This document shows positions 1 through 64,000 of a stretch of DNA of 64,000 nucleotides, piece after piece. Position 1 is the first letter of the stretch, and each line of letters opens with the position of its first letter. The notes beneath the pieces are model-generated. The model did no database searches and was not told the DNA's origin. It saw only the letters and a program-made list of their open reading frames with translations. The stretch is from IMG/VR virus record IMGVR_UViG_3300010885_003647, one strand, 5' to 3'. A program made the position numbers and the translations under genes. The DNA is from an uncultured virus (IMG/VR IMGVR_UViG_3300010885_003647) (lineage: Duplodnaviria; Heunggongvirae; Uroviricota; Caudoviricetes).

Positions 1-513
1 CTGCTCAAAAACTTCACGCTTAATTAACATGAAGCCAGTTCCCCCATTGGCGATCTCCATTGGTTCGTGGGCATAGCCTGTCTTGGTCGTTTCGCCTTCA
101 GGAAGGTTTAAAACAAACGCACCTGTATGCTTGTTGAGTTCTTGCGGTGGTACACCAGCCTTAAGCGCTTCAGAAACTTGTAGCCAATTGATTTCTTTCT
201 TAGGGTATAGACCGCAGATGATACCTTTGTCAGCCTGCAACATAGCAGGAAAGTCGTTAGGATTAAATGTAATGTCAGCATCAATAAAGAATAAGTGCGT
301 AGCATCTGAATTTAAGAAGTCGTATGCCATGCTGTTACGAGCACGGGTAATCAAAGACTCATTCATCATATAGGCATAGTACATTTGGATGCCGTTCTGT
401 CCTGCCACACCAGCTAACTGTAATAGTGCGCTAGTATATCCACCAGTACATAGACCGCCGTACATTGGTGTTGCTACAAAAATCTTAGGGGGGTTAGTTT
501 TTTTGTTGCTCAT
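1..513 (-). CDS. GT-A-fold glycosyltransferase-like protein (partial, runs off the window; absent from the ORF track)
   Basis: Manual translation MSNKKTNPPKIFVATPMYGG...ESLITRARN...HLFFIDADI...GTGFMLIKREVFE shows a DxD motif and a GT2-like layout. The ATG at 513 overlaps the upstream TGA. Confidence 0.75.
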   Translation of the reverse strand, partial: MSNKKTNPPKIFVATPMYGGLCTGGYTSALLQLAGVAGQNGIQMYYAYMMNESLITRARNSMAYDFLNSDATHLFFIDADITFNPNDFPAMLQADKGIICGLYPKKEINWLQVSEALKAGVPPQELNKHTGAFVLNLPEGETTKTGYAHEPMEIANGGTGFMLIKREVFEQ

Positions 514-758
514 TTCTTCTTTCCTTTTGGTTTAATTTCTATTTCTGTATGGTTGCGATCTATTTCCATAATGTCTAATGCTATGTTCTCAATCTTGTCG
601 CTTAGGTCTTGTAGTAAATCTGCCGCCGCCCATAACGCACCGCTTTCAGAATCATTAGATATTTTTTCAGCTACAAGTTCTACAATCATTGAAGCACTAT
701 GTACCTTGTATCCCAGTTCGCTAACCTTGTTAGCTTTTCCCCATAAATTGTCAATCAT
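510..758 (-). CDS. hypothetical protein
   Basis: 82-aa ORF tightly packed in the minus-strand operon. Confidence 0.7.
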   Translation of the reverse strand: MIDNLWGKANKVSELGYKVHSASMIVELVAEKISNDSESGALWAAADLLQDLSDKIENIALDIMEIDRNHTEIEIKPKGKKK

Positions 759-974
759 TTAGCATCTCCCGTCCATGTCAAGTTTTTCTTTTTTAGCTAT
801 CTTCTTGCGTAGCTTGATGCCTTCTTTAGCGTTCTCGTTCTGCTTAACATAAGCTTCTAGGATATGTAGGATACCTTCTTGCACTAAAAATTCCAAGCCT
901 TCTTTATCAAAGTCTACTTCCGCATTGGCAGAACCATCTTTGTTTTCTTTAATGATGCGTAACTTAATTTCCAT
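759..974 (-). CDS. hypothetical protein
   Basis: 71-aa ORF with GGAG SD, abutting its neighbours. Confidence 0.7.
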   Translation of the reverse strand: MEIKLRIIKENKDGSANAEVDFDKEGLEFLVQEGILHILEAYVKQNENAKEGIKLRKKIAKKEKLDMDGRC

Positions 975-1091
975 TTAGTTCTCCCTGTGGTAGTAATGTG
1001 TTGGGTTGTTAAGCATTGATTTAATTGCTTGATCTATTGTGTCAAACCAAGCTATGTGCCAGCCGTCTTTTGTACGTACTTTAAAACTCAT
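975..1091 (-). CDS. small hypothetical protein (38 aa, not in ORF track)
   Basis: MSFKVRTKDGWHIAWFDTIDQAIKSMLNNPTHYYHREN fills the gap exactly, with an ATGA overlap. Confidence 0.6.
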   Translation of the reverse strand: MSFKVRTKDGWHIAWFDTIDQAIKSMLNNPTHYYHREN

Positions 1092-1777
1092 TTTAATCTC
1101 CAAGGGAGTATCGGTTTGTATCCGTTTTTCATTAGTTTGTTCCCTTCGATAAACATTTTAAGTAATCTTTCGGGCGCTCTGTAATTAACTGTAGCCTCTC
1201 CTGTGCATCCGAAGGCAGGCAAGCTTGTGCTGGCAGCTTTATAGAAGGGCCGATCTGCACCCCACTGACCATAAAAACTGTGCGCCACAGTAACCAAGAA
1301 TTCACGCCGAAAGCAATAACAATTAGTATCGACAAAATTGAGAGAATGGTCATAAAACGCCGGGTAGCGACCGAGTGATTCGCAATCATCATCACAAACA
1401 TATTGTCCTGATTCATCGCATATTCTCCTTAAACTATATGCCCACATTAGGTCTTTACTTTTAATCTTGTTAATCATTGTTTCTACATGGTTTGGCTCGA
1501 ACCAATTATCTTCGTCTAAGAACAAAATGTAATCAGCGTTTACCATTAGTGGCATAGCCGCATAAACTCGGTGTCCGTACCAGCCGTTACCACCTACGTT
1601 TTCAGGTAAAGTAATAAAGTCAAAACTGCCATTGAAAGAAAGAGGTAGTTTAGTTTCAACTTCTCCACCATCAAGCACCAACAGATGCTCTGTCTTAACA
1701 GTTTGATTTCTTACACTCTCTACGGCTTTAATTACCGTATCTTTCCCAGTAGTCGGGGTAATTACCATTACTCTCAT
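1088..1777 (-). CDS. family 2 glycosyltransferase
   Basis: VMVITPT...AVESVRNQT...VLDG...YILFLDEDNW (DxD) GT2 signature. Confidence 0.85.
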   Translation of the reverse strand: MRVMVITPTTGKDTVIKAVESVRNQTVKTEHLLVLDGGEVETKLPLSFNGSFDFITLPENVGGNGWYGHRVYAAMPLMVNADYILFLDEDNWFEPNHVETMINKIKSKDLMWAYSLRRICDESGQYVCDDDCESLGRYPAFYDHSLNFVDTNCYCFRREFLVTVAHSFYGQWGADRPFYKAASTSLPAFGCTGEATVNYRAPERLLKMFIEGNKLMKNGYKPILPWRLK

Positions 1778-2652
1778 TTCATCCTCGATGTAGCGTTTAT
1801 CACAAAAGCAATAGCCTCGTTAAGACTTGGTTCTTTGAGTAATAAGGGTTGCTCGTAGATATAGGTGTATTTAATAATGCTTTCTTCGTTTGCTTTAATA
1901 TCATTTATAAAGCTTGTCATCTTTTTAATTTCTTGGTAGTTCAAAAAAGCCTTGTAATTAAAGTCTTCAGCCACAGATATATCCCCGCTATAGATAGGTA
2001 CAGTACCTCCCGCATAAGCATCTAATAACTTCTCAGTAATGTATCCATCGTAGATTGAATTTTCAGGACACAAACAAAACTTGTACTCAGGTAGTATTGC
2101 AAACTTAGACTTACGCAAGGGGTTACTAAACATATTTCCATACCCATCTACCTGTTTGTACTTAGAGATAGAGTTGAACAGGTTTATACGCAAGCCTTCA
2201 GGGTTGTTAGCTATCAAGGCACAGAACTTATCCTTAATACTCATATCTAACCTACGAGTCTTTGTTAATGGATAGATAGGGATTAACTGTTCGTACCCAT
2301 GATTGTGGTGATTGTCGTGCCTAGGCTTTTGCTTGAACCCAGGCCAAGCTAATCGAGAATACCAAAGTGGTAAGCGGACATTACGCCCACCATAAGTATC
2401 GAAATCAAAAGAGAGGCTGTGATTGTAATTAATAAAACTTGGTCGTACATTTTCGCCGATAAAAGCAAGTGTCTTTTTGGGGTCAGTTTGTACATTCCCA
2501 AAGACAGAAGTAACACAGATATCAGCGGTGTAAGGATTATCGCTATACTCGATACTACCAAAACAAGAACGCAAAAAGTAATCAAAGAAGTCATCTTGAA
2601 AAGCCCCTTCCCAAAAGTTAGCTACAAATATCTTTTTCATTGTTTCATCCAA
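1774..2652 (-). CDS. family 10 glycosyltransferase (alpha-1,3-fucosyltransferase-like)
   Basis: YKFCLCPENSIYDGYITEKLLDAYAGGTVPIYSG matches the GT10 motif. The true start may be the MKKIF ATG. Confidence 0.85.
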   Translation of the reverse strand: MDETMKKIFVANFWEGAFQDDFFDYFLRSCFGSIEYSDNPYTADICVTSVFGNVQTDPKKTLAFIGENVRPSFINYNHSLSFDFDTYGGRNVRLPLWYSRLAWPGFKQKPRHDNHHNHGYEQLIPIYPLTKTRRLDMSIKDKFCALIANNPEGLRINLFNSISKYKQVDGYGNMFSNPLRKSKFAILPEYKFCLCPENSIYDGYITEKLLDAYAGGTVPIYSGDISVAEDFNYKAFLNYQEIKKMTSFINDIKANEESIIKYTYIYEQPLLLKEPSLNEAIAFVINATSRMK

Positions 2653-2840
2653 TCAAAAAAATCACCTAGTGTTATCCCTCGTTTACGCAGTTCGTTGCGT
2701 AACTTATTAAGTGCTCGTCTTTCTATATCCGCTACTGCCGCCCTTGTAATGCCAAGAGCATCTGCTACTTCTTGTTGCGTCATGTCTGCTTGGGGTGGTT
2801 TATTTCTCTTGTCTTGCATCCCGCTTTTCTTTCGCCGCAT
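2637..2840 (-). CDS. stand-alone sigma-70 region 4-like HTH protein
   Basis: MTQQEVADALGITRAAVADIERRALNKLR; likely start at 2819. Confidence 0.7.
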   Translation of the reverse strand: MRRKKSGMQDKRNKPPQADMTQQEVADALGITRAAVADIERRALNKLRNELRKRGITLGDFFDWMKQ

Positions 2841-2982
2841 GCGCCAACAAACGCATCTCCGCTACTGCATCTAAAGCTACATCAATTGCTTCGTTGTACT
2901 TACCTCTAGTCATCGCTTCTTCATACTCTTTTAACAATTTCCTTGTCTCTAATAAAAACGATGCGTAATCAATCATTAACAT
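2800..2982 (-). CDS. hypothetical protein
   Basis: 60-aa helical ORF coupled to the polymerase stop. Confidence 0.6.
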   Translation of the reverse strand: MLMIDYASFLLETRKLLKEYEEAMTRGKYNEAIDVALDAVAEMRLLAHAAKEKRDARQEK

Positions 2983-4805
2983 TCTCCATAACTATTTCCA
3001 TAACTCGCTTCACAATTTAAGGGTAGAGTTTTAGCCCACTCGGGTCTCCACCGCATACAGTCCATTACATACTTAATTGCTTCTTCCTTATCTTCTTCTT
3101 TAGCTATACAAGCTACGGCATCGTGGACAGTCAGCACTACTTGGTATTTCTGTCCTATCTTTATCATCTGTTCTGCAATGATACAGCGTGCAACGGCTTG
3201 GCACAAGTTCTCAACCACCTTTCCACCATACAATTTGACTGCGCCCCGTCTTGTCTTGTATTGGTATTGAGTGCCACCTTCAGGCTCTACTATTTTCTCA
3301 AGCCCTTCGTATCGTTGCCACAATCCACTAGGTAGTAGGAAGCCCTTATGCTCTGCACTAAACTCAAGCACCCCAGCTAGTCCTAAGTCTGCACCTTTAG
3401 ATGTAATGATTGCTTCTAAGCATCTTCCCGCACTTTTCCATAGGTCAGGTATTTTAGGATAAGTCTGTCTGTAGATTTCGATAATACGATTGGCTTCCCC
3501 CTCCTCAATTTCCACACCGAATGTTTTGAGTTGCGCCCTGAATTTCGTACTGCCCATGCCGTAGCCACATCCAAGTATTGTCGTCTTACCAACGAACCTC
3601 TCATGCGCCGTAACTTTTGATTCATCCTTGTTGTAGATAGCCGATGCCATGATCTTGTAAACATCTTCGTTCCTTTCAAATGCTTCAACCAAGTCCTGTT
3701 GTCCTGCTAACCATGCAACCGTTCTAGCTTCTATCTGTGATGAGTCTGAGTCGATAATCACATAGCCTTCAGGGGGTACAATGGCACGCTTTAACTTGCC
3801 TGCGTTTTGACCACGACTAGGTAGGTTCTGTAAGTTAATCTTGGCATCACCACCCCATCGCCCTGTGTGTGCCGCATAGTATTTAATAGGTACTGGAAGA
3901 TCACCACGCTTGGCTATGTCTATGAACCTTTGCGTTCTTGTTTCTTCAAGAGTTGATTTGTTTCCCAACCGAGCCGCCACCAAAGCTTGAACACGAATGT
4001 CAGGAAAAGAAGCCAGTTCCTTGAACCCCTCATCTGTCTTAGCAAAAGCCCACGCAACCTTACCTGTTCGTGCTGATATCTTTGTAGGTGGTTCTACCTT
4101 TAGGCTTTGTAGTATCTCAGCAAACTTATCATTTGACATCAAGGTATCTTTATCAGCCAAGCAAGCCTCAAGCAAGCGTTCCTTCTTGTTCTTCGTATCC
4201 TCTAGGTGTTGCTCTAGTAGTGGTAGGTTTAGTTGTAGTACAGGGTCTATAAACATCCTTAGCGTAATATCAATAACCTTTAGTTCTTTCTTAGGGAAGC
4301 CATTCTGCATAAAGGTATTGAATAGTGCCCATGTTAAGTCCACATCATTCACGCAGTATTTACCATACCTAGCCATCTCGTAGTCACTAAAATCTGTACG
4401 ACGATAACCTAACGCATCATTAACCTCAGTACCCTTCTCACCTAACTTATATCTCTCTACCAATACAGCCAAGCTACCACCCGCATCTACCCCATGAATC
4501 GCCCTAGCCATGCAAAGAGTGTCGAGCCAACCTTTAGGCTTAATATTAAAATGCCACGAAAGAATTGCCCCATCAAACTGAGCATTATGAGCAAGCACCA
4601 AACTGTTAGCCCAATCATATCGAGAAAGAAAGTTACGCACCTCTTCCATACTTCCTGTAAACCATTCGGTAACACCATCGTTCTCCTTAACTGCGATACC
4701 GATTACTTCAAACCGATCATCACGCACATACTCTTCTGTTGTATATTTCTTTAACCCATAGTCCTTATCGTAATAAGTTTCTAGGTCTACTGTAATTATT
4801 TTCAT
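2976..4805 (-). CDS. polA: DNA polymerase, family A, with 3'-5' exonuclease domain
   Basis: ExoI DLET, ExoII AHNAQFD, HTGRWGG, NLQNLP, motif A DSSQIEAR, motif B RFVGKTTILGCGYG, motif C TVHD. Confidence 0.95.
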   Translation of the reverse strand: MKIITVDLETYYDKDYGLKKYTTEEYVRDDRFEVIGIAVKENDGVTEWFTGSMEEVRNFLSRYDWANSLVLAHNAQFDGAILSWHFNIKPKGWLDTLCMARAIHGVDAGGSLAVLVERYKLGEKGTEVNDALGYRRTDFSDYEMARYGKYCVNDVDLTWALFNTFMQNGFPKKELKVIDITLRMFIDPVLQLNLPLLEQHLEDTKNKKERLLEACLADKDTLMSNDKFAEILQSLKVEPPTKISARTGKVAWAFAKTDEGFKELASFPDIRVQALVAARLGNKSTLEETRTQRFIDIAKRGDLPVPIKYYAAHTGRWGGDAKINLQNLPSRGQNAGKLKRAIVPPEGYVIIDSDSSQIEARTVAWLAGQQDLVEAFERNEDVYKIMASAIYNKDESKVTAHERFVGKTTILGCGYGMGSTKFRAQLKTFGVEIEEGEANRIIEIYRQTYPKIPDLWKSAGRCLEAIITSKGADLGLAGVLEFSAEHKGFLLPSGLWQRYEGLEKIVEPEGGTQYQYKTRRGAVKLYGGKVVENLCQAVARCIIAEQMIKIGQKYQVVLTVHDAVACIAKEEDKEEAIKYVMDCMRWRPEWAKTLPLNCEASYGNSYGEC

Positions 4806-5104
4806 TTTGCTTTTGCACTTGAGTAGGTAATACTTGAACCTTCAGCTTTTAATATAGGTCTACCAAACGGTTCAAATATCTCATCATCTGATTCTTCAAC
4901 CATCAATTTCTTTAATACTTCTTTATTAAACTGTGGCATGACTACATTGCGTAACGCATCCGTCAAAGCTTTGCTTTCTTCTTCGGTAAAAAAATCCTTA
5001 TAACGGTCAATGATTAGCGACCACTTATGGTACTTTTCTCCACCCAAAAATTCTTCAGGGTTAGTCTTGATTCTTTCTAATAGAATCTTTACACCTGATT
5101 CCAT
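4802..5104 (-). CDS. hypothetical protein
   Basis: ORF-track 4802..5161; the more likely start is MESGVK at 5104, which has an AAGGAG SD. Confidence 0.65.
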   Translation of the reverse strand: MESGVKILLERIKTNPEEFLGGEKYHKWSLIIDRYKDFFTEEESKALTDALRNVVMPQFNKEVLKKLMVEESDDEIFEPFGRPILKAEGSSITYSSAKAK

Positions 5105-5105
5105 A

Positions 5106-5393
5106 TCATTCTCCTTCAGTTGGTACTTCGTCACATCTCTCAACCAATGCGGCATACCCACATATATCTACTAAGTTATCCCTATGACTAGGGTCGTTAG
5201 CAAACCTAGCAACCTTAACTAACATCATCAATGCGGCAACATCCTTAGCGTTTAGTTCGTCTAAGTCTTTAGATAGCGCACCTAAGTAAGCCTTCCACAT
5301 CACCGCAATAGTATTTAAGTTCTTACTAGGGTGTCCGTATGTCTTCTCTCTATCACCATAGATAATCGCATTAGCTTCCTTGAGTATTGTCAC
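5106..5393 (-). CDS. DUF6378-like protein (phage nucleotide-metabolism-associated)
   Basis: ILKEANAIIYGDREKTYGHP...LVKVAR...HRDNLVDICGYAAL pattern, recalled family. Confidence 0.7.
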   Translation of the reverse strand: MTILKEANAIIYGDREKTYGHPSKNLNTIAVMWKAYLGALSKDLDELNAKDVAALMMLVKVARFANDPSHRDNLVDICGYAALVERCDEVPTEGE

Positions 5394-5482
5394 TTACTAC
5401 CCCTTAAAAATAACCATACGACAATGATCGCTACACCCATAGCAACCATGAACCCTACCTCTATGTAGTTAAACACACTCAT
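5390..5482 (-). CDS. small single-TM membrane protein (30 aa, not in ORF track)
   Basis: MSVFNYIEVGFMVAMGVAIIVVWLFLRGSK, with stop/start overlaps at both ends. Confidence 0.6.
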   Translation of the reverse strand: MSVFNYIEVGFMVAMGVAIIVVWLFLRGSK

Positions 5483-5829
5483 ACACCCTCCGTCTTTATT
5501 AAGTCAAACAATGCGCCAGGGTACTTAGCACCTTTACCTTCGGCTATCTCTAATAAAAGTAACTTCAATGCGCCTGTACCTGTTTCATCTACTAAGAAAG
5601 AAAACCCACCCGCACCTACTATCATCATTAGATTCTTTTCTTGTAGTGCCGTAGCCGTACCACCATTTGCTTTGCACTCAATACCTATGAACCTACCACT
5701 CAAGCAGGCAACGATGTCAGGGATACCTGAAGAACCATACCCACTAGCAACAGGGTAGAAATGGTAAGCACCCACTTCTTTAAGGATACTTACCACCTTG
5801 TTCTTAACTTTCTTTTCGGGAGTCGTCAT
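5479..5829 (-). CDS. VRR-NUC domain nuclease (PD-(D/E)xK)
   Basis: TPEKKVK...GIPDIVAC..GRFIGIECKA...TALQ. Confidence 0.85.
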   Translation of the reverse strand: MTTPEKKVKNKVVSILKEVGAYHFYPVASGYGSSGIPDIVACLSGRFIGIECKANGGTATALQEKNLMMIVGAGGFSFLVDETGTGALKLLLLEIAEGKGAKYPGALFDLIKTEGV

Positions 5830-6134
5830 AGTTTATGTTTGCAAGGTACAACAAATCCTCGGTACATACTTATATGAAGTGTCTTCGGCTCGTTATAAAA
5901 CTCTCTTTGCCTAACTCTTGCATTGATATCCGTATAAGATACTGAACCATCTTTCTGTTCTACTGCCGTATCTAAAAACGCATTAGGGTTCTCTGCATGT
6001 AGTTGTGCCAATACCTTATTAATCTTTTCAGAAGTTTCTTTCTCGCTTTGTGCAGTATGTCGCTTACGATTGTCACCATACCATCCACTTGAAGCGGCAC
6101 GCAGTCTTGCTTGTTGGTCTAAACTTAAAAACAT
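5826..6134 (-). CDS. hypothetical protein
   Basis: 102-aa ORF with AAGGAG SD. Confidence 0.7.
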   Translation of the reverse strand: MFLSLDQQARLRAASSGWYGDNRKRHTAQSEKETSEKINKVLAQLHAENPNAFLDTAVEQKDGSVSYTDINARVRQREFYNEPKTLHISMYRGFVVPCKHKL

Positions 6135-6143
6135 ATTATCTCC

Positions 6144-6287
6144 TTAGCACATGATTGGTTTGAAAGGTCCTTCAGATGCGGTATCCCAACAACACATACC
6201 ACCCCGACCATCAGGTACACACTTAACTCCTGCGTATACACCGAATGACATAGCTACTAACATTAATCCCACTAACATCTTCTTCAT
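6144..6287 (-). CDS. small secreted cysteine-rich peptide (47 aa, not in ORF track)
   Basis: MKKMLVGLMLVAMSFGVYA-GVKCVPDGRGGMCCWDTASEGPFKPIMC has a Sec-type signal peptide, an AGGAG SD and an ATGA overlap. Confidence 0.7.
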   Translation of the reverse strand: MKKMLVGLMLVAMSFGVYAGVKCVPDGRGGMCCWDTASEGPFKPIMC

Positions 6288-6490
6288 TTCACTCTCCTCT
6301 TTGGTTTAACTGCGACAATACCTTCTTCGGTTTCTTTCTTGCGTGCCTCTAGCATGGCATCAGCTATCTCCCACACTTCTTTAGCATCAAACACACTAGC
6401 CCTACTAAGTAAGCCGTTCAAAGCAAACATAGCAAAGGCATCTCTTAAATCGTTTTCATTCATGTCTTGCTTTCGTGATACTGATTCCAT
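6284..6490 (-). CDS. hypothetical phage protein
   Basis: LRDAFAMFALNGLL...IADAMLEAR motif common in phage small proteins; probable start is MNEND. Confidence 0.7.
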   Translation of the reverse strand: MESVSRKQDMNENDLRDAFAMFALNGLLSRASVFDAKEVWEIADAMLEARKKETEEGIVAVKPKRRVK

Positions 6491-6744
6491 TGTTTAGGTG
6501 ATACTTCCACATAATAGAGTTTGTCGCCTCGCCACTTACCCATACCATCAACGAATACACCTCTACCCGCCGTTCTTAGTAACGCTATCTTGTCGGCTAT
6601 GAATATAGGTAGTTCTCCGTATTGGCATTGATACCATTTGGGTTCGAATAACTTACCCGCTAGTAACTCTACCTGTGTAGATATATGTATCTGCCCATTA
6701 AGTAACTCAACACGAATAGGTGCTAAGCTTTCTTTATCTTGCAT
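6460..6744 (-). CDS. hypothetical protein, similar to the C-terminus of the 6807..7613 product
   Basis: 94-aa ORF downstream of the promoter at 6776-6804. Confidence 0.7.
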   Translation of the reverse strand: MQDKESLAPIRVELLNGQIHISTQVELLAGKLFEPKWYQCQYGELPIFIADKIALLRTAGRGVFVDGMGKWRGDKLYYVEVSPKQWNQYHESKT

Positions 6745-6775
6745 ACTCTTCCTTATAATTAGGATTTATTGTTAC

Positions 6776-6804
6776 ATTGTAAAGGCTACATACCACATAG
6801 TCAA
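6776..6804 (-). promoter_or_regulatory. sigma70 promoter
   Basis: TTGACT-17 bp-TACAAT on the minus strand. Confidence 0.75.
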
Positions 6805-6806
6805 TA

Positions 6807-7613
6807 CTATTGAGTCAAAATAAAGTAGGTGTTTTCCCCATCCCTATAACCTATCTCAGGGAGTAAGGTGTTCTTGTCTACAAGTTTGAGTAAAGAGATA
6901 CGGTTTCTGGTGTCTTCAGGTAGCGCATCAACATCGCTTAGTTCTTTAGGTTCTAAGGCATGACCATTGGGGATAAAGATAGTCTTGTCAGGTCGTACCA
7001 TAATAGTATCGAACCTAGGCTTGATCTCTGCTTTACGCATCATCTCCTCGTATGCCTCAATACCTTGAGCCGCTTTCTTAAACTGCTCTGTTTCAAACTG
7101 AACCCCAAGAGATAGTAGGTGTTTAACTTCCTTGTATATCTCCTCATGCCCTATCCTAAAAGGATACACCGCTTTGTTATCTGTACCTATCCAAGACTCA
7201 TGCGCTCTCTCAGCGTTACGCTTACCCTTATTAGATATCTCATGCCAACCAAACGGCTCGATACTATCCATCGCAATCTTCAAAGCTTTCTTCAAGTCCT
7301 TAGTTCTACGAGATGAGTGCTCGTTACCCCAATGCCCAAACTTATCGTTCTGAATCTTGCGTGATGTAACTTTGTATTCCTTATCGTTACGAGTACCGTA
7401 TATCCACTCGACTACCCCTGCAAGGTCAGCTTCTTCTTCCGTAAACCTAGAATCTTTAAAGCGTAACTGCCAAAACTCAGGTTTGTATTGGCTTTGATGC
7501 GCCGATACTGTCAGACAGTACGGAATCTTTGCATGCTTTAACTCCATAGCATTTAAGAATTCCAATACAGGTTCGCTTAGTACAGTCTTATCTACATCTA
7601 TTGTGTTTAACAT
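6807..7613 (-). CDS. hypothetical early protein
   Basis: ORF-track 6807..7628; ATG at 7613 with GAGGAGG SD. Confidence 0.8.
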   Translation of the reverse strand: MLNTIDVDKTVLSEPVLEFLNAMELKHAKIPYCLTVSAHQSQYKPEFWQLRFKDSRFTEEEADLAGVVEWIYGTRNDKEYKVTSRKIQNDKFGHWGNEHSSRRTKDLKKALKIAMDSIEPFGWHEISNKGKRNAERAHESWIGTDNKAVYPFRIGHEEIYKEVKHLLSLGVQFETEQFKKAAQGIEAYEEMMRKAEIKPRFDTIMVRPDKTIFIPNGHALEPKELSDVDALPEDTRNRISLLKLVDKNTLLPEIGYRDGENTYFILTQ

Positions 7614-7614
7614 T

Positions 7615-7788
7615 TTATTCCTCCTCAATTAAGTCTGCTTCTTCACATACGAACTTTAAGTCCATATCCCATATACCAAACCTTGTGCGATTCACTTCTT
7701 TAATCGCCTCGAGTTCAGCTTGCACAGGGCTATTTGCTTCGACCTCTACATATGCAACCCCCGTTACTAACACTTGATACTTAGCCAT
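7615..7788 (-). CDS. small hypothetical protein (57 aa, not in ORF track)
   Basis: MAKYQVLVTGVAYVEVEANSPVQAELEAI..., with AGGAGG SD. Confidence 0.7.
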   Translation of the reverse strand: MAKYQVLVTGVAYVEVEANSPVQAELEAIKEVNRTRFGIWDMDLKFVCEEADLIEEE

Positions 7789-7797
7789 ACATCCTCC

Positions 7798-8637
7798 TTA
7801 GAACATAGACAAAATGTCGTCTACCTTAGACTTCACCGAACTACGGATAGCTTCGGACTCACGCACATCATCAGGGTTTATACCTACTAAAGCTTTCTCT
7901 AACTTCTGACGAGCCTGCTCTAACTTAGGGTCGCTTGTTATGTTCAGCTTAGTCAATAGCCCACATAGTTCTGACGCATTGGTAATAGTTGTATCGTAGA
8001 ACTTTTTCTTCTTCTCGTCTGTGTAATCTAAGCGATCACTCATGTGAGTTAAAGTTTCATGCAAGCGTTTCCATGCCTCACCCATAGCATCCTTTAGCTT
8101 GGACTCATAGTAGCTTTTGTATTGTGCTTCTAACTCTGCCTTAGCTTCTTCCTCTACATCTACTCGGAAGTCCCCTACATCAGGCACAGGTGCAAACACA
8201 TAACGGAAACCAAACTTACCACGCAAGGTTTCAACATTGGGATATTCCCCTCGGTCAAACAAATCGCCAAGCGTAAACGCAGAACTTGATACCAGTTGCG
8301 GATACTCCGTAAGGAAATCCTCCACCGCCTCGTTGTACTTGCGCTCAAACTCACCAAGCACCGCCTTGTAATCAAAGAAGTTCTTCATAGGTAGCAACCG
8401 ACTGCCACCATCTGACCAAGGTAAGGTGTTCTGATTGTTCCATGTACGCACCTCACTAACAACCTTCTGCACTTGCTCTAGCTTATCTGACCCTGCCAAT
8501 AACTTCTTATGGTAGTTGCCTGCCCTAGCCTTAGTACCCTTAGCACTATCTACTTCCTCGGATACTTTCTTGTCCATCTTACGACCTGTCCACATAGAAA
8601 TGTTTAGGTCTACTAACATCGCATTATTTCCAATCAT
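7798..8637 (-). CDS. DUF3150-like protein
   Basis: MLVDLNISMWTGRKMD...TLPWSDGGSRLLP...YPNVETLRGKFGF; usual neighbour of phage AAA/vWA modules. Confidence 0.65.
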   Translation of the reverse strand: MIGNNAMLVDLNISMWTGRKMDKKVSEEVDSAKGTKARAGNYHKKLLAGSDKLEQVQKVVSEVRTWNNQNTLPWSDGGSRLLPMKNFFDYKAVLGEFERKYNEAVEDFLTEYPQLVSSSAFTLGDLFDRGEYPNVETLRGKFGFRYVFAPVPDVGDFRVDVEEEAKAELEAQYKSYYESKLKDAMGEAWKRLHETLTHMSDRLDYTDEKKKKFYDTTITNASELCGLLTKLNITSDPKLEQARQKLEKALVGINPDDVRESEAIRSSVKSKVDDILSMF

Positions 8638-8639
8638 GA

Positions 8640-8837
8640 TTACTCTCCTTGTAGTGGTACTATCTTCATCTTTAACTTAATACTGTCTGACAGTATTTGG
8701 TCACACATAACCTCCATAGCATTTGAGTGCGTAAGGGTTACACCTATCTGTGATTCCATCTTCTTCTTCGCATCTAAAAACTTCTTCTTTGCATCAGTCT
8801 TTAACATCAGCGTTTCAAATCCTCTAGCTATTGCCAT
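8640..8837 (-). CDS. small putative ribbon-helix-helix DNA-binding protein
   Basis: Likely start MAIARG at 8837 (AAGGAG SD). FETLML-KTDAKKKFLDAKKKME-THSNAMEVMC fits a strand-helix-helix pattern. Confidence 0.5.
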   Translation of the reverse strand: MAIARGFETLMLKTDAKKKFLDAKKKMESQIGVTLTHSNAMEVMCDQILSDSIKLKMKIVPLQGE

Positions 8838-8848
8838 TTCATTTCTCC

Positions 8849-10030
8849 TTAATCTTGAATCCGTACACTCACACCCATAGGTGCAATCACGGTACTTGTC
8901 ATACCCCAAAACACAGGGTGTTGCCATTCACCCCACCCATTTATGAACCCATCCGTGAGAACAATTACACACTCAGGCTCTAGCTTATGCGCCTTGATAT
9001 ACTTGGGAATACAGTCAGCACTCGTACCACCACCCCCTGCAGGTTTAGTAGATGACATGATTGACTCATACTCACCTCGGTCATACTTCTCATGAGCACA
9101 TACTTCAGTATCCCAATACATAAGATCAATGCCTTCGGGCTGAACATGGTTGCATAAAGAGACCAGTTCTCCTAAGAATTGCCCGACCTCCTCCTGTCCA
9201 ATACTGCCTGACATATCAATAGCTACAACGATACGACCTACTGCCTCACCGATTGCGCTAGGCATATAGACACCTTGATCTACCCACCTACGATTTGGTC
9301 TGCGCCATGTAGAGTTGTCCTTGTCATTACATATAGAGTTCACAAAGTCAGCTAACACTTCCTTCCAATTAACCTTAGCTTCCATCGCCTCAGTAATCTC
9401 TCTAGGAATATTGCCGTCAAGTTTGCCTGCTAGTAATGCGCCCTGTCTTAAAGCTTGATCGACTTCACGAGCCAATGCTTGCTTCTCGTCTTCGGACATT
9501 TCATCTGCACCTTCCCAATCGTGCTCGTCAAAGCCCTGCCCATCCGCTTGTTCGCCCTCGCCACTACCATTGCCTTTTCCACCTTTACCTCCCTCTTGTT
9601 TTAATAAACGGAACACCTCGCCTGCATCCATGCCCCGATACTTCTCATCTAAGCAACCGCCTTCAGGTAGCGACACAGATACACCTTGTGGGTCTGAATC
9701 ATGAATCATTAAGTTGATTACATAATCACATGCCATGTTGGCATACTGAGGGTTTTGTTTATAGAGATGTTTCCATACAGTCGTATGACGGAAAGCCTTA
9801 TGTAGATTCTCATGAAGTATCAAGCCCTTCAAGTCAGAGTCTTTTAGTTTGTCTACGAACTTACGACCATAGTAAGTGTTGCGCCCATCGGTACATGCAG
9901 TTTGTATCTCGTCACTCACCTCAGTCTTACCGAGCATGAAGATGCCTGAATACAAACAATACTTAGGGTCATTCATCAATGCCACATGGGACTTTTGAAC
10001 TCGTTGTTCTGCAGTTAATCTAGACATCAT
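8849..10030 (-). CDS. metallopeptidase-like plus vWA domain protein (DUF2201-like)
   Basis: TACTDG, LILHENLH (HExxH), NMACDYVIN, MIDAS DMSGS, GGGGT, LTDG. Confidence 0.85.
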   Translation of the reverse strand: MMSRLTAEQRVQKSHVALMNDPKYCLYSGIFMLGKTEVSDEIQTACTDGRNTYYGRKFVDKLKDSDLKGLILHENLHKAFRHTTVWKHLYKQNPQYANMACDYVINLMIHDSDPQGVSVSLPEGGCLDEKYRGMDAGEVFRLLKQEGGKGGKGNGSGEGEQADGQGFDEHDWEGADEMSEDEKQALAREVDQALRQGALLAGKLDGNIPREITEAMEAKVNWKEVLADFVNSICNDKDNSTWRRPNRRWVDQGVYMPSAIGEAVGRIVVAIDMSGSIGQEEVGQFLGELVSLCNHVQPEGIDLMYWDTEVCAHEKYDRGEYESIMSSTKPAGGGGTSADCIPKYIKAHKLEPECVIVLTDGFINGWGEWQHPVFWGMTSTVIAPMGVSVRIQD

Positions 10031-10224
10031 TTCTCCTTGTTAATACTGTCTGACAGTATTGGGTTTAGTCCTTCAGGTAAAAGGGTCATGCCCTTCTCAC
10101 TTCTCAATGAAGCAAAGGGCAGGCTAGGTACTCTAACTAAGTGATAGCCTTTGTTATAGTTAAGCATCGTGACCTGTCCTACCTCGCCGTCTGTTATTAC
10201 CCAATCACCTTTTAGAATAGCCAT
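10027..10224 (-). CDS. hypothetical protein
   Basis: 65-aa ORF between the AAA and vWA genes. Confidence 0.6.
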   Translation of the reverse strand: MAILKGDWVITDGEVGQVTMLNYNKGYHLVRVPSLPFASLRSEKGMTLLPEGLNPILSDSINKEK

Positions 10225-11330
10225 TGGTTATCGGTAGCCCATTTCACAAAATCTTTATTGGACACCGCCATAGCTTGCTTGGTAGTAGACTTCACGATTG
10301 AACGAGCAAACAACGCTTGTAATTCTTTATCCAATCGGTCTGCATACTTGAGCCACTTAGGTAGCGTATCCTTATCCACCCTAGTAATAGCTGAGAATGT
10401 CAAGATACATTTAGCCACCGCATCATCAGGTACTTTTGCTGAGTTAGGGCTATCCATAATTGCTTCCCATGTAGGTAGCTTATCGACCACAGTAAAGAAC
10501 GCTTGCATATCACGAGCCGCACTCTCACCTATCGTGCCAGCCAACGCAGTAATAGTCACGCTATCACCGAGCAAGTCACGCTTCTTGGCAATATGACTAG
10601 CCTTCTCTAAACTACGAGGGGTGACGAACGCAGTCTGACCTGCCTTAGTTGGGTTAAAGATGTATACATTATCTTTTTGTGCAGGGTCAGTATACGACTC
10701 GAGTGCATGGGGGAATTGTTTAACCCACGCAATAATCTCAGGTGCAATATCATTCTCTACTGCCCACGCACCCCAAGAGTCTGCATCTAACGAACCATCA
10801 GCACCGAACCCTGCGTGTGGTTTACGCACAGTCACAAAGCAAACACGATTGCGAGCATGAGCCTCAAGACTATCACCCACACCATCAGTTGCTAAGTTAG
10901 TTGTACCGAACACAATAGAACCTTCGGGTAAGTGCATATCACCAATGCGTTTCTCTAACATCAGAGTAAGCAAGACATTCTTAACCGCCTTCATAGCCTT
11001 ACCGATCTCGTCTAACATAACGATGACAGGCTTGCCTGATTGGAATTTAAACCTTGCGTTTGGTGCAAACTTTGTGACTTTAAGAGATGATGCCAGTTTC
11101 TCTAGTACTACCTCCTCTGTGTACGGCAAAGCAAAGTCACCTAGGTCTAACAGGGTGCAGTCGATGTACGCTACCTCATAATCAGGGAAACGCTTAGACA
11201 CCGCCTTGAGCATAGAACTCTTACCAATTCCAGGCTCACCCTGACCAATGACAGTCACATCAGCACCTACTGTTGCTATCGCATTTGCAAACTCGTTAAG
11301 AGTTAAAGAACTACCGAACTTGATACTCAT
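10212..11330 (-). CDS. AAA+ ATPase (MoxR/dynein-related type)
   Basis: Walker A GEPGIGKS, Walker B VMLDE, sensor TTN, TPRS. Confidence 0.9.
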   Translation of the reverse strand: MSIKFGSSLTLNEFANAIATVGADVTVIGQGEPGIGKSSMLKAVSKRFPDYEVAYIDCTLLDLGDFALPYTEEVVLEKLASSLKVTKFAPNARFKFQSGKPVIVMLDEIGKAMKAVKNVLLTLMLEKRIGDMHLPEGSIVFGTTNLATDGVGDSLEAHARNRVCFVTVRKPHAGFGADGSLDADSWGAWAVENDIAPEIIAWVKQFPHALESYTDPAQKDNVYIFNPTKAGQTAFVTPRSLEKASHIAKKRDLLGDSVTITALAGTIGESAARDMQAFFTVVDKLPTWEAIMDSPNSAKVPDDAVAKCILTFSAITRVDKDTLPKWLKYADRLDKELQALFARSIVKSTTKQAMAVSNKDFVKWATDNQWLF

Positions 11331-11442
11331 ATACTTCTCCTTGATTTAAAATTAAAAAATACAACCCCACTTTGACAAAAAACCCAGTACTGTCTGACAG
11401 TATTGGGCTACAACAACATCTACTTCTTTTAGTTATACATCT

Positions 11443-11471
11443 ATTATAACGCTATACTACCTCTGTGTCAA
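11443..11471 (-). promoter_or_regulatory. perfect consensus sigma70 promoter
   Basis: TTGACA-17 bp-TATAAT on the minus strand. Confidence 0.9.
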
Positions 11472-11483
11472 TAGGCTAGGTTC

Positions 11484-12443
11484 TTACACAATGTTCGTTG
11501 CAACAACACCCAACGCTACTGCTCTAGTTGTATACACATCAGCTATCTGCTTAATGAAATAGTTAATGCGATTGTCCACAGTCTTGTAGTTGTATTGATA
11601 CTCACGGATATTTGTTTTATCCACAATGGCATTACCCTGATAGTCGGTGCGTTCTACATCAATCGTTTTACATACTCGACTGTCGTTATGCTCACTACCT
11701 GAACAGATCATACAAAGAAGTTTAGGGTAGTCATCTTCAGTCGCATTACACATAGCTTCATATATATCCTTTGATGTAGTTTCACCAACCGAGCCTGATA
11801 ACTTCCAACTGTCGTAGGTAACACCATCTAACTGATAAGCCTTGCGCCCATAATAGTCAGCCTTACCTGTTGCGTGCTGATCTACTAAGTCATTACTAAT
11901 CCACCCATCAGCCAGTTTAAGCATGATCTTGGCATAATCTCTAAAGCCCTTGAGTTTATCCCTAGCCGTTTTCATCTTGGCTTTATCTATTACTTTCTGA
12001 GTAAGACTCTTAGGGTTTCGAACTGAGTAGCAATCTAACCCATCCACCTTATAATAGTCAAATATCGTAGCACTACCACTATCTATTACATACGACTGCT
12101 CTCTATATGTAATCCATATCTTGTTGTACTTCTTATAACAACGCATATCCTTGGGCAAATACCGATTGATAAACTCAGCCGTTGTAGGTGTGTCGTACCC
12201 ATCAGTCTTAACATGAATACTGCCATCAGCCGTATACAAAACACAATCTGTCTTATATAAGTGAGCACCATAAGCCTCACCACTAACGATGTCTGTTGCT
12301 ACTTCATCTACGATATAACGCTGAACTACTTGCTCCCAATCCCTACTGCGCCTACCGATTGGTCTGCACTCTACTGACCTACCTCTAATAGGTTTAGTGT
12401 TGTTAAAACGGTTTTTAAAATTCTCGAACATACTTAAACTCAT
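11484..12443 (-). CDS. hypothetical early protein
   Basis: 319-aa ORF with AAGGAG SD. Confidence 0.8.
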   Translation of the reverse strand: MSLSMFENFKNRFNNTKPIRGRSVECRPIGRRSRDWEQVVQRYIVDEVATDIVSGEAYGAHLYKTDCVLYTADGSIHVKTDGYDTPTTAEFINRYLPKDMRCYKKYNKIWITYREQSYVIDSGSATIFDYYKVDGLDCYSVRNPKSLTQKVIDKAKMKTARDKLKGFRDYAKIMLKLADGWISNDLVDQHATGKADYYGRKAYQLDGVTYDSWKLSGSVGETTSKDIYEAMCNATEDDYPKLLCMICSGSEHNDSRVCKTIDVERTDYQGNAIVDKTNIREYQYNYKTVDNRINYFIKQIADVYTTRAVALGVVATNIV

Positions 12444-12491
12444 TTGATTCTCCTTGGATTAAATACTGTCTGACAGTATTGGTTTGGTTGG

Positions 12492-12785
12492 TTATTTAAA
12501 AACATAATGTAATGCGGTTAAAACAAAAACAAAGGGTACAAACACAATCAACGCACCCCACATAGACCCTGCTAGAAAAGAAACCAGTTGCTCTAAATCT
12601 GTCTCACTTCTCCAAATAGGTGTGGCATAGTCGGCATCTCTAAACGCTTCGCTTGCTGATCGGTGCGTCTTATTGTGGTGAATATAAAACGCAGGGTCTT
12701 GCGTTGATTGGTATTGAATAGTGTTGTTGGGTGTGGCTTTTTTGGTTCTCTTAGTTGTTTTCATCTTCTTTCCTTTCAGGTTCAA
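12492..12785 (-). CDS. hypothetical protein with C-terminal transmembrane helix
   Basis: Hydrophobic C-terminus WGALIVFVPFVFVLTALHYVF. Confidence 0.65.
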   Translation of the reverse strand: MNLKGKKMKTTKRTKKATPNNTIQYQSTQDPAFYIHHNKTHRSASEAFRDADYATPIWRSETDLEQLVSFLAGSMWGALIVFVPFVFVLTALHYVFK

Positions 12786-13026
12786 TTAACTCATACTGCG
12801 AATCATCTGCGTTCGGGTCATACTTAATAGGCTTGTCATACTTCAAGGTGCTAAAAAAGTCCTCGGCAGTCATGCCATGACGGAGCAACAATCGCCTTAA
12901 CTTACCTAATGCACGCAATTCGATCTGTCTTACCCTCTCTCTACTAATGTTCATAGCATCTGCAATCTCAGCTAAGGTCATGCAAGGGTCAGGGATTTGC
13001 GCCCTCTTTTCGTATGGTTTACTCAT
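12751..13026 (-). CDS. stand-alone sigma-70 region 4 protein
   Basis: TLAEIADAMNISRERVRQIELRALGKLR closely resembles RpoD region 4.2. Confidence 0.8.
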   Translation of the reverse strand: MSKPYEKRAQIPDPCMTLAEIADAMNISRERVRQIELRALGKLRRLLLRHGMTAEDFFSTLKYDKPIKYDPNADDSQYELIEPERKEDENN

Positions 13027-13229
13027 GTTGTCCTCTTTGGGTTAGTTGTTGCAAGTTCTTTGGGGTTATGTATGTATTGATACGCACCCTTATTAAATGG
13101 TATAGCGACTGTGAACCCTTCTGATACTGCTCGAGCCACATCAATCCCACACTCTAGGCAAAACTTATAGCCTAGTTCCCATCTACCCATCGGGTATTCA
13201 TCTCCACAACATCTACATATATTCTTCAT
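13023..13229 (-). CDS. small Zn-finger protein
   Basis: CRCC...CLEC cysteine pairs. Confidence 0.7.
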   Translation of the reverse strand: MKNICRCCGDEYPMGRWELGYKFCLECGIDVARAVSEGFTVAIPFNKGAYQYIHNPKELATTNPKRTT

Positions 13230-13405
13230 TTCCCTCTCCTTATTTCTCTAGGCTTATTCTCGTTCCGATATGGCGCTTTGTAAAGAACCCAAACCACATA
13301 ACCCAATACAGGAATGGACAACAACAAAGCCACCGAAACGGATAACTGCTCTATTAATATAGCTACTAAAATAAAACCCACAATCAATGCAATTACTTTC
13401 ATCAT
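13226..13405 (-). CDS. small two-TM membrane protein (59 aa, not in ORF track)
   Basis: MMKVIALIVGFILVAILIEQLSVSVALLLSIPVLGYVVWVLYKAPYRNENKPREIRRGK, with GAGGAG SD and ATGA overlap. Confidence 0.65.
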   Translation of the reverse strand: MMKVIALIVGFILVAILIEQLSVSVALLLSIPVLGYVVWVLYKAPYRNENKPREIRRGK

Positions 13406-13420
13406 CTTCTCCTCTTGTTA

Positions 13421-13834
13421 AAAACACTCAATCAGTCAGGCTATTGCTAACCTGACCTCAAAATGCTCTTTGTTTGTTTGCCTTCTGCTAGTTTGTCGCA
13501 GTCCTTGTTAGGGGTTAGGGCATGGGTAGGGTGAAGTGCGTGTGGTCAGATGGATTTAGGTTTTGAGGGTTCTGATACTGTCTGACAGTATTTCACCCAA
13601 TTAGGTTTATTAAACCTAAACATATCCCACACCTCACTACTACCGCAGAGATACTGCTCGCCAAGAAGATACAAACCCGCTTAAATGGGAAATCAAGGCT
13701 ACGCCTACTCTGCACTCTTACTACGCACAGTCTGTATTCCCGTGCGCCTCAAAGCATTTACCTAGTTGTTAATGAACTAATACTGTCTGACAGTATTTGG
13801 TTTTGTTGTGTCCCTTGACCCAACTCGACTCTAT
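13421..13834 (-). ncRNA. putative structured early leader or ncRNA
   Basis: About 400 nt with no long ORF downstream of a consensus promoter. It has several complementary stems, a boxA-like GTTCATTAACAA and a GCAA-tetraloop hairpin. Confidence 0.4.
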
Positions 13835-13840
13835 ACCTCT

Positions 13841-13869
13841 ATTATAACACTATGTTAAGTCTGTGTCAA
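13841..13869 (-). promoter_or_regulatory. perfect consensus sigma70 promoter
   Basis: TTGACA-17 bp-TATAAT; flanks are near-identical to the 11443-11471 promoter (CCTATTGACACAGA...GTTATAATAG). Confidence 0.9.
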
Positions 13870-13903
13870 TAGGGCAGAACTCGGTTTAGGTTTGGGGGTT
13901 GCT

Positions 13904-14329
13904 TTAATCAAAGTCATCAAGTATTTGTTGCATGCGCTTATTAACTTCGGGGTCTTTAGAAACTGGTATCGGTTCTTGTCTTAATTCTTGGGTTGGGGTT
14001 GGTGCATACAAGTATTTACCAATGATGCTTACGGCTAGTTTGTTCCGAGTAGTTTTCTTTAACAACGCAATCCTTTCTAATTGATCTATTGCGTGCTTGG
14101 GCATATGTAGGTTTAACTGTGCCATCTCTGTGAATGACTGTGGTTTGATCTTTTGTTTATGAGCCTGTTTTTGTGCTCCTGTCATCTCCTTTATATTGAA
14201 GATATCCGCACCTACTTTGCCACGCTTGTACCTACGATATGCCGCTACATATGTGACATCGAAATGTTTTACCCACTCATGCAAGCCTCGCACTTCTCCG
14301 TTGATCTCAATATCTATGCTATGTGTCAT
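13904..14329 (-). CDS. putative DNA-binding protein (N-terminal HTH-like plus RHH-like domain)
   Basis: IEINGEVRGLHEW...AAYRRYKRG and QLNLHMPKHAIDQLERIALLKKTTRNKLAVSIIGKYL. Confidence 0.6.
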   Translation of the reverse strand: MTHSIDIEINGEVRGLHEWVKHFDVTYVAAYRRYKRGKVGADIFNIKEMTGAQKQAHKQKIKPQSFTEMAQLNLHMPKHAIDQLERIALLKKTTRNKLAVSIIGKYLYAPTPTQELRQEPIPVSKDPEVNKRMQQILDDFD

Positions 14330-14349
14330 CTGTTTTACCTTTCTGTTTA

Positions 14350-14880
14350 GTTAGACCATGTTCGGTCAATCTAGATTATACATGGTTGTCATTGTAAAGG
14401 CTAGAGGGTATTTTAAATGAACAAATAAGGCTTGGTTCATACAATGACTGACCAAGTTCACTCAGACCAGAACGGGCTGAGAACCATATACTAATTGAGG
14501 TTAGGTATTAAAAGGTTAGAAATGTTCATATGAACCTGAAAGTATGTCGCCCTACAAAAGGCTCTTTCGAATACTGTCAGACAGTACGAAAGCTTAACAC
14601 AGTAAAGGGAAAAAAATGTTTGGTAGTCATATATTTATATTTATATGAACATTTTAATAATAATAGATAGATAGATAGAGAAGAAGCCTTATGAAACAAG
14701 GACTTGCAAGTCAGAAAACCGTGTTCTGGTCTGAGTGAACCTGTTCAGTCCAATCGCCCGCAAACCCTTTGTTTATATAGTGTTCCATGTTCACGCCAAT
14801 AGTGAACCTAGTGAACCTGATTCTATGTTCAGTCTTTACCCTTCTGAAAACTGGTTTCTTTCGTACTGTCAGACAGTATT
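14350..14880. other. putative replication origin / iteron-rich non-coding region
   Basis: About 17 GAAC/GTTC units, a perfect 18-bp inverted repeat (14456-14473 / 14723-14740), an AT-rich core at ~14628-14680 and two palindrome copies. Confidence 0.45.
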
Positions 14881-15022
14881 TGGTTTGCCTCGCCTACTTC
14901 GCCTGCACCTCGCTGACCCTAAATCATTGCGCCCTTCGAAAAAGAAAAAGCAGCAGCAAAAAGAATTTAAAAATCTGTCGGCTCGCCGACCTAGATGACA
15001 CCAGTTCCCTAAAAAAAGGGCG

Positions 15023-15050
15023 AAAAAAAACCCCACCGATTTGGTGGGGT
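15023..15050 (-). terminator. rho-independent terminator
   Basis: ACCCCACC-AAATC-GGTGGGGT followed by a T run on the minus strand, just after the 15067..15546 gene. Confidence 0.85.
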
Positions 15051-15066
15051 GTGAACTGCTTGGTGA

Positions 15067-15546
15067 TTACTGCTTGGTATCACCTTCGTAATCATCTAAT
15101 CCGTCTAGCAAGTAGCTGGCTAGTGATGCAGTCTTGTCATTCTCTTTGAACTTATTAAACATACTACGCAAACCCTTGACGATATCTTCTATCTTGGCAT
15201 CACCTTTGAACTTCACTCCAGTAATCGGAGCAGTCTTACCAGCTTGTGATCCCTTTGCCTTGCGTACTGCATTTACATCATACTGCTTACCCTCATTCAC
15301 TGCCTTGCGGAAAGTGGTCAGGTTATTCTTGACAGTCTGCTCAGCTAAGCCCAACTTCTCTTGTGATTCTTTAAAGCGGAGCATTACAGCACAACCACTC
15401 TTGACAGTACCGATTGGCTTATTCTTGCGGAGCTTGCGAATCTCGGAGCACTTGCTATCTATCTGCTTATTGATAGTGCCAGCTTGTCCAACTAATGCGC
15501 CTACTTCAGAAGCTAAGGTTTCTTGTTTAGAGTATTTAACAGTCAT
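15067..15546 (-). CDS. basic hypothetical protein, first gene of the early arm
   Basis: 159 aa, AAGGA SD, own promoter and terminator. Confidence 0.8.
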   Translation of the reverse strand: MTVKYSKQETLASEVGALVGQAGTINKQIDSKCSEIRKLRKNKPIGTVKSGCAVMLRFKESQEKLGLAEQTVKNNLTTFRKAVNEGKQYDVNAVRKAKGSQAGKTAPITGVKFKGDAKIEDIVKGLRSMFNKFKENDKTASLASYLLDGLDDYEGDTKQ

Positions 15547-15600
15547 GGTATTTCCTTTATATATAATCGGCTTGGCGGTATTGCCTTACTCGATGACTCT

Positions 15601-15629
15601 ATTGTGCCTGTACCATAGCGCTATGTCAA
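15601..15629 (-). promoter_or_regulatory. sigma70 promoter
   Basis: TTGACA-17 bp-CACAAT on the minus strand. Confidence 0.75.
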
Positions 15630-15946
15630 GGACTATTTGATTTTCCCATACTGTCGAACAGTATTTTTCCAGCCCGATATCGCGACCCCCTACCGCCTAA
15701 TTTGGCCCCCTTGGTCCCGCCCGCACCCTGTGCTGTATTTTGCACAGTCGATTACTATTTTTTTGAAAAATACCCCCCTATAGGGTTTACCCTTAAAAAC
15801 ACCCCCCACTATATAAAAAAATTAAAAAATCTATATACATCAAAAAGATATACATAAAAAGTGCATGAAACTTTAATAAAACGAGGTGTAAAAAAAAGTT
15901 TCCCGAACGGGGTTTTTGTAAAGAAAAAGTAAAAGATTGTAAAGAA

Positions 15947-15976
15947 TGTTGCACCGCAACAATTGTGTGATAAACT
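15947..15976 (+). promoter_or_regulatory. promoter with overlapping PhaR-like palindrome
   Basis: TGTTGC-ACC-GCAACA (15947-15961) overlaps a -35 TTGCAC; extended -10 TGATAAACT at 15968-15976. Confidence 0.5.
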
Positions 15977-16032
15977 ACACAAAAACGGTACGCTGCATGG
16001 AGCGTACTAATTCAACTTAAAGGAGCAACATC

Positions 16033-16149
16033 ATGTTTGATTTCACTAAACAGACCAAGCAGTACGAAGAACTAGCTAAGCGCATTCAAGAAGTAAATGA
16101 GTTCTGGATTAATTCCGTTATCTCAAGCCTTAAGCAGCTCACTAAGTAG
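16033..16149 (+). CDS. small amphipathic helical protein (38 aa, not in ORF track)
   Basis: MFDFTKQTKQYEELAKRIQEVNEFWINSVISSLKQLTK with AAGGAG SD, followed by a GC hairpin. Confidence 0.7.
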   Translation: MFDFTKQTKQYEELAKRIQEVNEFWINSVISSLKQLTK

Positions 16150-16211
16150 TACCCGGGGGCCTTGCGCCCCCACAAAAACCCGCTAAAATAAGTCTTTAAC
16201 AGGGGGGCGGC

Positions 16212-16709
16212 ATGGAGGCACCAAAATTCACAATAAAAAAAGTCGACACCCGGATTCCATCTGTTCAAACCACACTACTTTTTCTGCAAAAGAAAATTCT
16301 GACGGAGGATATTCCGTACAAGCCGGACCGGGGCCATTGGTGGGTTGTGTATGCGCAGGATGGAAAGCCTGTAGGTTTTGCGGGTTTGGTCCGCTCGATC
16401 AAATGGACAGATACAGGTTACTTATGTAGAGCTGGTGTAATGCAAGGTTACACTGGACACGGACTACAAAAACGTTTAATATCAGTAAGAATTCGGAAAG
16501 CAAAAGAGCTGGGTTGGAATTGGTTAATTACGGACACTACAGATAACCCTGCTTCCTCTAATAGTTTAATCAACTGCGGATTTAAGTTGTACGAGCCTTA
16601 TACTCCGTGGTCTTTTAAAAACGCGCTTTATTGGAAGAGGAAAGTAGAACCCGATGCCCTACAAGGATCCAGAAGTAAGAAAAAGAAAGCACGCAGAGTA
16701 CAGCCGTGA
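16212..16709 (+). CDS. GNAT-family acetyltransferase
   Basis: YLCRAGVMQGYTGHGLQKRL (motif A) and NPASSNSLINCGF. Confidence 0.85.
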   Translation: MEAPKFTIKKVDTRIPSVQTTLLFLQKKILTEDIPYKPDRGHWWVVYAQDGKPVGFAGLVRSIKWTDTGYLCRAGVMQGYTGHGLQKRLISVRIRKAKELGWNWLITDTTDNPASSNSLINCGFKLYEPYTPWSFKNALYWKRKVEPDALQGSRSKKKKARRVQP

Positions 16710-17019
16710 GCATTACGTACAGAACCAAGATGCGATAAAACTACGCAACAAAGGTACTAGGAAGAAACGTAGAGAAGACTGGGTAGAGTTTAAATCCGGA
16801 CTTAAGTGCACTAACTGCAACTTCTCCCATCCAGCAGCTCTGGACTTCCACCACGAGGATCCAAGCACAAAAACCGACAACGTATATAAACTTGCGTCGA
16901 ACGGTCAGTACAAGAAAGCCCACGAAGAAATCAAGAAGTGCATAGTGCTGTGCGCTAACTGCCACCGAATACATCATTACGACGAGAAATACTTAGAACC
17001 CCAAATCCTCGCTTCGTAA
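16654..17019 (+). CDS. HNH endonuclease
   Basis: CTNC...LDFHH...LCANCHRIHH. Confidence 0.85.
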   Translation: MPYKDPEVRKRKHAEYSREHYVQNQDAIKLRNKGTRKKRREDWVEFKSGLKCTNCNFSHPAALDFHHEDPSTKTDNVYKLASNGQYKKAHEEIKKCIVLCANCHRIHHYDEKYLEPQILAS

Positions 17020-17070
17020 AAAATAAAACCATGTTAAACTCCAACCAATGACAAACTATACGGGGCGGAC

Positions 17071-17757
17071 ATGCCTATAGTGATTGAGCCAGAATCTGGA
17101 ATACCTTTTCCTTTCGATACAACACCGGAAGAGATTGAGCAATTCAGAGAGCGGGCTAAAGCAGCAGTAGAGACAATTAAAGAAATCGTTGCCCTTGGTG
17201 GCGAAGTAGAAATTACTGAAGAAGACCGGGTAAAGGCCCGAGGTGTTGCAGCGTCTAACGCTCCGCTAAAGATTTCAGAAAAGAATGCGGGGTCGCTAGT
17301 GCATTTAGAAGCGATACTATCCGAATATGACAGGGACTTACTCAACGCCTCTAGTCGCCTCCGCTCCTATGTTACAAACAAACTCCTATTAGAAACCATC
17401 GATGAAGATGCCCGTATAAGGCTCAAAGCTTTAGAACTGCTTGGTAAAGTCGGATCAGTTGGATTGTTTAGTGAGCGCATTGAAGTTAATGTAAAGCATA
17501 GAAACATCGAAGAAGTAGACGCAGAACTAAGCACTATCTTAGAAAAATACCTAGGCGATGTAGTCCCAGCGGTAGAAGATACCGAGTTAGATGACGTGAT
17601 TAAAGAACGCAGCTTGCTTGAAATGACCAATGCAGAGTTAGGCTTGCCTGACCCAGATGCACAAGAAAACCCCCCAAACCCCGAACACCTCCACCGCATA
17701 GAAGATAACGGTCCCCCCACCGCAGAAGAGATCGTAGATGACTTCGATAAGCCCTGA
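17071..17757 (+). CDS. putative terminase small subunit
   Basis: Directly upstream of and overlapping terL; RLKALELLGK motif. Confidence 0.6.
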   Translation: MPIVIEPESGIPFPFDTTPEEIEQFRERAKAAVETIKEIVALGGEVEITEEDRVKARGVAASNAPLKISEKNAGSLVHLEAILSEYDRDLLNASSRLRSYVTNKLLLETIDEDARIRLKALELLGKVGSVGLFSERIEVNVKHRNIEEVDAELSTILEKYLGDVVPAVEDTELDDVIKERSLLEMTNAELGLPDPDAQENPPNPEHLHRIEDNGPPTAEEIVDDFDKP

Positions 17758-19270
17758 GCAACTAAAACTTCTACAAGCTAACAAAGACAAACTTCCTCCA
17801 GAGATAAGAGCGAAGATAGGAAAGCTTTTCGAAGAGCGCAGTGATATTACTGCCCAAGAAGAAGCTAAAGACAATTTCATGACCTACGTTAACTACGTCT
17901 GGCCTAATTTTATTCATGGTCGGCATCACGTCAAGATGGCTCAGGCGTTCGAAAGGGTGGCAAATGGGGAGTGTAAAAGGCTGATTATCAACATGCCTCC
18001 GCGCCATACGAAAAGCGAGTTCGCCTCATACCTACTACCTGCTTGGTTTCTAGGTAAATACCCTGGTAAGAAAGTCATTCAAACATCTCACACTGCTGAA
18101 TTGGCTGTAGGCTTTGGTCGTAAAGTACGTAACTTAGTTGATTCGGACGTATATAAGAACATTTTTCCAGACGTTGCACTCCAGTCTGACTCTAAAGCAG
18201 CGGGTCGTTGGGCTACTAACAAGGGTGGTGACTATTTCGCTATCGGTGTTGGGGGTGCGGTTACGGGAAAAGGTGCAGACTTATTGATTATTGATGACCC
18301 ACACTCTGAGCAAGAGGCTACGATTGCCGAATTGAACCCAGAAGTCTACGATAAAACCCACGAATGGTACACATCAGGTCCTCGTCAGCGTCTACAACCG
18401 GGCGGAGCCATCGTAATTGTTATGACACGGTGGTCAAAACGGGATTTAACGGGACAAGTATTGAAAAGTGCGGCTCAAAGAAGCGGAGAAACGTGGGAAG
18501 TCATTGAATTTCCTGCAATTTTGCCGTCTGGGAACCCTCTGTGGCCTGAATTTTGGTCAAAAGCGGAGCTAGAAGCCTTACATCAGGAACTTCCTAACGG
18601 AAAATGGATGGCGCAGTACATGCAGCAGCCAACCTCAGACGTAAATGCGATTATTAAGCGTGAATGGTGGAAAGTTTGGGAGAAAGAAGACCCTCCTTAC
18701 TGTGAATTCCTCATACAAAGCTGGGATACGGCGTTTTTAAAGACAGAACGTAGCGATTACTCGGCGTGTACTACCTGGGGCGTGTTTTATAAAGCGGATG
18801 ATACGGGGCGTGAGCAGGCTAACATTATTTTGCTCAATGCGTTTAAAAAGCGTATGGAGTTTCCGGAGTTAAAGCAGCGGGCGCAGCAAGAGTACAAAGA
18901 ATGGGAGCCAGATGCGTTGATTGTGGAGGCTAAAGCGTCAGGAGCGCCACTTGTTTTTGAATTAAGGGCTATGGGAATTCCGGTCCAAGAGTATACTCCT
19001 AGTAGAGGTAATGATAAAATTGCGAGACTAAACGCGGTGGCGGATATTTTTGCGTCTGGTCATGTATGGGTCCCGAACACACACTGGGCTGAAGAATTGG
19101 TTGAAGAAGTAGCGTCGTTTCCTTCGGGGGAGCATGATGACCTAGTCGATAGCATGTCGCAAGCTATGCTGAGATATCGTAAGGGTGGTTTTATCAGATT
19201 ACCGTCGGACGAGGAAGATGAAGTAAGAGAATTTAAATCTAGCCGCAATCGCGGTTATTACAACGTATAG
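17738..19270 (+). CDS. terL: terminase large subunit
   Basis: NMPPRHTKS (Walker A), LIIDDP (Walker B), QSWDTA, HDDLVDS nuclease motifs. Confidence 0.95.
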   Translation: MTSISPEQLKLLQANKDKLPPEIRAKIGKLFEERSDITAQEEAKDNFMTYVNYVWPNFIHGRHHVKMAQAFERVANGECKRLIINMPPRHTKSEFASYLLPAWFLGKYPGKKVIQTSHTAELAVGFGRKVRNLVDSDVYKNIFPDVALQSDSKAAGRWATNKGGDYFAIGVGGAVTGKGADLLIIDDPHSEQEATIAELNPEVYDKTHEWYTSGPRQRLQPGGAIVIVMTRWSKRDLTGQVLKSAAQRSGETWEVIEFPAILPSGNPLWPEFWSKAELEALHQELPNGKWMAQYMQQPTSDVNAIIKREWWKVWEKEDPPYCEFLIQSWDTAFLKTERSDYSACTTWGVFYKADDTGREQANIILLNAFKKRMEFPELKQRAQQEYKEWEPDALIVEAKASGAPLVFELRAMGIPVQEYTPSRGNDKIARLNAVADIFASGHVWVPNTHWAEELVEEVASFPSGEHDDLVDSMSQAMLRYRKGGFIRLPSDEEDEVREFKSSRNRGYYNV

Positions 19271-19277
19271 GTAAATT

Positions 19278-21782
19278 ATGGCAACAAACATTGACAAAGC
19301 ACTCTACGCAGCTCCTGAAGGACTTGAGGCATTAGGTGTAGGCGAACCTGAGATCGAGATCGAGATTGAGGATCCAGAAGCAGTAACGATTGGTATGGAT
19401 GGTTTAGAGATTGAGATTGAACCTGAAGAGGAAGATGACTTTTCAGAAAACTTAGCTGAGTCTTTGAATGAAGGTGAGTTAGCACAACTTGCTGGTGATT
19501 TGATTGGTGACTTTGAATCTGACTTAGCGTCAAGAAAAGATTGGATCCAAACATACGTTGATGGTCTTGAACTTCTTGGTATGAAGATTGAAGAGCGTAG
19601 TGAACCTTGGGAAGGCGCGTGTGGTGTGTATCATCCGATCCTTGGAGAGGCAATCGTAAAGTTCCAATCCGAAACAATGATGGCTACATTCCCTGCAGCT
19701 GGTCCAGTAAAGACTCAGATCATTGGTAAAGAAACCCCAGAGAAAAAAGAATCCGCAGAACGTGTCAAAGATGACATGAACTATCAGTTAACCGATTTAA
19801 TGCAAGAGTACCGTCCTGAGCATGAGCGTATGTTATGGGGCTTGGGTCTTGCTGGTAATGCGTTTAAGAAAGTGTACATTGATCCTGCGTTAGGTCGTCA
19901 AGTTTCTATGTATGTACCTGCTGAAGATATGGTAGTGCCTTATGGTGCGTCTTCTCTTGAGACAGCAGATCGTGTAACTCACATCATGCGTAAGACTGAG
20001 AACGAGATGAATCGTTTGCAAGCAGCTGGGTTCTATCGTGATGTAGATTTAGGCACACCTGATAACGTTCTTGATGAAGTTGAGAAGAAAATTGCTGAGA
20101 AGTTAGGCTTCCGTGCGTCATCCGATGATCGCTATAAAGTTTTAGAAATGCACGTGAACTTGGACTTGCCAGGATACGAGCACAAAGATGAAGATGGTGA
20201 AGAGACCGGGATCGGTCTACCGTATGTAGTGACTATTGAGAAGGGCAGCAATACTGTTCTATCTATTCGTCGTAACTGGGACCCTGAAGATGACAAACAA
20301 CAAAAACGACAGCACTTCGTTCATTATGGATATATTCCAGGCTTTGGCTTTTATTGCTTTGGTCTTATTCACCTTATTGGCGCTTTCGCTAAATCTGGTA
20401 CTTCAATCCTCCGTCAGCTCGTGGATGCGGGTTCCCTTGCAAACTTGCCAGGTGGCTTTAAAACCCGTGGCTTGCGAATCAAAGGCGACGACACACCGAT
20501 AGCCCCAGGCGAATTCCGTGACGTAGATGTACCGTCTGGTGTAATGAAAGACAACGTAATGCCACTCCCGTACAAGGAGCCTAGCCAAGTCTTAGCTGGA
20601 TTGCTTGATAAGATTATTCAAGAAGGTCGTGCGTTTGCTTCTGCTGGTGATATGAAGATTGCTGACATGTCAGCTAATTCTCCAGTTGGAACTACTCTGG
20701 CTATTTTAGAGCGCACACTCAAAGTGATGTCAGCTATTCAGGCTCGCATCCACTACTCAATGAAACAAGAGTTCAAACTCTTAAAGAAAATTATTGCGGA
20801 GTTTACACCTGATGAGTATAGCTATGAGCCTGTCGAAGGTTCGCCACGCGCGAAAAAGTCGGACTATGACAACGTTGACGTTATCCCGGTTTCTGACCCG
20901 AATGCAGCTACAATGGCGCAGAAGATCGTTCAGTACCAAGCAGTTCTCCAATTGGCTCAACAAGCGCCTCAACTTTATAACCTCCCACTCTTACACAGGC
21001 AGATGCTCGATGTCCTCGGCATTAAGGATGCAGCGAAACTTGTCCCGATGGCAGATGACCAGAAGCCAGAAGACCCAGTAACAGAGAATCAAAGCTTCTT
21101 AACTAACAAACCTGTCAAAGCGTTTGTAGGTCAAAACCATGCAGCGCATATTGCCGTTCATATGTCTATGGCCCAAGATCCAAAGATTCAAGCGTTGGTA
21201 CAACAAAGCCCAATGAAACCTCAGATCGAAGCAGCACTGATGGCTCACGTACAAGAGCACTTAGGTATGCAGTACCGTGTTGAGATTGAGCAGAAGTTAG
21301 GTATGTCATTACCTCCAATGCAAGATGAGTCTGGTGAACCGTTCCACATGGACCCAGAAGTTGAAGCTCGTTTGGCACCGATGTTGGCTCAAGCAGCAGT
21401 TCAATTGACGCAACAAAACCAACAGCAAGCTCAGCAACAAAAAGCGCAACAACAGGCGCAAGATCCGATTGTTCAAATGCAACAAGCCGAACTTCAGATT
21501 AAAGCTGCTGACCAAGCCCGTAAAGAGAGAAAAGATCAAACTGATGCAATGCTCAAACAAGAGCAACTTGACATTGAGCGCGAGCGTATTAATTCTCAAT
21601 CTACAGCCGAGCAAGCAAGAACAGCAGTACAAGTTCTGCAGTCTCAAGAAAAAGCACAAGCCGATTTTGCTAAACAATCCGCTACCCATAGTCACGAAAC
21701 AGAAAAACAAAAACGTGACATATTGGCTAAGCATATAGCAGGTCAATCAAACAAAGTAGAGAAACCTAAGAAAGGTGAATAA
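19278..21782 (+). CDS. portal protein
   Basis: 834 aa following terL, with a Q-rich coiled-coil C-terminus as in P22-like portals. Confidence 0.85.
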   Translation: MATNIDKALYAAPEGLEALGVGEPEIEIEIEDPEAVTIGMDGLEIEIEPEEEDDFSENLAESLNEGELAQLAGDLIGDFESDLASRKDWIQTYVDGLELLGMKIEERSEPWEGACGVYHPILGEAIVKFQSETMMATFPAAGPVKTQIIGKETPEKKESAERVKDDMNYQLTDLMQEYRPEHERMLWGLGLAGNAFKKVYIDPALGRQVSMYVPAEDMVVPYGASSLETADRVTHIMRKTENEMNRLQAAGFYRDVDLGTPDNVLDEVEKKIAEKLGFRASSDDRYKVLEMHVNLDLPGYEHKDEDGEETGIGLPYVVTIEKGSNTVLSIRRNWDPEDDKQQKRQHFVHYGYIPGFGFYCFGLIHLIGAFAKSGTSILRQLVDAGSLANLPGGFKTRGLRIKGDDTPIAPGEFRDVDVPSGVMKDNVMPLPYKEPSQVLAGLLDKIIQEGRAFASAGDMKIADMSANSPVGTTLAILERTLKVMSAIQARIHYSMKQEFKLLKKIIAEFTPDEYSYEPVEGSPRAKKSDYDNVDVIPVSDPNAATMAQKIVQYQAVLQLAQQAPQLYNLPLLHRQMLDVLGIKDAAKLVPMADDQKPEDPVTENQSFLTNKPVKAFVGQNHAAHIAVHMSMAQDPKIQALVQQSPMKPQIEAALMAHVQEHLGMQYRVEIEQKLGMSLPPMQDESGEPFHMDPEVEARLAPMLAQAAVQLTQQNQQQAQQQKAQQQAQDPIVQMQQAELQIKAADQARKERKDQTDAMLKQEQLDIERERINSQSTAEQARTAVQVLQSQEKAQADFAKQSATHSHETEKQKRDILAKHIAGQSNKVEKPKKGE

Positions 21783-21979
21783 TGCTTGAAAAAGGACTGA
21801 ATCATTTATTACATCAAATAGATGAAAAAGTGGGGATTCTACAGGAGTCCCTCGGTAAAGGCACTGTCCCAGACTATGCTGGATACCAACGGATGTGCGG
21901 TGAGATACAGGGTCTGCTAACCGCCCGTCTAAATATATTAGACCTTCGTAAAAACTTGGAGCACTCTGACGATGAGTAA
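21782..21979 (+). CDS. hypothetical protein
   Basis: 65 aa, YQRMCGEIQGL, coupled to the portal gene. Confidence 0.75.
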   Translation: MLEKGLNHLLHQIDEKVGILQESLGKGTVPDYAGYQRMCGEIQGLLTARLNILDLRKNLEHSDDE

Positions 21980-22379
21980 TCTAGATTTATCCCAAGCAGT
22001 AGATTTAACAGCAATTATGAACAAAGCTTCGCAAGACAAAGCAAAGCAACTCCCTAAACCTTCTGGCTACAGAATTCTATGTGCTATCCCCGAAACTGAG
22101 GAAGCATTCGAAAGCGGCATTATTAAAGCGGACGAAACCCGCCGACATGATGAAGTTTTAACCACAGTTCTTTTTATTGTGGATTTAGGCCCAGATTGTT
22201 ACGCTGATAAAGAAAGGTTCCCAAACGGTCCCTGGTGCAAACAAGGTGATTTTGTTTTAGTCCGTCCCAATGCAGGAACCCGTCTGGTAATTCATGACCG
22301 CGAATTCAGGATCATTAATGATGATTCAGTTGAAGCAGTTGTTGAAGACCCAAGAGGAATCAAACGTAAGTTTATTTAA
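21972..22379 (+). CDS. groES: GroES-like co-chaperonin
   Basis: PKPSGYRILC...ESGII...GPDCY...GDFVL...FRIINDDSVEAVV. Confidence 0.85.
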   Translation: MSNLDLSQAVDLTAIMNKASQDKAKQLPKPSGYRILCAIPETEEAFESGIIKADETRRHDEVLTTVLFIVDLGPDCYADKERFPNGPWCKQGDFVLVRPNAGTRLVIHDREFRIINDDSVEAVVEDPRGIKRKFI

Positions 22380-22389
22380 GGAGTAAGAC

Positions 22390-23370
22390 ATGGATCAAGT
22401 AGAATTTACCTTCCCAGATGAGGAAAAAGAAGTAAAACCCCAAATGGAGCAAGAAACACCAGATATCGAAATCGAGATTGAAGACGATACCCCACCAGAT
22501 GATCGCAACCGTAAACCGATTGATAAGGAAACTGTCAAGAAGCTTGAGGTAGAAGTTGATGAACTAGATAAGTACAGTTCTGAAGCTAAAGATAAGCTGA
22601 TTAAGATGAAAAAAGTCTGGCACGATGAGCGCCGACGTGCTGATTCTGCTCAAAGAGAGCAACAAGAAGCTATTGCTATTGCTAAAAAACTAATGGAAGA
22701 GAACAAGAGTTTAAAGTCTAAGCTCTCCACTGGTGAAGAGGAATACGTTAGCGCTTCTAAAGAAACAGCCGTTTTGGAGTTAGCTGCAGCTAAAAAAGCA
22801 TATAAAGATGCCTACGATGCAGGGGATTCAGATCAATTAGTCGATGCACAAGAACGCCTAACTATGGCTAAGATTAAGGTAGATAAATTGGAGAATCACA
22901 ACCCAATTTACAAAAAACCTGTCGAAGTTGAAGGAAATGAGGTACAAAGCAATCAACAGCAACCTAATCCTAGACCTGACAAACGTGCTGCGGCTTGGCA
23001 AGAAACTAACAGTTGGTTCGGTCAAGACGAAGAAATGACTAGTTTAGCGTTAGGATTGCATGAGAAGTTAAAACGAACCGGGGTACCAATTGGTTCGGAT
23101 GAGTATTACGATGCTATTGACACAACAATGCGTCGCCGTTTTCCAGAGTCTTTTGAGGACAATCAAGAGGAAGTGGAAGAAGTTAAGGAAAGTAGGACTG
23201 AAGAACCACAGAAAACTTCTAAGCCGAAATCAAGCACGGTAGTGGCTCCGGCCTCGCGCAGTACAGCTCCGAAGAAAATTCGGTTAAGTAATACGCAAGT
23301 AGCCCTAGCGAAGAAGTTAGGTCTTACCCCTGAGCAGTACGCCCGTGAACTAACAAAATTGGAGGCCTAA
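22390..23370 (+). CDS. putative capsid scaffolding protein
   Basis: Acidic coiled coil with C-terminal AKKLGLTPEQYA, located before the capsid genes. Confidence 0.7.
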   Translation: MDQVEFTFPDEEKEVKPQMEQETPDIEIEIEDDTPPDDRNRKPIDKETVKKLEVEVDELDKYSSEAKDKLIKMKKVWHDERRRADSAQREQQEAIAIAKKLMEENKSLKSKLSTGEEEYVSASKETAVLELAAAKKAYKDAYDAGDSDQLVDAQERLTMAKIKVDKLENHNPIYKKPVEVEGNEVQSNQQQPNPRPDKRAAAWQETNSWFGQDEEMTSLALGLHEKLKRTGVPIGSDEYYDAIDTTMRRRFPESFEDNQEEVEEVKESRTEEPQKTSKPKSSTVVAPASRSTAPKKIRLSNTQVALAKKLGLTPEQYARELTKLEA

Positions 23371-23371
23371 G

Positions 23372-23821
23372 ATGGCTAGTAACAAATTAACACGCGAATT
23401 GGAAAACAGAGAATTAACGGAGCGCCCTAAGCAGTGGCAGCAACCGGAGCTTCTCCCTGAGCCTGACAAAGAGGCTGGTTTTGCATATCGTTGGATTCGT
23501 GTTGCAACTTTAAATACCGCTGATCCACGCAACTTATCCGCTAAATTGCGAGAAGGTTGGGAGCCAGTAAGAATTGAAGAACAACCTAAATTCCAACTGC
23601 TAATTGATCCCAATAGTCGTTTTAAAGACAACATTGAGATTGGTGGATTATTGCTTTGCAAGACTCCTATTGAGTTTGTTAAACAGCGTAATGACTATTA
23701 CACTAAACAGACAGATGCTCAAACGGATGCTGTAGATAATAATTTAATGCGTCAAAGCGACCCAAGGATGCCCCTTTTCAAAGAAGGCAAATCTACGACC
23801 AGCTTTGGCAATGGTAGTTAA
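23372..23821 (+). CDS. conserved head-module hypothetical protein
   Basis: YRWIR...LREGWEPV...GGLLLCK. Confidence 0.75.
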   Translation: MASNKLTRELENRELTERPKQWQQPELLPEPDKEAGFAYRWIRVATLNTADPRNLSAKLREGWEPVRIEEQPKFQLLIDPNSRFKDNIEIGGLLLCKTPIEFVKQRNDYYTKQTDAQTDAVDNNLMRQSDPRMPLFKEGKSTTSFGNGS

Positions 23822-23846
23822 AACTTTATTCATATCGGAGAATTAA

Positions 23847-24473
23847 ATGGCTTATCCAACCGTTTCAGCTCCCTATGGTCTATTACCTGTAAACCGTATT
23901 GACTTCATGCCATATGCTGGCGCGACACGTCAATTGCCAATCGCGAGTACTTATAATACTCAGATTTTCTACGGTGACATCGTACAGATCAAAGGCGGCA
24001 ACATTATCAAATCTAACGTTACTGTAGATTCCACAACTGACAACACTGCTAACTTAACTTACGGCGTTTTCATGGGTGTTCAGTACGTTAATACTCAAAG
24101 TCAAACTGTTCAAGCTCAGTACTACCCAGGTAACTCTGCAGCTTCTTCAGCCGTAGCTTATGTTGTAGATGACGCATCTGCTGCGTTCAAAGTGGCAATT
24201 ACCTATTCTGGTAACGCTACTATTACTACAGCTAATGCTTCTGTAGTTGGTTCTAACTTGACAATTCGTCAAGGTACTGGCTCTACTATTTCTGGTGACT
24301 CTGGTGTTTCAGTTATTGCTCCTGTAGCAGGTACTGGAAATGCAGCAGCGTGGCCTGTTCGTGTAGTAGCAGTAGTTCCAGAAACAGCAACGGGTAACAA
24401 CGCTTATACTGAAGTGTTTGTTAAATTGAACAACCCACAAATTCTGTTAGCTTCGGCTCAGAATTACAACTAA
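23847..24473 (+). CDS. putative capsid decoration / minor head protein
   Basis: Beta-rich 208-aa protein directly before the major capsid gene. Confidence 0.6.
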   Translation: MAYPTVSAPYGLLPVNRIDFMPYAGATRQLPIASTYNTQIFYGDIVQIKGGNIIKSNVTVDSTTDNTANLTYGVFMGVQYVNTQSQTVQAQYYPGNSAASSAVAYVVDDASAAFKVAITYSGNATITTANASVVGSNLTIRQGTGSTISGDSGVSVIAPVAGTGNAAAWPVRVVAVVPETATGNNAYTEVFVKLNNPQILLASAQNYN

Positions 24474-24484
24474 GGAGCTATTAA

Positions 24485-25393
24485 ATGGCTATTTCACGCG
24501 CACAGCTCCTAAAAGAGCTACTCCCAGGACTCAATGCCTTGTTTGGACTTGAGTACGCTCGCTACGGCGAAGAGCACAAAGAAGTGTATGACACAGAAAC
24601 TTCTGAGCGTTCATTCGAAGAAGAAACCAAATTGTCTGGCTTCTCAGCCGCCCCAGTTAAAAACGAAGGCTCTGCGATTGCTTATGACAACGGACAAGAG
24701 GCTTGGACAGCTCGTTACAACCATCAGACTATCGCAATGGGCTTCAGCTTAACTGAAGAAGCTATCGAAGATAACTTGTATGACTCTTTGTCAGCTCGTT
24801 ATACTAAGGCATTGGCTCGTTCTATGGCTTACACGAAGCAAGTCAAGGCTGCTGCTGTATTGAACAACGGCTTCAACTCTGGTTATACTGGTGGTGACGG
24901 TCAACCTTTGTTCTCTAACGCACATCCATTGGTTTCTGGCGGCACTAACAGCAACATTCCATCTACCCCTGCTGACTTAAACGAGACTTCTTTAGAAGCT
25001 GCCGTTATTCAGATTAGCTTGTGGACAGACGAACGTAGTTTGTTGATTGCATCACGTCCTAAGAAATTGATCGTTCCTCCTTCACTCCAGTTCGTTGCAA
25101 CTCGCTTGCTTGAAACTGAATTACGTGTTGGTACAAACGACAACGACATCAACGCATTGAAGAACAATGGTTCTATTGCTGAAGGCTATGCAATTAACCA
25201 CTTCTTGACAGACACAAATGCTTGGTTCTTGACGACAGATGTTCCTAACGGTATGAAGCACTTTGTTCGTACACCTTTGAGCAACTCTATGGACGGCGAC
25301 TTCGATACAGGTAACGTACGTTACAAGTCTCGTGAGCGTTATTCATTCGGCTGGTCAGATCCACTCGGAATGTTCGGTTCCGCAGGTGCTTAA
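24485..25393 (+). CDS. major capsid protein (Mu gpT-like, HK97 fold)
   Basis: MAISRAQLLKELLPGLNALFG...DGQPLFSNAHP...PKKLIVPP...RERYSFGWSDP; strong SD and codon bias; followed by a terminator. Confidence 0.9.
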   Translation: MAISRAQLLKELLPGLNALFGLEYARYGEEHKEVYDTETSERSFEEETKLSGFSAAPVKNEGSAIAYDNGQEAWTARYNHQTIAMGFSLTEEAIEDNLYDSLSARYTKALARSMAYTKQVKAAAVLNNGFNSGYTGGDGQPLFSNAHPLVSGGTNSNIPSTPADLNETSLEAAVIQISLWTDERSLLIASRPKKLIVPPSLQFVATRLLETELRVGTNDNDINALKNNGSIAEGYAINHFLTDTNAWFLTTDVPNGMKHFVRTPLSNSMDGDFDTGNVRYKSRERYSFGWSDPLGMFGSAGA

Positions 25394-25428
25394 TCACTAA
25401 GCCCTAAATCAAACGTAAAGAAGTTTGG

Positions 25429-25458
25429 ACCCCGCTCAAAAGGCGGGGTTTTTCTTTT
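25429..25458 (+). terminator. rho-independent terminator
   Basis: ACCCCGC-TCAAAAG-GCGGGGT followed by TTTTCTTTT. Confidence 0.85.
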
Positions 25459-25466
25459 ATAAAAAG

Positions 25467-25495
25467 CTTACACAAAGCTAAAAACGTAGTACTAT
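25467..25495 (+). promoter_or_regulatory. putative sigma70 promoter
   Basis: CTTACA-17 bp-TACTAT. Confidence 0.45.
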
Positions 25496-25501
25496 TAAGG
25501 T

Positions 25502-25580
25502 ATCCGGGAAATCCGGCCTATTAGACTGTCCCGGCAGACGACATACCGACTATTAGGCTTTATCTTGTATGTAAGGACAA
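25502..25580 (+). ncRNA. pseudoknotted RNA element downstream of the capsid gene (Mu-gpT-DE-like)
   Basis: Three crossing helices, CCGGGA/TCCCGG, GCCTATTAG/CTATTAGGC and ACATAC/GTATGT, the last abutting the SD. Confidence 0.55.
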
Positions 25581-25586
25581 TTTATT

Positions 25587-26096
25587 ATGGCAACATCAAC
25601 TACCTCGTCAATCTGGCGCTCTACTGGTGGCGATACAACTCGCACCGCATCTGCTGGCTCTATGGAAATGGTTCAGCCTTTCTATATTGCTAACGTAGCA
25701 GTATCTTCAAACGTTGCTGCAGCAGCAAACGTAACTAGTGGTTTATCTAACGCAGCGGTTATTCTGCCTGCTGGCGCAATTATCGACACCATCGTTTTCA
25801 CAGTAGCTGGTGGTACTGGCACTGTAGACTTAGGGTTTACCCCACTAGTCGGCGTAGGCCCTGGTCAAGTTGGCACTTTAGGTACTAACGTTCCTTCAGC
25901 TTACTTAGCTGGTGCAGTTAGCTCAGCACGTGCTACTTTCGTTACTGGCGGTGCAAACGTTGGAACTACTACAGGCGCAATCGCTAACGCGACAAACTTG
26001 GTTGTTCTGACTTCTGCAGCTAATAGCGCTACCACTGGTTCAGTTACTGGATTTATTAAGTACTTCGTGCCTACTGGCGGTCAAGAGAACGTTTAA
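25587..26096 (+). CDS. putative virion structural protein
   Basis: ILPAGAII motif, Ala/Thr/Gly-rich. Confidence 0.7.
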   Translation: MATSTTSSIWRSTGGDTTRTASAGSMEMVQPFYIANVAVSSNVAAAANVTSGLSNAAVILPAGAIIDTIVFTVAGGTGTVDLGFTPLVGVGPGQVGTLGTNVPSAYLAGAVSSARATFVTGGANVGTTTGAIANATNLVVLTSAANSATTGSVTGFIKYFVPTGGQENV

Positions 26097-26146
26097 TTAA
26101 TCTGACGGGGGAGTCATCCCCCACTTAAATCTTTAGGAGATTAATT

Positions 26147-26473
26147 ATGAGAGGTGTTTCTTTAACCGTTACTGGCGCTGGAACTTCCAACGTTATTGCT
26201 TTAGACAACTATGTTAGCCCATTTAACGTGGGTTTTGGCGTTGTTGTAAGCAGCGGCGCGACTGTTACTTATACTGTTCAACACACATTTGACAACGTTT
26301 TTGCACCTGGATTTAGCGCGTCTAACGCCACTTGGTTCTCACACGAGGACTTGGTTGCTCAGACCGACAATCAAGACGGCAACTACGCTTTCCCAGTTTC
26401 AGGGATTCGTTTGAATGTGGCAACTAGCAACGGCACGGTAACTATTACGGCGATCCAAGCAGGAATTGCTTAA
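26147..26473 (+). CDS. putative virion structural protein
   Basis: YTVQHTFD...GNYAFPVSGIRL; AGGAG SD. Confidence 0.75.
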   Translation: MRGVSLTVTGAGTSNVIALDNYVSPFNVGFGVVVSSGATVTYTVQHTFDNVFAPGFSASNATWFSHEDLVAQTDNQDGNYAFPVSGIRLNVATSNGTVTITAIQAGIA

Positions 26474-26695
26474 ATGGGAGTCTCTTCTAAAACTGGGGTA
26501 AGCGATTATGCTAATACCACGGACGGAAGAGCTTTCGGTGTCTCTGCCATAAACAGCGGAGGTACTGATTCCGTTGGCGGCTCAGGCGTTGTTGTCCTAT
26601 TTGGCGGCGAGCCTGGTGCTATTAGCCATATCTTGGCGCAAGACTTGGACTTTATTACTACCGAAGACGGTAATCAATTTATAACTCAGAGCTAG
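26474..26695 (+). CDS. hypothetical virion protein
   Basis: 73 aa, C-terminal ITTEDGNQFIT motif. Confidence 0.65.
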   Translation: MGVSSKTGVSDYANTTDGRAFGVSAINSGGTDSVGGSGVVVLFGGEPGAISHILAQDLDFITTEDGNQFITQS

Positions 26696-26697
26696 TC

Positions 26698-28281
26698 ATG
26701 GCAGATGTAACCATAGAAAACCTACCCTTAGCGAACGTCATTGTTCCTAGCGTCGATGTACTGCCTTTGGTTACAGGTACTGGCACACTGATTACAAAGA
26801 AGGCAACTGCCAATGAAGTTGTTGCTTCCATACTAGAAACTGATCCATTATTTTCAGTTAGTGCTGTAGCTACAGGAACTCTTCCAGACGGCTCTACAGT
26901 AATCATTAATACCAACGGCACAGTAAGCGCGGTAACTGGAAACGCTGCAGTAGTAGGTAGCGATATTGTTTTTAGTGGATCATGTGTAAACCTACAAGCT
27001 TGCTGGATTACAGAATCCAATGTAATTGCCATCGTATATCAAAGTACTGTTGACGACACCATTCAGATTTATTCAGGTCAAGTCTCAGGAACAACCATTA
27101 ACTTTAACTATGCTGGTCCTGTTACATTAGCTACAGGCGCTCCCGATGGCGGAACATTCCCAACCATTTGCACGTACTATGGAAGCAGCCTTGTAATCGT
27201 TTCATACTCTCCAGTATCTGACAATCAACTATATGTAGTTGGTGTTGAAATTGATAGCGGCGCTAACATTACTGATGTAGGAACTCCAGTATTAGTGGAT
27301 TCTACATACACAACCAATCAGGCTGTAAGCGATTCTTATTTTGCTTTGCTAAATGTGTTTGATGGAGCTTTTTTCATTGCCTATCAAACAACTGATGGCG
27401 GTATCCGCGCGGCTTCAGTAACGGCATTTGGTACATCATTAACTTTATCTGGCTCGTATCAGCTATCTACATCAACCTATACTCCAGATATTACTCTAGG
27501 GTATTACAGTCCTTATTTGGTGGCTTTCTACCAAAACGGTAGTGGAGCAGGTATTACGATTGGCACGTTTAATGGGTCAACATTAACTGCAATTAATACC
27601 ATCAATTTGACAGGTTTTAACCTTACTCAAAATACATTTGCTTCTGTATTGCGATCTGATGGCTCTTTACTTGTGGCATTTGCTGAGGTAAATACAGGTG
27701 TTTTAGATGCCGTTGTTATCAGTATTAACTACACAACCTTTACTGCGACAATCCTAAACCGACAGCTTATTGATACATCTCCAGCAGTTGGGCGCAATGC
27801 AATTGCTATTTACCAATACCCTAATGGAACAGCCGACATCTTTTATGAAGTTACTGCAACAGGGCTATTAAAAGCAGCTAGAATCCAAGTGAACGCTGGT
27901 GGCATTATTAAAGTCACAGACGAGCTAGAATTAGTTCAAAGCGCTTTTTCTACAGCTTTATCTGTATCTCCTACAGGAACTGATTACCAGACTGTAGTAT
28001 TTTTTGAGTCTAGTTCAGATGGACAAAACTTCTTGATATACAACGCTGCAAACACCAACATGACTGACACAAACTTTATTGGCTTTTCTTATGGTGACTA
28101 CACCAATGGTCAAACTGCAATCGTTAAAACAATCGGAAGCGCAATAGCTGGACTTAGTGGTTTAGTTACAGGCTCGCATTACTACGTTACTGAAACAGGC
28201 GCTTTAAGCACTACACCTGGAAATCCAACAGTCAATGCTGGCACTGCCATTTCTACAACCGCTTTAACAATGAATGGCTAG
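26698..28281 (+). CDS. virion appendage protein, paralog 1 of 3
   Basis: Collinear similarity with the next two ORFs. Confidence 0.75.
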   Translation: MADVTIENLPLANVIVPSVDVLPLVTGTGTLITKKATANEVVASILETDPLFSVSAVATGTLPDGSTVIINTNGTVSAVTGNAAVVGSDIVFSGSCVNLQACWITESNVIAIVYQSTVDDTIQIYSGQVSGTTINFNYAGPVTLATGAPDGGTFPTICTYYGSSLVIVSYSPVSDNQLYVVGVEIDSGANITDVGTPVLVDSTYTTNQAVSDSYFALLNVFDGAFFIAYQTTDGGIRAASVTAFGTSLTLSGSYQLSTSTYTPDITLGYYSPYLVAFYQNGSGAGITIGTFNGSTLTAINTINLTGFNLTQNTFASVLRSDGSLLVAFAEVNTGVLDAVVISINYTTFTATILNRQLIDTSPAVGRNAIAIYQYPNGTADIFYEVTATGLLKAARIQVNAGGIIKVTDELELVQSAFSTALSVSPTGTDYQTVVFFESSSDGQNFLIYNAANTNMTDTNFIGFSYGDYTNGQTAIVKTIGSAIAGLSGLVTGSHYYVTETGALSTTPGNPTVNAGTAISTTALTMNG

Positions 28282-28284
28282 ATC

Positions 28285-29871
28285 ATGGCAGATATAAGAA
28301 TCACCGCGCTACCAGCAGCTACCGTTATTAATCCGGATGTTGATGTATTCCCATTGGTTACAAATAGCGGCACAGTTACAAGTAAATCTACTATAACTCA
28401 GTCATTTGGAGTCGCATTAAACTCAATAAACATACCATCTATTACTGCCACAGTAGGTTCATCAGGCATTACTATAGGCAAGCCTATAATTCTTAATAGC
28501 GATGGCACAATCAGTCAGGTTGCTGGAACTAATTCAGTGGTAGGCGCATCAGGTAGCGTTGGTAACGTTAGCACTCCTTATGTCAATATGCAGGGCGCAT
28601 ATATAGGCGGTGTTTCACAAGTCCTTGTTGTGTATCAAGAAACATCTACCAATACTATTCAGGTAATGGCTGGAACACTTGCAGGAACAACAATTACTTT
28701 TGGAACTCCAACAACTTTAGCTACAGGTGCAACTAGCGGTGGAACTTTCCCGACTATAACCTATGTTCAAAATACTACTAACCAAGCGGTAGTTAGCTAT
28801 TCTTTAGGGTCGACTGGCGTACTGTACGCTAGGGTTATCCAAGTTACTAATGTAGGTGTAATTACCGTAGGCACAGCTTTCCAAGTAGATTCAGTAAATA
28901 CAACAAATCAAGCCGTAGCAGCTTCTGCTTGGGTTGGTAGTCCTACGGTTGGAAAAGTCTGCCTTGCATATCAAACAGTTAGTGCTGGAATCTATGCAGC
29001 TACATTTACTCTAAGTGGCACAACAATATCTAGCGTTTCTGCACAGCAAATATCCACAACAACAACAGGTGAGATAGACCTGATTAATGTTAACGGGACT
29101 AACGTAGTAGCCCTATATCAAAACGATGTTACAGGGACTGTAAGCTTTTTAACTTGGAATGGTACGGGTTTAACTTTTAATGCTACTACCGAAATATCAG
29201 GTCTTAATTTATCGGCAAATACATTTGCAGCAAGCGCTTTAACTAGCGGTAACTTGCTTGTATCTTTTGCTGAACATACTACTGGAGTTTTAAGCGCTTT
29301 TGTATTGGGACTTAACTACACTACTTATGCAGTAACATTCGGTGGTAGACAGCTCATTGATACAGCTCCTGCGCTTGGGCGGGGTACGCTTAGTAACTAC
29401 ACATACCCTAACGGTACAGTTGGCATTTTTTATGAGTCACAAGCATTAAACGCTTTAAAGACAACCGTTGTGCAGGTAAATAGCGGAAACACTCTCAAGA
29501 TTGATGGAGTTTTGGCAATAGCTCAAAATGCTGCTGCTACTGCTCTTTATACATTCCCTACGATAAATGCTTTGCAAAACGTAGTGCTTTACTTCTCAAG
29601 CGTAAATAGCCAAAAGTACATGGTATATACAGCATCGTCTACTAACCTGACTGACTCAAACTTTCTTGGTTTTAGTGCTAATGGTTATAGTGCTGGCTAT
29701 GCTTACGGTATTGTATATACTTATGGTCGTTGGATTTTAGGTCAAACAGGATTAACTCCTGGACTGCGTTACTATGTTACTGAAACAGGCGGCCTATCCT
29801 TAACACCAGGAGTCCCAGAAGTTGCCGCAGGAACAGCCATTTCTACAACCTCTTTATTGATGAACGCTTAA
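28285..29871 (+). CDS. virion appendage protein, paralog 2 of 3
   Basis: Shared motifs MAD..I..LP, TFPTI, RQLIDT.P, YPNGT, NF.G.S, YYVTETG. Confidence 0.75.
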   Translation: MADIRITALPAATVINPDVDVFPLVTNSGTVTSKSTITQSFGVALNSINIPSITATVGSSGITIGKPIILNSDGTISQVAGTNSVVGASGSVGNVSTPYVNMQGAYIGGVSQVLVVYQETSTNTIQVMAGTLAGTTITFGTPTTLATGATSGGTFPTITYVQNTTNQAVVSYSLGSTGVLYARVIQVTNVGVITVGTAFQVDSVNTTNQAVAASAWVGSPTVGKVCLAYQTVSAGIYAATFTLSGTTISSVSAQQISTTTTGEIDLINVNGTNVVALYQNDVTGTVSFLTWNGTGLTFNATTEISGLNLSANTFAASALTSGNLLVSFAEHTTGVLSAFVLGLNYTTYAVTFGGRQLIDTAPALGRGTLSNYTYPNGTVGIFYESQALNALKTTVVQVNSGNTLKIDGVLAIAQNAAATALYTFPTINALQNVVLYFSSVNSQKYMVYTASSTNLTDSNFLGFSANGYSAGYAYGIVYTYGRWILGQTGLTPGLRYYVTETGGLSLTPGVPEVAAGTAISTTSLLMNA

Positions 29872-29873
29872 TC

Positions 29874-31436
29874 ATGGCAGACGTAAAAATATCAGAACTT
29901 CCTGCAGCTAGTACTATTAATAATTCAGTTGACGTTTTACCGATTGTTACAGATGGCGGTTTAGTTACAAGCAGAGCAACACCATACCAAGTCCTTGGCG
30001 CAGTATTAGACGCTACTCCTATTCCTTCTATTGGCGCGGTAGCAACAGGTGCTATTGGTGCAGGTTATACAGTTATTTTAAATAGCGATGGGACAGTAAG
30101 CGCAGTAACTGGAACTGCTTCAGTAATTGGAACGCCAGGTACTATTGTTTCTGGGATTAAAAACGCGCAGGGTGTATATGTACCTAATGGTGGACGTGTA
30201 GTTGTTGTATACCAAGAAACAACCAACCACTATATTCAGCTAATTCTTGGAACCCTTTCAGGATCTACAATTATTTTTGGAAGCCCAACAACCATTGCAA
30301 CAGGTGACTTGGACGACTTAACTTTCCCAACGATATGCGTTTATGAAGGAAGTGCTCTTATATGGGTTACCTACTCGCCAACATCAGATAACCAGCTTTA
30401 TATTATAGGCGTTGATACTTATGAAGGAGTTATTTCTTTAGGTACGCCTGTTTTAGCAGACTCTACATACTTAACAAGCCAAGCAGTAGCTTGCTCTCTT
30501 TGGGTTGGATCTCTTACCATTGGTGGAAAACCTTGCATTGCTTACCAAACAACTGACGGCGGTATTCGTGCAACTACATTTTCCATGAGTGGAACTTCCA
30601 TAACAAGTGTTAACGCTTCAATTGAGTTGTCTACAAGCACCACTACTGAGATAGATGGACATCAGATTGATGGAACGAATGTAGTGTTTTTCTTTACAGA
30701 AGGAAGCACAGGGGCGGTAAGTTTTTGCGAGTTTTCAGGTAGCCTAACGCTTTCTTCAACAACCTCATTGCCAAGTCTTAATCTAGCCCAAAGCACATAC
30801 TCTACTTCAGTATTAGATGACTTTAACTTACTCTTAGCGTTTGCTGAAGCAACCACTGGGGTTTTAGACGCGGTTGTATTAGAGCTTAATTACACCACCT
30901 ATGCTGTGACATTCGGTAACAGACAGCTTATTGATACAACTCCAAGTACTGGCTATGGCGCTATTAGTACTTACACCTATCCTAATGGAACTGTTGGTAT
31001 TTTCTACAATTCTCAGGCTCTTGATAACTTAAGAACAACTGTAGTGCAGGTTGACGATGGAAACATCATTAAAGTTGATGGCGTTACAACCCTAGTTCAA
31101 GGGGGAAATTCTAGCTACATGTGGACATTCCCTCTAGCTAACCCTTTGCAAAACGCAATTTTGTACTACAACGGGGTTCAAAACTACGTAACTTATACAG
31201 CTTCAACAACCAACCTGACAGATAAGAACTTTATCGGTTATTCCTATGCAGACTACGCCAATGGCGATACCGCTATTATCCAGACTCTTGGTAGTACAAT
31301 TGCTTCACAAGCAGGGTTAACCCCTGGAGTGCAGTACTATGTTACCGAAACTGGAGACCCAAGTGCTACCCCAGGAGTTCCCGTAGTAAATGCAGGGACA
31401 GGACTGACCACAACCTCTTTATTATTTAACAACTAA
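29874..31436 (+). CDS. virion appendage protein, paralog 3 of 3
   Basis: Same shared motifs as paralogs 1 and 2. Confidence 0.75.
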   Translation: MADVKISELPAASTINNSVDVLPIVTDGGLVTSRATPYQVLGAVLDATPIPSIGAVATGAIGAGYTVILNSDGTVSAVTGTASVIGTPGTIVSGIKNAQGVYVPNGGRVVVVYQETTNHYIQLILGTLSGSTIIFGSPTTIATGDLDDLTFPTICVYEGSALIWVTYSPTSDNQLYIIGVDTYEGVISLGTPVLADSTYLTSQAVACSLWVGSLTIGGKPCIAYQTTDGGIRATTFSMSGTSITSVNASIELSTSTTTEIDGHQIDGTNVVFFFTEGSTGAVSFCEFSGSLTLSSTTSLPSLNLAQSTYSTSVLDDFNLLLAFAEATTGVLDAVVLELNYTTYAVTFGNRQLIDTTPSTGYGAISTYTYPNGTVGIFYNSQALDNLRTTVVQVDDGNIIKVDGVTTLVQGGNSSYMWTFPLANPLQNAILYYNGVQNYVTYTASTTNLTDKNFIGYSYADYANGDTAIIQTLGSTIASQAGLTPGVQYYVTETGDPSATPGVPVVNAGTGLTTTSLLFNN

Positions 31437-31440
31437 TGCC

Positions 31441-31689
31441 ATGATTCTAGACGACCAAACCAAAGCCGAGCTAGTACAGCTTGTACAAGCAGCCGTAAAA
31501 CAAGCAGTTGAAGTACACCCTTTAAGCTCCGATGAGGTACATTGGGTTCGTATGGCTATTCAGGCTGAAGCCGAAAGAGCTGAAGTGCGTAAAGCTATTA
31601 TCAATAAGACTTTAGCTGGCTTAGTTTGGATTGGTATTGTTGCTGCTGGTGGATGGGTTGCTGATTATTTTGTAAGTCATTGGAAATAA
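31441..31689 (+). CDS. small protein with C-terminal TM helix (possible holin)
   Basis: TLAGLVWIGIVAAGGWVA hydrophobic segment. Confidence 0.5.
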   Translation: MILDDQTKAELVQLVQAAVKQAVEVHPLSSDEVHWVRMAIQAEAERAEVRKAIINKTLAGLVWIGIVAAGGWVADYFVSHWK

Positions 31690-31690
31690 T

Positions 31691-32167
31691 ATGCCAAGTA
31701 AATCAAAGAAACAACACAACTTAATGGAAGCCGTGGCACATTCTCCAGCTTTTGCTAAAAAGGTCGGTATTAAACAGGCAGTTGGCGAAGAATTTGCTGC
31801 TGCAGATAAAGGTAAAAGGTTTGGTACAGGTGGTAGTACAGGTATTACAATAGGTGGTCAAGGACAGATTAACAAACAACGCACTAGGTTTGGGTCTGTC
31901 TACGGTAATGAAAAGAATGTTCCAAATGTTAACTTAAACAAATACATAGGTAAGAAAGAAGGTGGAATTATGAAAGATGCAGATTTAGCACAAGACAAAG
32001 CATTAATCAAACGTGCTATCAAACAACACGATGCTCAAGAGCACAAGGGCGGTAAAGGCACTACTCTTAAGCTAGCTAAAGGCGGTGTAACCCGTGCAGA
32101 TGGTTGCATTATGAAGGGGCACACTAAAGGTAAAACTGTTAAAATGTGTATGGGCGGAAAGGCTTAA
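31691..32167 (+). CDS. small basic protein (possible internal virion protein)
   Basis: MPSKSKKQHNLM; Lys-rich with several xxGG motifs. Confidence 0.7.
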   Translation: MPSKSKKQHNLMEAVAHSPAFAKKVGIKQAVGEEFAAADKGKRFGTGGSTGITIGGQGQINKQRTRFGSVYGNEKNVPNVNLNKYIGKKEGGIMKDADLAQDKALIKRAIKQHDAQEHKGGKGTTLKLAKGGVTRADGCIMKGHTKGKTVKMCMGGKA

Positions 32168-32478
32168 TCATGATGAACAAAGACGCTTTAAGAGCAGCAG
32201 CAATGCAAAAAATGGGTAGACCAGCTCCTTCAACTCCTGGCGCTCCAAGACCTGTGGCACCCCCACCAGCACAAGGACGACCAATGCCTAGAGGAATGCC
32301 AGCTCCAGGTGCTAACGGACAACCTAGCAGACCAATGCCTCCCCCTCCTCCCCCTGCAGCATCAGCCATGAAAAAAGGCGGCAAGGTTAAGAAGATGGCT
32401 AAAGGCGGTAAAGCGTCTCAGTTATCCAAAGCTAACGGTATTGCTGTCAAAGGCAAGACACGCGGAAAGATCGTGTAA
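32146..32478 (+). CDS. Pro-rich basic protein
   Basis: MKKGGKVKKMAKGG...GIAVKGKTRGK; probable start MMNKD near 32170. Confidence 0.7.
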   Translation: MYGRKGLIMMNKDALRAAAMQKMGRPAPSTPGAPRPVAPPPAQGRPMPRGMPAPGANGQPSRPMPPPPPPAASAMKKGGKVKKMAKGGKASQLSKANGIAVKGKTRGKIV

Positions 32479-32480
32479 TC

Positions 32481-32639
32481 ATGCGACCAAGTCGGGGTAT
32501 GGGTGACGTAATGCCATCTAAAATGGGGAAACCAGTTCTGAAAAAGAGACGGGATAATACCGATTTTACCCAGTATGCGGAAGGTGGAAAAGTTGGGCTA
32601 TATATTAAATCGGCTAAAACAGCGAAGAAGAAAAAATGA
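32481..32639 (+). CDS. small basic protein (52 aa, not in ORF track)
   Basis: MRPSRGMGDVMPSKM...YAEGGKVGLYIKSAKTAKKKK. Confidence 0.65.
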   Translation: MRPSRGMGDVMPSKMGKPVLKKRRDNTDFTQYAEGGKVGLYIKSAKTAKKKK

Positions 32640-32761
32640 ACTGTTCCCTGTATATCCACTTCATCAAAGGCGTGATGTTAGGTATTGAATTCGTTGAGGA
32701 AGAGGTTAAAATGGTAGTCTTGGATCTCTTAATTGTTCGACTAATATTGGAGTACGAATGA
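32636..32761 (+). CDS. small hypothetical protein (41 aa, not in ORF track)
   Basis: MNCSLYIHFIKGVMLGIEFVEEEVKMVVLDLLIVRLILEYE, with ATGA overlaps at both ends. Confidence 0.55.
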   Translation: MNCSLYIHFIKGVMLGIEFVEEEVKMVVLDLLIVRLILEYE

Positions 32762-32910
32762 AAAATTATATTGTAAAAGCCTTGAAATGGGCATTAAGTA
32801 AGTTTGAAGATAAACCTGTTGAGGTATGGCCTTTCCCCGCCCCTGTTAAAAAGACGGTTAAAAAAGCTACTACTCGCCCAGTTAAAAAGACTGTTAAGAA
32901 AGCTAAGTAA
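32758..32910 (+). CDS. small Lys-rich protein (50 aa, not in ORF track)
   Basis: ...WPFPAPVKKTVKKATTRPVKKTVKKAK; stop overlaps the next ATG. Confidence 0.6.
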   Translation: MKNYIVKALKWALSKFEDKPVEVWPFPAPVKKTVKKATTRPVKKTVKKAK

Positions 32911-33848
32911 TGGCAACCACAGGGATAACTACCTTTAATCTCACCATGAATGATCTGGTGGAAGAAGCATTTGAAAGATGCGGGAAAGAGCTGCGTTCTG
33001 GATATGACTTCCGCACGGCTCGCCGTAGTGTGAACTTGCTTACTATTGAGTGGGCAAATAAGGGTATTAACCTGTGGACGATTGAGCAGAACCAGATTGT
33101 GTTAAATACAGGGCAAGCTATCTACCCCTTATCTGTAGATACAATTGATATCCTAGATGCGGTTACACGCGTTAATAATGGTGTTCAAAGCAATCAGAGC
33201 GATGTGAATATTAGCCGTATCTCTGAGTCTACTTACTCTACTATCCCTAACAAAAACGCTTATGGTCGTCCAATTCAGATGTGGGTTGACCGTCAGTCAG
33301 GTACTGTAGCTTCTATCCCAAATACAACCCTAGCAGTTGGCTACCCTATTTCTGCTACAGATACAACGATTACCTTAACTTCTACAGATAACCTAAAGAC
33401 TACAGGTTTTATTAATATTGATGACGAAATTATTGGTTATCAGAACATCGTAGGCAATCAGATCATCAATGCTTGGCGTGGACAGGCTGGCACTACTGCA
33501 ACGGCTCATTTGGCTTTAGCAGAGGTGTATACAAATAACCTACCATGTATAAACGTTTGGCCTACCCCTAGCTCTCCTGGGGATCAATACACCCTAGTCT
33601 ATTACCGTATGCGCCGTATGCAAGACGCTGGTGATGGTGTTAATACTGAAGACATTCCTTTCCGTTTTGTACCTGCAATTACTGCAGGATTGGCTTTCCA
33701 GCTATCTATGAAGCTTCCAGATGTAGACCCTAATAGGATTGGTATGCTCAAGGCTGACTATGCTGAGCAGTTCCAGTTGGCTGCTGACGAAGATCGGGAA
33801 AAAGCTGCGGTTCGTTGGGTTCCTCGTAATACGTTTTATTCAAGGTAA
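32910..33848 (+). CDS. head-tail adaptor / tail tubular A-like protein
   Basis: VEEAFERCG...ARRSVNLL..EWAN.GINLWT...VWPTP...GLAFQLS. Confidence 0.65.
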   Translation: MATTGITTFNLTMNDLVEEAFERCGKELRSGYDFRTARRSVNLLTIEWANKGINLWTIEQNQIVLNTGQAIYPLSVDTIDILDAVTRVNNGVQSNQSDVNISRISESTYSTIPNKNAYGRPIQMWVDRQSGTVASIPNTTLAVGYPISATDTTITLTSTDNLKTTGFINIDDEIIGYQNIVGNQIINAWRGQAGTTATAHLALAEVYTNNLPCINVWPTPSSPGDQYTLVYYRMRRMQDAGDGVNTEDIPFRFVPAITAGLAFQLSMKLPDVDPNRIGMLKADYAEQFQLAADEDREKAAVRWVPRNTFYSR

Positions 33849-33850
33849 TT

Positions 33851-34111
33851 ATGGCTAGTCCTATAAGAAAAACAACCAAAGGAAAAGGTAGGAATTACCT
33901 TAGTACAAAAGAAGGCGCGGGTATGACAGCCGCTGGTCGTAAGGCGTATAATGCCAAAACAGGGTCTAATTTAAAGGCTCCACAGCCTGAAGGTGGTCCT
34001 CGCAAAAAGTCGTTTTGTGCCCGTATGTCTGGTATGCCAGGCCCTATGAAAGATGAAAAAGGTCGCCCTACTCGTAAGGCAGCTAGTTTGAAAAGATGGA
34101 ATTGTAAGTAA
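33851..34111 (+). CDS. small basic conserved phage protein (DUF6321-like)
   Basis: NLKAPQ...RKKSFCARM...SLKRWNC. Confidence 0.7.
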   Translation: MASPIRKTTKGKGRNYLSTKEGAGMTAAGRKAYNAKTGSNLKAPQPEGGPRKKSFCARMSGMPGPMKDEKGRPTRKAASLKRWNCK

Positions 34112-34545
34112 TGCCTAGTAAGTATTCGTCAGGTAAACACTCGATTGCCGAATGTGATCGGTGTGGACAGCGCTATAAATTAGTAGAGTTAAAAAAGCTA
34201 GTTATTAAGACTAAGCAGGTAAGTATTAAAGTATGTCCTGAGTGCTGGGAACCAGATCAGCCACAGTTGCAGTTGGGTATGTATCCTGTGAACGACCCGC
34301 AAGCTGTACGGGAACCACGTCCTGATGTAAGCTATTACCAGTCTGGACAAAGCGGGTTGATGACTAACTTGTTTGGTACAAACGTTAATAGCGTTGATGA
34401 GTTCGGTTATCCAGAAGGTGGTAGTAGGGTATTCCAATGGGGATGGGCACCAGTAGGCGGTGCAAGAAACTTTGATTCCTCATTAACACCCAACTATTTG
34501 ATTTGTCAAGGGCAGTTGGGAACAGTTACAATTAGCACAACATAA
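34111..34545 (+). CDS. Zn-finger-containing conserved phage protein
   Basis: CDRCG...VCPECWEPDQPQL...DPQAVREPRPD. Confidence 0.75.
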   Translation: MPSKYSSGKHSIAECDRCGQRYKLVELKKLVIKTKQVSIKVCPECWEPDQPQLQLGMYPVNDPQAVREPRPDVSYYQSGQSGLMTNLFGTNVNSVDEFGYPEGGSRVFQWGWAPVGGARNFDSSLTPNYLICQGQLGTVTISTT

Positions 34546-34556
34546 GGAGTAGTAAA

Positions 34557-34739
34557 ATGACATTTAGAAAAGCAGCAGATGGCGTTACAAAGACAGGCAA
34601 AACCAAGGGTAAAAACCTAGGTGATTCAGGCCCAACTAAGGGTATTGAGTCTGGTCCTAAAAAAAGCACAAGTACTGAAAACAAGAACTTGAAGAAAATG
34701 GGTCGTAACTTGGCTCGTATTGCAAACCAGAAAGGCTAA
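34557..34739 (+). CDS. small basic protein
   Basis: ADGVTKTGKTKG...MGRNLAR; AAGGAG SD. Confidence 0.7.
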   Translation: MTFRKAADGVTKTGKTKGKNLGDSGPTKGIESGPKKSTSTENKNLKKMGRNLARIANQKG

Positions 34740-34741
34740 TC

Positions 34742-35023
34742 ATGGCTGTTAATAAAACACCTAAAGTATCTCCAGCGGAGAAGTATCCGTTAGGAAATGC
34801 TAAAGAAAACAAAGACGCTTCTGTATATGCCAAGAATGGTACTAGCGTTGCTGACGGTGAAGCTGCCGTTACTAAGACTGGCAACTGGATGAATGAAGCT
34901 AACATTTCTGTAGGCGCTGGCAGCAAAGGCAATTACAGAGGCATCAATCCTAATGGCGTTGGTGTTATGCGTGGTTATGGCGCAGCTACTAAAGGTCGTA
35001 AGATCAGCGGGAAAATGGGCTAA
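34742..35023 (+). CDS. small basic protein
   Basis: MRGYGAATKG motif. Confidence 0.7.
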   Translation: MAVNKTPKVSPAEKYPLGNAKENKDASVYAKNGTSVADGEAAVTKTGNWMNEANISVGAGSKGNYRGINPNGVGVMRGYGAATKGRKISGKMG

Positions 35024-35205
35024 TGAATCCAAGTACTCCAATCACATTAAACCTAACATTGCGCGAAGTTGAAGGCGTATTGGCTGGTCTTGGTGAACTA
35101 CCTACTGCATCAGGCGTATTTCCTATTATGATGAAAGTTCGTTCACAGACTGAAGCTCAGTTACCTATCGAATCGCAGCAAGCTGAAGAACCAAAAGCAG
35201 AGTAA
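35023..35205 (+). CDS. hypothetical protein
   Basis: 60 aa, coupled to the upstream gene. Confidence 0.65.
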   Translation: MNPSTPITLNLTLREVEGVLAGLGELPTASGVFPIMMKVRSQTEAQLPIESQQAEEPKAE

Positions 35206-35207
35206 AT

Positions 35208-36149
35208 ATGGACTATCAAACCCTCTTTAATACTATTCAGGCATATGCTGAGAACACGGAAGGTCTTTTCGTGGGAAACATTCCTGTATTTGTACAAGAG
35301 GCAGAGACCCGTATATACAACACCGTTCAGATTCCAGCACTGCGTAAGAATGTTACAGGCACTTTAACTGCAGGTAATCAGTACATATCGCTTCCAGATG
35401 ACTGGCTTTCTAACTTTTCCTTGGCGGTAATTGACTCGGATAGTAGGTATAACTACTTACTAAACAAGGATGTTAACTTCTTGCGTGAGGCTTACCCTAC
35501 GGTGTCTTACTCAGGTACTGCATATCAAGGCACTCCTGGTGGTGTTCCAGCGTACTACGCGCTGTTTGGTTCACAGCTAAACAATACCAATGAGATGACT
35601 CTGATGGTAGCTCCGACTCCTGACGACAACTACGACGTTGAGATGCACTACTATTATTACCCACCTACTATCGTTCAAGGACAGATTAGTACTGTTGGTA
35701 ACTTGGTTGGCGGCGATAACTATACTAGCGGTGTATATCAGAACGTAGCCTTAACAGGCGGTAATGGTGCTAATGCCATAGCAGACATTGTGGTTACTGC
35801 AGGATCTGTTACATCAGTTGTTCCTACCTTTGGCGGTAGCTTCTATGTAGTTGGTGACGAGCTTTCTTGCGAAGTACTTGGTGATGCTGGTGAAAACTTC
35901 ACTGTTGAGGTAACTGCGGTTTCTAACGCTAATGGCACTAGCTGGCTTGGCGATAACTACGATCCAGTCCTATTCTATGGTGCAATGCGGGAAGCTATTA
36001 TCTTCATGAAGGGCGAGCAAGATATGGTTACCTACTACGAAAAGATGTACAAAGAAGCCTTAGATCAACTTAACCGTCTTGGCACAGGTCTTGAGCGCGG
36101 TGATGCGTTTAGGAATGGTCAAGCACGAATTCGACAGGTTAACCCATAA
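35208..36149 (+). CDS. putative head-tail connector / adaptor with inserted beta domain
   Basis: FVQEAETRIY...P.YYA...VAPTPD..Y.VEMHY...SWLGDNYDPVLFYG. Confidence 0.65.
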   Translation: MDYQTLFNTIQAYAENTEGLFVGNIPVFVQEAETRIYNTVQIPALRKNVTGTLTAGNQYISLPDDWLSNFSLAVIDSDSRYNYLLNKDVNFLREAYPTVSYSGTAYQGTPGGVPAYYALFGSQLNNTNEMTLMVAPTPDDNYDVEMHYYYYPPTIVQGQISTVGNLVGGDNYTSGVYQNVALTGGNGANAIADIVVTAGSVTSVVPTFGGSFYVVGDELSCEVLGDAGENFTVEVTAVSNANGTSWLGDNYDPVLFYGAMREAIIFMKGEQDMVTYYEKMYKEALDQLNRLGTGLERGDAFRNGQARIRQVNP

Positions 36150-36580
36150 TGGCTATTGTTCAAGGCTTAACTACCTCGTTTTACAGCGATTGTCTTGCTG
36201 GAAAGGCAGACTTTGCAACCCCTACTATATATACATACAAAATAGCACTGTATAACGGTAATGCCAATCTAGGCAGCACTACTACCACATACACTACAGA
36301 CAACGAGATTACAGGTACTGGCTATACTGCTGGGGGTAAAACCCTAACCTTATTGCCGCCTGTCACGGATCAGACTAATGAAGTGGCTTATATCTCATTT
36401 GTGGATGTAACTTGGAACCCCGCAAGCTTTACTACTAACGGGGCTTTAATATATAATAGCACCACTGGTGCGTCTGTTTGCGTGTTAAACTTTGGTTCAA
36501 CTAAGACTGCCAATAGCACGTTTACAGTAACTTTTCCGGCTTACAACTCATCGGACGCCATTATTCGTTTCACCAATTAA
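36149..36580 (+). CDS. tail-associated structural protein
   Basis: YKIALY...NEITGTGYTAGG...GALIYN...LNFG. Confidence 0.7.
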   Translation: MAIVQGLTTSFYSDCLAGKADFATPTIYTYKIALYNGNANLGSTTTTYTTDNEITGTGYTAGGKTLTLLPPVTDQTNEVAYISFVDVTWNPASFTTNGALIYNSTTGASVCVLNFGSTKTANSTFTVTFPAYNSSDAIIRFTN

Positions 36581-36589
36581 GGAGCAATT

Positions 36590-37198
36590 ATGCAAAAAGA
36601 ATTAGCAAGCTGTGGAGATAAGGCAGTAGCATCTTTACAAGCAAACGCAGCACACGACGCGACAGTAGGTATTGAAGGTTCTTACCTCGTTGAGTGCCAT
36701 GACGCCCAAGGCAATTTAAAGTGGTCTGAGTCTATCCCTAACTTAGTCGTTGCTGTTGGTAAGCAATTGATGCTAAACACTTTGTTAACGTCTACTAGCT
36801 ATTCAGTTGTAGGCCCATACTTAGGCTTGACAAACCAGACTTTGACACCAGCCGCAGCAGATACAATGACTACTATTGTTACTACTTTGTCTGCAGAGTT
36901 TACTAACTACACAGTTGGTGGTTCAGCAGTTCGTGGTACAGCCGTATTCGCATCAGCTACATCTACTGGTACTACTCCAACTAACGTAACAACTTCTACA
37001 GCTACTCCAATTACCTACACTATTACTGGTGCTGGTGGTACTGTTTATGGTTGCTTCTTGGTTACTGGTACTGGCGCATCTAGCACACAAGGCTCTACTG
37101 CTGGTACTTTGTACTCTGAAGGTAACTTCACAACTCCAAAGGCTACAACCGTTGGCGATACAGTAACTGTAACTTATAGCACTACTGCAACCTCTTAA
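36590..37198 (+). CDS. tail-associated structural protein
   Basis: GNLKW....NLVV..GK...GTLYS. Confidence 0.7.
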   Translation: MQKELASCGDKAVASLQANAAHDATVGIEGSYLVECHDAQGNLKWSESIPNLVVAVGKQLMLNTLLTSTSYSVVGPYLGLTNQTLTPAAADTMTTIVTTLSAEFTNYTVGGSAVRGTAVFASATSTGTTPTNVTTSTATPITYTITGAGGTVYGCFLVTGTGASSTQGSTAGTLYSEGNFTTPKATTVGDTVTVTYSTTATS

Positions 37199-37216
37199 TC
37201 TTTGAAGGGGTCTTAA

Positions 37217-38659
37217 ATGGCTCTAGCGTTATATGATCGGGTTCAACAGACTGGCACTGCAAACACAACCGTAAGTTTTACTTTAAGCGGAAGTGTTGCA
37301 GGCTACCAGTCGTTTTCTGTCATTGGCAATGGGAACACTACCTACTACTCAGCTACGGATGCGTCTGGAAACTGGGAAGTAGGTATTGGTACCTATTCAA
37401 CCACAGGGCCTACACTAACTCGTACTACTATTCTGTCTTCTAGTAACTCTGGAAGCGCAGTTACATTTAGTGGTACGGTTACTGTGTTCGTAACTTATCC
37501 TGCCTCAAAGTCTACTAACTTAGATGCGTCTGGAAACGTTAACGCTTTAGGAACAGTTGCATCTGGGACGTGGCAGGCTACTACTATTGCTACTGCTTAT
37601 GGTGGTACTGGTACTACAAGTTCAACTAGCACTGTTGCTGGTTCAAATGTATTGCGGGATTCAAACGTAAACATTTCAGGTAACAACTATTTTGCTGGCT
37701 CGGCTACTGTAACTGCCGCTGCTGGAACGACCACGCTAACTGCTGCTTCTGGATTTATCCAAGTATTAAACGGTACTGGCGGTCAAACATTTAAACTTCC
37801 TGATGCAACAACGCTTCCAATTTCTGCTCAGTTTCAGTTTAATAACAACGCAACAGGCACACTAACAATCGTAAACAACGCAAGTGGTGCAGTAGGTACT
37901 GTTTCTGCTGGTGGTGCTGTGAATATTGTTTTGCTTTCAAACGGTACTGTTGCTGGTACTTGGGACGTTCATGGATACTTTCCTGAAAACGTTACTTGGG
38001 GTACAAACGCATTAGCATTAAGCACTACTGTAATTACTGGTGGTACATGGAACGGCGGTACGATTCCTACTGGCTACGGTGGTACAGGTTTAACTACATT
38101 TACTTCTGGCGGTGCTATATACGCCACATCTACTAGCGCGCTAACTACAGGTACTTTGCCTGTTACTGCTGGTGGTACTGGATTGACTGCAGTTAATGCG
38201 GGCTATATTCCATTTGGATCAAGCTCATCCGCGCTTGCCTCTAGCGCAAACTTTAACTATGATGCTGCAAACATTCGTGTAGGTATCGGTGTTACAGCTC
38301 CTGGTGTTGCGTTAGATATTTCTGGAACAATGAGAACCACTTCTCAGTCCATTACTTCTTCAGCGACAATTACTCCAACTGCTGGTACAGCTAACCAATA
38401 TGACATTACTGCATTGGCTGTAGGCGCAACTTTCCTTGCTCCTTCTGGAACTCCAATTGATGGACAAAAGCTGGTTATTCGTATTAAAGATAACGGAACT
38501 GCACAAACATTAACTTGGACTCTTACTTCTGGCGCTTATCGCGGTGTTGGTGGCGCATTGCCAGCTACTACTGTTGCAGGTAAAGTTCTATATCTAGGCT
38601 GTATCTATAACTCGCAAGATGTATTTTGGGACGTAGTCGCTCAGGCACAACAAGGATAG
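37217..38659 (+). CDS. tail fibre protein
   Basis: DRVQQT...WEVGIGT N-terminus and repeated GGTG fibre motifs. Confidence 0.75.
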   Translation: MALALYDRVQQTGTANTTVSFTLSGSVAGYQSFSVIGNGNTTYYSATDASGNWEVGIGTYSTTGPTLTRTTILSSSNSGSAVTFSGTVTVFVTYPASKSTNLDASGNVNALGTVASGTWQATTIATAYGGTGTTSSTSTVAGSNVLRDSNVNISGNNYFAGSATVTAAAGTTTLTAASGFIQVLNGTGGQTFKLPDATTLPISAQFQFNNNATGTLTIVNNASGAVGTVSAGGAVNIVLLSNGTVAGTWDVHGYFPENVTWGTNALALSTTVITGGTWNGGTIPTGYGGTGLTTFTSGGAIYATSTSALTTGTLPVTAGGTGLTAVNAGYIPFGSSSSALASSANFNYDAANIRVGIGVTAPGVALDISGTMRTTSQSITSSATITPTAGTANQYDITALAVGATFLAPSGTPIDGQKLVIRIKDNGTAQTLTWTLTSGAYRGVGGALPATTVAGKVLYLGCIYNSQDVFWDVVAQAQQG

Positions 38660-38662
38660 TAA

Positions 38663-41251
38663 ATGGCAAACCGATATTGGGTTGGCGGTAACGGAGGCTG
38701 GAGTGCTGCGGGTACCACTAACTGGTCAGCATCACCCGCAATTTCTTTTACTGCATCTTGTTCTGGAACAACGCTAACAACTACAGGCTCACCAGCACTT
38801 GTTGTTGGTATGACCGTTTACAATACAGTTTCAACTAACCTTGGAACTATTACAGGCGGTTCAGGAAATACTTGGACAGTCTCTATTGGTGGTACTGTTG
38901 CATCTACAACCATGTCTGCCGCTACTGTGGGCGCTTCTGCTCCTACTTTAAGTGATGACGTATTCTTTAACTCTACCTCTGGTGTTGGTACCTCTGCATA
39001 CAGCATATCTAACGGTGGTAACGGTGCCTGCAATAACTATACGGTATCTGGTTTAAGTGGCGCTCTGACGTGGTCTAACTTCGGCGTTATCAACATTTAC
39101 GGAAGCCTTAGTATTTCAGGCGGAAATTGGACTTCAACCTTCTACGGATCTTGGACATTCCCAGGAACTGCTACAGGAAGAACCATTGACGTTGGTGGTG
39201 TTTATATTGGCGGTCAGGTAGTATTGACTGGAGTAGGATCTACAGTATCACTTTCCTCAGCTATAAGCTGCCAAGGATTCGTCTTTACTAACGGAACATT
39301 CAATACAAACAACTTCACCATTACGCTTCTTACTGGCGCTTCGGGTACTAACGCGGTTTCAAATACAGGTACAGGTACGACTGTAGTTAACTTAGGTTCG
39401 TCCACTATTACCAGCGGTACTACAACCATATGGAACTTTGCTACAACTACAGGATTAACATTTAATGCGGGTACATCTAACTTAAGCATTAACGGTATTA
39501 CCTTTGCAGGTGGTGGATTAACTTACTATAACGTCACTCTTGGTAATACAACTGTTGGTGGAAACTTTACTACTCCTGCTTTGAACGTTACGGGTGCAAA
39601 TACCTTTAACAACCTTACTATGTCTGGGCCATCAACAGACGGATCAAAGCTAACAGTATTTGCGGCTAACCAAACAATTAACGGAACTTTCACTTGCGTT
39701 GGCTCAACAGTTCTTCGCAGAAACCTTTTTGTATCTAGCCCTAGATCAAATACTTCACAAATTACACTTACTTGCGCTGCCGTAAGCTTTGCTAACATTG
39801 ACTTCTATGGCGTTATTATTGCTGGCGCAGCGGCTCCAGTAGATGGTACTCTTACAGGTTTAGGTGATGCTGGATATAACTCAGGCATTACATTCCCAAC
39901 AGCCAAAACAGTTTATTGGAACCTTGCTACTGGTGGTACTACGTATTCTACTGCTTGGGCTACAACGTCTGGTGGTACACCTGCTGTAGCAAACTTCCCG
40001 TTACCACATGATATAGCGGTTATTGGAAATACTGGATTAAACTCTGGCGCTATTATTACAAATAGCTATACTGGTCCAAATCTTGATTTGAGCACTCGTA
40101 CTGTTGCTATGACATTTAATTCGGCATCGGGAACTTCTTATCAAGCTGGTTACATAAACTCTCCGTCAACTCTTGTAACGTTTGGTTCTGGTTGTAACGT
40201 TATTATGTACAACAAAGCCTTGTACGCTGGTGGAACATTTACTGCTGGTGCGATTGTTCAAACTTTTGGAACTGTAGATATAACTGCATCAAATTCTTTT
40301 GCAAATTTTACTCTTAACAATGGAACTTTGAACTTGTTGGCAGGTATGGGTATCACCACCGGTTTTACTTTTTCCCAAACTTCTGCAGGAGCAGGTCCCG
40401 CTGCAATTCTCAATTTAAACTCCTACAATATTACTTGCGGAAATTCGTTTGCTAGCGGAGTTTCTACCAGAACTATTAACTTTGGTACAGGCTCCATTAC
40501 TGTTACGAATAACTCTGGGGGTACTCCTGGTATAGCAGCTACTGGACTTACTGTAACTGGATCTAGAACATTTATTCTTGGTGGTTCTGGTGCATCTACT
40601 GTAGGAACTACATTACAGCTTACCAACTTTACCGAAGCAAATGCTTTTGATCTTTATCTTAATAGCAGTAGAACTTATACATTAACTATCCAGGCTAGCA
40701 GTTTTGTAAGAAACTTAATTTTTACAGATTTTACTGGTGGTACACTGGCTAACACAACTTTAACCGTATATGGTGATGTAACTTTTCCAGCTAGTGTTGG
40801 CACATTTACCGCTGGTACCAATGCTTGGACATTTGCTGGATCTGGAACACAGACACTTACTACCAACTCTAAAACTATAGATTGGCCTTTAACAAAATCT
40901 GGCACAGGTACTATTGCTACGTCTGGTAACTTTACGATGGGTTCTACTCGTGCGCTTACATTTACTTCAGGCACTATATCTGTTGGCGCTGGTACTACGC
41001 TTACTGTAGGTTCTTTTGTTACTTCTGGTACGACATTAAAGTACTTAGCTAGTACGGTATCTGGAACTCAAGGAAACATAACTAAAGCATCTGGAACAAC
41101 TACAGTTACCTACATGAACATTAAAGACTCTGCAGCTTCTGGCGGTGTTTGGAGTGCTCTTGATGCCACTAACGTTAACGGTGGTAATAACTCAGGCTGG
41201 CTTATTGCTGGTACCCTTGGCTCTGCTTTTTTTCTCATGCTAAGAAAGTAG
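38663..41251 (+). CDS. tail spike / fibre-like beta-helical protein
   Basis: MANRYWVGG N-terminus; Thr/Gly/Asn-rich beta repeats; ends NNSGW. Confidence 0.7.
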   Translation: MANRYWVGGNGGWSAAGTTNWSASPAISFTASCSGTTLTTTGSPALVVGMTVYNTVSTNLGTITGGSGNTWTVSIGGTVASTTMSAATVGASAPTLSDDVFFNSTSGVGTSAYSISNGGNGACNNYTVSGLSGALTWSNFGVINIYGSLSISGGNWTSTFYGSWTFPGTATGRTIDVGGVYIGGQVVLTGVGSTVSLSSAISCQGFVFTNGTFNTNNFTITLLTGASGTNAVSNTGTGTTVVNLGSSTITSGTTTIWNFATTTGLTFNAGTSNLSINGITFAGGGLTYYNVTLGNTTVGGNFTTPALNVTGANTFNNLTMSGPSTDGSKLTVFAANQTINGTFTCVGSTVLRRNLFVSSPRSNTSQITLTCAAVSFANIDFYGVIIAGAAAPVDGTLTGLGDAGYNSGITFPTAKTVYWNLATGGTTYSTAWATTSGGTPAVANFPLPHDIAVIGNTGLNSGAIITNSYTGPNLDLSTRTVAMTFNSASGTSYQAGYINSPSTLVTFGSGCNVIMYNKALYAGGTFTAGAIVQTFGTVDITASNSFANFTLNNGTLNLLAGMGITTGFTFSQTSAGAGPAAILNLNSYNITCGNSFASGVSTRTINFGTGSITVTNNSGGTPGIAATGLTVTGSRTFILGGSGASTVGTTLQLTNFTEANAFDLYLNSSRTYTLTIQASSFVRNLIFTDFTGGTLANTTLTVYGDVTFPASVGTFTAGTNAWTFAGSGTQTLTTNSKTIDWPLTKSGTGTIATSGNFTMGSTRALTFTSGTISVGAGTTLTVGSFVTSGTTLKYLASTVSGTQGNITKASGTTTVTYMNIKDSAASGGVWSALDATNVNGGNNSGWLIAGTLGSAFFLMLRK

Positions 41252-41254
41252 ACC

Positions 41255-43057
41255 ATGTTTGGTATATCAGCATTTTCACAAGCACCGTTTTCTTCTTTAG
41301 CGGGAAATAACTATAGCCTTACTATTAGTGAAAATTTTCTTATTGCTGATGTAGTAACGTATGGATCAATATTTAGTTTAAACATTTCTGAGAATGTTAA
41401 TATCATTGCCTACTTCACCGTTCCTGGTTCTTTCTTAGGCGCGGTTGTTGAAAACTCAGGAATGGCTGATACCAATTCAGTCCTATCTTCCTACTTGATA
41501 TCTCAATCAGAAAACTTTTATCTAGACGATTCATCCGCAATAAACTACGGATACTTGATTTCCAAAACGGAAGACTTTATTCCACAAGCATCTTATGTAA
41601 ATTACTTTGCATCAAAGCAGTCTATAACAGAGGCTATTAATTCAGTAGCAAACGATCAAACTATTACTTCAGGTGGCCTACTTAGCCTTTCTGAAAACTC
41701 AAATGTAGCGTCCGTTCAAAGTGTTGCTGGTAACTTCCAAAATACCATTGCAGAAGACTTTGACCCTAAATCAACTCAAACAATACAATCTAATTCCGTC
41801 TTCAGTATTGCTGAAAATTCAGTTCTAGGAAACACACAAAGCATTAGTGCAGACTTCTTAAGAAGCATTTTTGAAAACTTTGATGCAGGAGATGCTCCAA
41901 GAATAAGGGCTGGCTACCTAATTACTTTTGCAGAAAATTCAAACGTTTCAAACTTTGAGACTGTAACAACAGGATACCTAAAGAGCATTACCGAAAACTT
42001 TAGCCCTAAAAGCGACCAAGAAATAAAAGTAGAGTACTACATTGATGTTTCTGATGGCGTTAGAATTATTGCGTACTTTGTAGCTGATGGCGAGTTCCTA
42101 GGCGCGGTTGTTGAAAACGTTGGAATGAATACAGTGCTAGTTTCACCAGCAAACTTCCCAAAAGATATTGCAGAAGGTTCTTATTTAGATAACGATCAGT
42201 CCGCCTCGTTGGGTGCATACAGAACTGTTGATGAAAATTTTGATGTTGCCTATAGCGAAGAGACACAGTCGAACTTCTTTCAATCGCGCTACGACAACAA
42301 CTTAATGAACGACTATGTTGAAAGCCCAGGATCATTTGAGGTTTTCCAAATTGAGCCTTTTATTGCCACACCTGAACAAATAATAATACAGGCAAACTTT
42401 ATACAAGCGTATGCAGGCCCGCTTGGTATTGAGAGCGTTGAAGAAGCATCATTAGGATCATTTAGAGGCGTTACAGAAAACTCAGACATTGAGGCAGAGC
42501 AAGCAATTGTAGGTGATTTTAACGCTGCCGTATTTGAAGATTCTGAGATGGAGTCCATTCAGATCCAAGGATTAAATGTAAGTTTCACCGTTACAGAAAA
42601 TGTCGACTCTGAAGAACAGCAAAGCATCGTTGCAGACTTTTTCCAAGCTATTGACGAAGCAACCACAATAGAAGACTACCAAGAAATCCAATCAACCTAC
42701 TTAGCGGAAATCTTTGAAAACGCTGCTATTGCAAGCATTCAGGTTGGATATTGGAGTACCGATGTCAGCATTGAAGAACAAACCGCGTTAGATAACGACC
42801 AAACAATCGTCCGTGCGTTTACTTTCAATATTACTGAGAACGCTGTTTTAGAAAATTCCCAGACTGCGGGTATTGACTTTACTACAGCAATGCTTGAAAA
42901 CTTCCGCATAATTGCGATTCAACGGGCTAATAACAGTGATTTCTTCCAAGACATAGTAGAAGCGACTTTTATGGCAGACTCGAATGTTGCCCGTGCATGG
43001 GTTAAAATCAACGATAACCAAGACATTGTCTGGACTCCAGTCAATAACACACAATAG
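41255..43057 (+). CDS. acidic repetitive virion protein
   Basis: MFGISAFSQAPFSSL start; roughly 20-aa periodic (I/V)xEN repeats. Confidence 0.7.
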   Translation: MFGISAFSQAPFSSLAGNNYSLTISENFLIADVVTYGSIFSLNISENVNIIAYFTVPGSFLGAVVENSGMADTNSVLSSYLISQSENFYLDDSSAINYGYLISKTEDFIPQASYVNYFASKQSITEAINSVANDQTITSGGLLSLSENSNVASVQSVAGNFQNTIAEDFDPKSTQTIQSNSVFSIAENSVLGNTQSISADFLRSIFENFDAGDAPRIRAGYLITFAENSNVSNFETVTTGYLKSITENFSPKSDQEIKVEYYIDVSDGVRIIAYFVADGEFLGAVVENVGMNTVLVSPANFPKDIAEGSYLDNDQSASLGAYRTVDENFDVAYSEETQSNFFQSRYDNNLMNDYVESPGSFEVFQIEPFIATPEQIIIQANFIQAYAGPLGIESVEEASLGSFRGVTENSDIEAEQAIVGDFNAAVFEDSEMESIQIQGLNVSFTVTENVDSEEQQSIVADFFQAIDEATTIEDYQEIQSTYLAEIFENAAIASIQVGYWSTDVSIEEQTALDNDQTIVRAFTFNITENAVLENSQTAGIDFTTAMLENFRIIAIQRANNSDFFQDIVEATFMADSNVARAWVKINDNQDIVWTPVNNTQ

Positions 43058-43066
43058 GATTAAGAA

Positions 43067-44251
43067 ATGACAACTACCTACTCAACCAACCTAGCCATTG
43101 AGCTTATCGGTACAGGCGACCAGTCTGGTACATGGGGTGATACTACCAACAATAACCTTGGTACCCTTATAGAACAGGCAATTAGCGGCTATGTAACCCA
43201 AGTAATGAACGATGGTAACGCTGCAACTACCACGATTACTATTCCTAATGGCGCTTCTGGTGTGGCGCGGAATATGACCGTTGAGATGACAGGCACTGTT
43301 AGTTACTCCAATACAGCCCTGATTGTGCCAAGCAACGAGAAACTCTACTACATCTACAACAACACTACTGGCGGTAACCCTATACAAGTTAAGGTAAGCG
43401 GTCAGACTGGCTTATCCGTGCCAAACGGCAAGAAGATGTTGATGGTATCTAATGGTACAGACGTGGTAAGTGCGGTAAGCCACATGAGTTCTTTGACCCT
43501 TGCAAGCCCACTTCCAGCCAGCTCAGGCGGTACAGGCACAAGCAACTCAACAGGTACAGGCAGTATCGTATTCCAAACTAGCCCAACTTTAATTACTCCT
43601 AACCTAGGAACCCCAAACTCTGCGGTATTAACCAATGCTACGGGTTTACCCTTAACTACAGGCGTAACAGGAGTTTTACCATACACCGCTGGTGGTCTTG
43701 GTTCTAATACATTTGCTGCTAGCGTAATCTTAAAAGTAAATAGTTCTGCTAATGCTATAACTGCCGCCGTTCCGGGTACTGACTACGCTGCTCCTGCTTC
43801 AGCTACTACTTATACTGCGCTACAAACATTTTCTGGGGCTACTACAAACATAGCTCTTGAAGCCGTCAATATTAAAGAACCTGCAACTATTACTGCAACT
43901 GCTGCTACGGGCACAATTAACTACAACATAACTAGCCAATCAGTTCTGTATTACACAACAGCAGCAACAGCAAACTGGACAATTAACTTTAGAGGTTCTA
44001 GCAGTACAACGCTGTCTTCTATTATGGATATTGGTGACTCTATATCGGCTACCTTTATAGCAACTCAAGGTTCTACTGCTTACTTTAATAGCTCAGTTAC
44101 TATTGATAGCACCGTTGTATCTCCTTTATGGCAGGGCGGTTCAGAACCAATTGCTGGTAACCCTAATAGCGTTGACGTTTATAACTACGTAATTATTAAG
44201 ACGGCTTCTTCAGCATTTACTGTTTTAGCTTCTGTAACCCAGTTCTCTTAA
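43067..44251 (+). CDS. tail fibre-related protein
   Basis: YSTNLAIELIGTGDQSGTWG..TNNNL N-terminus; SPTLITPNLGTP fibre repeats. Confidence 0.75.
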   Translation: MTTTYSTNLAIELIGTGDQSGTWGDTTNNNLGTLIEQAISGYVTQVMNDGNAATTTITIPNGASGVARNMTVEMTGTVSYSNTALIVPSNEKLYYIYNNTTGGNPIQVKVSGQTGLSVPNGKKMLMVSNGTDVVSAVSHMSSLTLASPLPASSGGTGTSNSTGTGSIVFQTSPTLITPNLGTPNSAVLTNATGLPLTTGVTGVLPYTAGGLGSNTFAASVILKVNSSANAITAAVPGTDYAAPASATTYTALQTFSGATTNIALEAVNIKEPATITATAATGTINYNITSQSVLYYTTAATANWTINFRGSSSTTLSSIMDIGDSISATFIATQGSTAYFNSSVTIDSTVVSPLWQGGSEPIAGNPNSVDVYNYVIIKTASSAFTVLASVTQFS

Positions 44252-44260
44252 GGTTAACTG

Positions 44261-46129
44261 ATGCCACGTCTATCCCTTATTGGATCCGCAGCTCTAACTG
44301 CTTTTGGCTTTGCCTCAAGTGTGGGCTTTAACAACTACTCCGTTTCCTACCTATTGGTTGCAGGTGGCGGTGGTGGTGGAGCTAATGCGGACGAAGGATC
44401 AGGCGGTGGCGGTGGTGGTGGATACTTGTTTGGTGGTATCAATATTGATTCAACGACTGACTACACAGTTACTATTGGTGCTGGTGGTATCGTCAACGTA
44501 TATGGTGGCAACTCCTCTATCGACAACGGCGTAATTAACGTTACTGCAATTGGTGGTGGTTCTGGTGGTGGTCTAGCTAACTCAGGCAATATTAATGGTG
44601 GCTCAGGTGGTGGGCAGTCATTTAGAGATATTTCTTCCGAAGATATTGGTCCTGGTACTGGAGTAAGCGGTCAAGGCTATGCGGGTAGCGAAAACGATGG
44701 TGTTTCCATTGGTGGTGGCGGTGGCGGTGCATCTCAAGTCGGACAAGGTATAGATGGTGGCGATGGTGTTCAGTCTTCTATTACAGGTACTGCAGCTTAC
44801 TATGCAGGTGGTGGTGGAGGTGGTAATCGTGCGTCTGGTTCGGGTGGTGCAGGTGGCTTGGGTGGTGGTGGCTCGAACGGCGTAGCTGGTACTGCTAATA
44901 CAGGCGGTGGCGGTGCTGGTGGTGGCGCTTCTTATAGCTCAACAATTGGTGGTTCCGGTGTGGCTATCTTCACATATCAAAGCTCAGTTCAGCTTGCTAT
45001 TGGTGGTACTGTAACTTCTTACACATCTGGTGGACTTACTTATTGGGTTCACACATTTACAACTTCAGGCGTGTTTACAAGCATCGTAGTACCTGATAGC
45101 CTTACTGACCCAATCATTTCTGGAATTCCTTCTGTTGGTCAAACACTTACTTGCAGCACAGGTACATGGACAGGCCCACCAACAAGCTACACATATCAGT
45201 GGCAGAGAAACAATGTAACCAATATTACTGGTGCTACATCTAGCACTTACTCAGTTACTTCAACCGATATTGGCAACACATTAAATTGTCGTGTAACTGC
45301 AATTAACGGGCTTGGTAGTTCTACTGCTAACTCTGATTCTACAATTACTATTCCTTCAACTTATGCAATCAGCTACCTCTTAGTTGGTGGTGGTGGCGGC
45401 GGCGGTAATGTCCATGCTGGTGGTCCTGGATACCTCCCTGGAGGCGGCGGTGGAGGCGGTGGTGTCATAACAGGCTCAACTACTGTAGGTGCTGGTGAAA
45501 TCTACTACTTCAGCGTAGGTTCTGGTGGTGCAGGTGGTGGATATGGTGGCAACACAACAGGTCTTGGCTTAACTGCATACGGTGGTGGTGTCGGTGGATC
45601 TGGTGGTAATGGTGGATCCGGTGGCTCAGGCGGTGGCGGTACAGGTATTTATCCTACTAGCGGTGGATCAGGTGTCTCAGGTCAGGGTAATGCGGGTGGT
45701 GGAAATACATTACAAAACGCCGAAGGTGGTGCTGGCGGTGGCGGTGCAGGGGCTGTAGGTGGTAATACTCCAAGTGGCGGTGCTGCTGGCGGTGCTGGTA
45801 TCTACGTTGCCCTTACAGGCGCTTACTACGGTGGTGGCGGTGGTGGATCTGAGATTGATGGAGGCCGCTCTGGTGGTATAGGCGGCGGTGGTTCAGGTGG
45901 CTATGCTGGTACTGGCGGTGCAGGTACAAACAATCTTGGCGGTGGCGGTGGAGCAGCAGGCGGTTATGGTGGCTTAGCAAACGGCGGTCAGGGTGGTATC
46001 GGTGTAGCAGTATTAGTCATACCCACATCAAGCTTTAGTGGTATCTACACAGGTACAGCTACAGTAACAGTCAGTGGAAGCAACACTATATTGACCTTCA
46101 CTTATGGCACATGTACTTACACGGCTTAA
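44261..46129 (+). CDS. glycine-rich domain protein (two Gly-rich domains flanking an Ig-like domain), putative receptor binding
   Basis: Two SYLLV(A/G)GGGGG...GGSG domains; central VGQTLTCSTGTW...YTYQWQR...CRVTA.N Ig-like module. Confidence 0.75.
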   Translation: MPRLSLIGSAALTAFGFASSVGFNNYSVSYLLVAGGGGGGANADEGSGGGGGGGYLFGGINIDSTTDYTVTIGAGGIVNVYGGNSSIDNGVINVTAIGGGSGGGLANSGNINGGSGGGQSFRDISSEDIGPGTGVSGQGYAGSENDGVSIGGGGGGASQVGQGIDGGDGVQSSITGTAAYYAGGGGGGNRASGSGGAGGLGGGGSNGVAGTANTGGGGAGGGASYSSTIGGSGVAIFTYQSSVQLAIGGTVTSYTSGGLTYWVHTFTTSGVFTSIVVPDSLTDPIISGIPSVGQTLTCSTGTWTGPPTSYTYQWQRNNVTNITGATSSTYSVTSTDIGNTLNCRVTAINGLGSSTANSDSTITIPSTYAISYLLVGGGGGGGNVHAGGPGYLPGGGGGGGGVITGSTTVGAGEIYYFSVGSGGAGGGYGGNTTGLGLTAYGGGVGGSGGNGGSGGSGGGGTGIYPTSGGSGVSGQGNAGGGNTLQNAEGGAGGGGAGAVGGNTPSGGAAGGAGIYVALTGAYYGGGGGGSEIDGGRSGGIGGGGSGGYAGTGGAGTNNLGGGGGAAGGYGGLANGGQGGIGVAVLVIPTSSFSGIYTGTATVTVSGSNTILTFTYGTCTYTA

Positions 46130-46334
46130 TATGAAAAAGACAACCATCGGCATTATGCACTCTAAGACTATGTGGTTCTCTTTGGCTATAGCTGTGTTTG
46201 GTGCTGTGGAAACGTACTACCCATATCTGCAGAATGTTGTTAACCCTAAGTATTATGGTCCTATATTTATGGCTATTGGAATAATCTGCGCTGTATTGCG
46301 TGTTTATACAACCTTACCTTTGGATGAAAAATAA
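46104..46334 (+). CDS. putative holin
   Basis: Two TM segments, SKTMWFS...VLRVYTT; probable start 46131; precedes the spanin and endolysin. Confidence 0.6.
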   Translation: MAHVLTRLNMKKTTIGIMHSKTMWFSLAIAVFGAVETYYPYLQNVVNPKYYGPIFMAIGIICAVLRVYTTLPLDEK

Positions 46335-46753
46335 TGTTTGGTCTAACTATCCCAATTCAGTTCTATATCTATGCAGCCCTTACTCTAGCCGCCGTTGGTG
46401 GTATTGGTTATGGCAAGTATGAGTCTGTCAAATACGATGCTTATGTAGCCAAAACAGAACTCGCTGCAAAAGAACAAGAGATGGAAATCAAGTCTAGAGA
46501 AAAGCAAGCAACCTTAGTAACGGAGAAAGTAAAAAATGATTATGAAAACAAGTTGGATTTTATTAAGCGTACTTATGGTGGGATGCGCCTCCCCAACGCC
46601 AGTCAAGCAAGCCAAGTTCCCGGAGCCTCCAGTGGTCTTGATGGCACCCCCTCCGACCCAAAATTTATTGAAAAGTGCGCCATAACTACCCAGCAATTGG
46701 TTAGCCTTCAGGCGTGGCTGAACGAGCAAATCGGAATCTTTAATGCAAAGTAA
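46334..46753 (+). CDS. Rz: i-spanin (Rz-like)
   Basis: N-terminal TM then coiled coil; contains an embedded lipoprotein ORF. Confidence 0.75.
   Translation: MFGLTIPIQFYIYAALTLAAVGGIGYGKYESVKYDAYVAKTELAAKEQEMEIKSREKQATLVTEKVKNDYENKLDFIKRTYGGMRLPNASQASQVPGASSGLDGTPSDPKFIEKCAITTQQLVSLQAWLNEQIGIFNAK
46536..46685 (+). CDS. Rz1: o-spanin lipoprotein (Rz1-like) embedded in the +1 frame of the i-spanin
   Basis: MIMKTSWILLSVLMVG-CASPTPVKQAKFPEPPVVLMAPPPTQNLLKSAP has a lipobox and a Pro-rich mature part. Confidence 0.8.
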   Translation: MIMKTSWILLSVLMVGCASPTPVKQAKFPEPPVVLMAPPPTQNLLKSAP

Positions 46754-47255
46754 TTTCAACCAATCTTTGCTCCTATTGCTTAAGCACGAGGGAGGCTACG
46801 TAAATAATAGCCGTGATTCTGGAGGCATGACAAACCTTGGCGTAACTGCTAAAGTGTGGGAGAGCTGGGTTGGTCATCCTGTAGATGAAAAGCAAATGAA
46901 GGCACTAACCCCTGATGATGTTGCACCTTTATATAAAAGGAAATACTGGGATGCTTGCGGAGCTGATGAGCTTGTATGTGGTATTGACTACGCTGTTTTT
47001 GACTACGCTGTTAATTCCGGGGTCGGGCGTGCGGTTAAGACTTTGCAGGCTTGCGTTGGGGTGCCTATTGATGGTGGTATTGGTCCAGTTACTTTGGCTG
47101 CCATAAAAGCTCAGAATAGCGCAGAACTGATTAAAAATATTTGCAGTAAACGATTAGACTTTTTAAGATCATTAAGTGCCTTTCCTACATTCGGTAAGGG
47201 ATGGGAACGCCGTGTTAATGAAGTGCAAGCAGAAGCTTTAAGAATGCTAGGGTAA
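46743..47255 (+). CDS. endolysin, glycoside hydrolase family 108 with peptidoglycan-binding domain
   Basis: HEGGYVN...DSGGMTNLGVT...YW...FDYAVNSG...FGKGWERR. Confidence 0.9.
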   Translation: MQSNFNQSLLLLLKHEGGYVNNSRDSGGMTNLGVTAKVWESWVGHPVDEKQMKALTPDDVAPLYKRKYWDACGADELVCGIDYAVFDYAVNSGVGRAVKTLQACVGVPIDGGIGPVTLAAIKAQNSAELIKNICSKRLDFLRSLSAFPTFGKGWERRVNEVQAEALRMLG

Positions 47256-47258
47256 AGA

Positions 47259-49151
47259 ATGTCATTACAAAAACTACAATTTAGACCTGGAATTAACCGA
47301 GAAGGTACTGACTATTCTAACGAGGGAGGGTGGTACGACTGTGATAAAGTTCGTTTTCGTTCTGGTTTTCCTGAGAAACTTGGTGGTTGGACTCAACTTA
47401 CTAGCACTCAATACTTAGGTGTCTGCCGTAACTTGTGGAGCTGGTCTTCTACTGCAGGTGATCTTTATCTAGCTGTTGGTACAAACAAGAAGTTCTACAT
47501 TGAGCTTGGTGGTACTTACTTTGACATTACCCCATACATACAGAGCGATGTAGTTGAAAACCCATTTACTACAAACTACCCAGACGAGCCATACAAGGTT
47601 ACTGTAACAGACATTTCTTACCGCCCTGAAGCAGGCGACTTTGTTGTTTTTGCAAACGCTACAGCTTTTTCTAATGTCATCATTGATGGCGAGTATGTTG
47701 TTACCGATGTTATTAACTCAACTTCTTATACTGTTATTTCAGAAAACCCCGCAAACTCTGCAGCTACAGGCGGTGGTAATGTAACGATTAACTACGAATA
47801 TCCTGTGGGTGGTGATATCTACACCGTAGGTAATGGTTGGGGTGCTGGTCCTTGGGGTCGTGGTGCATGGGGTTCTGCATATACCTCTGGTGTTGGCGTA
47901 CAGCTTCGTTTATGGTCAAGCTCTAACTTTGGTGTTAACTTAGTTTTAGCCCCTCGTGGTGGTCCGATTTACTATTGGGTTCAATACACAGGTCTTGGCA
48001 CACGTGCTCAGTCTTTAAGTTCTTTAGCTAACACCGCTGGCTTTGCTGGTGAGTATGTTCCTATTGCTACAAACCAAGTAGTTGCATCTTCTATTCAAGA
48101 GTTCGTTATTGCGATGGGGGCTAATTCCTATCAAGAAGGTACACCATCTACTTCGTTTAATCCAATGCTAGTTCGTTGGTCTGACCAAGTTAATCCATTC
48201 CAATGGGTTCCAGAGATTACAAACCAGTCAGGTGAATTCTTACTAACCAGCGGCTCTTACATCATGGGCGCTAGAACGACCCGTCAAGAGATCCTAATCT
48301 GGACTGACTCAACTCTGTATTCTATGCAGTACATTGGTTCTCCTTATGTTTGGGGCTTCCAGATTCTGATGGATAACATCTCGATTATCTCACCTAATGC
48401 AATGGTTACCGTGAACAACGTGACTTACTGGATGGGTAAAGAGAAGTTCTATATGTATTCTGGACGAGTAGAAACCCTACCTTGCTCACTGCGTCAGTTC
48501 GTATTCCAAGACATAAACCAAAACCAAGCATTCCAAATCTTCTGCGGAAGTAACGAGGCATATAACGAGGTTTGGTGGTTCTATGTCAGCAACGAAAGCG
48601 TAGGCAATACAGTAGATAAGTATGTTATTTATAACTACCTAGACCGTGTTTGGTACTACGGAACTATGGCTCGTACTGCATGGCTTGATACTGGAACTCG
48701 TCAATACCCGCTATCTGCAGATTACAACAACCGTATCCTAAACCAAGAAGCTTCAGTAGACGATGAGGCTTTAGATGTACCCGTAGCTATTAATGCTTAT
48801 GTGCAGTCTTCAGACTTTGATATCGGCGATGGATTTAACTTCGGCTTTGTATGGCGTATCTTGCCAGACGTGAACTTTAACGGCTCTAATGTGAATAACC
48901 CACAGGTTACAATGACTGTTAGACCGCGTCAGAACTCAGGTGCTCCATATACCCAAGCAGATAGCCCACAGGTAATCAGTGATGATAACTATAAGTATGG
49001 CTCAATCTACAACATTCAATTGTTTACAGGTCAGGTCTACACCCGCTTAAGGGGTAGGCAAATGGCATTTAGGATTGAGTCTACTGGACTTGGTACTGCA
49101 TGGCAGCTAGGTAGCCCCCGTATTGATATTAGACCGGATGGTAGACGCTAA
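47259..49151 (+). CDS. tail tubular B / DNA-stabilisation (P22 gp10-like) protein
   Basis: 630 aa, VRWSDQ motif and propeller-like repeats, located before the ejection proteins. Confidence 0.65.
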   Translation: MSLQKLQFRPGINREGTDYSNEGGWYDCDKVRFRSGFPEKLGGWTQLTSTQYLGVCRNLWSWSSTAGDLYLAVGTNKKFYIELGGTYFDITPYIQSDVVENPFTTNYPDEPYKVTVTDISYRPEAGDFVVFANATAFSNVIIDGEYVVTDVINSTSYTVISENPANSAATGGGNVTINYEYPVGGDIYTVGNGWGAGPWGRGAWGSAYTSGVGVQLRLWSSSNFGVNLVLAPRGGPIYYWVQYTGLGTRAQSLSSLANTAGFAGEYVPIATNQVVASSIQEFVIAMGANSYQEGTPSTSFNPMLVRWSDQVNPFQWVPEITNQSGEFLLTSGSYIMGARTTRQEILIWTDSTLYSMQYIGSPYVWGFQILMDNISIISPNAMVTVNNVTYWMGKEKFYMYSGRVETLPCSLRQFVFQDINQNQAFQIFCGSNEAYNEVWWFYVSNESVGNTVDKYVIYNYLDRVWYYGTMARTAWLDTGTRQYPLSADYNNRILNQEASVDDEALDVPVAINAYVQSSDFDIGDGFNFGFVWRILPDVNFNGSNVNNPQVTMTVRPRQNSGAPYTQADSPQVISDDNYKYGSIYNIQLFTGQVYTRLRGRQMAFRIESTGLGTAWQLGSPRIDIRPDGRR

Positions 49152-49825
49152 TGGCAAATGCAGCAATCATTGCAAAAACCTCGATAATTCCATCGAAGGC
49201 ACCCAACTTACCTATTGGGCCAGTAGAGTACACCCAGTTGTACATGGATCAGTTTGCAAATACATTGCGCCTATACTTTAACCAAATTGATAATACACAG
49301 GGCGCTTTGCTAGGCCCCAATGGTGGCAAGTTCATACGCAACCCCACCCTAACCGCTTATAACCCTAGCTCACAATACGCATTAAGTAATACGGCATCTA
49401 GCATTGAGTGGGAAAACATAGTTGTTTCGTCTGGGTTTGTAATCGATACTGCAAACAATTCAGCCGTTTGTGCGCAAACAGGGGTCTATAAGGTCAACTA
49501 CAGGATAGCCTTATCCAATAACGACTCTGTCCCGCACGATGCCACGATATGGCTACAGCTCAATTTTGAGGATGTTGATAACTCAGCTACTACCTTTACG
49601 GTACCTGCTAATGGTACTACGGGGGCTTTCTCTACCTATTCCTTTTTGGTCAATGCGGCTGATGCAATTTCACTATCTTGGGCTACAGATCAGGCAGCCA
49701 CTGCCAACAGTTCTTCATTAGGGGTGTTCCTTGAGGCTACCCCAGCATTGACTTCACCCTATACCGCGCCCGCTGTACCCTCGGCTGTAGGCGTAATAAC
49801 CTTTATATCTGCACCTGTTACATGA
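49151..49825 (+). CDS. virion structural protein
   Basis: LRLYFNQID helix followed by a C1q/TNF-like beta domain (GVYKVNY). Confidence 0.65.
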   Translation: MANAAIIAKTSIIPSKAPNLPIGPVEYTQLYMDQFANTLRLYFNQIDNTQGALLGPNGGKFIRNPTLTAYNPSSQYALSNTASSIEWENIVVSSGFVIDTANNSAVCAQTGVYKVNYRIALSNNDSVPHDATIWLQLNFEDVDNSATTFTVPANGTTGAFSTYSFLVNAADAISLSWATDQAATANSSSLGVFLEATPALTSPYTAPAVPSAVGVITFISAPVT

Positions 49826-49855
49826 TAAAATCTACACAAATTAACTGGAATTCTT

Positions 49856-51880
49856 ATGCCTGTCAATGATCCCAACAATCCGGGTCCGCTAAGCTCTATG
49901 GGACAGTCCATGTTCCCTGGAAGTACTGTGCACACGGCTGAATACAATGTATCTAGCCAATACCCTACGGCTGCTTTAAACGCCATGACAGGCTATGAAC
50001 CATCCACTAACCCCCTAACGGGCGAGGAACTGCCAAACTTTGCTGGTGGTGGCATTGTGTCCCTTGCTACTGGGGGCGAAATTGCAGATGCTTATCGTCA
50101 GTATTTAGGTCGTGATCCTGAAGCAGGTGCTTACGATGCTTGGGCTGGCGCTGATATGGGTTCTTTAATTGCTGGTATAACTGGAAGTCAAGAATATGCA
50201 AACCGGAGTAGTGGCGGAGGTGGTGGCGGCGGTAGTAGTTCTAGTGGTGGTGGTAGTTCTGGTGGGACTGACATTAACGCTCTTTACCAGCAATATTTAG
50301 GACGTAATGCTGATGCTTCTGGAGCAGCTACCTATGCTGGCTGGAATCCAGATGATATTCGTAATGCTATTTTAGGCAGCCAAGAATACGCTAACCGTAC
50401 TAGTAGTGGGGGTGGCAGTAGTGGCGGAGGTGGTGGTAGTGCTGGTGGTAATGACATTAATTCTCTTTATCAACAGTATTTAGGTCGTGGTGCAGACGCT
50501 TCAGGTATTGCTACCTACGCTGGATGGAGTCCAGACCAAATCAAAGCAGCTATCTTAGGTAGCCCAGAATATGCCAACGCACACCCAGAAGCTGTTAAAG
50601 CTGATTCAGCGCAAAAGATACAAGAGCTAGCTGATGTAGCTTTTAGTAAGTACAGAACAAATCAAAACTACGATGCAGAACTTCAGCAATTAGATGCCTT
50701 GGCTGCTACTAACCCTGCAGCATACTATAAAGCAAAGATTGGTTGGGTTGGTAATCAAATGGGTTGGCAGGCTGGTCAAGGTACATCCTCAGCTACTATG
50801 CCTGGAATGACGGCTGAACTTAAGACCTATTTAGCTGGAGCTAAAGCGGCAGGTGTTACCGATGCTGAAATCAATAGCATTGTTAATACTAATTCTGCAT
50901 TACAACAGAAAGTAAATGCTGAACGAATTGCATCAGATGCTAAGGGCGCGCATGGCTGGATTGATCAGAATCTAGGACAAGGTGTAACTTCAGGTCTTAC
51001 TACTGCAGCAGCTCTGTTAGCTTCTTATTTTGTTCCTGGTGGTGGCGCGCTTGTTGGTATTGGTAAGAACCTTCTTAATAGTACAGAAGATAACTACACT
51101 AAACCTAATGGTATTGGTACTTTAAATTACAAGTCCCCAACTACAGGTACTTCATCTACATCTACCGCCTCACGCACACCGACAACAGTAACTCGTACCC
51201 CTACCTATTCCACAACTTCAAGTACCCCTTCATATAGCAATCCTGGAGATCCTACTTCGGTTACAGGCACTGGAACAACTACTGGGACAGGCACTGGAAC
51301 AACTACTGGGACAGGTATAAATTCTTTAAGTACAAGCAATCCTATTAATGCCAATGGCGATCCAGTTGTACAAGAAGTACCTCTCTTTAAGGCTACACCA
51401 AGCGGTTTGGCTGGTTCGGCTTCTGTTGCTCAAAATGTCACTCAAAACGCTAATCCAACTCAAACTTCCATAGATGAGTTAGCAAGAAAAGTACAAGAAC
51501 AACAACAAATTACCGCACAATTGCAACCAGAATACAACCCAGACTATTACGATATGGCTCAAGGGGGTCTTACAAGTCTTCGTAGCGGCGGTATGGGTGC
51601 TAGTCTTGGTGGTTATTCTGATGGTGGGCAGCTACTAAAAGGCCCTGGAGATGGCATGAGTGACAATATTCCAGCTACAATAGGGAATAAACAACCTGCT
51701 CGCTTAGCGGATGGGGAATTTGTCATTCCTGCAGATGTAGTATCGCACTTAGGTAATGGCTCAACCGATGCTGGGGCAAAGCATTTGTATAGCATGATGG
51801 AAAAGATTCGCAAAGCAAGAACAGGTAACCCTAAACAGGGTAAACAGATTAACGTAAATAAGTTTTTACCAAGAGGTTAA
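49856..51880 (+). CDS. internal virion / ejection protein with three DUF4214-like repeats
   Basis: YQQYLGR..D repeats; C-terminal GPGDGMSDNIPA...RLADGEFVIPADVV. Confidence 0.7.
   Translation: MPVNDPNNPGPLSSMGQSMFPGSTVHTAEYNVSSQYPTAALNAMTGYEPSTNPLTGEELPNFAGGGIVSLATGGEIADAYRQYLGRDPEAGAYDAWAGADMGSLIAGITGSQEYANRSSGGGGGGGSSSSGGGSSGGTDINALYQQYLGRNADASGAATYAGWNPDDIRNAILGSQEYANRTSSGGGSSGGGGGSAGGNDINSLYQQYLGRGADASGIATYAGWSPDQIKAAILGSPEYANAHPEAVKADSAQKIQELADVAFSKYRTNQNYDAELQQLDALAATNPAAYYKAKIGWVGNQMGWQAGQGTSSATMPGMTAELKTYLAGAKAAGVTDAEINSIVNTNSALQQKVNAERIASDAKGAHGWIDQNLGQGVTSGLTTAAALLASYFVPGGGALVGIGKNLLNSTEDNYTKPNGIGTLNYKSPTTGTSSTSTASRTPTTVTRTPTYSTTSSTPSYSNPGDPTSVTGTGTTTGTGTGTTTGTGINSLSTSNPINANGDPVVQEVPLFKATPSGLAGSASVAQNVTQNANPTQTSIDELARKVQEQQQITAQLQPEYNPDYYDMAQGGLTSLRSGGMGASLGGYSDGGQLLKGPGDGMSDNIPATIGNKQPARLADGEFVIPADVVSHLGNGSTDAGAKHLYSMMEKIRKARTGNPKQGKQINVNKFLPRG
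51263..51315 (+). repeat. 24-bp perfect tandem repeat (2.2 copies)
   Basis: ACAGGCACTGGAACAACTACTGGG twice, encoding TGTGTTTG. Confidence 0.9.
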
Positions 51881-51882
51881 AC

Positions 51883-53373
51883 ATGGGTATTTTTGATCCA
51901 CAACCACTCCCTTCAAGTCCAACGTCGCAAGGCACCACAACTGGAGCAATCAATCCGTGGGCACAACCGTATGTAACTAACTACTTAAATCAAGCTAATG
52001 CTGTAGTTGCAAACCAAGGCTTTACTCCATTACAACAACAAGCCTATGGCGGAGCAGGAAGTTTGTCGGGTGGCGCAACAACGCAACAAGGGTTGGCGGC
52101 TGCAAACCAAGGTATTACTGGAGCATTAGGTGCTGGTCAGAACTACCAGAATATGGCTACTAATCCAAATTCAATGCAAGCGTATATGAGTCCATATATT
52201 CAAAATGCTTTGGATCCTACACTTAGAGAAATTACACGTCAATACGGTATTACTGGGATGCAAGAACAAAGCGCGGCAACTAACGCAGGTGCTTTTGGTG
52301 GTTCACGTGAAGCGTTAATGGCTGCAGAAAACCAACGCAATAAGAACCTTGCTATGAACCAAGCGATTGGTACAGGTTATCAGAACGCTTTTCAAAATGC
52401 ACAACAAGCGCAACAGTATCAAAATACTTTAGGGCTTCAAGGCAATCAGGCTGCGATTCAAGGTGCCAATCAAATGGCTACTCAAGGACAAGGCATTCTT
52501 GGACTACAAAATCAATTTGGTACACAGCAACAACAATATCCGTACCAACAAGTTGGCTTCCTACAAAGTATGCTCAATGGTCTTCCTGTATCTAGCCAAA
52601 CTACACAAGGCTGGCAAGCAGGTCCTAATAAGGCTTCACAGATTGCAGGTCTTGGTACTGCGGGTGCTGGCATATTGGGTTCATTACTTGGTGGTGGTGC
52701 TAAAGGTTCTCAAGCTGCTAGCCTATTAGATTACTTATTTGGTACAGGTGGTAGTAAAACGGGTGGAGGTACTACTGGCGGTACAGGTGGTACAGGTACT
52801 AGCGCTGTCGGCGCTGCTACTAACTATGGTATTGGCTCTATTAAAAATTGGCTTAATGGAAATCCTTATTCTGGTCAAACTACTGGTATGGGGGATCAAG
52901 GTGCCTCTAGTCCAACATTACCAGACGGTTCTCCAAATCCTAACTATGACGCTTATGCAGATCCTAATGCAACTCAAGATGCAATAAACGCACAAAACGC
53001 AGCTAATCAAACTGGTGGACAGGCGTTTGATTCAAGTGGTAATCCTATAGACAATAGCGTAAGCCAATATGATCCAAATTGGAATGTTGACTCTGGCTAT
53101 GTACCCGACAATTCTGTAATCGACTCAAGCACTTACAATCCTAGCGATTTTGGTGGTGGCGATTTTAGTTATGACACTTCTAGCCTCTATGATCCTGGTT
53201 CTTTTAACTTTGACTATAGTAGCGTTGCTGATCTTGGTGGTGACGCTAGTAGTCTTTTTGACTTTGGATCTTTGTTTGGAGCTAAAGGTGGACACATTAA
53301 AGACGGCGGTATTAAACGATACGCAAACGGCGGTTTAGTAGCGCTTGCCATTAAGAACGCATTGAAAGGTTAA
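51883..53373 (+). CDS. internal virion / DNA ejection protein
   Basis: Q/G/N-rich, YMSPYIQ...GAFGGSR motif. Confidence 0.7.
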   Translation: MGIFDPQPLPSSPTSQGTTTGAINPWAQPYVTNYLNQANAVVANQGFTPLQQQAYGGAGSLSGGATTQQGLAAANQGITGALGAGQNYQNMATNPNSMQAYMSPYIQNALDPTLREITRQYGITGMQEQSAATNAGAFGGSREALMAAENQRNKNLAMNQAIGTGYQNAFQNAQQAQQYQNTLGLQGNQAAIQGANQMATQGQGILGLQNQFGTQQQQYPYQQVGFLQSMLNGLPVSSQTTQGWQAGPNKASQIAGLGTAGAGILGSLLGGGAKGSQAASLLDYLFGTGGSKTGGGTTGGTGGTGTSAVGAATNYGIGSIKNWLNGNPYSGQTTGMGDQGASSPTLPDGSPNPNYDAYADPNATQDAINAQNAANQTGGQAFDSSGNPIDNSVSQYDPNWNVDSGYVPDNSVIDSSTYNPSDFGGGDFSYDTSSLYDPGSFNFDYSSVADLGGDASSLFDFGSLFGAKGGHIKDGGIKRYANGGLVALAIKNALKG

Positions 53374-53375
53374 GT

Positions 53376-54914
53376 ATGATTGGCGATTACTTTAGCAAGA
53401 TGGCTGCTGCACAAAAATTAAATCCAGCACAACAACAACAATCTGTACAAAATGGAATACTAACTCCCAATATGGCTCAAGACGCACGTCAAGGGCAACC
53501 AAAAGCTATGCCACAAATGCCTGCACAAGAGCAACCACAAGGACTTGAAGGAATGGCACAACAAGTTATGCAAGAAGCAAGCCAAGCTGCTGGTCCAAAC
53601 CCTGTTGTATTACAACAAATTGCAAAGCTACGGCAAGAGATACCACAAATCCAAAAGCTAATAGAAATAGATAAGTTAAAACCTTATGAGGGTATTCCAT
53701 TACTAAAAGAAAAAGTAGGGATGTTAAAGAAGCTAGAAGCTCAAGTACAACCAAGCGCAGGTTTAGGTGCATTGCCAACAGCCCAAGAAGGTGTAGCTGC
53801 ATTACCTACTGGCATGAATGAGCAAAGCTTTGCTGGTGGTGGTATTGTTGCTTTTTCTGAAGGCGGCTATAACCCTTGGAGTATTAGTGCACCTAGCGCT
53901 TCTGGTTTAGATAAACGTATTTATGAAGCTATTAAGAACAAACTTAGCGAGTGGAATAAGCCTTGGGGTAAAACAGTTGATGCTACTCCCGAAGAAATTC
54001 GTGGCGCTATGACAGGTAAAAATTTAGCTAGCGAAAAAGAAAAGTTTGCACCTGCCCCTACTGCAGAACAAACAGCTAACTTTATGGGTGACCTTAATCC
54101 AACTTCTGTAAAAACTAGTGGTGTTCAGTTTGATCCTACGGCTGGTGGTACTTATAGTCCACCTAAAGCCCCTGCACGTGTTTTTTCAAGTGCTCCCCCT
54201 GCGGCTCCTAACGCTGAGGCTCCTCCACCTCCTCCTCCACCTCCTGCTCAAGCAGCTGCTCCTAAAAATGGTGCAGAAGATCAATTTGCTCCGCTTGCTC
54301 AGTTACTACAGGAAGATAGAGAAAATAAACGAAGAGAGCATGAAGGTGATAAATGGTCACGTATTGCAGAGGCTGGCTTTAATATGATGGCTGGGTCTTC
54401 TCCTTATGCACTTACTAACATCGGTGCTGGTGCTGCTCAAGCTATGAAAGGCTATCAGTCAGACGTTGCTGCTGCCCGTAAAGATGAAACAGAAGCTATT
54501 AAGTCTATGGTCGCTCTTGGTATGAAGAAGAACGAAATGGCTCAGACTCTTGGACTTAAAGACCGTGAGTTTGATTTAGAATTGAAGAAGCTTGGTATTA
54601 CTGAGAAGTTATCTGAGAAGCATGGTAACTATTACGATCTAGCTGGTAAGGCATTAGCAACTCGTGCTGCTGCTGCAGGTTCTGGAGCTGGGTCTACTAC
54701 TAAGATGGATATCGCTAAATTAAATGCGGTAAAATCTACTTTTGCAACTTTACAAAAAGGCGCTGGAGATATGATGAGTCCAAATTATGGTAAGTCTCCT
54801 GAAGAACTCTGGGCTATGGCAGAATCAATGGTTACAGGTCAAAGTAACGCTGTAGCTGCCCCTGCTCCTGTTGGTACTTGGAGTCCAAAAAGCGGTTACA
54901 AACCTAATAAATAA
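53376..54914 (+). CDS. internal virion / DNA ejection protein
   Basis: Low-complexity, FAGGGIVAF motif, position in the ejection module. Confidence 0.65.
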   Translation: MIGDYFSKMAAAQKLNPAQQQQSVQNGILTPNMAQDARQGQPKAMPQMPAQEQPQGLEGMAQQVMQEASQAAGPNPVVLQQIAKLRQEIPQIQKLIEIDKLKPYEGIPLLKEKVGMLKKLEAQVQPSAGLGALPTAQEGVAALPTGMNEQSFAGGGIVAFSEGGYNPWSISAPSASGLDKRIYEAIKNKLSEWNKPWGKTVDATPEEIRGAMTGKNLASEKEKFAPAPTAEQTANFMGDLNPTSVKTSGVQFDPTAGGTYSPPKAPARVFSSAPPAAPNAEAPPPPPPPPAQAAAPKNGAEDQFAPLAQLLQEDRENKRREHEGDKWSRIAEAGFNMMAGSSPYALTNIGAGAAQAMKGYQSDVAAARKDETEAIKSMVALGMKKNEMAQTLGLKDREFDLELKKLGITEKLSEKHGNYYDLAGKALATRAAAAGSGAGSTTKMDIAKLNAVKSTFATLQKGAGDMMSPNYGKSPEELWAMAESMVTGQSNAVAAPAPVGTWSPKSGYKPNK

Positions 54915-54922
54915 AGGTAGTT

Positions 54923-57900
54923 ATGCCATTAGTTAATGTTGAAGGTGTAGGTCTAATCGACTTTCCTGAAGGTATGTCGGGCGAGCAAATTGATGCTGCG
55001 GTTAGAAAAGATATCCTTCCACAATACCCCGATATTGCCGCTAAAACAAAACGTGGATGGGGTGAAGCCCTAACTGACGTAGGCGCTAGTGCTATTAAAG
55101 GTGTTGGTGCTTTAGCTCAGTTACCTGGGCAGATTGGGCAATTAGCAGGTGTTGTAGCTCCTACCGAAACTAATACTGGATTGCAAGGTATCGGTAAACA
55201 AATAGAACAGTTTGGTGAAGAAGCTAAATCTCCAATACTTAAAGGTAAAGAAGTAGTACGTGGACAAAAGATTGAACAAGCAGATGGAATGCTTTCTGAA
55301 TTTGGTACTGCTTTTAAAGAGACAATTAAAGACCCAGCATTACTATCTTCATTCTTTGCAGAACAATTACCAAACTTAGCTGGTTCATGGGGTGGTGGCT
55401 TACTAGCTAAAGGTACAGCTAAAGCTTTGATGATGGCTACTACTGAACAAGCATTGGCTAAAGTAGGGGTTGCAGGTGCGGTTGGTACAGGCGCTATCCA
55501 ACAAGGTGCTGATGTTGGTTCTGATACTTACGAAACCATCTACAAACGTCTTATTAAAGAAGGTATGGGGGATGAGCAAGCTAATGGTATTGCTTTATCC
55601 AAGGCTCGTGTAGCCGCTTTAGAAGCCGCAGGTTTATCTTTAGGTACAGCCGCACTTCCTGGTGGTACTGCTATTGAACGTGCATTAGTTGGTAAGGGTT
55701 TACCTGGAGCTGGTGGATTTACTAAAGGTCTTTTGGGCGAAACAGCTTCTGAAACTATCGAAGAAGGTGGTGGTAAGCTTGCATCCAACTTAGGCGTACA
55801 AGAAGTATTTCCTGAGACAAGTTTAACTAAAGGTGTAGGTGCCGCTGCAGGTATGGGCGCACTGGGCGGTGCATTGTTTGGTGGTGTTGCTGGATATGTA
55901 AATGCAGACCGGGCTACTCCTGAACAGAAACAAATAGTAGCTGATGGTATCGATACTGTACAACAGCTAGAAGATCAAGCTCGCCGTGATGCGTTTGAAG
56001 CCGAGCAAAAAGCTATTGAACTCCGTGCCTTGGAAGAACGTCATGGGTTTACAAATTCAGCAGCATACGCTGAACTATCTGCAGAAGTAGAAAGATTAAA
56101 AGCAAAAGCCCAATTAGCGTTCGCTAAAGCGGATAAAGGTAAAGCAGAGATGTCTGCGTTTGCAGAAGCGCAACCTGATTTGTTTGGAATGGTTACTGCC
56201 GAAAAACAAACACAAGAAGCTGAAGTTCAGCCACCTGTAGAACAACCTAATCAATTATCTTTACCTCTTGAAGATCAACAATCACTTGCACTTAACGCTC
56301 CACCGCAACCATTAAATTTAAACTTACCTGCTCAGACGCAAGCTCCAGTAGTTCAAGGTCGCCCTATTACGCTAGAAGATATTAAAGGTATGGGTATTGG
56401 TGGTGGTCCAAACGTAAAGATCAAACAAGCTATTTTAGGTAAAGATTTAACTGACCCTAAACAAGCTGCAGAAGTTAAAGCTGCTTTGGAAGAATACGCT
56501 GGTGGTGATCGTAGTGCTAGCATTATTGCTAAAGTAGAAAGATTTTTAAATAGCGCTCCATTCCTAGAACAACAAAAACTTAGTTTGCGTCGCCCGTATG
56601 GTAGTATGAAGAAACCTGGAGTAGAAACTCCAACGGAAGAAGAACAAGCACTCTATCAAGCGGAACTAGAAGCACTACAAACATCGGAGGAACAAAATGC
56701 TGGAAAACCTATTGAACCTCTCAATGGAGGAAATGAGCCAAGCGTTCGCGTGCCTAGCAAGCGACCTGCCATCCCCACCGCAACTAAAAAACCTAAACGA
56801 CGAGGAGTGGTTCCTCCTGTCGATACTACTGGACAACCTATTGGAGCAGAAGTACCAGTCGAGCGTACACTAGGCGCAAAACCATTAACCTTAGAAGAAA
56901 AAGCGGCGCAGGCTATTGCCCAGCGTCAAGCCCCTAAAGGTGGTTACAACCCAGATATTCAAGAACCTTCTGTAGAACTCAGTACTCGTCATGCTAGAGA
57001 ATACAAAGAAGCTATTGGTAACTACTTAGAAAACGCAAACTATATAGGAGCTAAGGCTCTTGATGCACTTGCTGGTGATATGCACGCTGGGGACAACCTT
57101 ACAGATGCTAAGAGAGCGTACCGTGGGTTATCTGAAGAACAAAAGGCTTACGTAGCAGAGAAAACTAAAGAGTTAGAGAAGTACACTCGTCGTGGTGATG
57201 CGTATGCTAAACAACAAAACGAAGAAGTCGCAAGACGTAAAGCTTTCCAAGGTGAACTTGACGAACAAGAGAAAAGCCCTAAGCTTGAACGCATCCTTCC
57301 TGGTTCAACAAACGAAGAGCTTACGCAAGCTGTGCAACGGGGCGACCTTAACGCAGCACTAAACGCAATCGCCAAAGACAAATCTGACACATTTAACATC
57401 TTAGAGAAACTGGTCTCAAATCGCCTTTTGGCAAATAAAGGTAGCCTACCTAAGATTGAAGTTGTACCCGCTGGAACTATTAAAGATGGCGCAGCGCAAT
57501 ACAATCCGTTTACCGATACCGTTCAGATCAATGAGGGTGAGGTTGATTCGCATACTGTGCTACATGAAACCGTTCATGGCTTCTTGCACGCATTGATTCA
57601 GAAGTTTGAGGCAGGTGCTAAGAACAAAGGTATTGCTGATCTTAAAACTCTATACGACTTTATTAAAGAGAACCACCCTAACGTAGCAGAAGAATATGGC
57701 ATGTCTAGCTTGACTGAGTTTGCATCTGAACTTATGTCTAACCGCCAATTCCAAGAAACCCTTGCACAGATTCCATATCGTGCAGAAGCTCAAAACTTAT
57801 TTAGTGCATTCATACGCGCTGTATTAAACGCATTAGGGTTATCCCCAACATCTAAGTTAAGCGCACTAGCTAGCGGCTTGTTTGCGGCAGATCGTTCCCT

Positions 57901-60595
57901 TGCTATAGGTCGTAAGATTCAAGAGGATGTAGTTACAGGTAAAGAGACCTTACCTACGGCTAAAGTAACCCGAGACTTAGAAGCCATATATAAAGCTACT
58001 GGACCAAAAACAGTAAAGCCTGCTACTACGCCAATACAGTCAGTTCAAAATACTAAGAAAGAAATTAAAAACTTAGCGTCTAGTTTTGAGACTATGTATC
58101 TGTCATCTGATGCTGCTTTAAACAATGCTATTCGTAAGGGTCTAGAAGCTAACGGCAAGGATTGGGATACTACTAAGAACGCAATGCTTGAAATAAGCAC
58201 CTCTCAGGCTACTCATGCCGATGCTGTGGCAGATCAATTCTTAAGAGAAGGTAATGTTGAGTACGACCCTAAGTTACATAAGTGGGAAGTCAAATCTGCC
58301 AAAGATAGCTGGGCAAAACTAATTACAAAAAACTTAGCTGATATTGCTAAGAAGTATGGTATTACTCAAGACCAAGCAAACAATTATGCTAACCAAGCTT
58401 TGGTTGCTAGCCGTTTAGATGGACTATCTAAATCAGATAAAGAAATCTACAGTCACATGACCCCTGAGCAGATTAAGGCTGGTCTATCATTCTTTGAAGC
58501 AATACCTGAGCTAAAGGCAGTTCGAGATAGTTGGAATGCAATTCGTAAAAATGTAATGAAGGTAGCAATTGAAGGCGGTTTGTACAACGAACAACAAGCT
58601 GAAGAACTACTAAAGATTATGGACTATGTGCCATTTTTCCGTATTGAGCAATTAGAACAGAACGCTGGGCCTAGTGAACGTGGTGGTCGTGGTTTACTTA
58701 ACTTTGCTAAGAACTACAAGATTAAAGGTAGTGAGCAGGAAGTTAACGATATCTTTGATAACATGGGTCGTTGGACTAGCTATACCGTATCCCGTGCAGT
58801 TAAGAACCGTTCCGCATTAAGCTTAAAGAATGCTGCAATTCAATTCCTACCAGAAGGCGAAGTGAAAGAATTACGCATAGACGAGAGTACAAAGAAAGAA
58901 CAACACGTAATTGATATATGGGAAAATGGACAACGTAGGAAATACGAATTTTCAGATCCATTGTTTATACATGCTTTCCAAGGTATTGATGGTATAGCTA
59001 TCCCTCATTTTGGTATGGCGCAAGCGGCATCTAATATATTACGTAAGACTATTGTAATGGTGCCTATCTTTTCTATTAGTCAGCTTTCTCAAGATTCGTT
59101 TGGTGCTATGCTTACTTCAGGACTTAAGCACCCTTGGGCATTACCATTAGAAGTAGTTAAAGAATTTACTAAGACTCTATTTAATAAAAGTAAAACCCAT
59201 AAAGAACTGACCGCTATCGGTGCAGTAGGGACAAAAGATTATTCTGCAACTACTGGGTTATTGGGTGCTACTAGACGAGAGACTATTGAAAGAGAAGCAG
59301 GGTTAAAGAAGACTCCTATTTGGTCTCGTTTATATAACAGTTTAGAAAAGTTCTCAATGACATCTGATAATGCTGTTCGTCAAGCTGTTTATAATTTGAC
59401 CATGAAAGAAACTGGGGATAAAGCTTTAGCTACTGAGAAGGCTTTTGAACTTATTAACTTTAAACGTACAGGTGCTAGCGCTAAGGTGCAATTGCTTCGT
59501 CAGGTAATACCATTCTTTGGCGCATACTTGCAAGCACAAAACGTTATCTATAAGACTCTAGCTGGTAAAGGCATATCTCCAGTACAACGTAAAGAAGCCC
59601 ATCGTATCTTAGCTAGTAATGCTTTGAAGATCGGTGCTTTAGCGTTTATGTATGCCGCCCTTGCAAGTGATGATGAAGAGTATCAGAAGATGGATCCAGC
59701 TATACGTGACCGTCATTTATTAATTCCTGGTACAAACTTCATGCTCCCTATGCGTAGCGATTTGACTTTAATGCCTAAGTTAATTGCGGAATACACCTAT
59801 CTTGGTATGACAGATAATGGCTTTACGGATGGTAAAAAGATTCGCCGTGCTATGACTGATGCCCTTGTCAATGCAGTACTAAGCCCAACCGTTGCACCGC
59901 AAGCAATTAAACCAGCCTTAGAGGTATTGGTAAACTACGACTTCTTTACAGATCGCCCAATTATCGGACAGGGTATTGAGCACAAAATTACTGCAGAGCA
60001 GTATACAAATAGTACATCTGAATTTGGTAAGTTTATTGGTAGTTCGGGATTGATTGCACCTGTGAATGTAGACCACTTGGTTAAAGGCTATATGGGTACT
60101 GTAGGGGGATTAGGGTTAATGTTTACAAATGCTGTTGTAAACGCAGGTTCAGACCAACCAAAACCCGAAAAGAGTCTCCAAGATACTGTTTCTTCTGTAC
60201 CTGGATTGAGTGCGTTTTTTGCAAAAGAGTATGGCAACGCAGATAAGAACGATTTCTATGAGTTACGTAAAGATGTAGATAAGGCAGTAACTACATTTAA
60301 TTCAATGAAAAAGCAAGGGCGTGTTGCAGAGGCTAAAGAGTTTTTAGAAGAAGGTACATTGAATCCTCTTAACCCATTTAGCCCAAATGTAAAAGACTTA
60401 CTTAAAGTTAATAAGCAGGTGGACAACATTAACAACCAGCTAACCAAGCTAAGAGATTACGAAAAGAAAATATACGACTTGCCTGAGTCTAGGATGAGTG
60501 CAGAAAAGAAAGGTGAAGAGATTCGCCGTGTTCGGGAGATGGAGAAAGTATATTTAAGTAATGTGCACAAGCTACGCCAAATGGCTGGCTATTAA
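54923..60595 (+). CDS. large polyvalent internal virion protein with zincin-like HExxH domain and LPD38-like C-terminus
   Basis: 1890 aa; TVLHETVHG...EFASE; C-terminal NYDFFTDRPI...DHLVKGYMG. Confidence 0.75.
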   Translation: MPLVNVEGVGLIDFPEGMSGEQIDAAVRKDILPQYPDIAAKTKRGWGEALTDVGASAIKGVGALAQLPGQIGQLAGVVAPTETNTGLQGIGKQIEQFGEEAKSPILKGKEVVRGQKIEQADGMLSEFGTAFKETIKDPALLSSFFAEQLPNLAGSWGGGLLAKGTAKALMMATTEQALAKVGVAGAVGTGAIQQGADVGSDTYETIYKRLIKEGMGDEQANGIALSKARVAALEAAGLSLGTAALPGGTAIERALVGKGLPGAGGFTKGLLGETASETIEEGGGKLASNLGVQEVFPETSLTKGVGAAAGMGALGGALFGGVAGYVNADRATPEQKQIVADGIDTVQQLEDQARRDAFEAEQKAIELRALEERHGFTNSAAYAELSAEVERLKAKAQLAFAKADKGKAEMSAFAEAQPDLFGMVTAEKQTQEAEVQPPVEQPNQLSLPLEDQQSLALNAPPQPLNLNLPAQTQAPVVQGRPITLEDIKGMGIGGGPNVKIKQAILGKDLTDPKQAAEVKAALEEYAGGDRSASIIAKVERFLNSAPFLEQQKLSLRRPYGSMKKPGVETPTEEEQALYQAELEALQTSEEQNAGKPIEPLNGGNEPSVRVPSKRPAIPTATKKPKRRGVVPPVDTTGQPIGAEVPVERTLGAKPLTLEEKAAQAIAQRQAPKGGYNPDIQEPSVELSTRHAREYKEAIGNYLENANYIGAKALDALAGDMHAGDNLTDAKRAYRGLSEEQKAYVAEKTKELEKYTRRGDAYAKQQNEEVARRKAFQGELDEQEKSPKLERILPGSTNEELTQAVQRGDLNAALNAIAKDKSDTFNILEKLVSNRLLANKGSLPKIEVVPAGTIKDGAAQYNPFTDTVQINEGEVDSHTVLHETVHGFLHALIQKFEAGAKNKGIADLKTLYDFIKENHPNVAEEYGMSSLTEFASELMSNRQFQETLAQIPYRAEAQNLFSAFIRAVLNALGLSPTSKLSALASGLFAADRSLAIGRKIQEDVVTGKETLPTAKVTRDLEAIYKATGPKTVKPATTPIQSVQNTKKEIKNLASSFETMYLSSDAALNNAIRKGLEANGKDWDTTKNAMLEISTSQATHADAVADQFLREGNVEYDPKLHKWEVKSAKDSWAKLITKNLADIAKKYGITQDQANNYANQALVASRLDGLSKSDKEIYSHMTPEQIKAGLSFFEAIPELKAVRDSWNAIRKNVMKVAIEGGLYNEQQAEELLKIMDYVPFFRIEQLEQNAGPSERGGRGLLNFAKNYKIKGSEQEVNDIFDNMGRWTSYTVSRAVKNRSALSLKNAAIQFLPEGEVKELRIDESTKKEQHVIDIWENGQRRKYEFSDPLFIHAFQGIDGIAIPHFGMAQAASNILRKTIVMVPIFSISQLSQDSFGAMLTSGLKHPWALPLEVVKEFTKTLFNKSKTHKELTAIGAVGTKDYSATTGLLGATRRETIEREAGLKKTPIWSRLYNSLEKFSMTSDNAVRQAVYNLTMKETGDKALATEKAFELINFKRTGASAKVQLLRQVIPFFGAYLQAQNVIYKTLAGKGISPVQRKEAHRILASNALKIGALAFMYAALASDDEEYQKMDPAIRDRHLLIPGTNFMLPMRSDLTLMPKLIAEYTYLGMTDNGFTDGKKIRRAMTDALVNAVLSPTVAPQAIKPALEVLVNYDFFTDRPIIGQGIEHKITAEQYTNSTSEFGKFIGSSGLIAPVNVDHLVKGYMGTVGGLGLMFTNAVVNAGSDQPKPEKSLQDTVSSVPGLSAFFAKEYGNADKNDFYELRKDVDKAVTTFNSMKKQGRVAEAKEFLEEGTLNPLNPFSPNVKDLLKVNKQVDNINNQLTKLRDYEKKIYDLPESRMSAEKKGEEIRRVREMEKVYLSNVHKLRQMAGY
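56697..56873 (+). CDS. overprinted 58-aa protein in the +1 frame inside the large virion protein gene
   Basis: GGAGG-6 nt-ATG; MLENLLNLSMEEMSQAFACLASDLPSPPQLKNLNDEEWFLLSILLDNLLEQKYQSSVH; the host frame is a disordered linker here. Confidence 0.6.
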   Translation: MLENLLNLSMEEMSQAFACLASDLPSPPQLKNLNDEEWFLLSILLDNLLEQKYQSSVH

Positions 60596-60620
60596 AAAAG
60601 GACCCCGCCGAAGCGGGGTT
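60594..60620 (-). terminator. rho-independent terminator between convergent operons
   Basis: ACCCCGC-TTCG-GCGGGGT-CC followed by T6 on the minus strand. Confidence 0.85.
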
Positions 60621-60663
60621 AAGTCCTCAATGTGGGGTAGAGGAGAAGAGTGAGGTAACTATA

Positions 60664-60864
60664 TCACTTAATCCTCCATAAGCGCAAGCCATATATTCCA
60701 TTTTCTACAACTTGCTTGCATTTGACTTCCATACCCAGACGCTTAGCTTCTGCTAACAATTCCTTTTCATGGGCTTTGCGGTCTAGGCACGGTACAAAAA
60801 ACGAATCACCACACTCAAGCCGCATCCACGGCATCAGGAAGGTTTGGTTCAGAATCTTTAACAT
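60664..60864 (-). CDS. small conserved phage protein
   Basis: W..LECGDSFFVPC...GLRLWR. Confidence 0.7.
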   Translation of the reverse strand: MLKILNQTFLMPWMRLECGDSFFVPCLDRKAHEKELLAEAKRLGMEVKCKQVVENGIYGLRLWRIK

Positions 60865-63673
60865 TTAGTAAGGCTTCTTCCCTAAAGAACTCCAGCTTGG
60901 TAGCATCAAATACTAAGGCTGGTGCATTTAAATTGGTATCTACAATAGTACCCGCAGTCATACGTTTACGTTTAGTACCTAAGAAAGCCCCACTCTTTCT
61001 GTGCATAGATATAGACTCGTCAAAGTTTAACTGCATTCTATTGCACTCATTACGATACTCTTTAGCAACTACATATAGAAGCTTTGTATCAGGCTCATAA
61101 CGTGCAGTTAATGCGCCACGTGGTTCACGAATCGGACCTGTCTCCAAGCCTGTTCTAGCGTCGGTTTTACCGTTAATAACCAATACTTCGTGGAACTTGC
61201 GTTGGATAAAGCCACTTAAGAAGTCGCTATTCTCATCGACCATAAGTTTGTTCTGCGCCCTAGATTCTTTAATATGCTTAACGATGTATTGCATTACAGG
61301 TACGTGGTCAATATTATGCAACCCTAACCTACCAGCAATTATTCCCCCTGTCATAGCGATTGCCGCCATAGCTGACCAATAGCGTTCTTGAGACCTAATA
61401 TCTGCTGATTGCTCAATCCTAGTCTGTATATCTGCTAACTCTAAAATAACTTGAGGTAAGTTTCCAACTATATGTTGCATGAATGGAAATATAGCGTGCC
61501 CATAGTTAGTATGTAATCGCCCGAAGTGTTGTCTTGCCCATACAGGATCATCATTAGCATCATTAAAGATATGTAACTCCATCATACGCATCAGTTCGCC
61601 TTCAGGGAAAGCCTTGATAGAAAGCAAGTCATCACGTAGTGAACGGTTTGATGTAGTGATTAGTCCTGTTGCCCACTTGGTATGGTTAAGACGCTCCGCA
61701 TTGTTCTGCGACTGCATACGGTTCTTAGCACGACCCTCAGTAATATCGTAGGCTAAGTTAGACTTTTGGATTGGATCCATGTTAGTCATCTCATCAAACA
61801 ATATAGGGATGTTTTGGAATGTACCAATACGTTGTAGCTTTTGGTTATAAGTATCCTTAACCCGCATAAAGGTATCTTCAGGGTGTCCATAAATACTGCC
61901 GATGGTATGCAGGACTGTAGTCTTACCTGAACCTGAACCCTGTGATTTAAGACTTAGTAAGTACCCTTTAAGGTTAGTGAACTTAAGTAGTGTGTTGCCA
62001 AATCCCATAAAGAACGCAAAAGCTTTAGCTTCCATCTCATCTCTAGCATACGCATTGATTACATCTTTCCATACATGGAAGTCACCCTTTGATTTAAACA
62101 TTGGTACAAGTTCAATAGTCGTAGCTGTTGGTGGACTGTACTTAATTTCTGTAGCGGTGATCTCTTTGTCGCCAAGTATAAATCCTTCGTTCTCAGGTAA
62201 CCAACCAAACTGTTTACGTGCTAGTTCTGCCTCGGTGCTTGCTTGCAATTCTTCCACCCATCGTGTTATATATGCCATAAGTATGTCCTGTTTCTTGCCT
62301 AATACTGCCAAGCCCTGCTTAGCAATCGCATCTCTAAATCTATCCTTAGCTAATACATCTGTCAAAGGCATGACAAATTCTTTAACTCCATCCTTTGGTA
62401 AATGCAAACGCATTAAAAGACTCTCACCCCTATCAGGGTCATTCATACGCTTAACTACATAGAAGTCGTATGGATAAATCAATAGCATTTCTTCGTTACC
62501 GTCTTCATCTTTCATCTTGGTGTATATACCACCAGCCGCACCCCTTGTGTATGGGAATGGGTATTTAGGAATCTGATAGATGGTAGGTGCTTCGCCTTCT
62601 TCCTCGGGGGGTACTTCCACTACATTGTCTTCTTCTTTAGCTTCGTTAAACTCCTTGCCTAACTGAATAGGAGAAGTAATACTTAACTCACAACCTTGGC
62701 ATGCGCTTGGGTTTAGCTTCTTAAATGTAGAACAAGTATAAGGACCTTTTGTTTCATTAGCCTTACGCTCAGTAGCTTGCGCTGAATAATCGGGGTGTTT
62801 ATTAGAAAGCGTATGAATGGCTTTTTCCCGATCCACACATTGCTGGGCAATACTTAGCCCTCCTCTCCAAAGCGGCTCATCTATTGTCGTTTGGTTTTTG
62901 TATATATGCAAGAGTTGTTGGCAACCTTCTCCCTTAACGCTTTTGAGCATAATAGTTTTAAAGCGGGATATATTGTTACCCATCAAGGCTAGGGTCATTG
63001 CATCCATCTGACGTGGTACAAACGGCTTACCTGACATGCCAGCAAAAATGTCCTGCTCTACCGTGTCAAATACATCTTTTAGGGTAGAGATATGAACCTG
63101 GGACCCTGTAAGTAATAACTCTACTTTAGCTGGGTTTTCAACGTCTTTGAAGTTAAGGGTGTTTGGGATACGTAATATGCGTGCGGTATCCGCAGTAACG
63201 GATGGGTCTGCCTCAAGCTTATGCTGGGTGCATAGGGCTTTAAACTTCTCAGCTAGGGGTTTCCATTCCTCGCTTGGCAAAGCCTCTTGTAGTGTCCAGT
63301 ATGCGTGTACCCCACGACCTGAATTAACTATCGTAGGTCTAGGTAGTTTGGTGTCTTTAATGAACGCTTTAAGCGCAGTCATACCTTCTGCTTGGTCAGC
63401 ATAGGGTTTACCAATACCACAATCAATATCAATAAAGAAACACTTTAAAAACTGTGCGTTCTTAGCCGTGCGACCACCTTTAGGGTCAGCAAACGAGGCT
63501 AATGCAAAATACGCATTGTATTGATCTGCAATTAATTCTTTGGCTAATTCATTTACTTCTTCAATACTTCCCACAAACTTTTGTCTTGGGCTTCCATCAT
63601 CTTTTAAACCTACCACACAATACGACCCTGTATCGGGGAGCACTGCGGATAAGAAATTATTTGTTTCTATCAT
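60815..63673 (-). CDS. DNA primase/helicase (RepB-like primase plus DUF927 / P-loop domain)
   Basis: FFIDID, VNSGRGVHAYW, RILRIPNT.N, Cys cluster, GSGSGKTT Walker A, LFDE Walker B. Confidence 0.85.
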   Translation of the reverse strand: MIETNNFLSAVLPDTGSYCVVGLKDDGSPRQKFVGSIEEVNELAKELIADQYNAYFALASFADPKGGRTAKNAQFLKCFFIDIDCGIGKPYADQAEGMTALKAFIKDTKLPRPTIVNSGRGVHAYWTLQEALPSEEWKPLAEKFKALCTQHKLEADPSVTADTARILRIPNTLNFKDVENPAKVELLLTGSQVHISTLKDVFDTVEQDIFAGMSGKPFVPRQMDAMTLALMGNNISRFKTIMLKSVKGEGCQQLLHIYKNQTTIDEPLWRGGLSIAQQCVDREKAIHTLSNKHPDYSAQATERKANETKGPYTCSTFKKLNPSACQGCELSITSPIQLGKEFNEAKEEDNVVEVPPEEEGEAPTIYQIPKYPFPYTRGAAGGIYTKMKDEDGNEEMLLIYPYDFYVVKRMNDPDRGESLLMRLHLPKDGVKEFVMPLTDVLAKDRFRDAIAKQGLAVLGKKQDILMAYITRWVEELQASTEAELARKQFGWLPENEGFILGDKEITATEIKYSPPTATTIELVPMFKSKGDFHVWKDVINAYARDEMEAKAFAFFMGFGNTLLKFTNLKGYLLSLKSQGSGSGKTTVLHTIGSIYGHPEDTFMRVKDTYNQKLQRIGTFQNIPILFDEMTNMDPIQKSNLAYDITEGRAKNRMQSQNNAERLNHTKWATGLITTSNRSLRDDLLSIKAFPEGELMRMMELHIFNDANDDPVWARQHFGRLHTNYGHAIFPFMQHIVGNLPQVILELADIQTRIEQSADIRSQERYWSAMAAIAMTGGIIAGRLGLHNIDHVPVMQYIVKHIKESRAQNKLMVDENSDFLSGFIQRKFHEVLVINGKTDARTGLETGPIREPRGALTARYEPDTKLLYVVAKEYRNECNRMQLNFDESISMHRKSGAFLGTKRKRMTAGTIVDTNLNAPALVFDATKLEFFREEALLNVKDSEPNLPDAVDAA

Positions 63674-63757
63674 AGCCGCCTTAAGCCGTCAGTAAAAAGG
63701 ATGGGCAGGGATATGACGGCGGTAATATCCTTTTCGGTAGCTAACCTAGCCCCCCAC
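63674..63757 (-). ncRNA. putative structured 5' leader of the primase gene
   Basis: GGATAT/ATATCC hairpin whose loop (CCGCCGTC) is complementary to downstream TGACGGC and GGCGG at the ribosome-binding region. Confidence 0.45.
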
Positions 63758-63761
63758 ACAA

Positions 63762-63992
63762 CTATCTTAATTTATCAATAAGTTTTTTCATCTTGTCCCA
63801 ATGCTTCTCAGGGACATTACTTCTACCACGAAACCAAGAGTAGACCGTCACTCGGGATACAGAAAAGAACTCAGATACATCAACTACAGGAATATCTTTC
63901 CTGACGCATATAAGCCCTAACTGCACCCCTATCTTGGATTTGTCCGAAGCTTTAACTTCATTGATAAAGCCACTCGCATATCCTATTGACAT
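63762..63992 (-). CDS. Cro-like HTH protein
   Basis: IPVVDVSEFFSVSRVTVYSWFRG. Confidence 0.75.
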   Translation of the reverse strand: MSIGYASGFINEVKASDKSKIGVQLGLICVRKDIPVVDVSEFFSVSRVTVYSWFRGRSNVPEKHWDKMKKLIDKLR

Positions 63993-64000
63993 TATTACTC

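Follow-up and report, generated by a model that had tools for sequence, protein, structure and literature searches.

A 15-base palindrome at almost every early-gene boundary of an uncultured lytic phage: candidate operator-like sites that may be read by a co-evolving regulator

Introduction

What is the role of a 15-base palindrome that stands at almost every early-gene boundary of an uncultured lytic phage (IMGVR_UViG_3300010885_003647)? Ten such sites lie in the early arm of the window, the 64 kb stretch of DNA analyzed here, beyond which there is a further ∼4 kb of phage genome. An initial annotation of the window had proposed that they are loading sites for a dimeric protein that protects, pulls in, partitions or roadblocks the probably first-injected DNA. 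To our knowledge, the only well-understood multi-copy operator sets that arrest transcription are those of temperate mycobacteriophages, and the comparable repeats of T1 and of Cluster K phages have no known function.

Results

The palindrome has the pattern TACTGTC-W-GACAGTA (15 bases, 7-1-7). An exact scan of the window returned nine matches (TACTGTCWGACAGTA), at 7506, 8681, 10044, 11388, 12464, 13576, 13781, 14572 and 14864, and 100 dinucleotide shuffles of the window returned none. Allowing up to two mismatches gained only one more copy, TACTGTCGAACAGTA at 15649, which with the centre base left free differs at 1 of the 14 specified positions. Degenerate copies are absent (0 sites at two or three mismatches in the window, where each of five shuffles gave one to six sites with up to three), isolated half-sites are not enriched (3 observed vs ∼8 expected), and there is no copy in the window outside 7506–15663. 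The sites are thus real and all-or-none, and both the positions and the confinement to this arm given in the initial annotation were recovered in full. Rfam and tRNA scans of the window gave no matches.

The placement of the sites is likewise seen directly (Table 1). They lie just upstream of ribosome-binding sites, and the relations to promoters (two sites some 40–50 nt downstream of consensus promoters, one about 20 bp upstream) and the three in-gene copies that had been described earlier hold. The distances on which the impression of regular tiling was based are arithmetically right, but the regularity arises because there is one site per cistron boundary: spacing tracks the lengths of genes of 279–393 aa, and in relatives it shifts along with gene order. 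The flank of site 9 forms an inverted repeat with site 8, and site 4 is embedded in a longer hairpin followed by T6.

Table 1. Palindrome sites, promoters, terminator and genes in the early arm (window positions).
Feature	Position	Strand	Match to palindrome
Site 1, within gene 6807–7628, encodes YCLTV	7506..7520		exact match
Site 2, 3' end of small ORF 8640–8927 (ILSDSI), 43 nt ahead of DUF3150 start	8681..8695		exact match
Site 3, 3' end of ORF 10027–10224 (ILSDSI), 13 nt ahead of VWA/metallopeptidase start	10044..10058		exact match
Site 4, ∼+34..+48 past consensus promoter, 57 nt ahead of ATPase start	11388..11402		exact match
Site 5, 20 nt ahead of 319-aa gene start	12464..12478		exact match
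Site 6, within non-coding leader	13576..13590		exact match
Site 7, ∼+39..+53 past consensus promoter 13869–13841	13781..13795		exact match
Site 8, borders iteron/AT-rich non-coding block	14572..14586		exact match
Site 9, borders iteron/AT-rich non-coding block	14864..14878		exact match
Site 10, ends 19 bp upstream of -35 of first early promoter	15649..15663		one mismatch
First early promoter, TTGACA-17-CACAAT, drives candidate regulator gene	15601..15629	-	
First early gene, 159 aa (fam18), candidate palindrome binder	15067..15546	-	
Intrinsic terminator-like hairpin, 8 pairs + T8, ends regulator transcription unit	15030..15050	-	
Consensus sigma-70 promoter, TTGACA-17-TATAAT, 12/12, extended TG	13841..13869	-	
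Consensus sigma-70 promoter, TTGACA-17-TATAAT, 12/12, ahead of ATPase gene	11443..11471	-	
Early genes, each with a site ahead (319-aa gene, ATPase, VWA/metallopeptidase, DUF3150)	7798..12443	-	
AAA ATPase gene	10212–11330	-	
DUF2201 VWA/metallopeptidase gene	8849–10030	-	
DUF3150 gene	7798–8637	-	

The sites are selected at the nucleotide level, also within genes. Across 12 distinct homologous contexts of the in-gene site at 7506, variable third codon positions number 0/5 in the site vs 13/13 in the flanking codons, which is the synonymous-site conservation that the initial annotation had suggested looking for. Across relatives any of the four bases can occupy the centre, and the centre base was rejected as a mark of polarity, since on the sense strand it is always A in one relative and always T in another. 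Every 7-1-7 class is palindromic down to the innermost pair even though that pair is unable to form across a 1-nt loop, and site copies within one genome are identical in sequence, with no compensatory variation; judged by its sequence, the element has the look of a symmetric site on duplex DNA. A site is found upstream of the first promoter in all eight gap-1 representative loci that reach that position. Flank conservation ends ∼5 bp from the site, and the sites are therefore not mobile elements.

Five relatives of 63–65 kb (CheckV completeness 97–100 per cent, four of them estimated as 100 per cent complete) carry 14, 11, 13, 11 and 5 copies, in each case within one arm, and a reversed-pattern control found none in them. 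More distant relatives have a different palindrome at matching positions. A survey of 80 loci around ATPase homologues distinguished ∼12 classes, each lineage having its own multi-copy palindrome at equivalent gene boundaries; among them are TAATGTC-N-GACATTA, TATAGTC-(N)-GACTATA, TCAAGTC-N-GACTTGA, TTAAGTA-N-TACTTAA, TTCACAC-N-GTGTGAA and ATTAAC-N3/4-GTTAAT. This lineage-specific replacement is observed to occur in place, with flanks of up to 39/40 identical positions in single examples. Over all orthologous sites, by a crude alignment, flanks are 61 and 72 per cent identical vs 48 and 69 per cent for cores, a contrast less sharp than in the single examples. Even phages with 95–98 per cent identical core proteins have unrelated palindromes at the same places. 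The use of different palindromes at the same positions excludes host LexA as the reader and suggests instead a symmetric factor that the phage encodes and that co-evolves with its sites.

No GenBank phage gave a nucleotide match to the window, the nearest TerL among them being 55–56 per cent identical, and ATPase patterns of the close relatives yielded no confirmed relative among 185,579 species genomes. A search for PF00589 integrases in the four relatives estimated to be complete found none, and neither that search nor the one in species genomes gave signs of an integrase or a plasmid prophage.

The regulator of these sites is probably the 159-aa protein encoded by the first early gene (minus strand), which would bind them, given that this protein changes together with the palindrome. 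Its layout comprises a variable N-terminal four-helix domain, a K/G-rich linker, a conserved C-terminal helical hairpin and an acidic tail. Among syntenic genes of at least 100 aa it is the most diverged in two close pairs with different palindromes, at 57 and 52 per cent identity where the ATPase stands at 95.4 and 97.6 per cent, and the main non-homologous DNA block in near-identical pairs is ∼300 bp inside this gene, in the part encoding the N-terminal domain. The observed association between N-domain and palindrome rests on three independent switch events. Larger counts, which are confounded by relatedness, run the same way: N-domain identity exceeds 50 per cent in 0/271 different-palindrome pairs, with C-domain identity of up to 94 per cent, and at C-domain identity of at least 65 per cent the N-domains are 46–98 per cent identical in same-class pairs (n = 37) and 29–40 per cent in different-class pairs (n = 10). 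Where D-type N-domains are joined to another C-domain, the D palindrome is still present. The family (fam18) is present in 19/19 of the 7-1-7 loci extending as far as the terminase junction and in 0/31 loci with wider-spaced or unclassified palindromes, 28 of which carry another family there.

A homodimer is predicted for the 159-aa protein (ipSAE 0.72 vs 0.01 for the best control). The ipSAE mark was reached by 20/30 proteins solved as one-chain pairs and by 1/23 solved as single chains, counts that hold only roughly because a custom alignment was used. Contact agreement across runs was at least 96 per cent and partner pLDDT at least 78, and the model supports binding without demonstrating it. 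Neither Pfam nor PHROGs places the protein in a known DNA-binding family, PDB sequence and profile searches gave no match, Foldseek returned nothing at E<=0.001, and the best VIA match (Z 6.2, rmsd 3.7, 79 aligned) is noise for helical bundles. A weak DUF3102 lead (Atlas 0.84) was dropped, Pfam having given no confirmation.

Even between proteins that share a palindrome class the N-domain diverges quickly (46–55 per cent identity at C-domain identity of 83–90 per cent), and the first early protein could instead be engaged in an arms race and simply be carried along with the lineage; the binder could also be encoded outside the compared loci. Two N-domain subtypes, that of the window and that of locus L255, are only 21–30 per cent identical yet share one 15-bp core. 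Their core flanks differ, position -1 being A in 84 per cent vs T in 85 per cent, and these flanks also follow lineage.

Other candidate binders were considered and set aside. The 141-aa protein at 13904–14329 has a homologue in 1/19 other class-A loci (L245, 33 per cent identity); it has a weak Arc-like PHROG match and, judged from sequence, an RHH/HTH look. Of two Sigma70_r4 mini-proteins (91 and 67 aa), the longer is missing in class-A G002, G005, L251 and L255, and homologues are present in the ATTAAC class too. In the TACTGTC/TTCACAC pair the Zn-ribbon protein (13023–13229 family) has an overall identity of ∼65 per cent, and an 11-aa insertion aside the two versions are nearly identical. 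The protein family scan comprised 79 queries on a subset of ORFs (32 to PHROGs and 47 to Pfam, many ORFs in both), and found no RNA polymerase family among the scanned proteins, including the 1890-aa protein, whose sole family match was LPD38.

Discussion

There is reason to think, with a probability of roughly one half, that the ten palindromes are operator-like dsDNA sites of a co-evolving, phage-encoded symmetric dimer, likeliest the first early protein, that shuts off early transcription. The first early gene would be transcribed from its own sigma-70 promoter in a unit closed by the terminator. As the protein accumulates, it would fill the site just upstream of its own promoter, those 20–50 nt downstream of two consensus early promoters, and further those at nearly every cistron boundary in the first ∼8 kb of the early arm. 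Its target would be DNA rather than RNA and its effect negative: bound protein may damp initiation and halt elongating host RNA polymerase, and early genes would in this way be switched off on a schedule. In the manner of stoperators, the sites probably serve to brake or roadblock early transcription, and roadblocking is the reading we favor among the four that the initial annotation had offered.

An alternative at the RNA level is that the palindrome forms a hairpin in a polycistronic early mRNA and is read by a phage RNA-binding protein or endoribonuclease, which would affect the translation, processing, stability or termination of each cistron. Such a reading might be expected from the 65/139 class-A sites (related loci all counted) that lie 11–60 nt upstream of a Shine-Dalgarno and start codon, from the Shine-Dalgarno inside the spacer of ATTAAC-N4-GTTAAT, from flanks that lengthen the stem (AAA/TTT, or ACT/AGT in another lineage), and from the site at 11388, which with its orthologues in two relatives has the longer hairpin and T run right after a promoter. 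It is nonetheless unlikely, as one site precedes the first promoter, and the scan gave no further consensus promoter above that site, the innermost pair stays complementary where no pairing is possible, the sequence does not vary between the copies of a genome, and the centre base does not point consistently along or against transcription. Intrinsic terminators and REP-like hairpins have a G+C-rich stem followed by a U run and a sequence free to vary between copies, whereas only 1/10 sites here (11388) has a T run and the copies in a genome are alike. The possibility that each palindrome is a middle promoter or activator site, at which a phage factor recruits RNA polymerase for the next gene, has a slim chance of being correct; the sites do precede genes and the outer hexamer TACTGT fits TAnnnT, but conservation across 217 distinct contexts is near background from position +17 on, which leaves no conserved element at a set distance downstream, the start codon may follow within 11–13 nt, or 2–4 nt in one class, promoters further upstream lie anywhere from 52 to 79 nt away, and the scanned proteins gave no match to a phage RNA polymerase. 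N4-type hairpin promoters would need such a polymerase, phage-encoded (virion), and a transcript start at a fixed offset.

Loading sites akin to parS or matS, which organize, protect, pull in or partition the first-entering DNA, were the core of the earlier proposal. The sites are indeed confined to one arm in the window and its five 63–65 kb relatives, the predicted dimeric early protein covaries with them, and two border the iteron and AT-rich block, a possible origin. This reading is nevertheless given little credence: sites track gene boundaries and promoters rather than a fixed period, no ParB, MatP or ParA family was found among the scanned proteins, and the searches for PF00589 integrases and for relatives in species genomes gave no integrase or plasmid-prophage signs. 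What stands of the proposal is that the sites are, by inference, recognition sites of a symmetric (dimeric), sequence-specific factor encoded by the phage and not by its host. That they belong to a LexA-like host regulator, or are selfish or neutral palindromes without function, is highly improbable. The half-site is similar to the E. coli SOS half-site, but the SOS box has the spacing CTGT-N8-ACAG, with one motif per host, and the palindrome CTGT-N3-ACAG, 5 bp shorter, as had been noted before. The resemblance appears coincidental, because close relatives use unrelated palindromes, and the frozen synonymous sites and the flanks unconserved beyond ∼5 bp also count against this reading.

Repeated palindromic operators, often off the -35 and -10 elements and bound by a dimeric global regulator, are found in the conserved inverted repeats of phiC31 and the KorA/KorB operators of RK2. 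The former come from a temperate phage and the latter from a plasmid, their binders are of known HTH or ParB type, and no sequence or family link between them and the window sites was found. Closer in arrangement are the stoperators of Cluster A mycobacteriophages (L5, Bxb1), described as many copies of a short site in short intergenic regions of the transcribed arm, beyond the promoter operator, with motif and repressor diverging in step among relatives (PMC6550527). The repressor also terminates elongation at stoperators, to which it binds as a monomer and which have an asymmetric, oriented sequence (PMC9283540). The likeness lies in the number and position of sites (10 in the window and 5–14 per relative, mostly at cistron boundaries); the palindrome class, associated with the N-domain of the first early protein through the three switches, may also covary with its binder. 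The site here is by contrast a perfect 7-1-7 palindrome with a free centre base, its candidate binder, which fits no known family, is predicted to form a homodimer, and stoperators serve prophage silencing in temperate phages, whereas the four relatives estimated as complete have no PF00589 integrase.

Multi-copy intergenic elements are also known from lytic phages. The 22-bp repeats of the T1-like phages T1 and Stevie number 16–20 intergenic copies with no known role; they differ in being asymmetric and oriented with transcription, and the sections of the source available report no cognate protein or lineage switching (PMC4319613). The SAS and ESAS of Cluster K are multi-copy elements just upstream of start codons, with no known function; ESAS are inverted repeats that recur next to the same gene families in related phages and differ in some bases between subclusters, but are imperfect 17-bp repeats with a 4–13 bp spacer, tied to the asymmetric 13-bp SAS (PMC3203893). 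The palindrome here is instead single, compact and perfect, and occurs upstream of a promoter and inside genes as well. A literature search by palindrome strings gave no papers, and one for perfect palindromes in phage early intergenic regions found none, a broader search giving analogues only.

This phage family offers ∼12 natural specificity classes, in-place replacement of sites between near-identical genomes, and a concrete candidate binder without a known fold, and the role of such repeats in a lytic phage is therefore directly testable. Confirmation of the binder would provide a source of orthogonal dimer/palindrome pairs. More tentatively, and with some doubt, the first early protein may be the founder of a new family of DNA-binding regulators that act as homodimers, in which a swappable N-terminal domain sets specificity and a conserved C-terminal domain is the effector, each lineage having an orthogonal regulator/palindrome pair and rewriting all its 5–14 sites in place upon domain exchange. 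Such a family would amount to a natural toolbox of orthogonal repressor/operator pairs, and through it co-infecting lytic relatives could keep their early programmes private.

Palindromes of the early arm

The palindromes of the early arm are a real, selected, lineage-specific set of operator-like sites. An exact scan of the window finds nine copies of TACTGTCWGACAGTA, of which 100 dinucleotide shuffles contain none, and at two mismatches the sole addition is the copy at 15649, which has one mismatch in 14 positions when the centre base is left free. The initial annotation had reported these ten copies and confined them to the early arm, and both statements hold, all ten lying within 7506–15663. 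Weaker sites (two or three mismatches) are absent from the window, shuffles giving one to six sites at ≤3 mismatches, and isolated half-sites are not enriched in it. The exact palindrome is present in at least 218 stretches of IMG/VR contigs. Five relatives of 63–65 kb (CheckV 97–100% complete) carry 14, 11, 13, 11 and 5 copies at ≤2 mismatches, in each case all in one arm, and no copy of a reversed-pattern control; their centre base is A, T, G or C, and their sites fall at the gene boundaries that carry them in the window, though not always on the same side of the small ORFs. Synonymous positions do not vary within the in-gene copy: in a set of 12 distinct homologous contexts, variation affects 0/5 third codon positions inside the site and 13/13 in the flanking codons. 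Recurrence in relatives and synonymous conservation had both been suggested as checks, and both bear the palindrome out.

The window is most of the genome of an uncultured tailed phage; a 68,379-bp contig carries the same first early protein. Minus-strand genes extend from 1 to ~15546 and encode DNA polymerase A, glycosyltransferases, an Hjc-like nuclease, an AAA ATPase, a DUF2201 VWA/metallopeptidase and a DUF3150 protein, and from 16212 the plus strand encodes terminase, portal, head and tail genes. No GenBank phage matched the window at the DNA level, and the closest TerL proteins are those of marine phages (55–56% identity). The strong signals on the minus strand are three sigma-70 promoters and one terminator. 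The glycosyltransferase genes adjoin the DNA polymerase in the replication arm. On the plus strand, the first two of three tandem genes are paralogues (44% identity) in no Pfam family and probably encode tail or fibre proteins; a further, 1890-aa protein has LPD38 (large polyvalent protein domain) as its sole Pfam match.

Features of the window, with coordinates
Feature	Coordinates	Strand	Remark
Exact palindromes	7506, 8681, 10044, 11388, 12464, 13576, 13781, 14572, 14864		
Sigma-70 promoter 1	15629-15601	-	then 159-aa gene 15067-15546, terminator 15050-15030
Sigma-70 promoter 2	13869-13841	-	
Sigma-70 promoter 3	11471-11443	-	
Non-coding block	14400-14900		
Inverted repeat, 28-nt arms	14446-14473/14723-14750		within block
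Inverted repeat, 27-nt arms	14520-14546/14628-14654		within block
Hairpin, then T run	11380-11420	-	
G+C-rich stretch	15670-15760		
Sigma70_r4 mini-proteins	12751-13026; 2637-2840	-	91 aa; 67 aa
Glycosyltransferases	1088-2652	-	GT2, GT10 (fucosyltransferase-like)
Three tandem genes	26698-31436	+	~525 aa each
LPD38 protein	54923-60595	+	1890 aa

The sites are placed along early transcription much as first described. One stops 19 bp short of the -35 of promoter 1, on the upstream side, the leader of promoter 2 holds two (one at about +39..+53), and promoter 3 is followed by one at +34..+48. Another lies directly 5' of the ribosome-binding site of each of the 319-aa, VWA and DUF3150 genes. The in-gene copies do dictate protein sequence, two of these pre-ribosome-binding-site copies encoding ILSDSI where they overlap the 3' ends of small ORFs and a site internal to the 273-aa gene encoding YCLTV. 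The regular spacing reported earlier is present, but it equals the lengths of the 279–393-aa genes. Two sites (14572 and 14864) flank the non-coding block, which contains nested inverted repeats, GTTCAC/GTGAAC iterons and an AT-rich core and could be a replication origin; similar GTTCAC clusters are seen in relatives. Three related loci (L219, L220, L224) retain the G+C-rich stretch lying immediately upstream of the first palindrome; an Rfam scan gave no match for it.

Recognition of the sites

Recognition as duplex DNA by a symmetric dimer is favoured, because the centre base is free and without fixed polarity, because in all 7-1-7 classes (seven-base halves around one centre base) the innermost pair is palindromic though unable to form across a one-base loop, and because a site stands upstream of the first promoter in 8/8 representative loci of this gap-1 type that reach there, a position beyond transcription from any consensus promoter. 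Action at the RNA level is kept alive by the roughly half of sites that lie 11–60 nt before a start codon, by the Shine-Dalgarno sequence within the spacer of the ATTAAC class, and by the hairpin and T run topped by site 11388 and two orthologues. Here the palindrome after the ATPase promoter sits within a longer hairpin followed by T6–T7 (also at L220 6417 and L221 6640), and the arrangement between promoter and gene looks like an attenuator; the T run is absent in two other relatives. That the sites are themselves promoters is spoken against by the lack of any element conserved at a fixed downstream distance.

Replacement of the palindrome between lineages

Among 80 loci around ATPase homologues (67–100% identity), only part have the window's palindrome (class A), and the remaining loci with a multi-copy palindrome have a different sequence at the same boundaries (TAATGTC-N-GACATTA, TACCGTC-N-GACGGTA, TATAGTC-(N)-GACTATA, TCAAGTC-N-GACTTGA, TTAAGTA-N-TACTTAA, TTAAGTC-N-GACTTAA, TTCACAC-N-GTGTGAA, CCCGTA-N-TACGGG, ATTAAC-N3/4-GTTAAT, GTTATCA-NN-TGATAAC or ATTAAAC-NN-GTTTAAT). 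The palindrome is exchanged in situ, and as many as 39/40 flanking positions are identical; averaged across all orthologous sites, flanks are less conserved (61–72% in a crude alignment). L291 and L289 are near-identical genomes, as are L255 and L254, yet between the members of each pair every palindrome has been rewritten where it stands, six to eight sites switching together; in one example the flanks are 77/80 and the core 10/15 identical. Phages nearly identical elsewhere can have wholly different palindromes, as with a TATAGTC and a TCAAGTC phage (ATPase 97.6% identity) or a TACTGTC and a TTCACAC phage (95.4%). These sequence comparisons rule out a host factor such as LexA as binder and imply a partner that the phage itself encodes and that switches together with the sites.

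A candidate binder

The first early protein, fam18, is a testable candidate for that partner. Two close pairs differ in palindrome, and in each fam18 has diverged further (57% and 52% identity) than any other syntenic gene of at least 100 aa, its neighbours standing mostly at 83–98%. DNA similarity is lost chiefly over ~300 bp inside fam18 that encode the N-terminal domain, and the C-terminal 50 residues keep 80–94% identity across the switch. Among 31 distinct fam18 proteins, N-domain identity exceeds 50% in 0/271 different-palindrome pairs; with C-domain identity ≥65%, it is 46–98% in same-class pairs (n = 37) and 29–40% in different-class pairs (n = 10), the larger of these counts being inflated by kinship and the argument carried by only three independent switch events. 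The palindrome of another class, D, still accompanies D-type N-domains joined to another C-domain. Of loci that reach the terminase junction, 19/19 with 7-1-7 palindromes have fam18; it occurs in 0/31 other loci (wider-spaced or unclassified palindromes), 28 of which have an unrelated 175-aa family in its position. The N-domain evolves fast even inside one class, and two subtypes 21–30% identical have one 15-bp core in common, the flanks of their sites differing yet also tracking lineage. The binder could instead be encoded outside the compared loci.

Family and fold searches recognised no known DNA-binding family or fold for fam18. Its AlphaFold2 model (mean pLDDT 76.5, pTM 0.51) comprises an N-domain of four helices joined through a disordered K/G-rich linker to a C-terminal helical hairpin, which bears an acidic tail. 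The predicted homodimer (ipSAE 0.72 vs 0.01 for the best control; ≥96% contact agreement between runs, partner pLDDT ≥78) supports self-association; in a benchmark that is only roughly valid, our own alignment having been used, 20/30 one-chain-pair and 1/23 single-chain proteins reached the same mark.

Three other proteins were rejected as binder. Among 19 further class-A loci, L245 alone encodes a homologue of the 141-aa protein (33% identity). Several phages that share the window's palindrome lack the 91-aa Sigma70_r4 protein, and homologues of the r4 proteins are found alongside an unrelated palindrome in another class. The two free-standing Sigma70_r4 paralogues (Pfam E 9e-12 for 91 aa, 5e-9 for 67 aa; 46% identity) might act at -35 elements as mimics or competitors of host sigma region 4; across nine class-A homologues the helix S/T-RERVRQ(I/L)E hardly varies, one having L.

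Proposed working and known systems

Produced immediately, under its own promoter, fam18 would, as a dimer, fill the site adjoining that promoter, the 5'-leader sites of two consensus promoters and the inter-cistron sites, and we infer that it would thereby damp and obstruct host RNA polymerase across the early arm's first ~8 kb. Four complete relatives encode no tyrosine integrase and a search for prophage relatives found none, so temporal control in the lytic cycle is more likely than immunity.

The motif strings had no match in the literature searched. The conserved inverted repeats of phiC31 and the KorA/KorB operators of RK2 are comparable known systems. The closest in logic are the stoperators of Cluster A mycobacteriophages, whose motif and repressor diverge together (PMC6550527; PMC9283540). 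Stoperators are described there as asymmetric, monomer-bound and serving lysogeny, whereas the window has a palindrome, a predicted homodimer and a likely lytic lifestyle. Other repeats have been reported without an assigned role: 22-bp oriented intergenic repeats in T1-like lytic phages (16–20 copies; PMC4319613) and start-associated inverted repeats in Cluster K phages (PMC3203893). For lineage-specific palindrome operators, this analysis supplies a candidate regulator, fam18.

Follow-up and report, generated by a model that had tools for sequence, protein, structure and literature searches.

A short reading frame lying inside the gene of a giant phage protein is very probably a genuine overprinted protein-coding gene. 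It occupies nt 56697-56873 of the window (the whole 64,000-nt stretch of viral DNA that was analyzed), is read in the +1 frame of the surrounding host gene from its own Shine-Dalgarno (SD) sequence and start codon, and lies on a part of the host protein that appears to be a tolerant linker. An overprinted gene had been claimed at this place in a first-pass annotation, and the claim was supported by the nesting seen in relatives, by the retention of SD and start codon and by purifying selection on the nested frame. The conservation, the initiation signals and the selection also suggest that the nested gene is translated. The features concerned are collected in Table 1.

Table 1. Features in and around the putative nested gene (positions in the window).
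Feature	Position	Strand	Basis or remark
Host gene, 1890-aa polyvalent-type giant protein	54923..60595	+	ORF call, LPD38, phrog_18222
Helical-looking host-frame module of ~80 aa (aa 478-560), directly upstream of the nested gene	56354..56602	+	
TAG stop in the +1 frame, 9 codons 5' of the nested ATG	56667..56669	+	5' limit of the open frame
Shine-Dalgarno GGAGG, 6 nt before the nested ATG	56686..56690	+	
Host-frame linker (aa 592-651), overprinted by the putative nested gene	56696..56875	+	Host-frame translation, pN/pS
Putative nested overprinted gene, 58 codons + TAG, encoding P0001	56697..56873	+	+1 frame of the host gene
Zincin-like (HExxH) region, host aa 771-1010	57233..57952	+	jackhmmer seed and matches
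LPD38 domain, host aa 1584-1754	59672..60184	+	Pfam

The host gene is the final gene of a plus-strand structural and late block, with terminase, portal, head, tail and endolysin genes upstream of it. The LPD38 domain of its product was recognized by Pfam with 80.5 bits (cut-off 27), and a match to phrog_18222 was also obtained. In relatives the downstream effector domains differ, as does their order, and include ART-PolyVal, HATPase_c, LPD39, ddrB-ParB and LPD38. Judged from these domains in the relatives, and from its own size, multidomain build and LPD38, the host protein is classed with the polyvalent proteins. The HETVH motif, announced earlier as lying about 0.7 kb downstream, corresponds to host aa 881-885 (nt 57563-57577) and was measured at 690 nt past the nested stop. 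HExxH was retained in 70 of the 71 jackhmmer matches to the zincin-like region, and nothing was found for this region in Pfam at E <= 0.1. The module upstream of the nested gene is characterized by the motif GIG..LR..ILGKDL.DP...V...LE.YA....FL. A sigma-70-like site, as would serve an internal promoter, was absent from the plus strand between 55900 and 57300.

The GGAGG, the ATG and the 58-codon ORF were all confirmed on the sequence. Since (56697-54923) mod 3 = 1, the ORF falls in the +1 frame of the host ORF, and its TAG stop lies at 56871-56873. Its product, P0001, was found to be as first described: Leu-rich and acidic, with a net charge of -7, predicted to be helical and ending in SSVH. 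The main frame had been described as Pro/Arg-rich over the same interval, and the linker, which reads NAGKPIEPLNGGNEPSVRVPSKRPAIPTATKKPKRRGVVPPVDTTGQPIGAEVPVERTL across the nested ORF, is indeed rich in Pro, Gly, Arg and Lys. Other plus-strand ORFs in alternative frames within the host gene measure 56, 48, 47 and 46 aa. When the gene was shuffled, an ATG-initiated +1 ORF of at least 58 codons appeared somewhere in it in 37% of the codon-order shuffles and 32% of the synonymous-codon shuffles. The length of the nested ORF in the window alone is thus no greater than expected by chance (P 0.32-0.37), and its significance comes solely from the comparison with relatives.

Four peptide-pattern scans, three run on viral contigs and the fourth on metagenome contigs, some of them with the sub-alignments A5 and A6, yielded 129 related loci (L033-L161). 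The family HMM matched all of them. In 128 of the 129 the nested ORF was open and lay wholly within a longer ORF (500 aa or more), in the +1 frame each time, and the sole exception (L111) was truncated by the end of its contig; hence, the open +1 frame, whose retention in relatives had been proposed as a check on the gene, was kept. At least 270 viral-contig stretches carrying the nested gene were confirmed. Most family loci were found by similarity to the nested peptide, an ascertainment that favors intact and conserved copies, and this bias was offset only partly by 56 loci found through the host frame, that is, through the upstream module only. A nested homolog was present 160-418 nt downstream of the module, in the +1 frame, in 46 of these 56 loci, and was intact in 45 of the 46.

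In every recovered locus the nested gene was located 300-730 aa into a polyvalent protein and never stood alone. It was single-copy in the five carrier records checked. The carriers are uncultured phages of one group, with complete records of about 60-67 kb. The family is old. A distant high-GC relative (L018), with a host protein of 2278 aa that is about 37% identical, carries the nested gene in the same relative place, preceded by AGGAGG, with 6 nt between this motif and the ATG. The family profile matched 128 cluster representatives, mostly of 55-75 aa, and nearly all matches extend to the C-terminus, where the final residue is H in 90 representatives, Q in 30 and N in 5. Protein databases list the family only in unnamed clusters, all with a single member except one with 3, and each cluster was seen on one or two contigs, mostly short ones. 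Searches of cultured phages returned no match to the host gene by megablast and nothing at E <= 1 by tblastn with P0001 and P0016. The five cultured phages closest by terminase (DSL-LC04, 023Pt_psg01, HTVC027P, HTVC023P and MinM2) gave 0/5 in a profile search for the nested gene, with 5/5 for the positive control. Among bacterial and archaeal genomes, 226 pattern matches were obtained and none was confirmed.

Initiation signals were compared in 102 distinct copies. The start codon was ATG in 67, GTG in 23 and TTG in 10; the other 2 copies were mis-aligned but had an ATG. An SD-like tetramer was present 4-17 nt before the start codon in 97 of the 102, against 244 of 2181 (11%) control +1-frame open segments of the same host ORFs. 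The position of the start differs between clades, and within each clade its own SD and start are kept. The retention of SD and start in homologs, another of the proposed checks, was therefore borne out by both counts, although the Glu-rich host sequence upstream favors GGAG motifs by itself, which counts against the SD argument. The RNA around the nested SD had no excess structure relative to shuffles (z +0.71).

These signals bear on a programmed +1 (or -2) frameshift, by which the +1 segment would supply an alternative C-terminus to a truncated N-terminal product of about 590 aa. A tail of this kind would likewise leave the +1 peptide conserved and its stop fixed, and the SD-like motif could serve as a stimulator, as in prfB. 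Nevertheless, a start codon preceded the conserved core in 100 of the 102 copies, the SD stood at initiation spacing far more often than in the controls, and the sequences before the start differed between clades, with no slippery motif in common. Furthermore, the median distance from the upstream +1-frame stop to the chosen start was 14 codons, and 14 of 100 copies had this stop within 3 codons of the start, which leaves almost no room for a frameshift; two loci (L213 and L214) read TAG-AAA-ATG. With a start of its own present and a conserved slippery site not seen, a frameshift tail was rejected as highly improbable, and independent initiation of the nested gene was retained.

The selection acting on the two frames was compared in sliding windows of 45 codons along a host codon alignment of nine sequences and about 1500 columns. 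The identity of the +1 frame exceeded that of the host frame solely over host aa 559-672, where it peaked at 0.77 versus 0.57-0.58 and no +1 stops were found; outside this region it was below the host identity by roughly 0.1-0.3. In the core of 44 codons, nucleotide diversity at nested codon positions 1, 2 and 3 was 0.197, 0.110 and 0.315. With pairwise statistics based on uncorrected distances and ignoring phylogeny, the nested frame of this core gave pN 0.144 and pS 0.434, with pN < pS in 36 of 36 pairs, whereas the host frame gave pN 0.254 and pS 0.093, with pN < pS in 0 of 36 pairs and pN > pS in all 36. Lower synonymous variation in the host frame, which had been put forward as a further check, was thus observed. 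Across the 102 distinct copies, the nested frame had an amino-acid identity of 0.50, compared with 0.30 for the host frame and 0.34 for the third. The overlap-aware ratio dNN/dNS was 0.42 (CI 0.28-0.59, n = 9), 0.52 (0.39-0.67, n = 61) and 0.68 (0.54-0.83, n = 28) in three sets, and was below 1 in all 1000 bootstraps of each, and dNN/dSN, for the host frame, was 1.35-1.6. These values argue for purifying selection on the nested frame beyond the constraint of the host frame. The suggestion that overprinting is tolerated in a weakly constrained linker also agrees with them: the host frame appears to be kept open, with its amino-acid sequence under weak constraint.

The same data were weighed against the possibility that the segment is untranslated, its conservation coming from a nucleic-acid element or a host-frame motif (e.g., EPSV.VPS) and the open +1 frame being a by-product. 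The host-frame motifs EPSVRVPS, RRG.VP and GQPIG are in fact conserved in the clade of the window. Nevertheless, variation peaks at nested position 3 (position 1 of the host codon) and is lowest at nested position 2 (position 3 of the host codon), the opposite of what host-frame selection would give. Nested-synonymous changes were in excess in the three sets, the nested-frame substitutions were conservative, the SD, start and stop were kept, and the local RNA was not unusually structured. This explanation was consequently regarded as the least probable of those considered, and a translated, overprinted gene was preferred.

The nested product was modeled by AF2 as a compact, helical protein (pLDDT 84.2 and 85.7). 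Only two residues, W38 and L45, are invariant in the family, and both are hydrophobic. Because the invariant positions are only such core hydrophobics, the product is suggested to be a non-enzymatic binder. The N-terminus of P0001, MLENLLNLSMEEM, has no hydrophobic signal, and Cys19 of the window clade is not conserved across the family. Known families gave no consistent match: any one Pfam family was matched by at most 3 of 106 members (best E 0.0013) and any one PHROG family by at most 5 of 106 (best E 0.009 among the matches listed), and a profile search of PDB sequences with the nested family gave E 0.91. The gene is missed by gene finders, and its family has no Pfam or PHROG model. By structure, Foldseek returned no match in PDB or BFVD at E <= 0.001; its top PDB row, AcrIE3, had E 2.4 and is meaningless. 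The best score in the ESM Atlas for the nested product was 0.76, which was no lead. VIA wide reached at best Z 5.4, with homeodomain-like three-helix bundles, a value under the noise level stated for helical models; a homeodomain-like DNA binder was discarded on this score, and a DNA-binding role is unlikely because the product is acidic.

Pairing with the host protein was also considered. A complex prediction of host aa 478-651 (43 rows) with the nested protein (106 rows) returned 0.00 twice in runs without controls, which is no answer. Pairing by charge between the acidic product and the basic host linker was ruled out, since the charge of the host frame over the same DNA spans -11 to +5 across the family.

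The proposed sequence of events would begin with ribosomes initiating independently at the nested GGAGG and ATG inside the host mRNA. Translation from there would give an acidic helical-bundle protein of about 57-58 aa, ending at the positionally conserved stop, and the host frame through the same DNA would be read as a spacer whose sequence is of little importance. The nested product may then serve as an accessory binding factor that is produced alongside the polyvalent protein. Our tentative reading, given a little under an even chance, is that it acts on some other partner, from the phage or its host, and not on a fixed domain of the polyvalent protein. Action on separate partners is typical of overprinted viral genes.

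The first-pass annotation had suggested a dedicated inhibitor or immunity partner of the metallopeptidase-like domain, and this was not supported. Within the part of the host covered by sequence, the zincin-like domain was present in 71 of the 102 carrier loci. L018 has the nested gene inside a complete host without this domain, and the domain occurs with no nested gene in five full-length relatives (L004, L009, L024, L026 and L027). An effector-immunity pair with the zincin-like domain was therefore rejected, as obligate co-occurrence was not observed, and a dedicated peptidase inhibitor is unsupported because domain and gene each occur alone.

More broadly, the nested product could be a dedicated chaperone, keeper or immunity factor that binds some constant region of the polyvalent protein during late expression, holding effector domains inactive or aiding packaging, much as Rz1 pairs with the protein encoded by its embedding gene. 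The restriction of the nested gene to polyvalent genes (128 of 129 loci) points in this direction, as do a shared mRNA that sets timing and ratio, and invariant hydrophobic residues that suit a binder. The presence of the upstream module in 54 of the 102 carriers also counts in its favor; nevertheless, the other 48 carriers lack it, and 8 of the 56 loci found through the module have no nested gene. It was present in 0 of the 7 full-length relatives tested, namely six without the nested gene and the carrier L018. The downstream effector domains are variable, and the zincin-like domain is separable from the nested gene in both directions. Furthermore, among seven near-complete records found through the host protein, the nested gene was present in two and missing from five; as these five and the 8 module loci show, the host protein family can do without the nested gene. 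The location of the nested gene says little about function, since separation from the host gene is difficult for any overprinted gene. A factor binding a constant part of the polyvalent protein was accordingly regarded as rather unlikely.

A bolder version, which we consider improbable, is that this ancient family was born de novo within polyvalent genes and serves as their in-cis safety catch or escort. Translated from the shared mRNA, the binder would keep the multi-effector polyprotein inactive or packaging-competent in the producing cell, and may even accompany it into the next host. If true, this would be a general gene-within-gene answer to the self-toxicity of injected phage effectors.

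Overprinted genes are few in tailed double-stranded DNA phages, and standard gene callers pass over them. The nested family would be a clear case of overprinting, hidden in one of the largest genes of widespread uncultured phages, and would add an unannotated component to the polyvalent-protein arsenal. According to the models its product folds compactly, and it offers a natural example of such a protein with a probable origin in overprinting. Comparative scans for frame conservation in giant phage genes can reveal such genes, and the partner of the nested product could explain how phages handle multi-effector polyproteins.

Several known systems were compared. Like the polyvalent proteins (Iyer et al., 2017; PMC5512222), the host protein is a giant, with LPD38 and a candidate zincin-like HExxH region. 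In the passages of that article that were examined, no second-frame gene within polyvalent genes is described, the words "overlap" and "overlapping" are absent, and "nested" describes a hairpin fold only (Iyer et al., 2017). A literature search for a nested gene in polyvalent proteins found no paper.

Lambda G/GT and T7 10A/10B also have a second frame read over part of a late phage gene. These are programmed-frameshift tails, which have no start of their own and use a slippery site, whereas the nested gene has a conserved start and SD and no slippery site in common among its copies.

A closer likeness is found in Rz1 of phage lambda, which lies wholly inside Rz in the +1 frame, has its own ribosome-binding site and start, and gives a separate protein from the same mRNA. 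Here too, a small gene lies entirely within a larger phage gene, in the +1 frame and with its own SD and start. Rz1 carries a signal sequence and a lipobox Cys, resides in the outer membrane as a lipoprotein and interacts with the product of Rz. The nested product differs in having no N-terminal hydrophobic signal and no conserved Cys, and its host is of the polyvalent virion type and not an i-spanin. An Rz1-like o-spanin inside an LPD38 polyvalent protein was thus rejected, because signal sequence and lipobox are absent.

The overprinted genes of small phages, such as E in D and K in A/C of phiX174 and L of MS2, mostly encode lysis proteins and belong to tiny genomes under strong size pressure. 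They share with the nested gene a short accessory protein of unusual composition, restricted to one lineage and sited where the older frame tolerates change. The present case differs in that the phages are double-stranded DNA phages with complete records of about 60-67 kb, the gene lies inside one of 1890 aa and its product has no membrane segment. It differs also in that the nested gene is better conserved than the frame it overprints.

The reading frame proposed by the first-pass annotation, with its SD motif, ATG and 58 codons in +1, was borne out by the sequence, as were the linker character of the host frame over it and the position of the host HETVH motif, placed at about 0.7 kb downstream and measured at 690 nt 3' of the nested stop. 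Other off-frame ORFs on the + strand within the giant gene had 46-56 aa. Shuffling the codon order produced an ATG-initiated +1 ORF of 58 codons or more at some point along the gene in 37% of cases, and shuffling synonymous codons did so in 32%. Judged from the window sequence alone, the nested ORF was unremarkable. An antisense ORF of 118 aa inside the giant gene (57148-57504, - strand) looks like a chance ORF, since its frame was open for just 59-87 codons in five relatives of the nine-sequence alignment described below.

Features of the nested gene and its surroundings in the window
Feature	Position	Strand	Remarks
SD GGAGG	56686-56690	+	6-nt spacer to nested ATG; read from sequence
Nested start ATG	56697	+	read from sequence
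Nested ORF, 58 codons (MLENLL...QSSVH)	56697-56873, TAG stop 56871-56873	+	+1 frame of the 1890-aa ORF 54923-60595
+1-frame TAG	56667-56669	+	closes nested frame 9 codons 5' of ATG
Host-frame stretch over nested gene	aa 592-651	+	Pro-, Gly-, Arg-, Lys-rich
Upstream module GIG..LR..ILGKDL.DP...V...LE.YA....FL.RPEF	56354-56602, host aa 478-560	+	about 70-80 aa, conserved

The search with the host protein yielded 32 viral-contig loci. One was identical to the window in DNA; in another (L002), whose host protein was 62% identical overall and 43% over aa 480-800, the nested homologue was a 67-aa ORF in +1, its ATG following AGGAG after a 7-nt spacer and its stop falling at the equivalent place. Further copies were sought with back-translated patterns of the nested peptide and were found in viral (L034-L039) and metagenome contigs (L041-L043), while 226 pattern matches in 185,579 prokaryote genomes gave no confirmed copy. 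Nine distinct sequences were so assembled, and aligning their nucleotides locally about the overlap gave 70-91% identity. In all nine the ORF was open, starting with ATG (8) or GTG (1), within a host ORF of 795 aa or more. Their profile recovered a distant, GC-richer relative (L018/L019; host 2278 aa, about 37% identical), with a nested copy of 74 aa at the equivalent relative position (AGGAGG, 6 nt and ATG; ending in SRLH; E 9.3e-15 with a wider profile).

In a library of 1.84 billion proteins, the same nine-sequence profile matched 128 cluster representatives at E <= 1e-3 (five at E <= 1e-10), mostly of 55-75 aa, with matches reaching the C-terminus in nearly all. The final residue was mostly H (90), otherwise Q (30), N (5) or some other amino acid (3). 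The word-indexed library matches were unnamed single-member clusters (one had three members) without a Pfam domain, each present on one or two contigs, mostly short. Three more viral-contig scans, with sub-alignments and the L018 copy as queries, gave 237 (80 kept), 33 and 6 (in five loci) confirmed stretches. The family profile matched 129/129 loci (L033-L161); the nested ORF was wholly enveloped by an ORF no shorter than 500 aa in 128, always in +1, the exception (L111) being truncated by the contig end. Five carrier records searched whole held one copy each. In the complete record G016 (locus L008), which has terminal repeats, some 200 nt separated the nested gene (C1:206-382) from the start of the contig, and the giant gene's C-terminal portion lay near the contig end; the assembly was therefore cut inside the giant gene. 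Curated families, PDB sequences and fold searches returned nothing above noise for the nested product, and literature searches, together with a check of PMC5512222, brought up no paper describing a nested gene in polyvalent genes. These nested genes are a new family.

When the nine sequences were aligned by host-frame codons (some 1500 usable columns) and scanned in sliding windows of 45 codons, amino-acid identity in +1 exceeded that of the host frame solely over host aa 559-672, peaking at 0.77 versus 0.57-0.58 with no +1 stops, and was lower by roughly 0.1-0.3 elsewhere. Over the core 44 codons, pN and pS were 0.144 and 0.434 in the nested frame and 0.254 and 0.093 in the host frame, with pN below pS in 36/36 and 0/36 pairs, respectively. 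Nucleotide diversity at nested codon positions 1/2/3 was 0.197/0.110/0.315, lowest at position 2, so that the host third position was the least variable. Among 102 distinct copies, amino-acid identity was 0.50 in the nested, 0.30 in the host and 0.34 in the third frame. Overlap-aware counts of nested-nonsynonymous against nested-synonymous changes at host-nonsynonymous sites gave dNN/dNS of 0.42 in the window clade (n=9; 95% CI 0.28-0.59), 0.52 in sub-alignment A5 (n=61; 0.39-0.67) and 0.68 in A6 (n=28; 0.54-0.83), with 0/1000 bootstraps reaching 1 in every set, and a host-frame dNN/dSN of 1.35-1.6. The four tests, computed from pairwise, uncorrected distances ignoring kinship and on loci mostly ascertained via the nested peptide, were concordant. 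By the two ratios, this DNA is selected as the nested protein, the host frame being merely kept open.

A control search was made with the upstream host-frame module (aa 478-548), which carries no information on the +1 frame. Among the 56 viral-contig loci obtained, 46 had a nested homologue in +1, 160-418 nt downstream of the module start, and 45 of these were intact: the apparent internal stop in L213 and L214 sits directly before the ATG (TAG-AAA-ATG), and the copy in L215 is truncated by the contig end. L212 kept the N-terminal half of the gene alone. Eight loci had ample downstream DNA and no nested homologue, and two were too short for judgement. In L181 (1501-2040), L205 and L216, where the gene was missing, the linker after the module was a short-period repeat (APEVVTEEV..., KNEV..., DADADA...), as if another spacer had replaced the overprinted one.

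Start signals were also retained. In 100/102 distinct copies a start codon lay at the conserved core or ahead of it (ATG 67, GTG 23, TTG 10), the other two being mis-aligned with an ATG present, and GGAG, GAGG or AGGA preceded the start by 4-17 nt in 97/102. The same procedure found such a motif in 244/2181 (11%) control segments open in +1 elsewhere in these copies' host ORFs, and before 168/3099 (5.4%) other single +1 ATGs. Start position varied between clades. Entry by frameshifting is very unlikely, given these starts and SD motifs, the lack of a slippery motif shared across clades upstream of the starts, and a +1 stop at most three codons before the start in 14/100 copies. The RNA of the window initiation region had no unusual structure (z +0.71), and no promoter-like site was detected on the + strand near the nested gene, which is therefore probably read from the host mRNA. 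Conservation, start signals and selection strongly support the overprinted gene, and the nested ORF is very probably a real, independently initiated one.

The acidic helical product foreseen for this frame had a net charge of -7 in the window (family median -4), and AF2 gave a compact helical model (pLDDT 84.2 with 9 sequences, 85.7 with 106) with helices at residues 3-6, 10-22, 28-32 and 35-56. The invariant (W38, L45) and near-invariant positions (L8, A16, L20, L30, L33, L41) were all core hydrophobics, without a catalytic-looking polar residue, from which we infer a binder and not an enzyme.

The window represents part of a phage genome. Its + strand carries terminase, portal, head, tail-like and endolysin genes in a block that terminates with the giant gene and is followed by a primase/helicase-like gene on the - strand. 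Three tandem paralogues at 26698-31436 (+; 527, 528 and 520 aa, mutually 44-53% identical full-length), without a PHROG match, may represent a structural or receptor-binding gene that was triplicated. The closest cultured phages by terminase were DSL-LC04, 023Pt_psg01 and Pelagibacter phages HTVC027P/HTVC023P (54-56% identity), followed by Synechococcus phage MinM2 (48%). Against cultured phages, the giant gene had no megablast match and no close tblastn match (aa 1140-1889 only, <25% identity).

The giant protein matched Pfam LPD38 (80.5 bits, cut-off 27) and phrog_18222, and the host proteins are polyvalent proteins as described by Iyer et al. (2017; PMC5512222). At least one of ART-PolyVal, HATPase_c, LPD39, LPD38 and ddrB-ParB was found in 15/20 scanned host fragments, in differing combinations, and none in 5/20. 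Five host ORFs (L121, L123, L127, L141, L148) had an ART-PolyVal ADP-ribosyltransferase domain 3' of the nested gene, some with HATPase_c or ddrB-ParB; the window protein had none of these three. This phage group shows swapping of effectors. The upstream module, without a Pfam match, recurred in many polyvalent proteins and may be an undescribed domain of theirs.

Among the roles proposed for the nested product was that of an inhibitor restraining the effector domain. The zincin-like region was found in 71/102 carriers, within the host part available, and was absent from the complete L018 host, a carrier; five loci (L004, L009, L024, L026, L027) had the region without the nested gene. The module was present in 54/102 carriers and in 8 loci lacking the gene. 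In 25 representative carriers, 300-730 aa of open host frame preceded the nested stop, a lower bound in the four that begin at a contig end. Via the host protein, the gene was found in 2/25 records searched whole and in 2/7 at least 90% complete (positive control 5/5). Given this uneven presence, the nested gene behaves as a further shuffled module of polyvalent genes would: it persists for long where it occurs, and the host protein family can do without it. This speaks against an inhibitor devoted to the peptidase-like domain. A partner may lie elsewhere in the host protein; that the product acts on a target distinct from any fixed host-protein domain is a tentative reading at somewhat less than even chances, and a keeper or chaperone of the polyvalent protein is less probable still. 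We lean towards an accessory binding factor expressed together with the polyvalent protein.

Among phage genes, Rz1 in Rz is embedded in the +1 frame, and the nested gene resembles it in being an embedded +1 phage gene.
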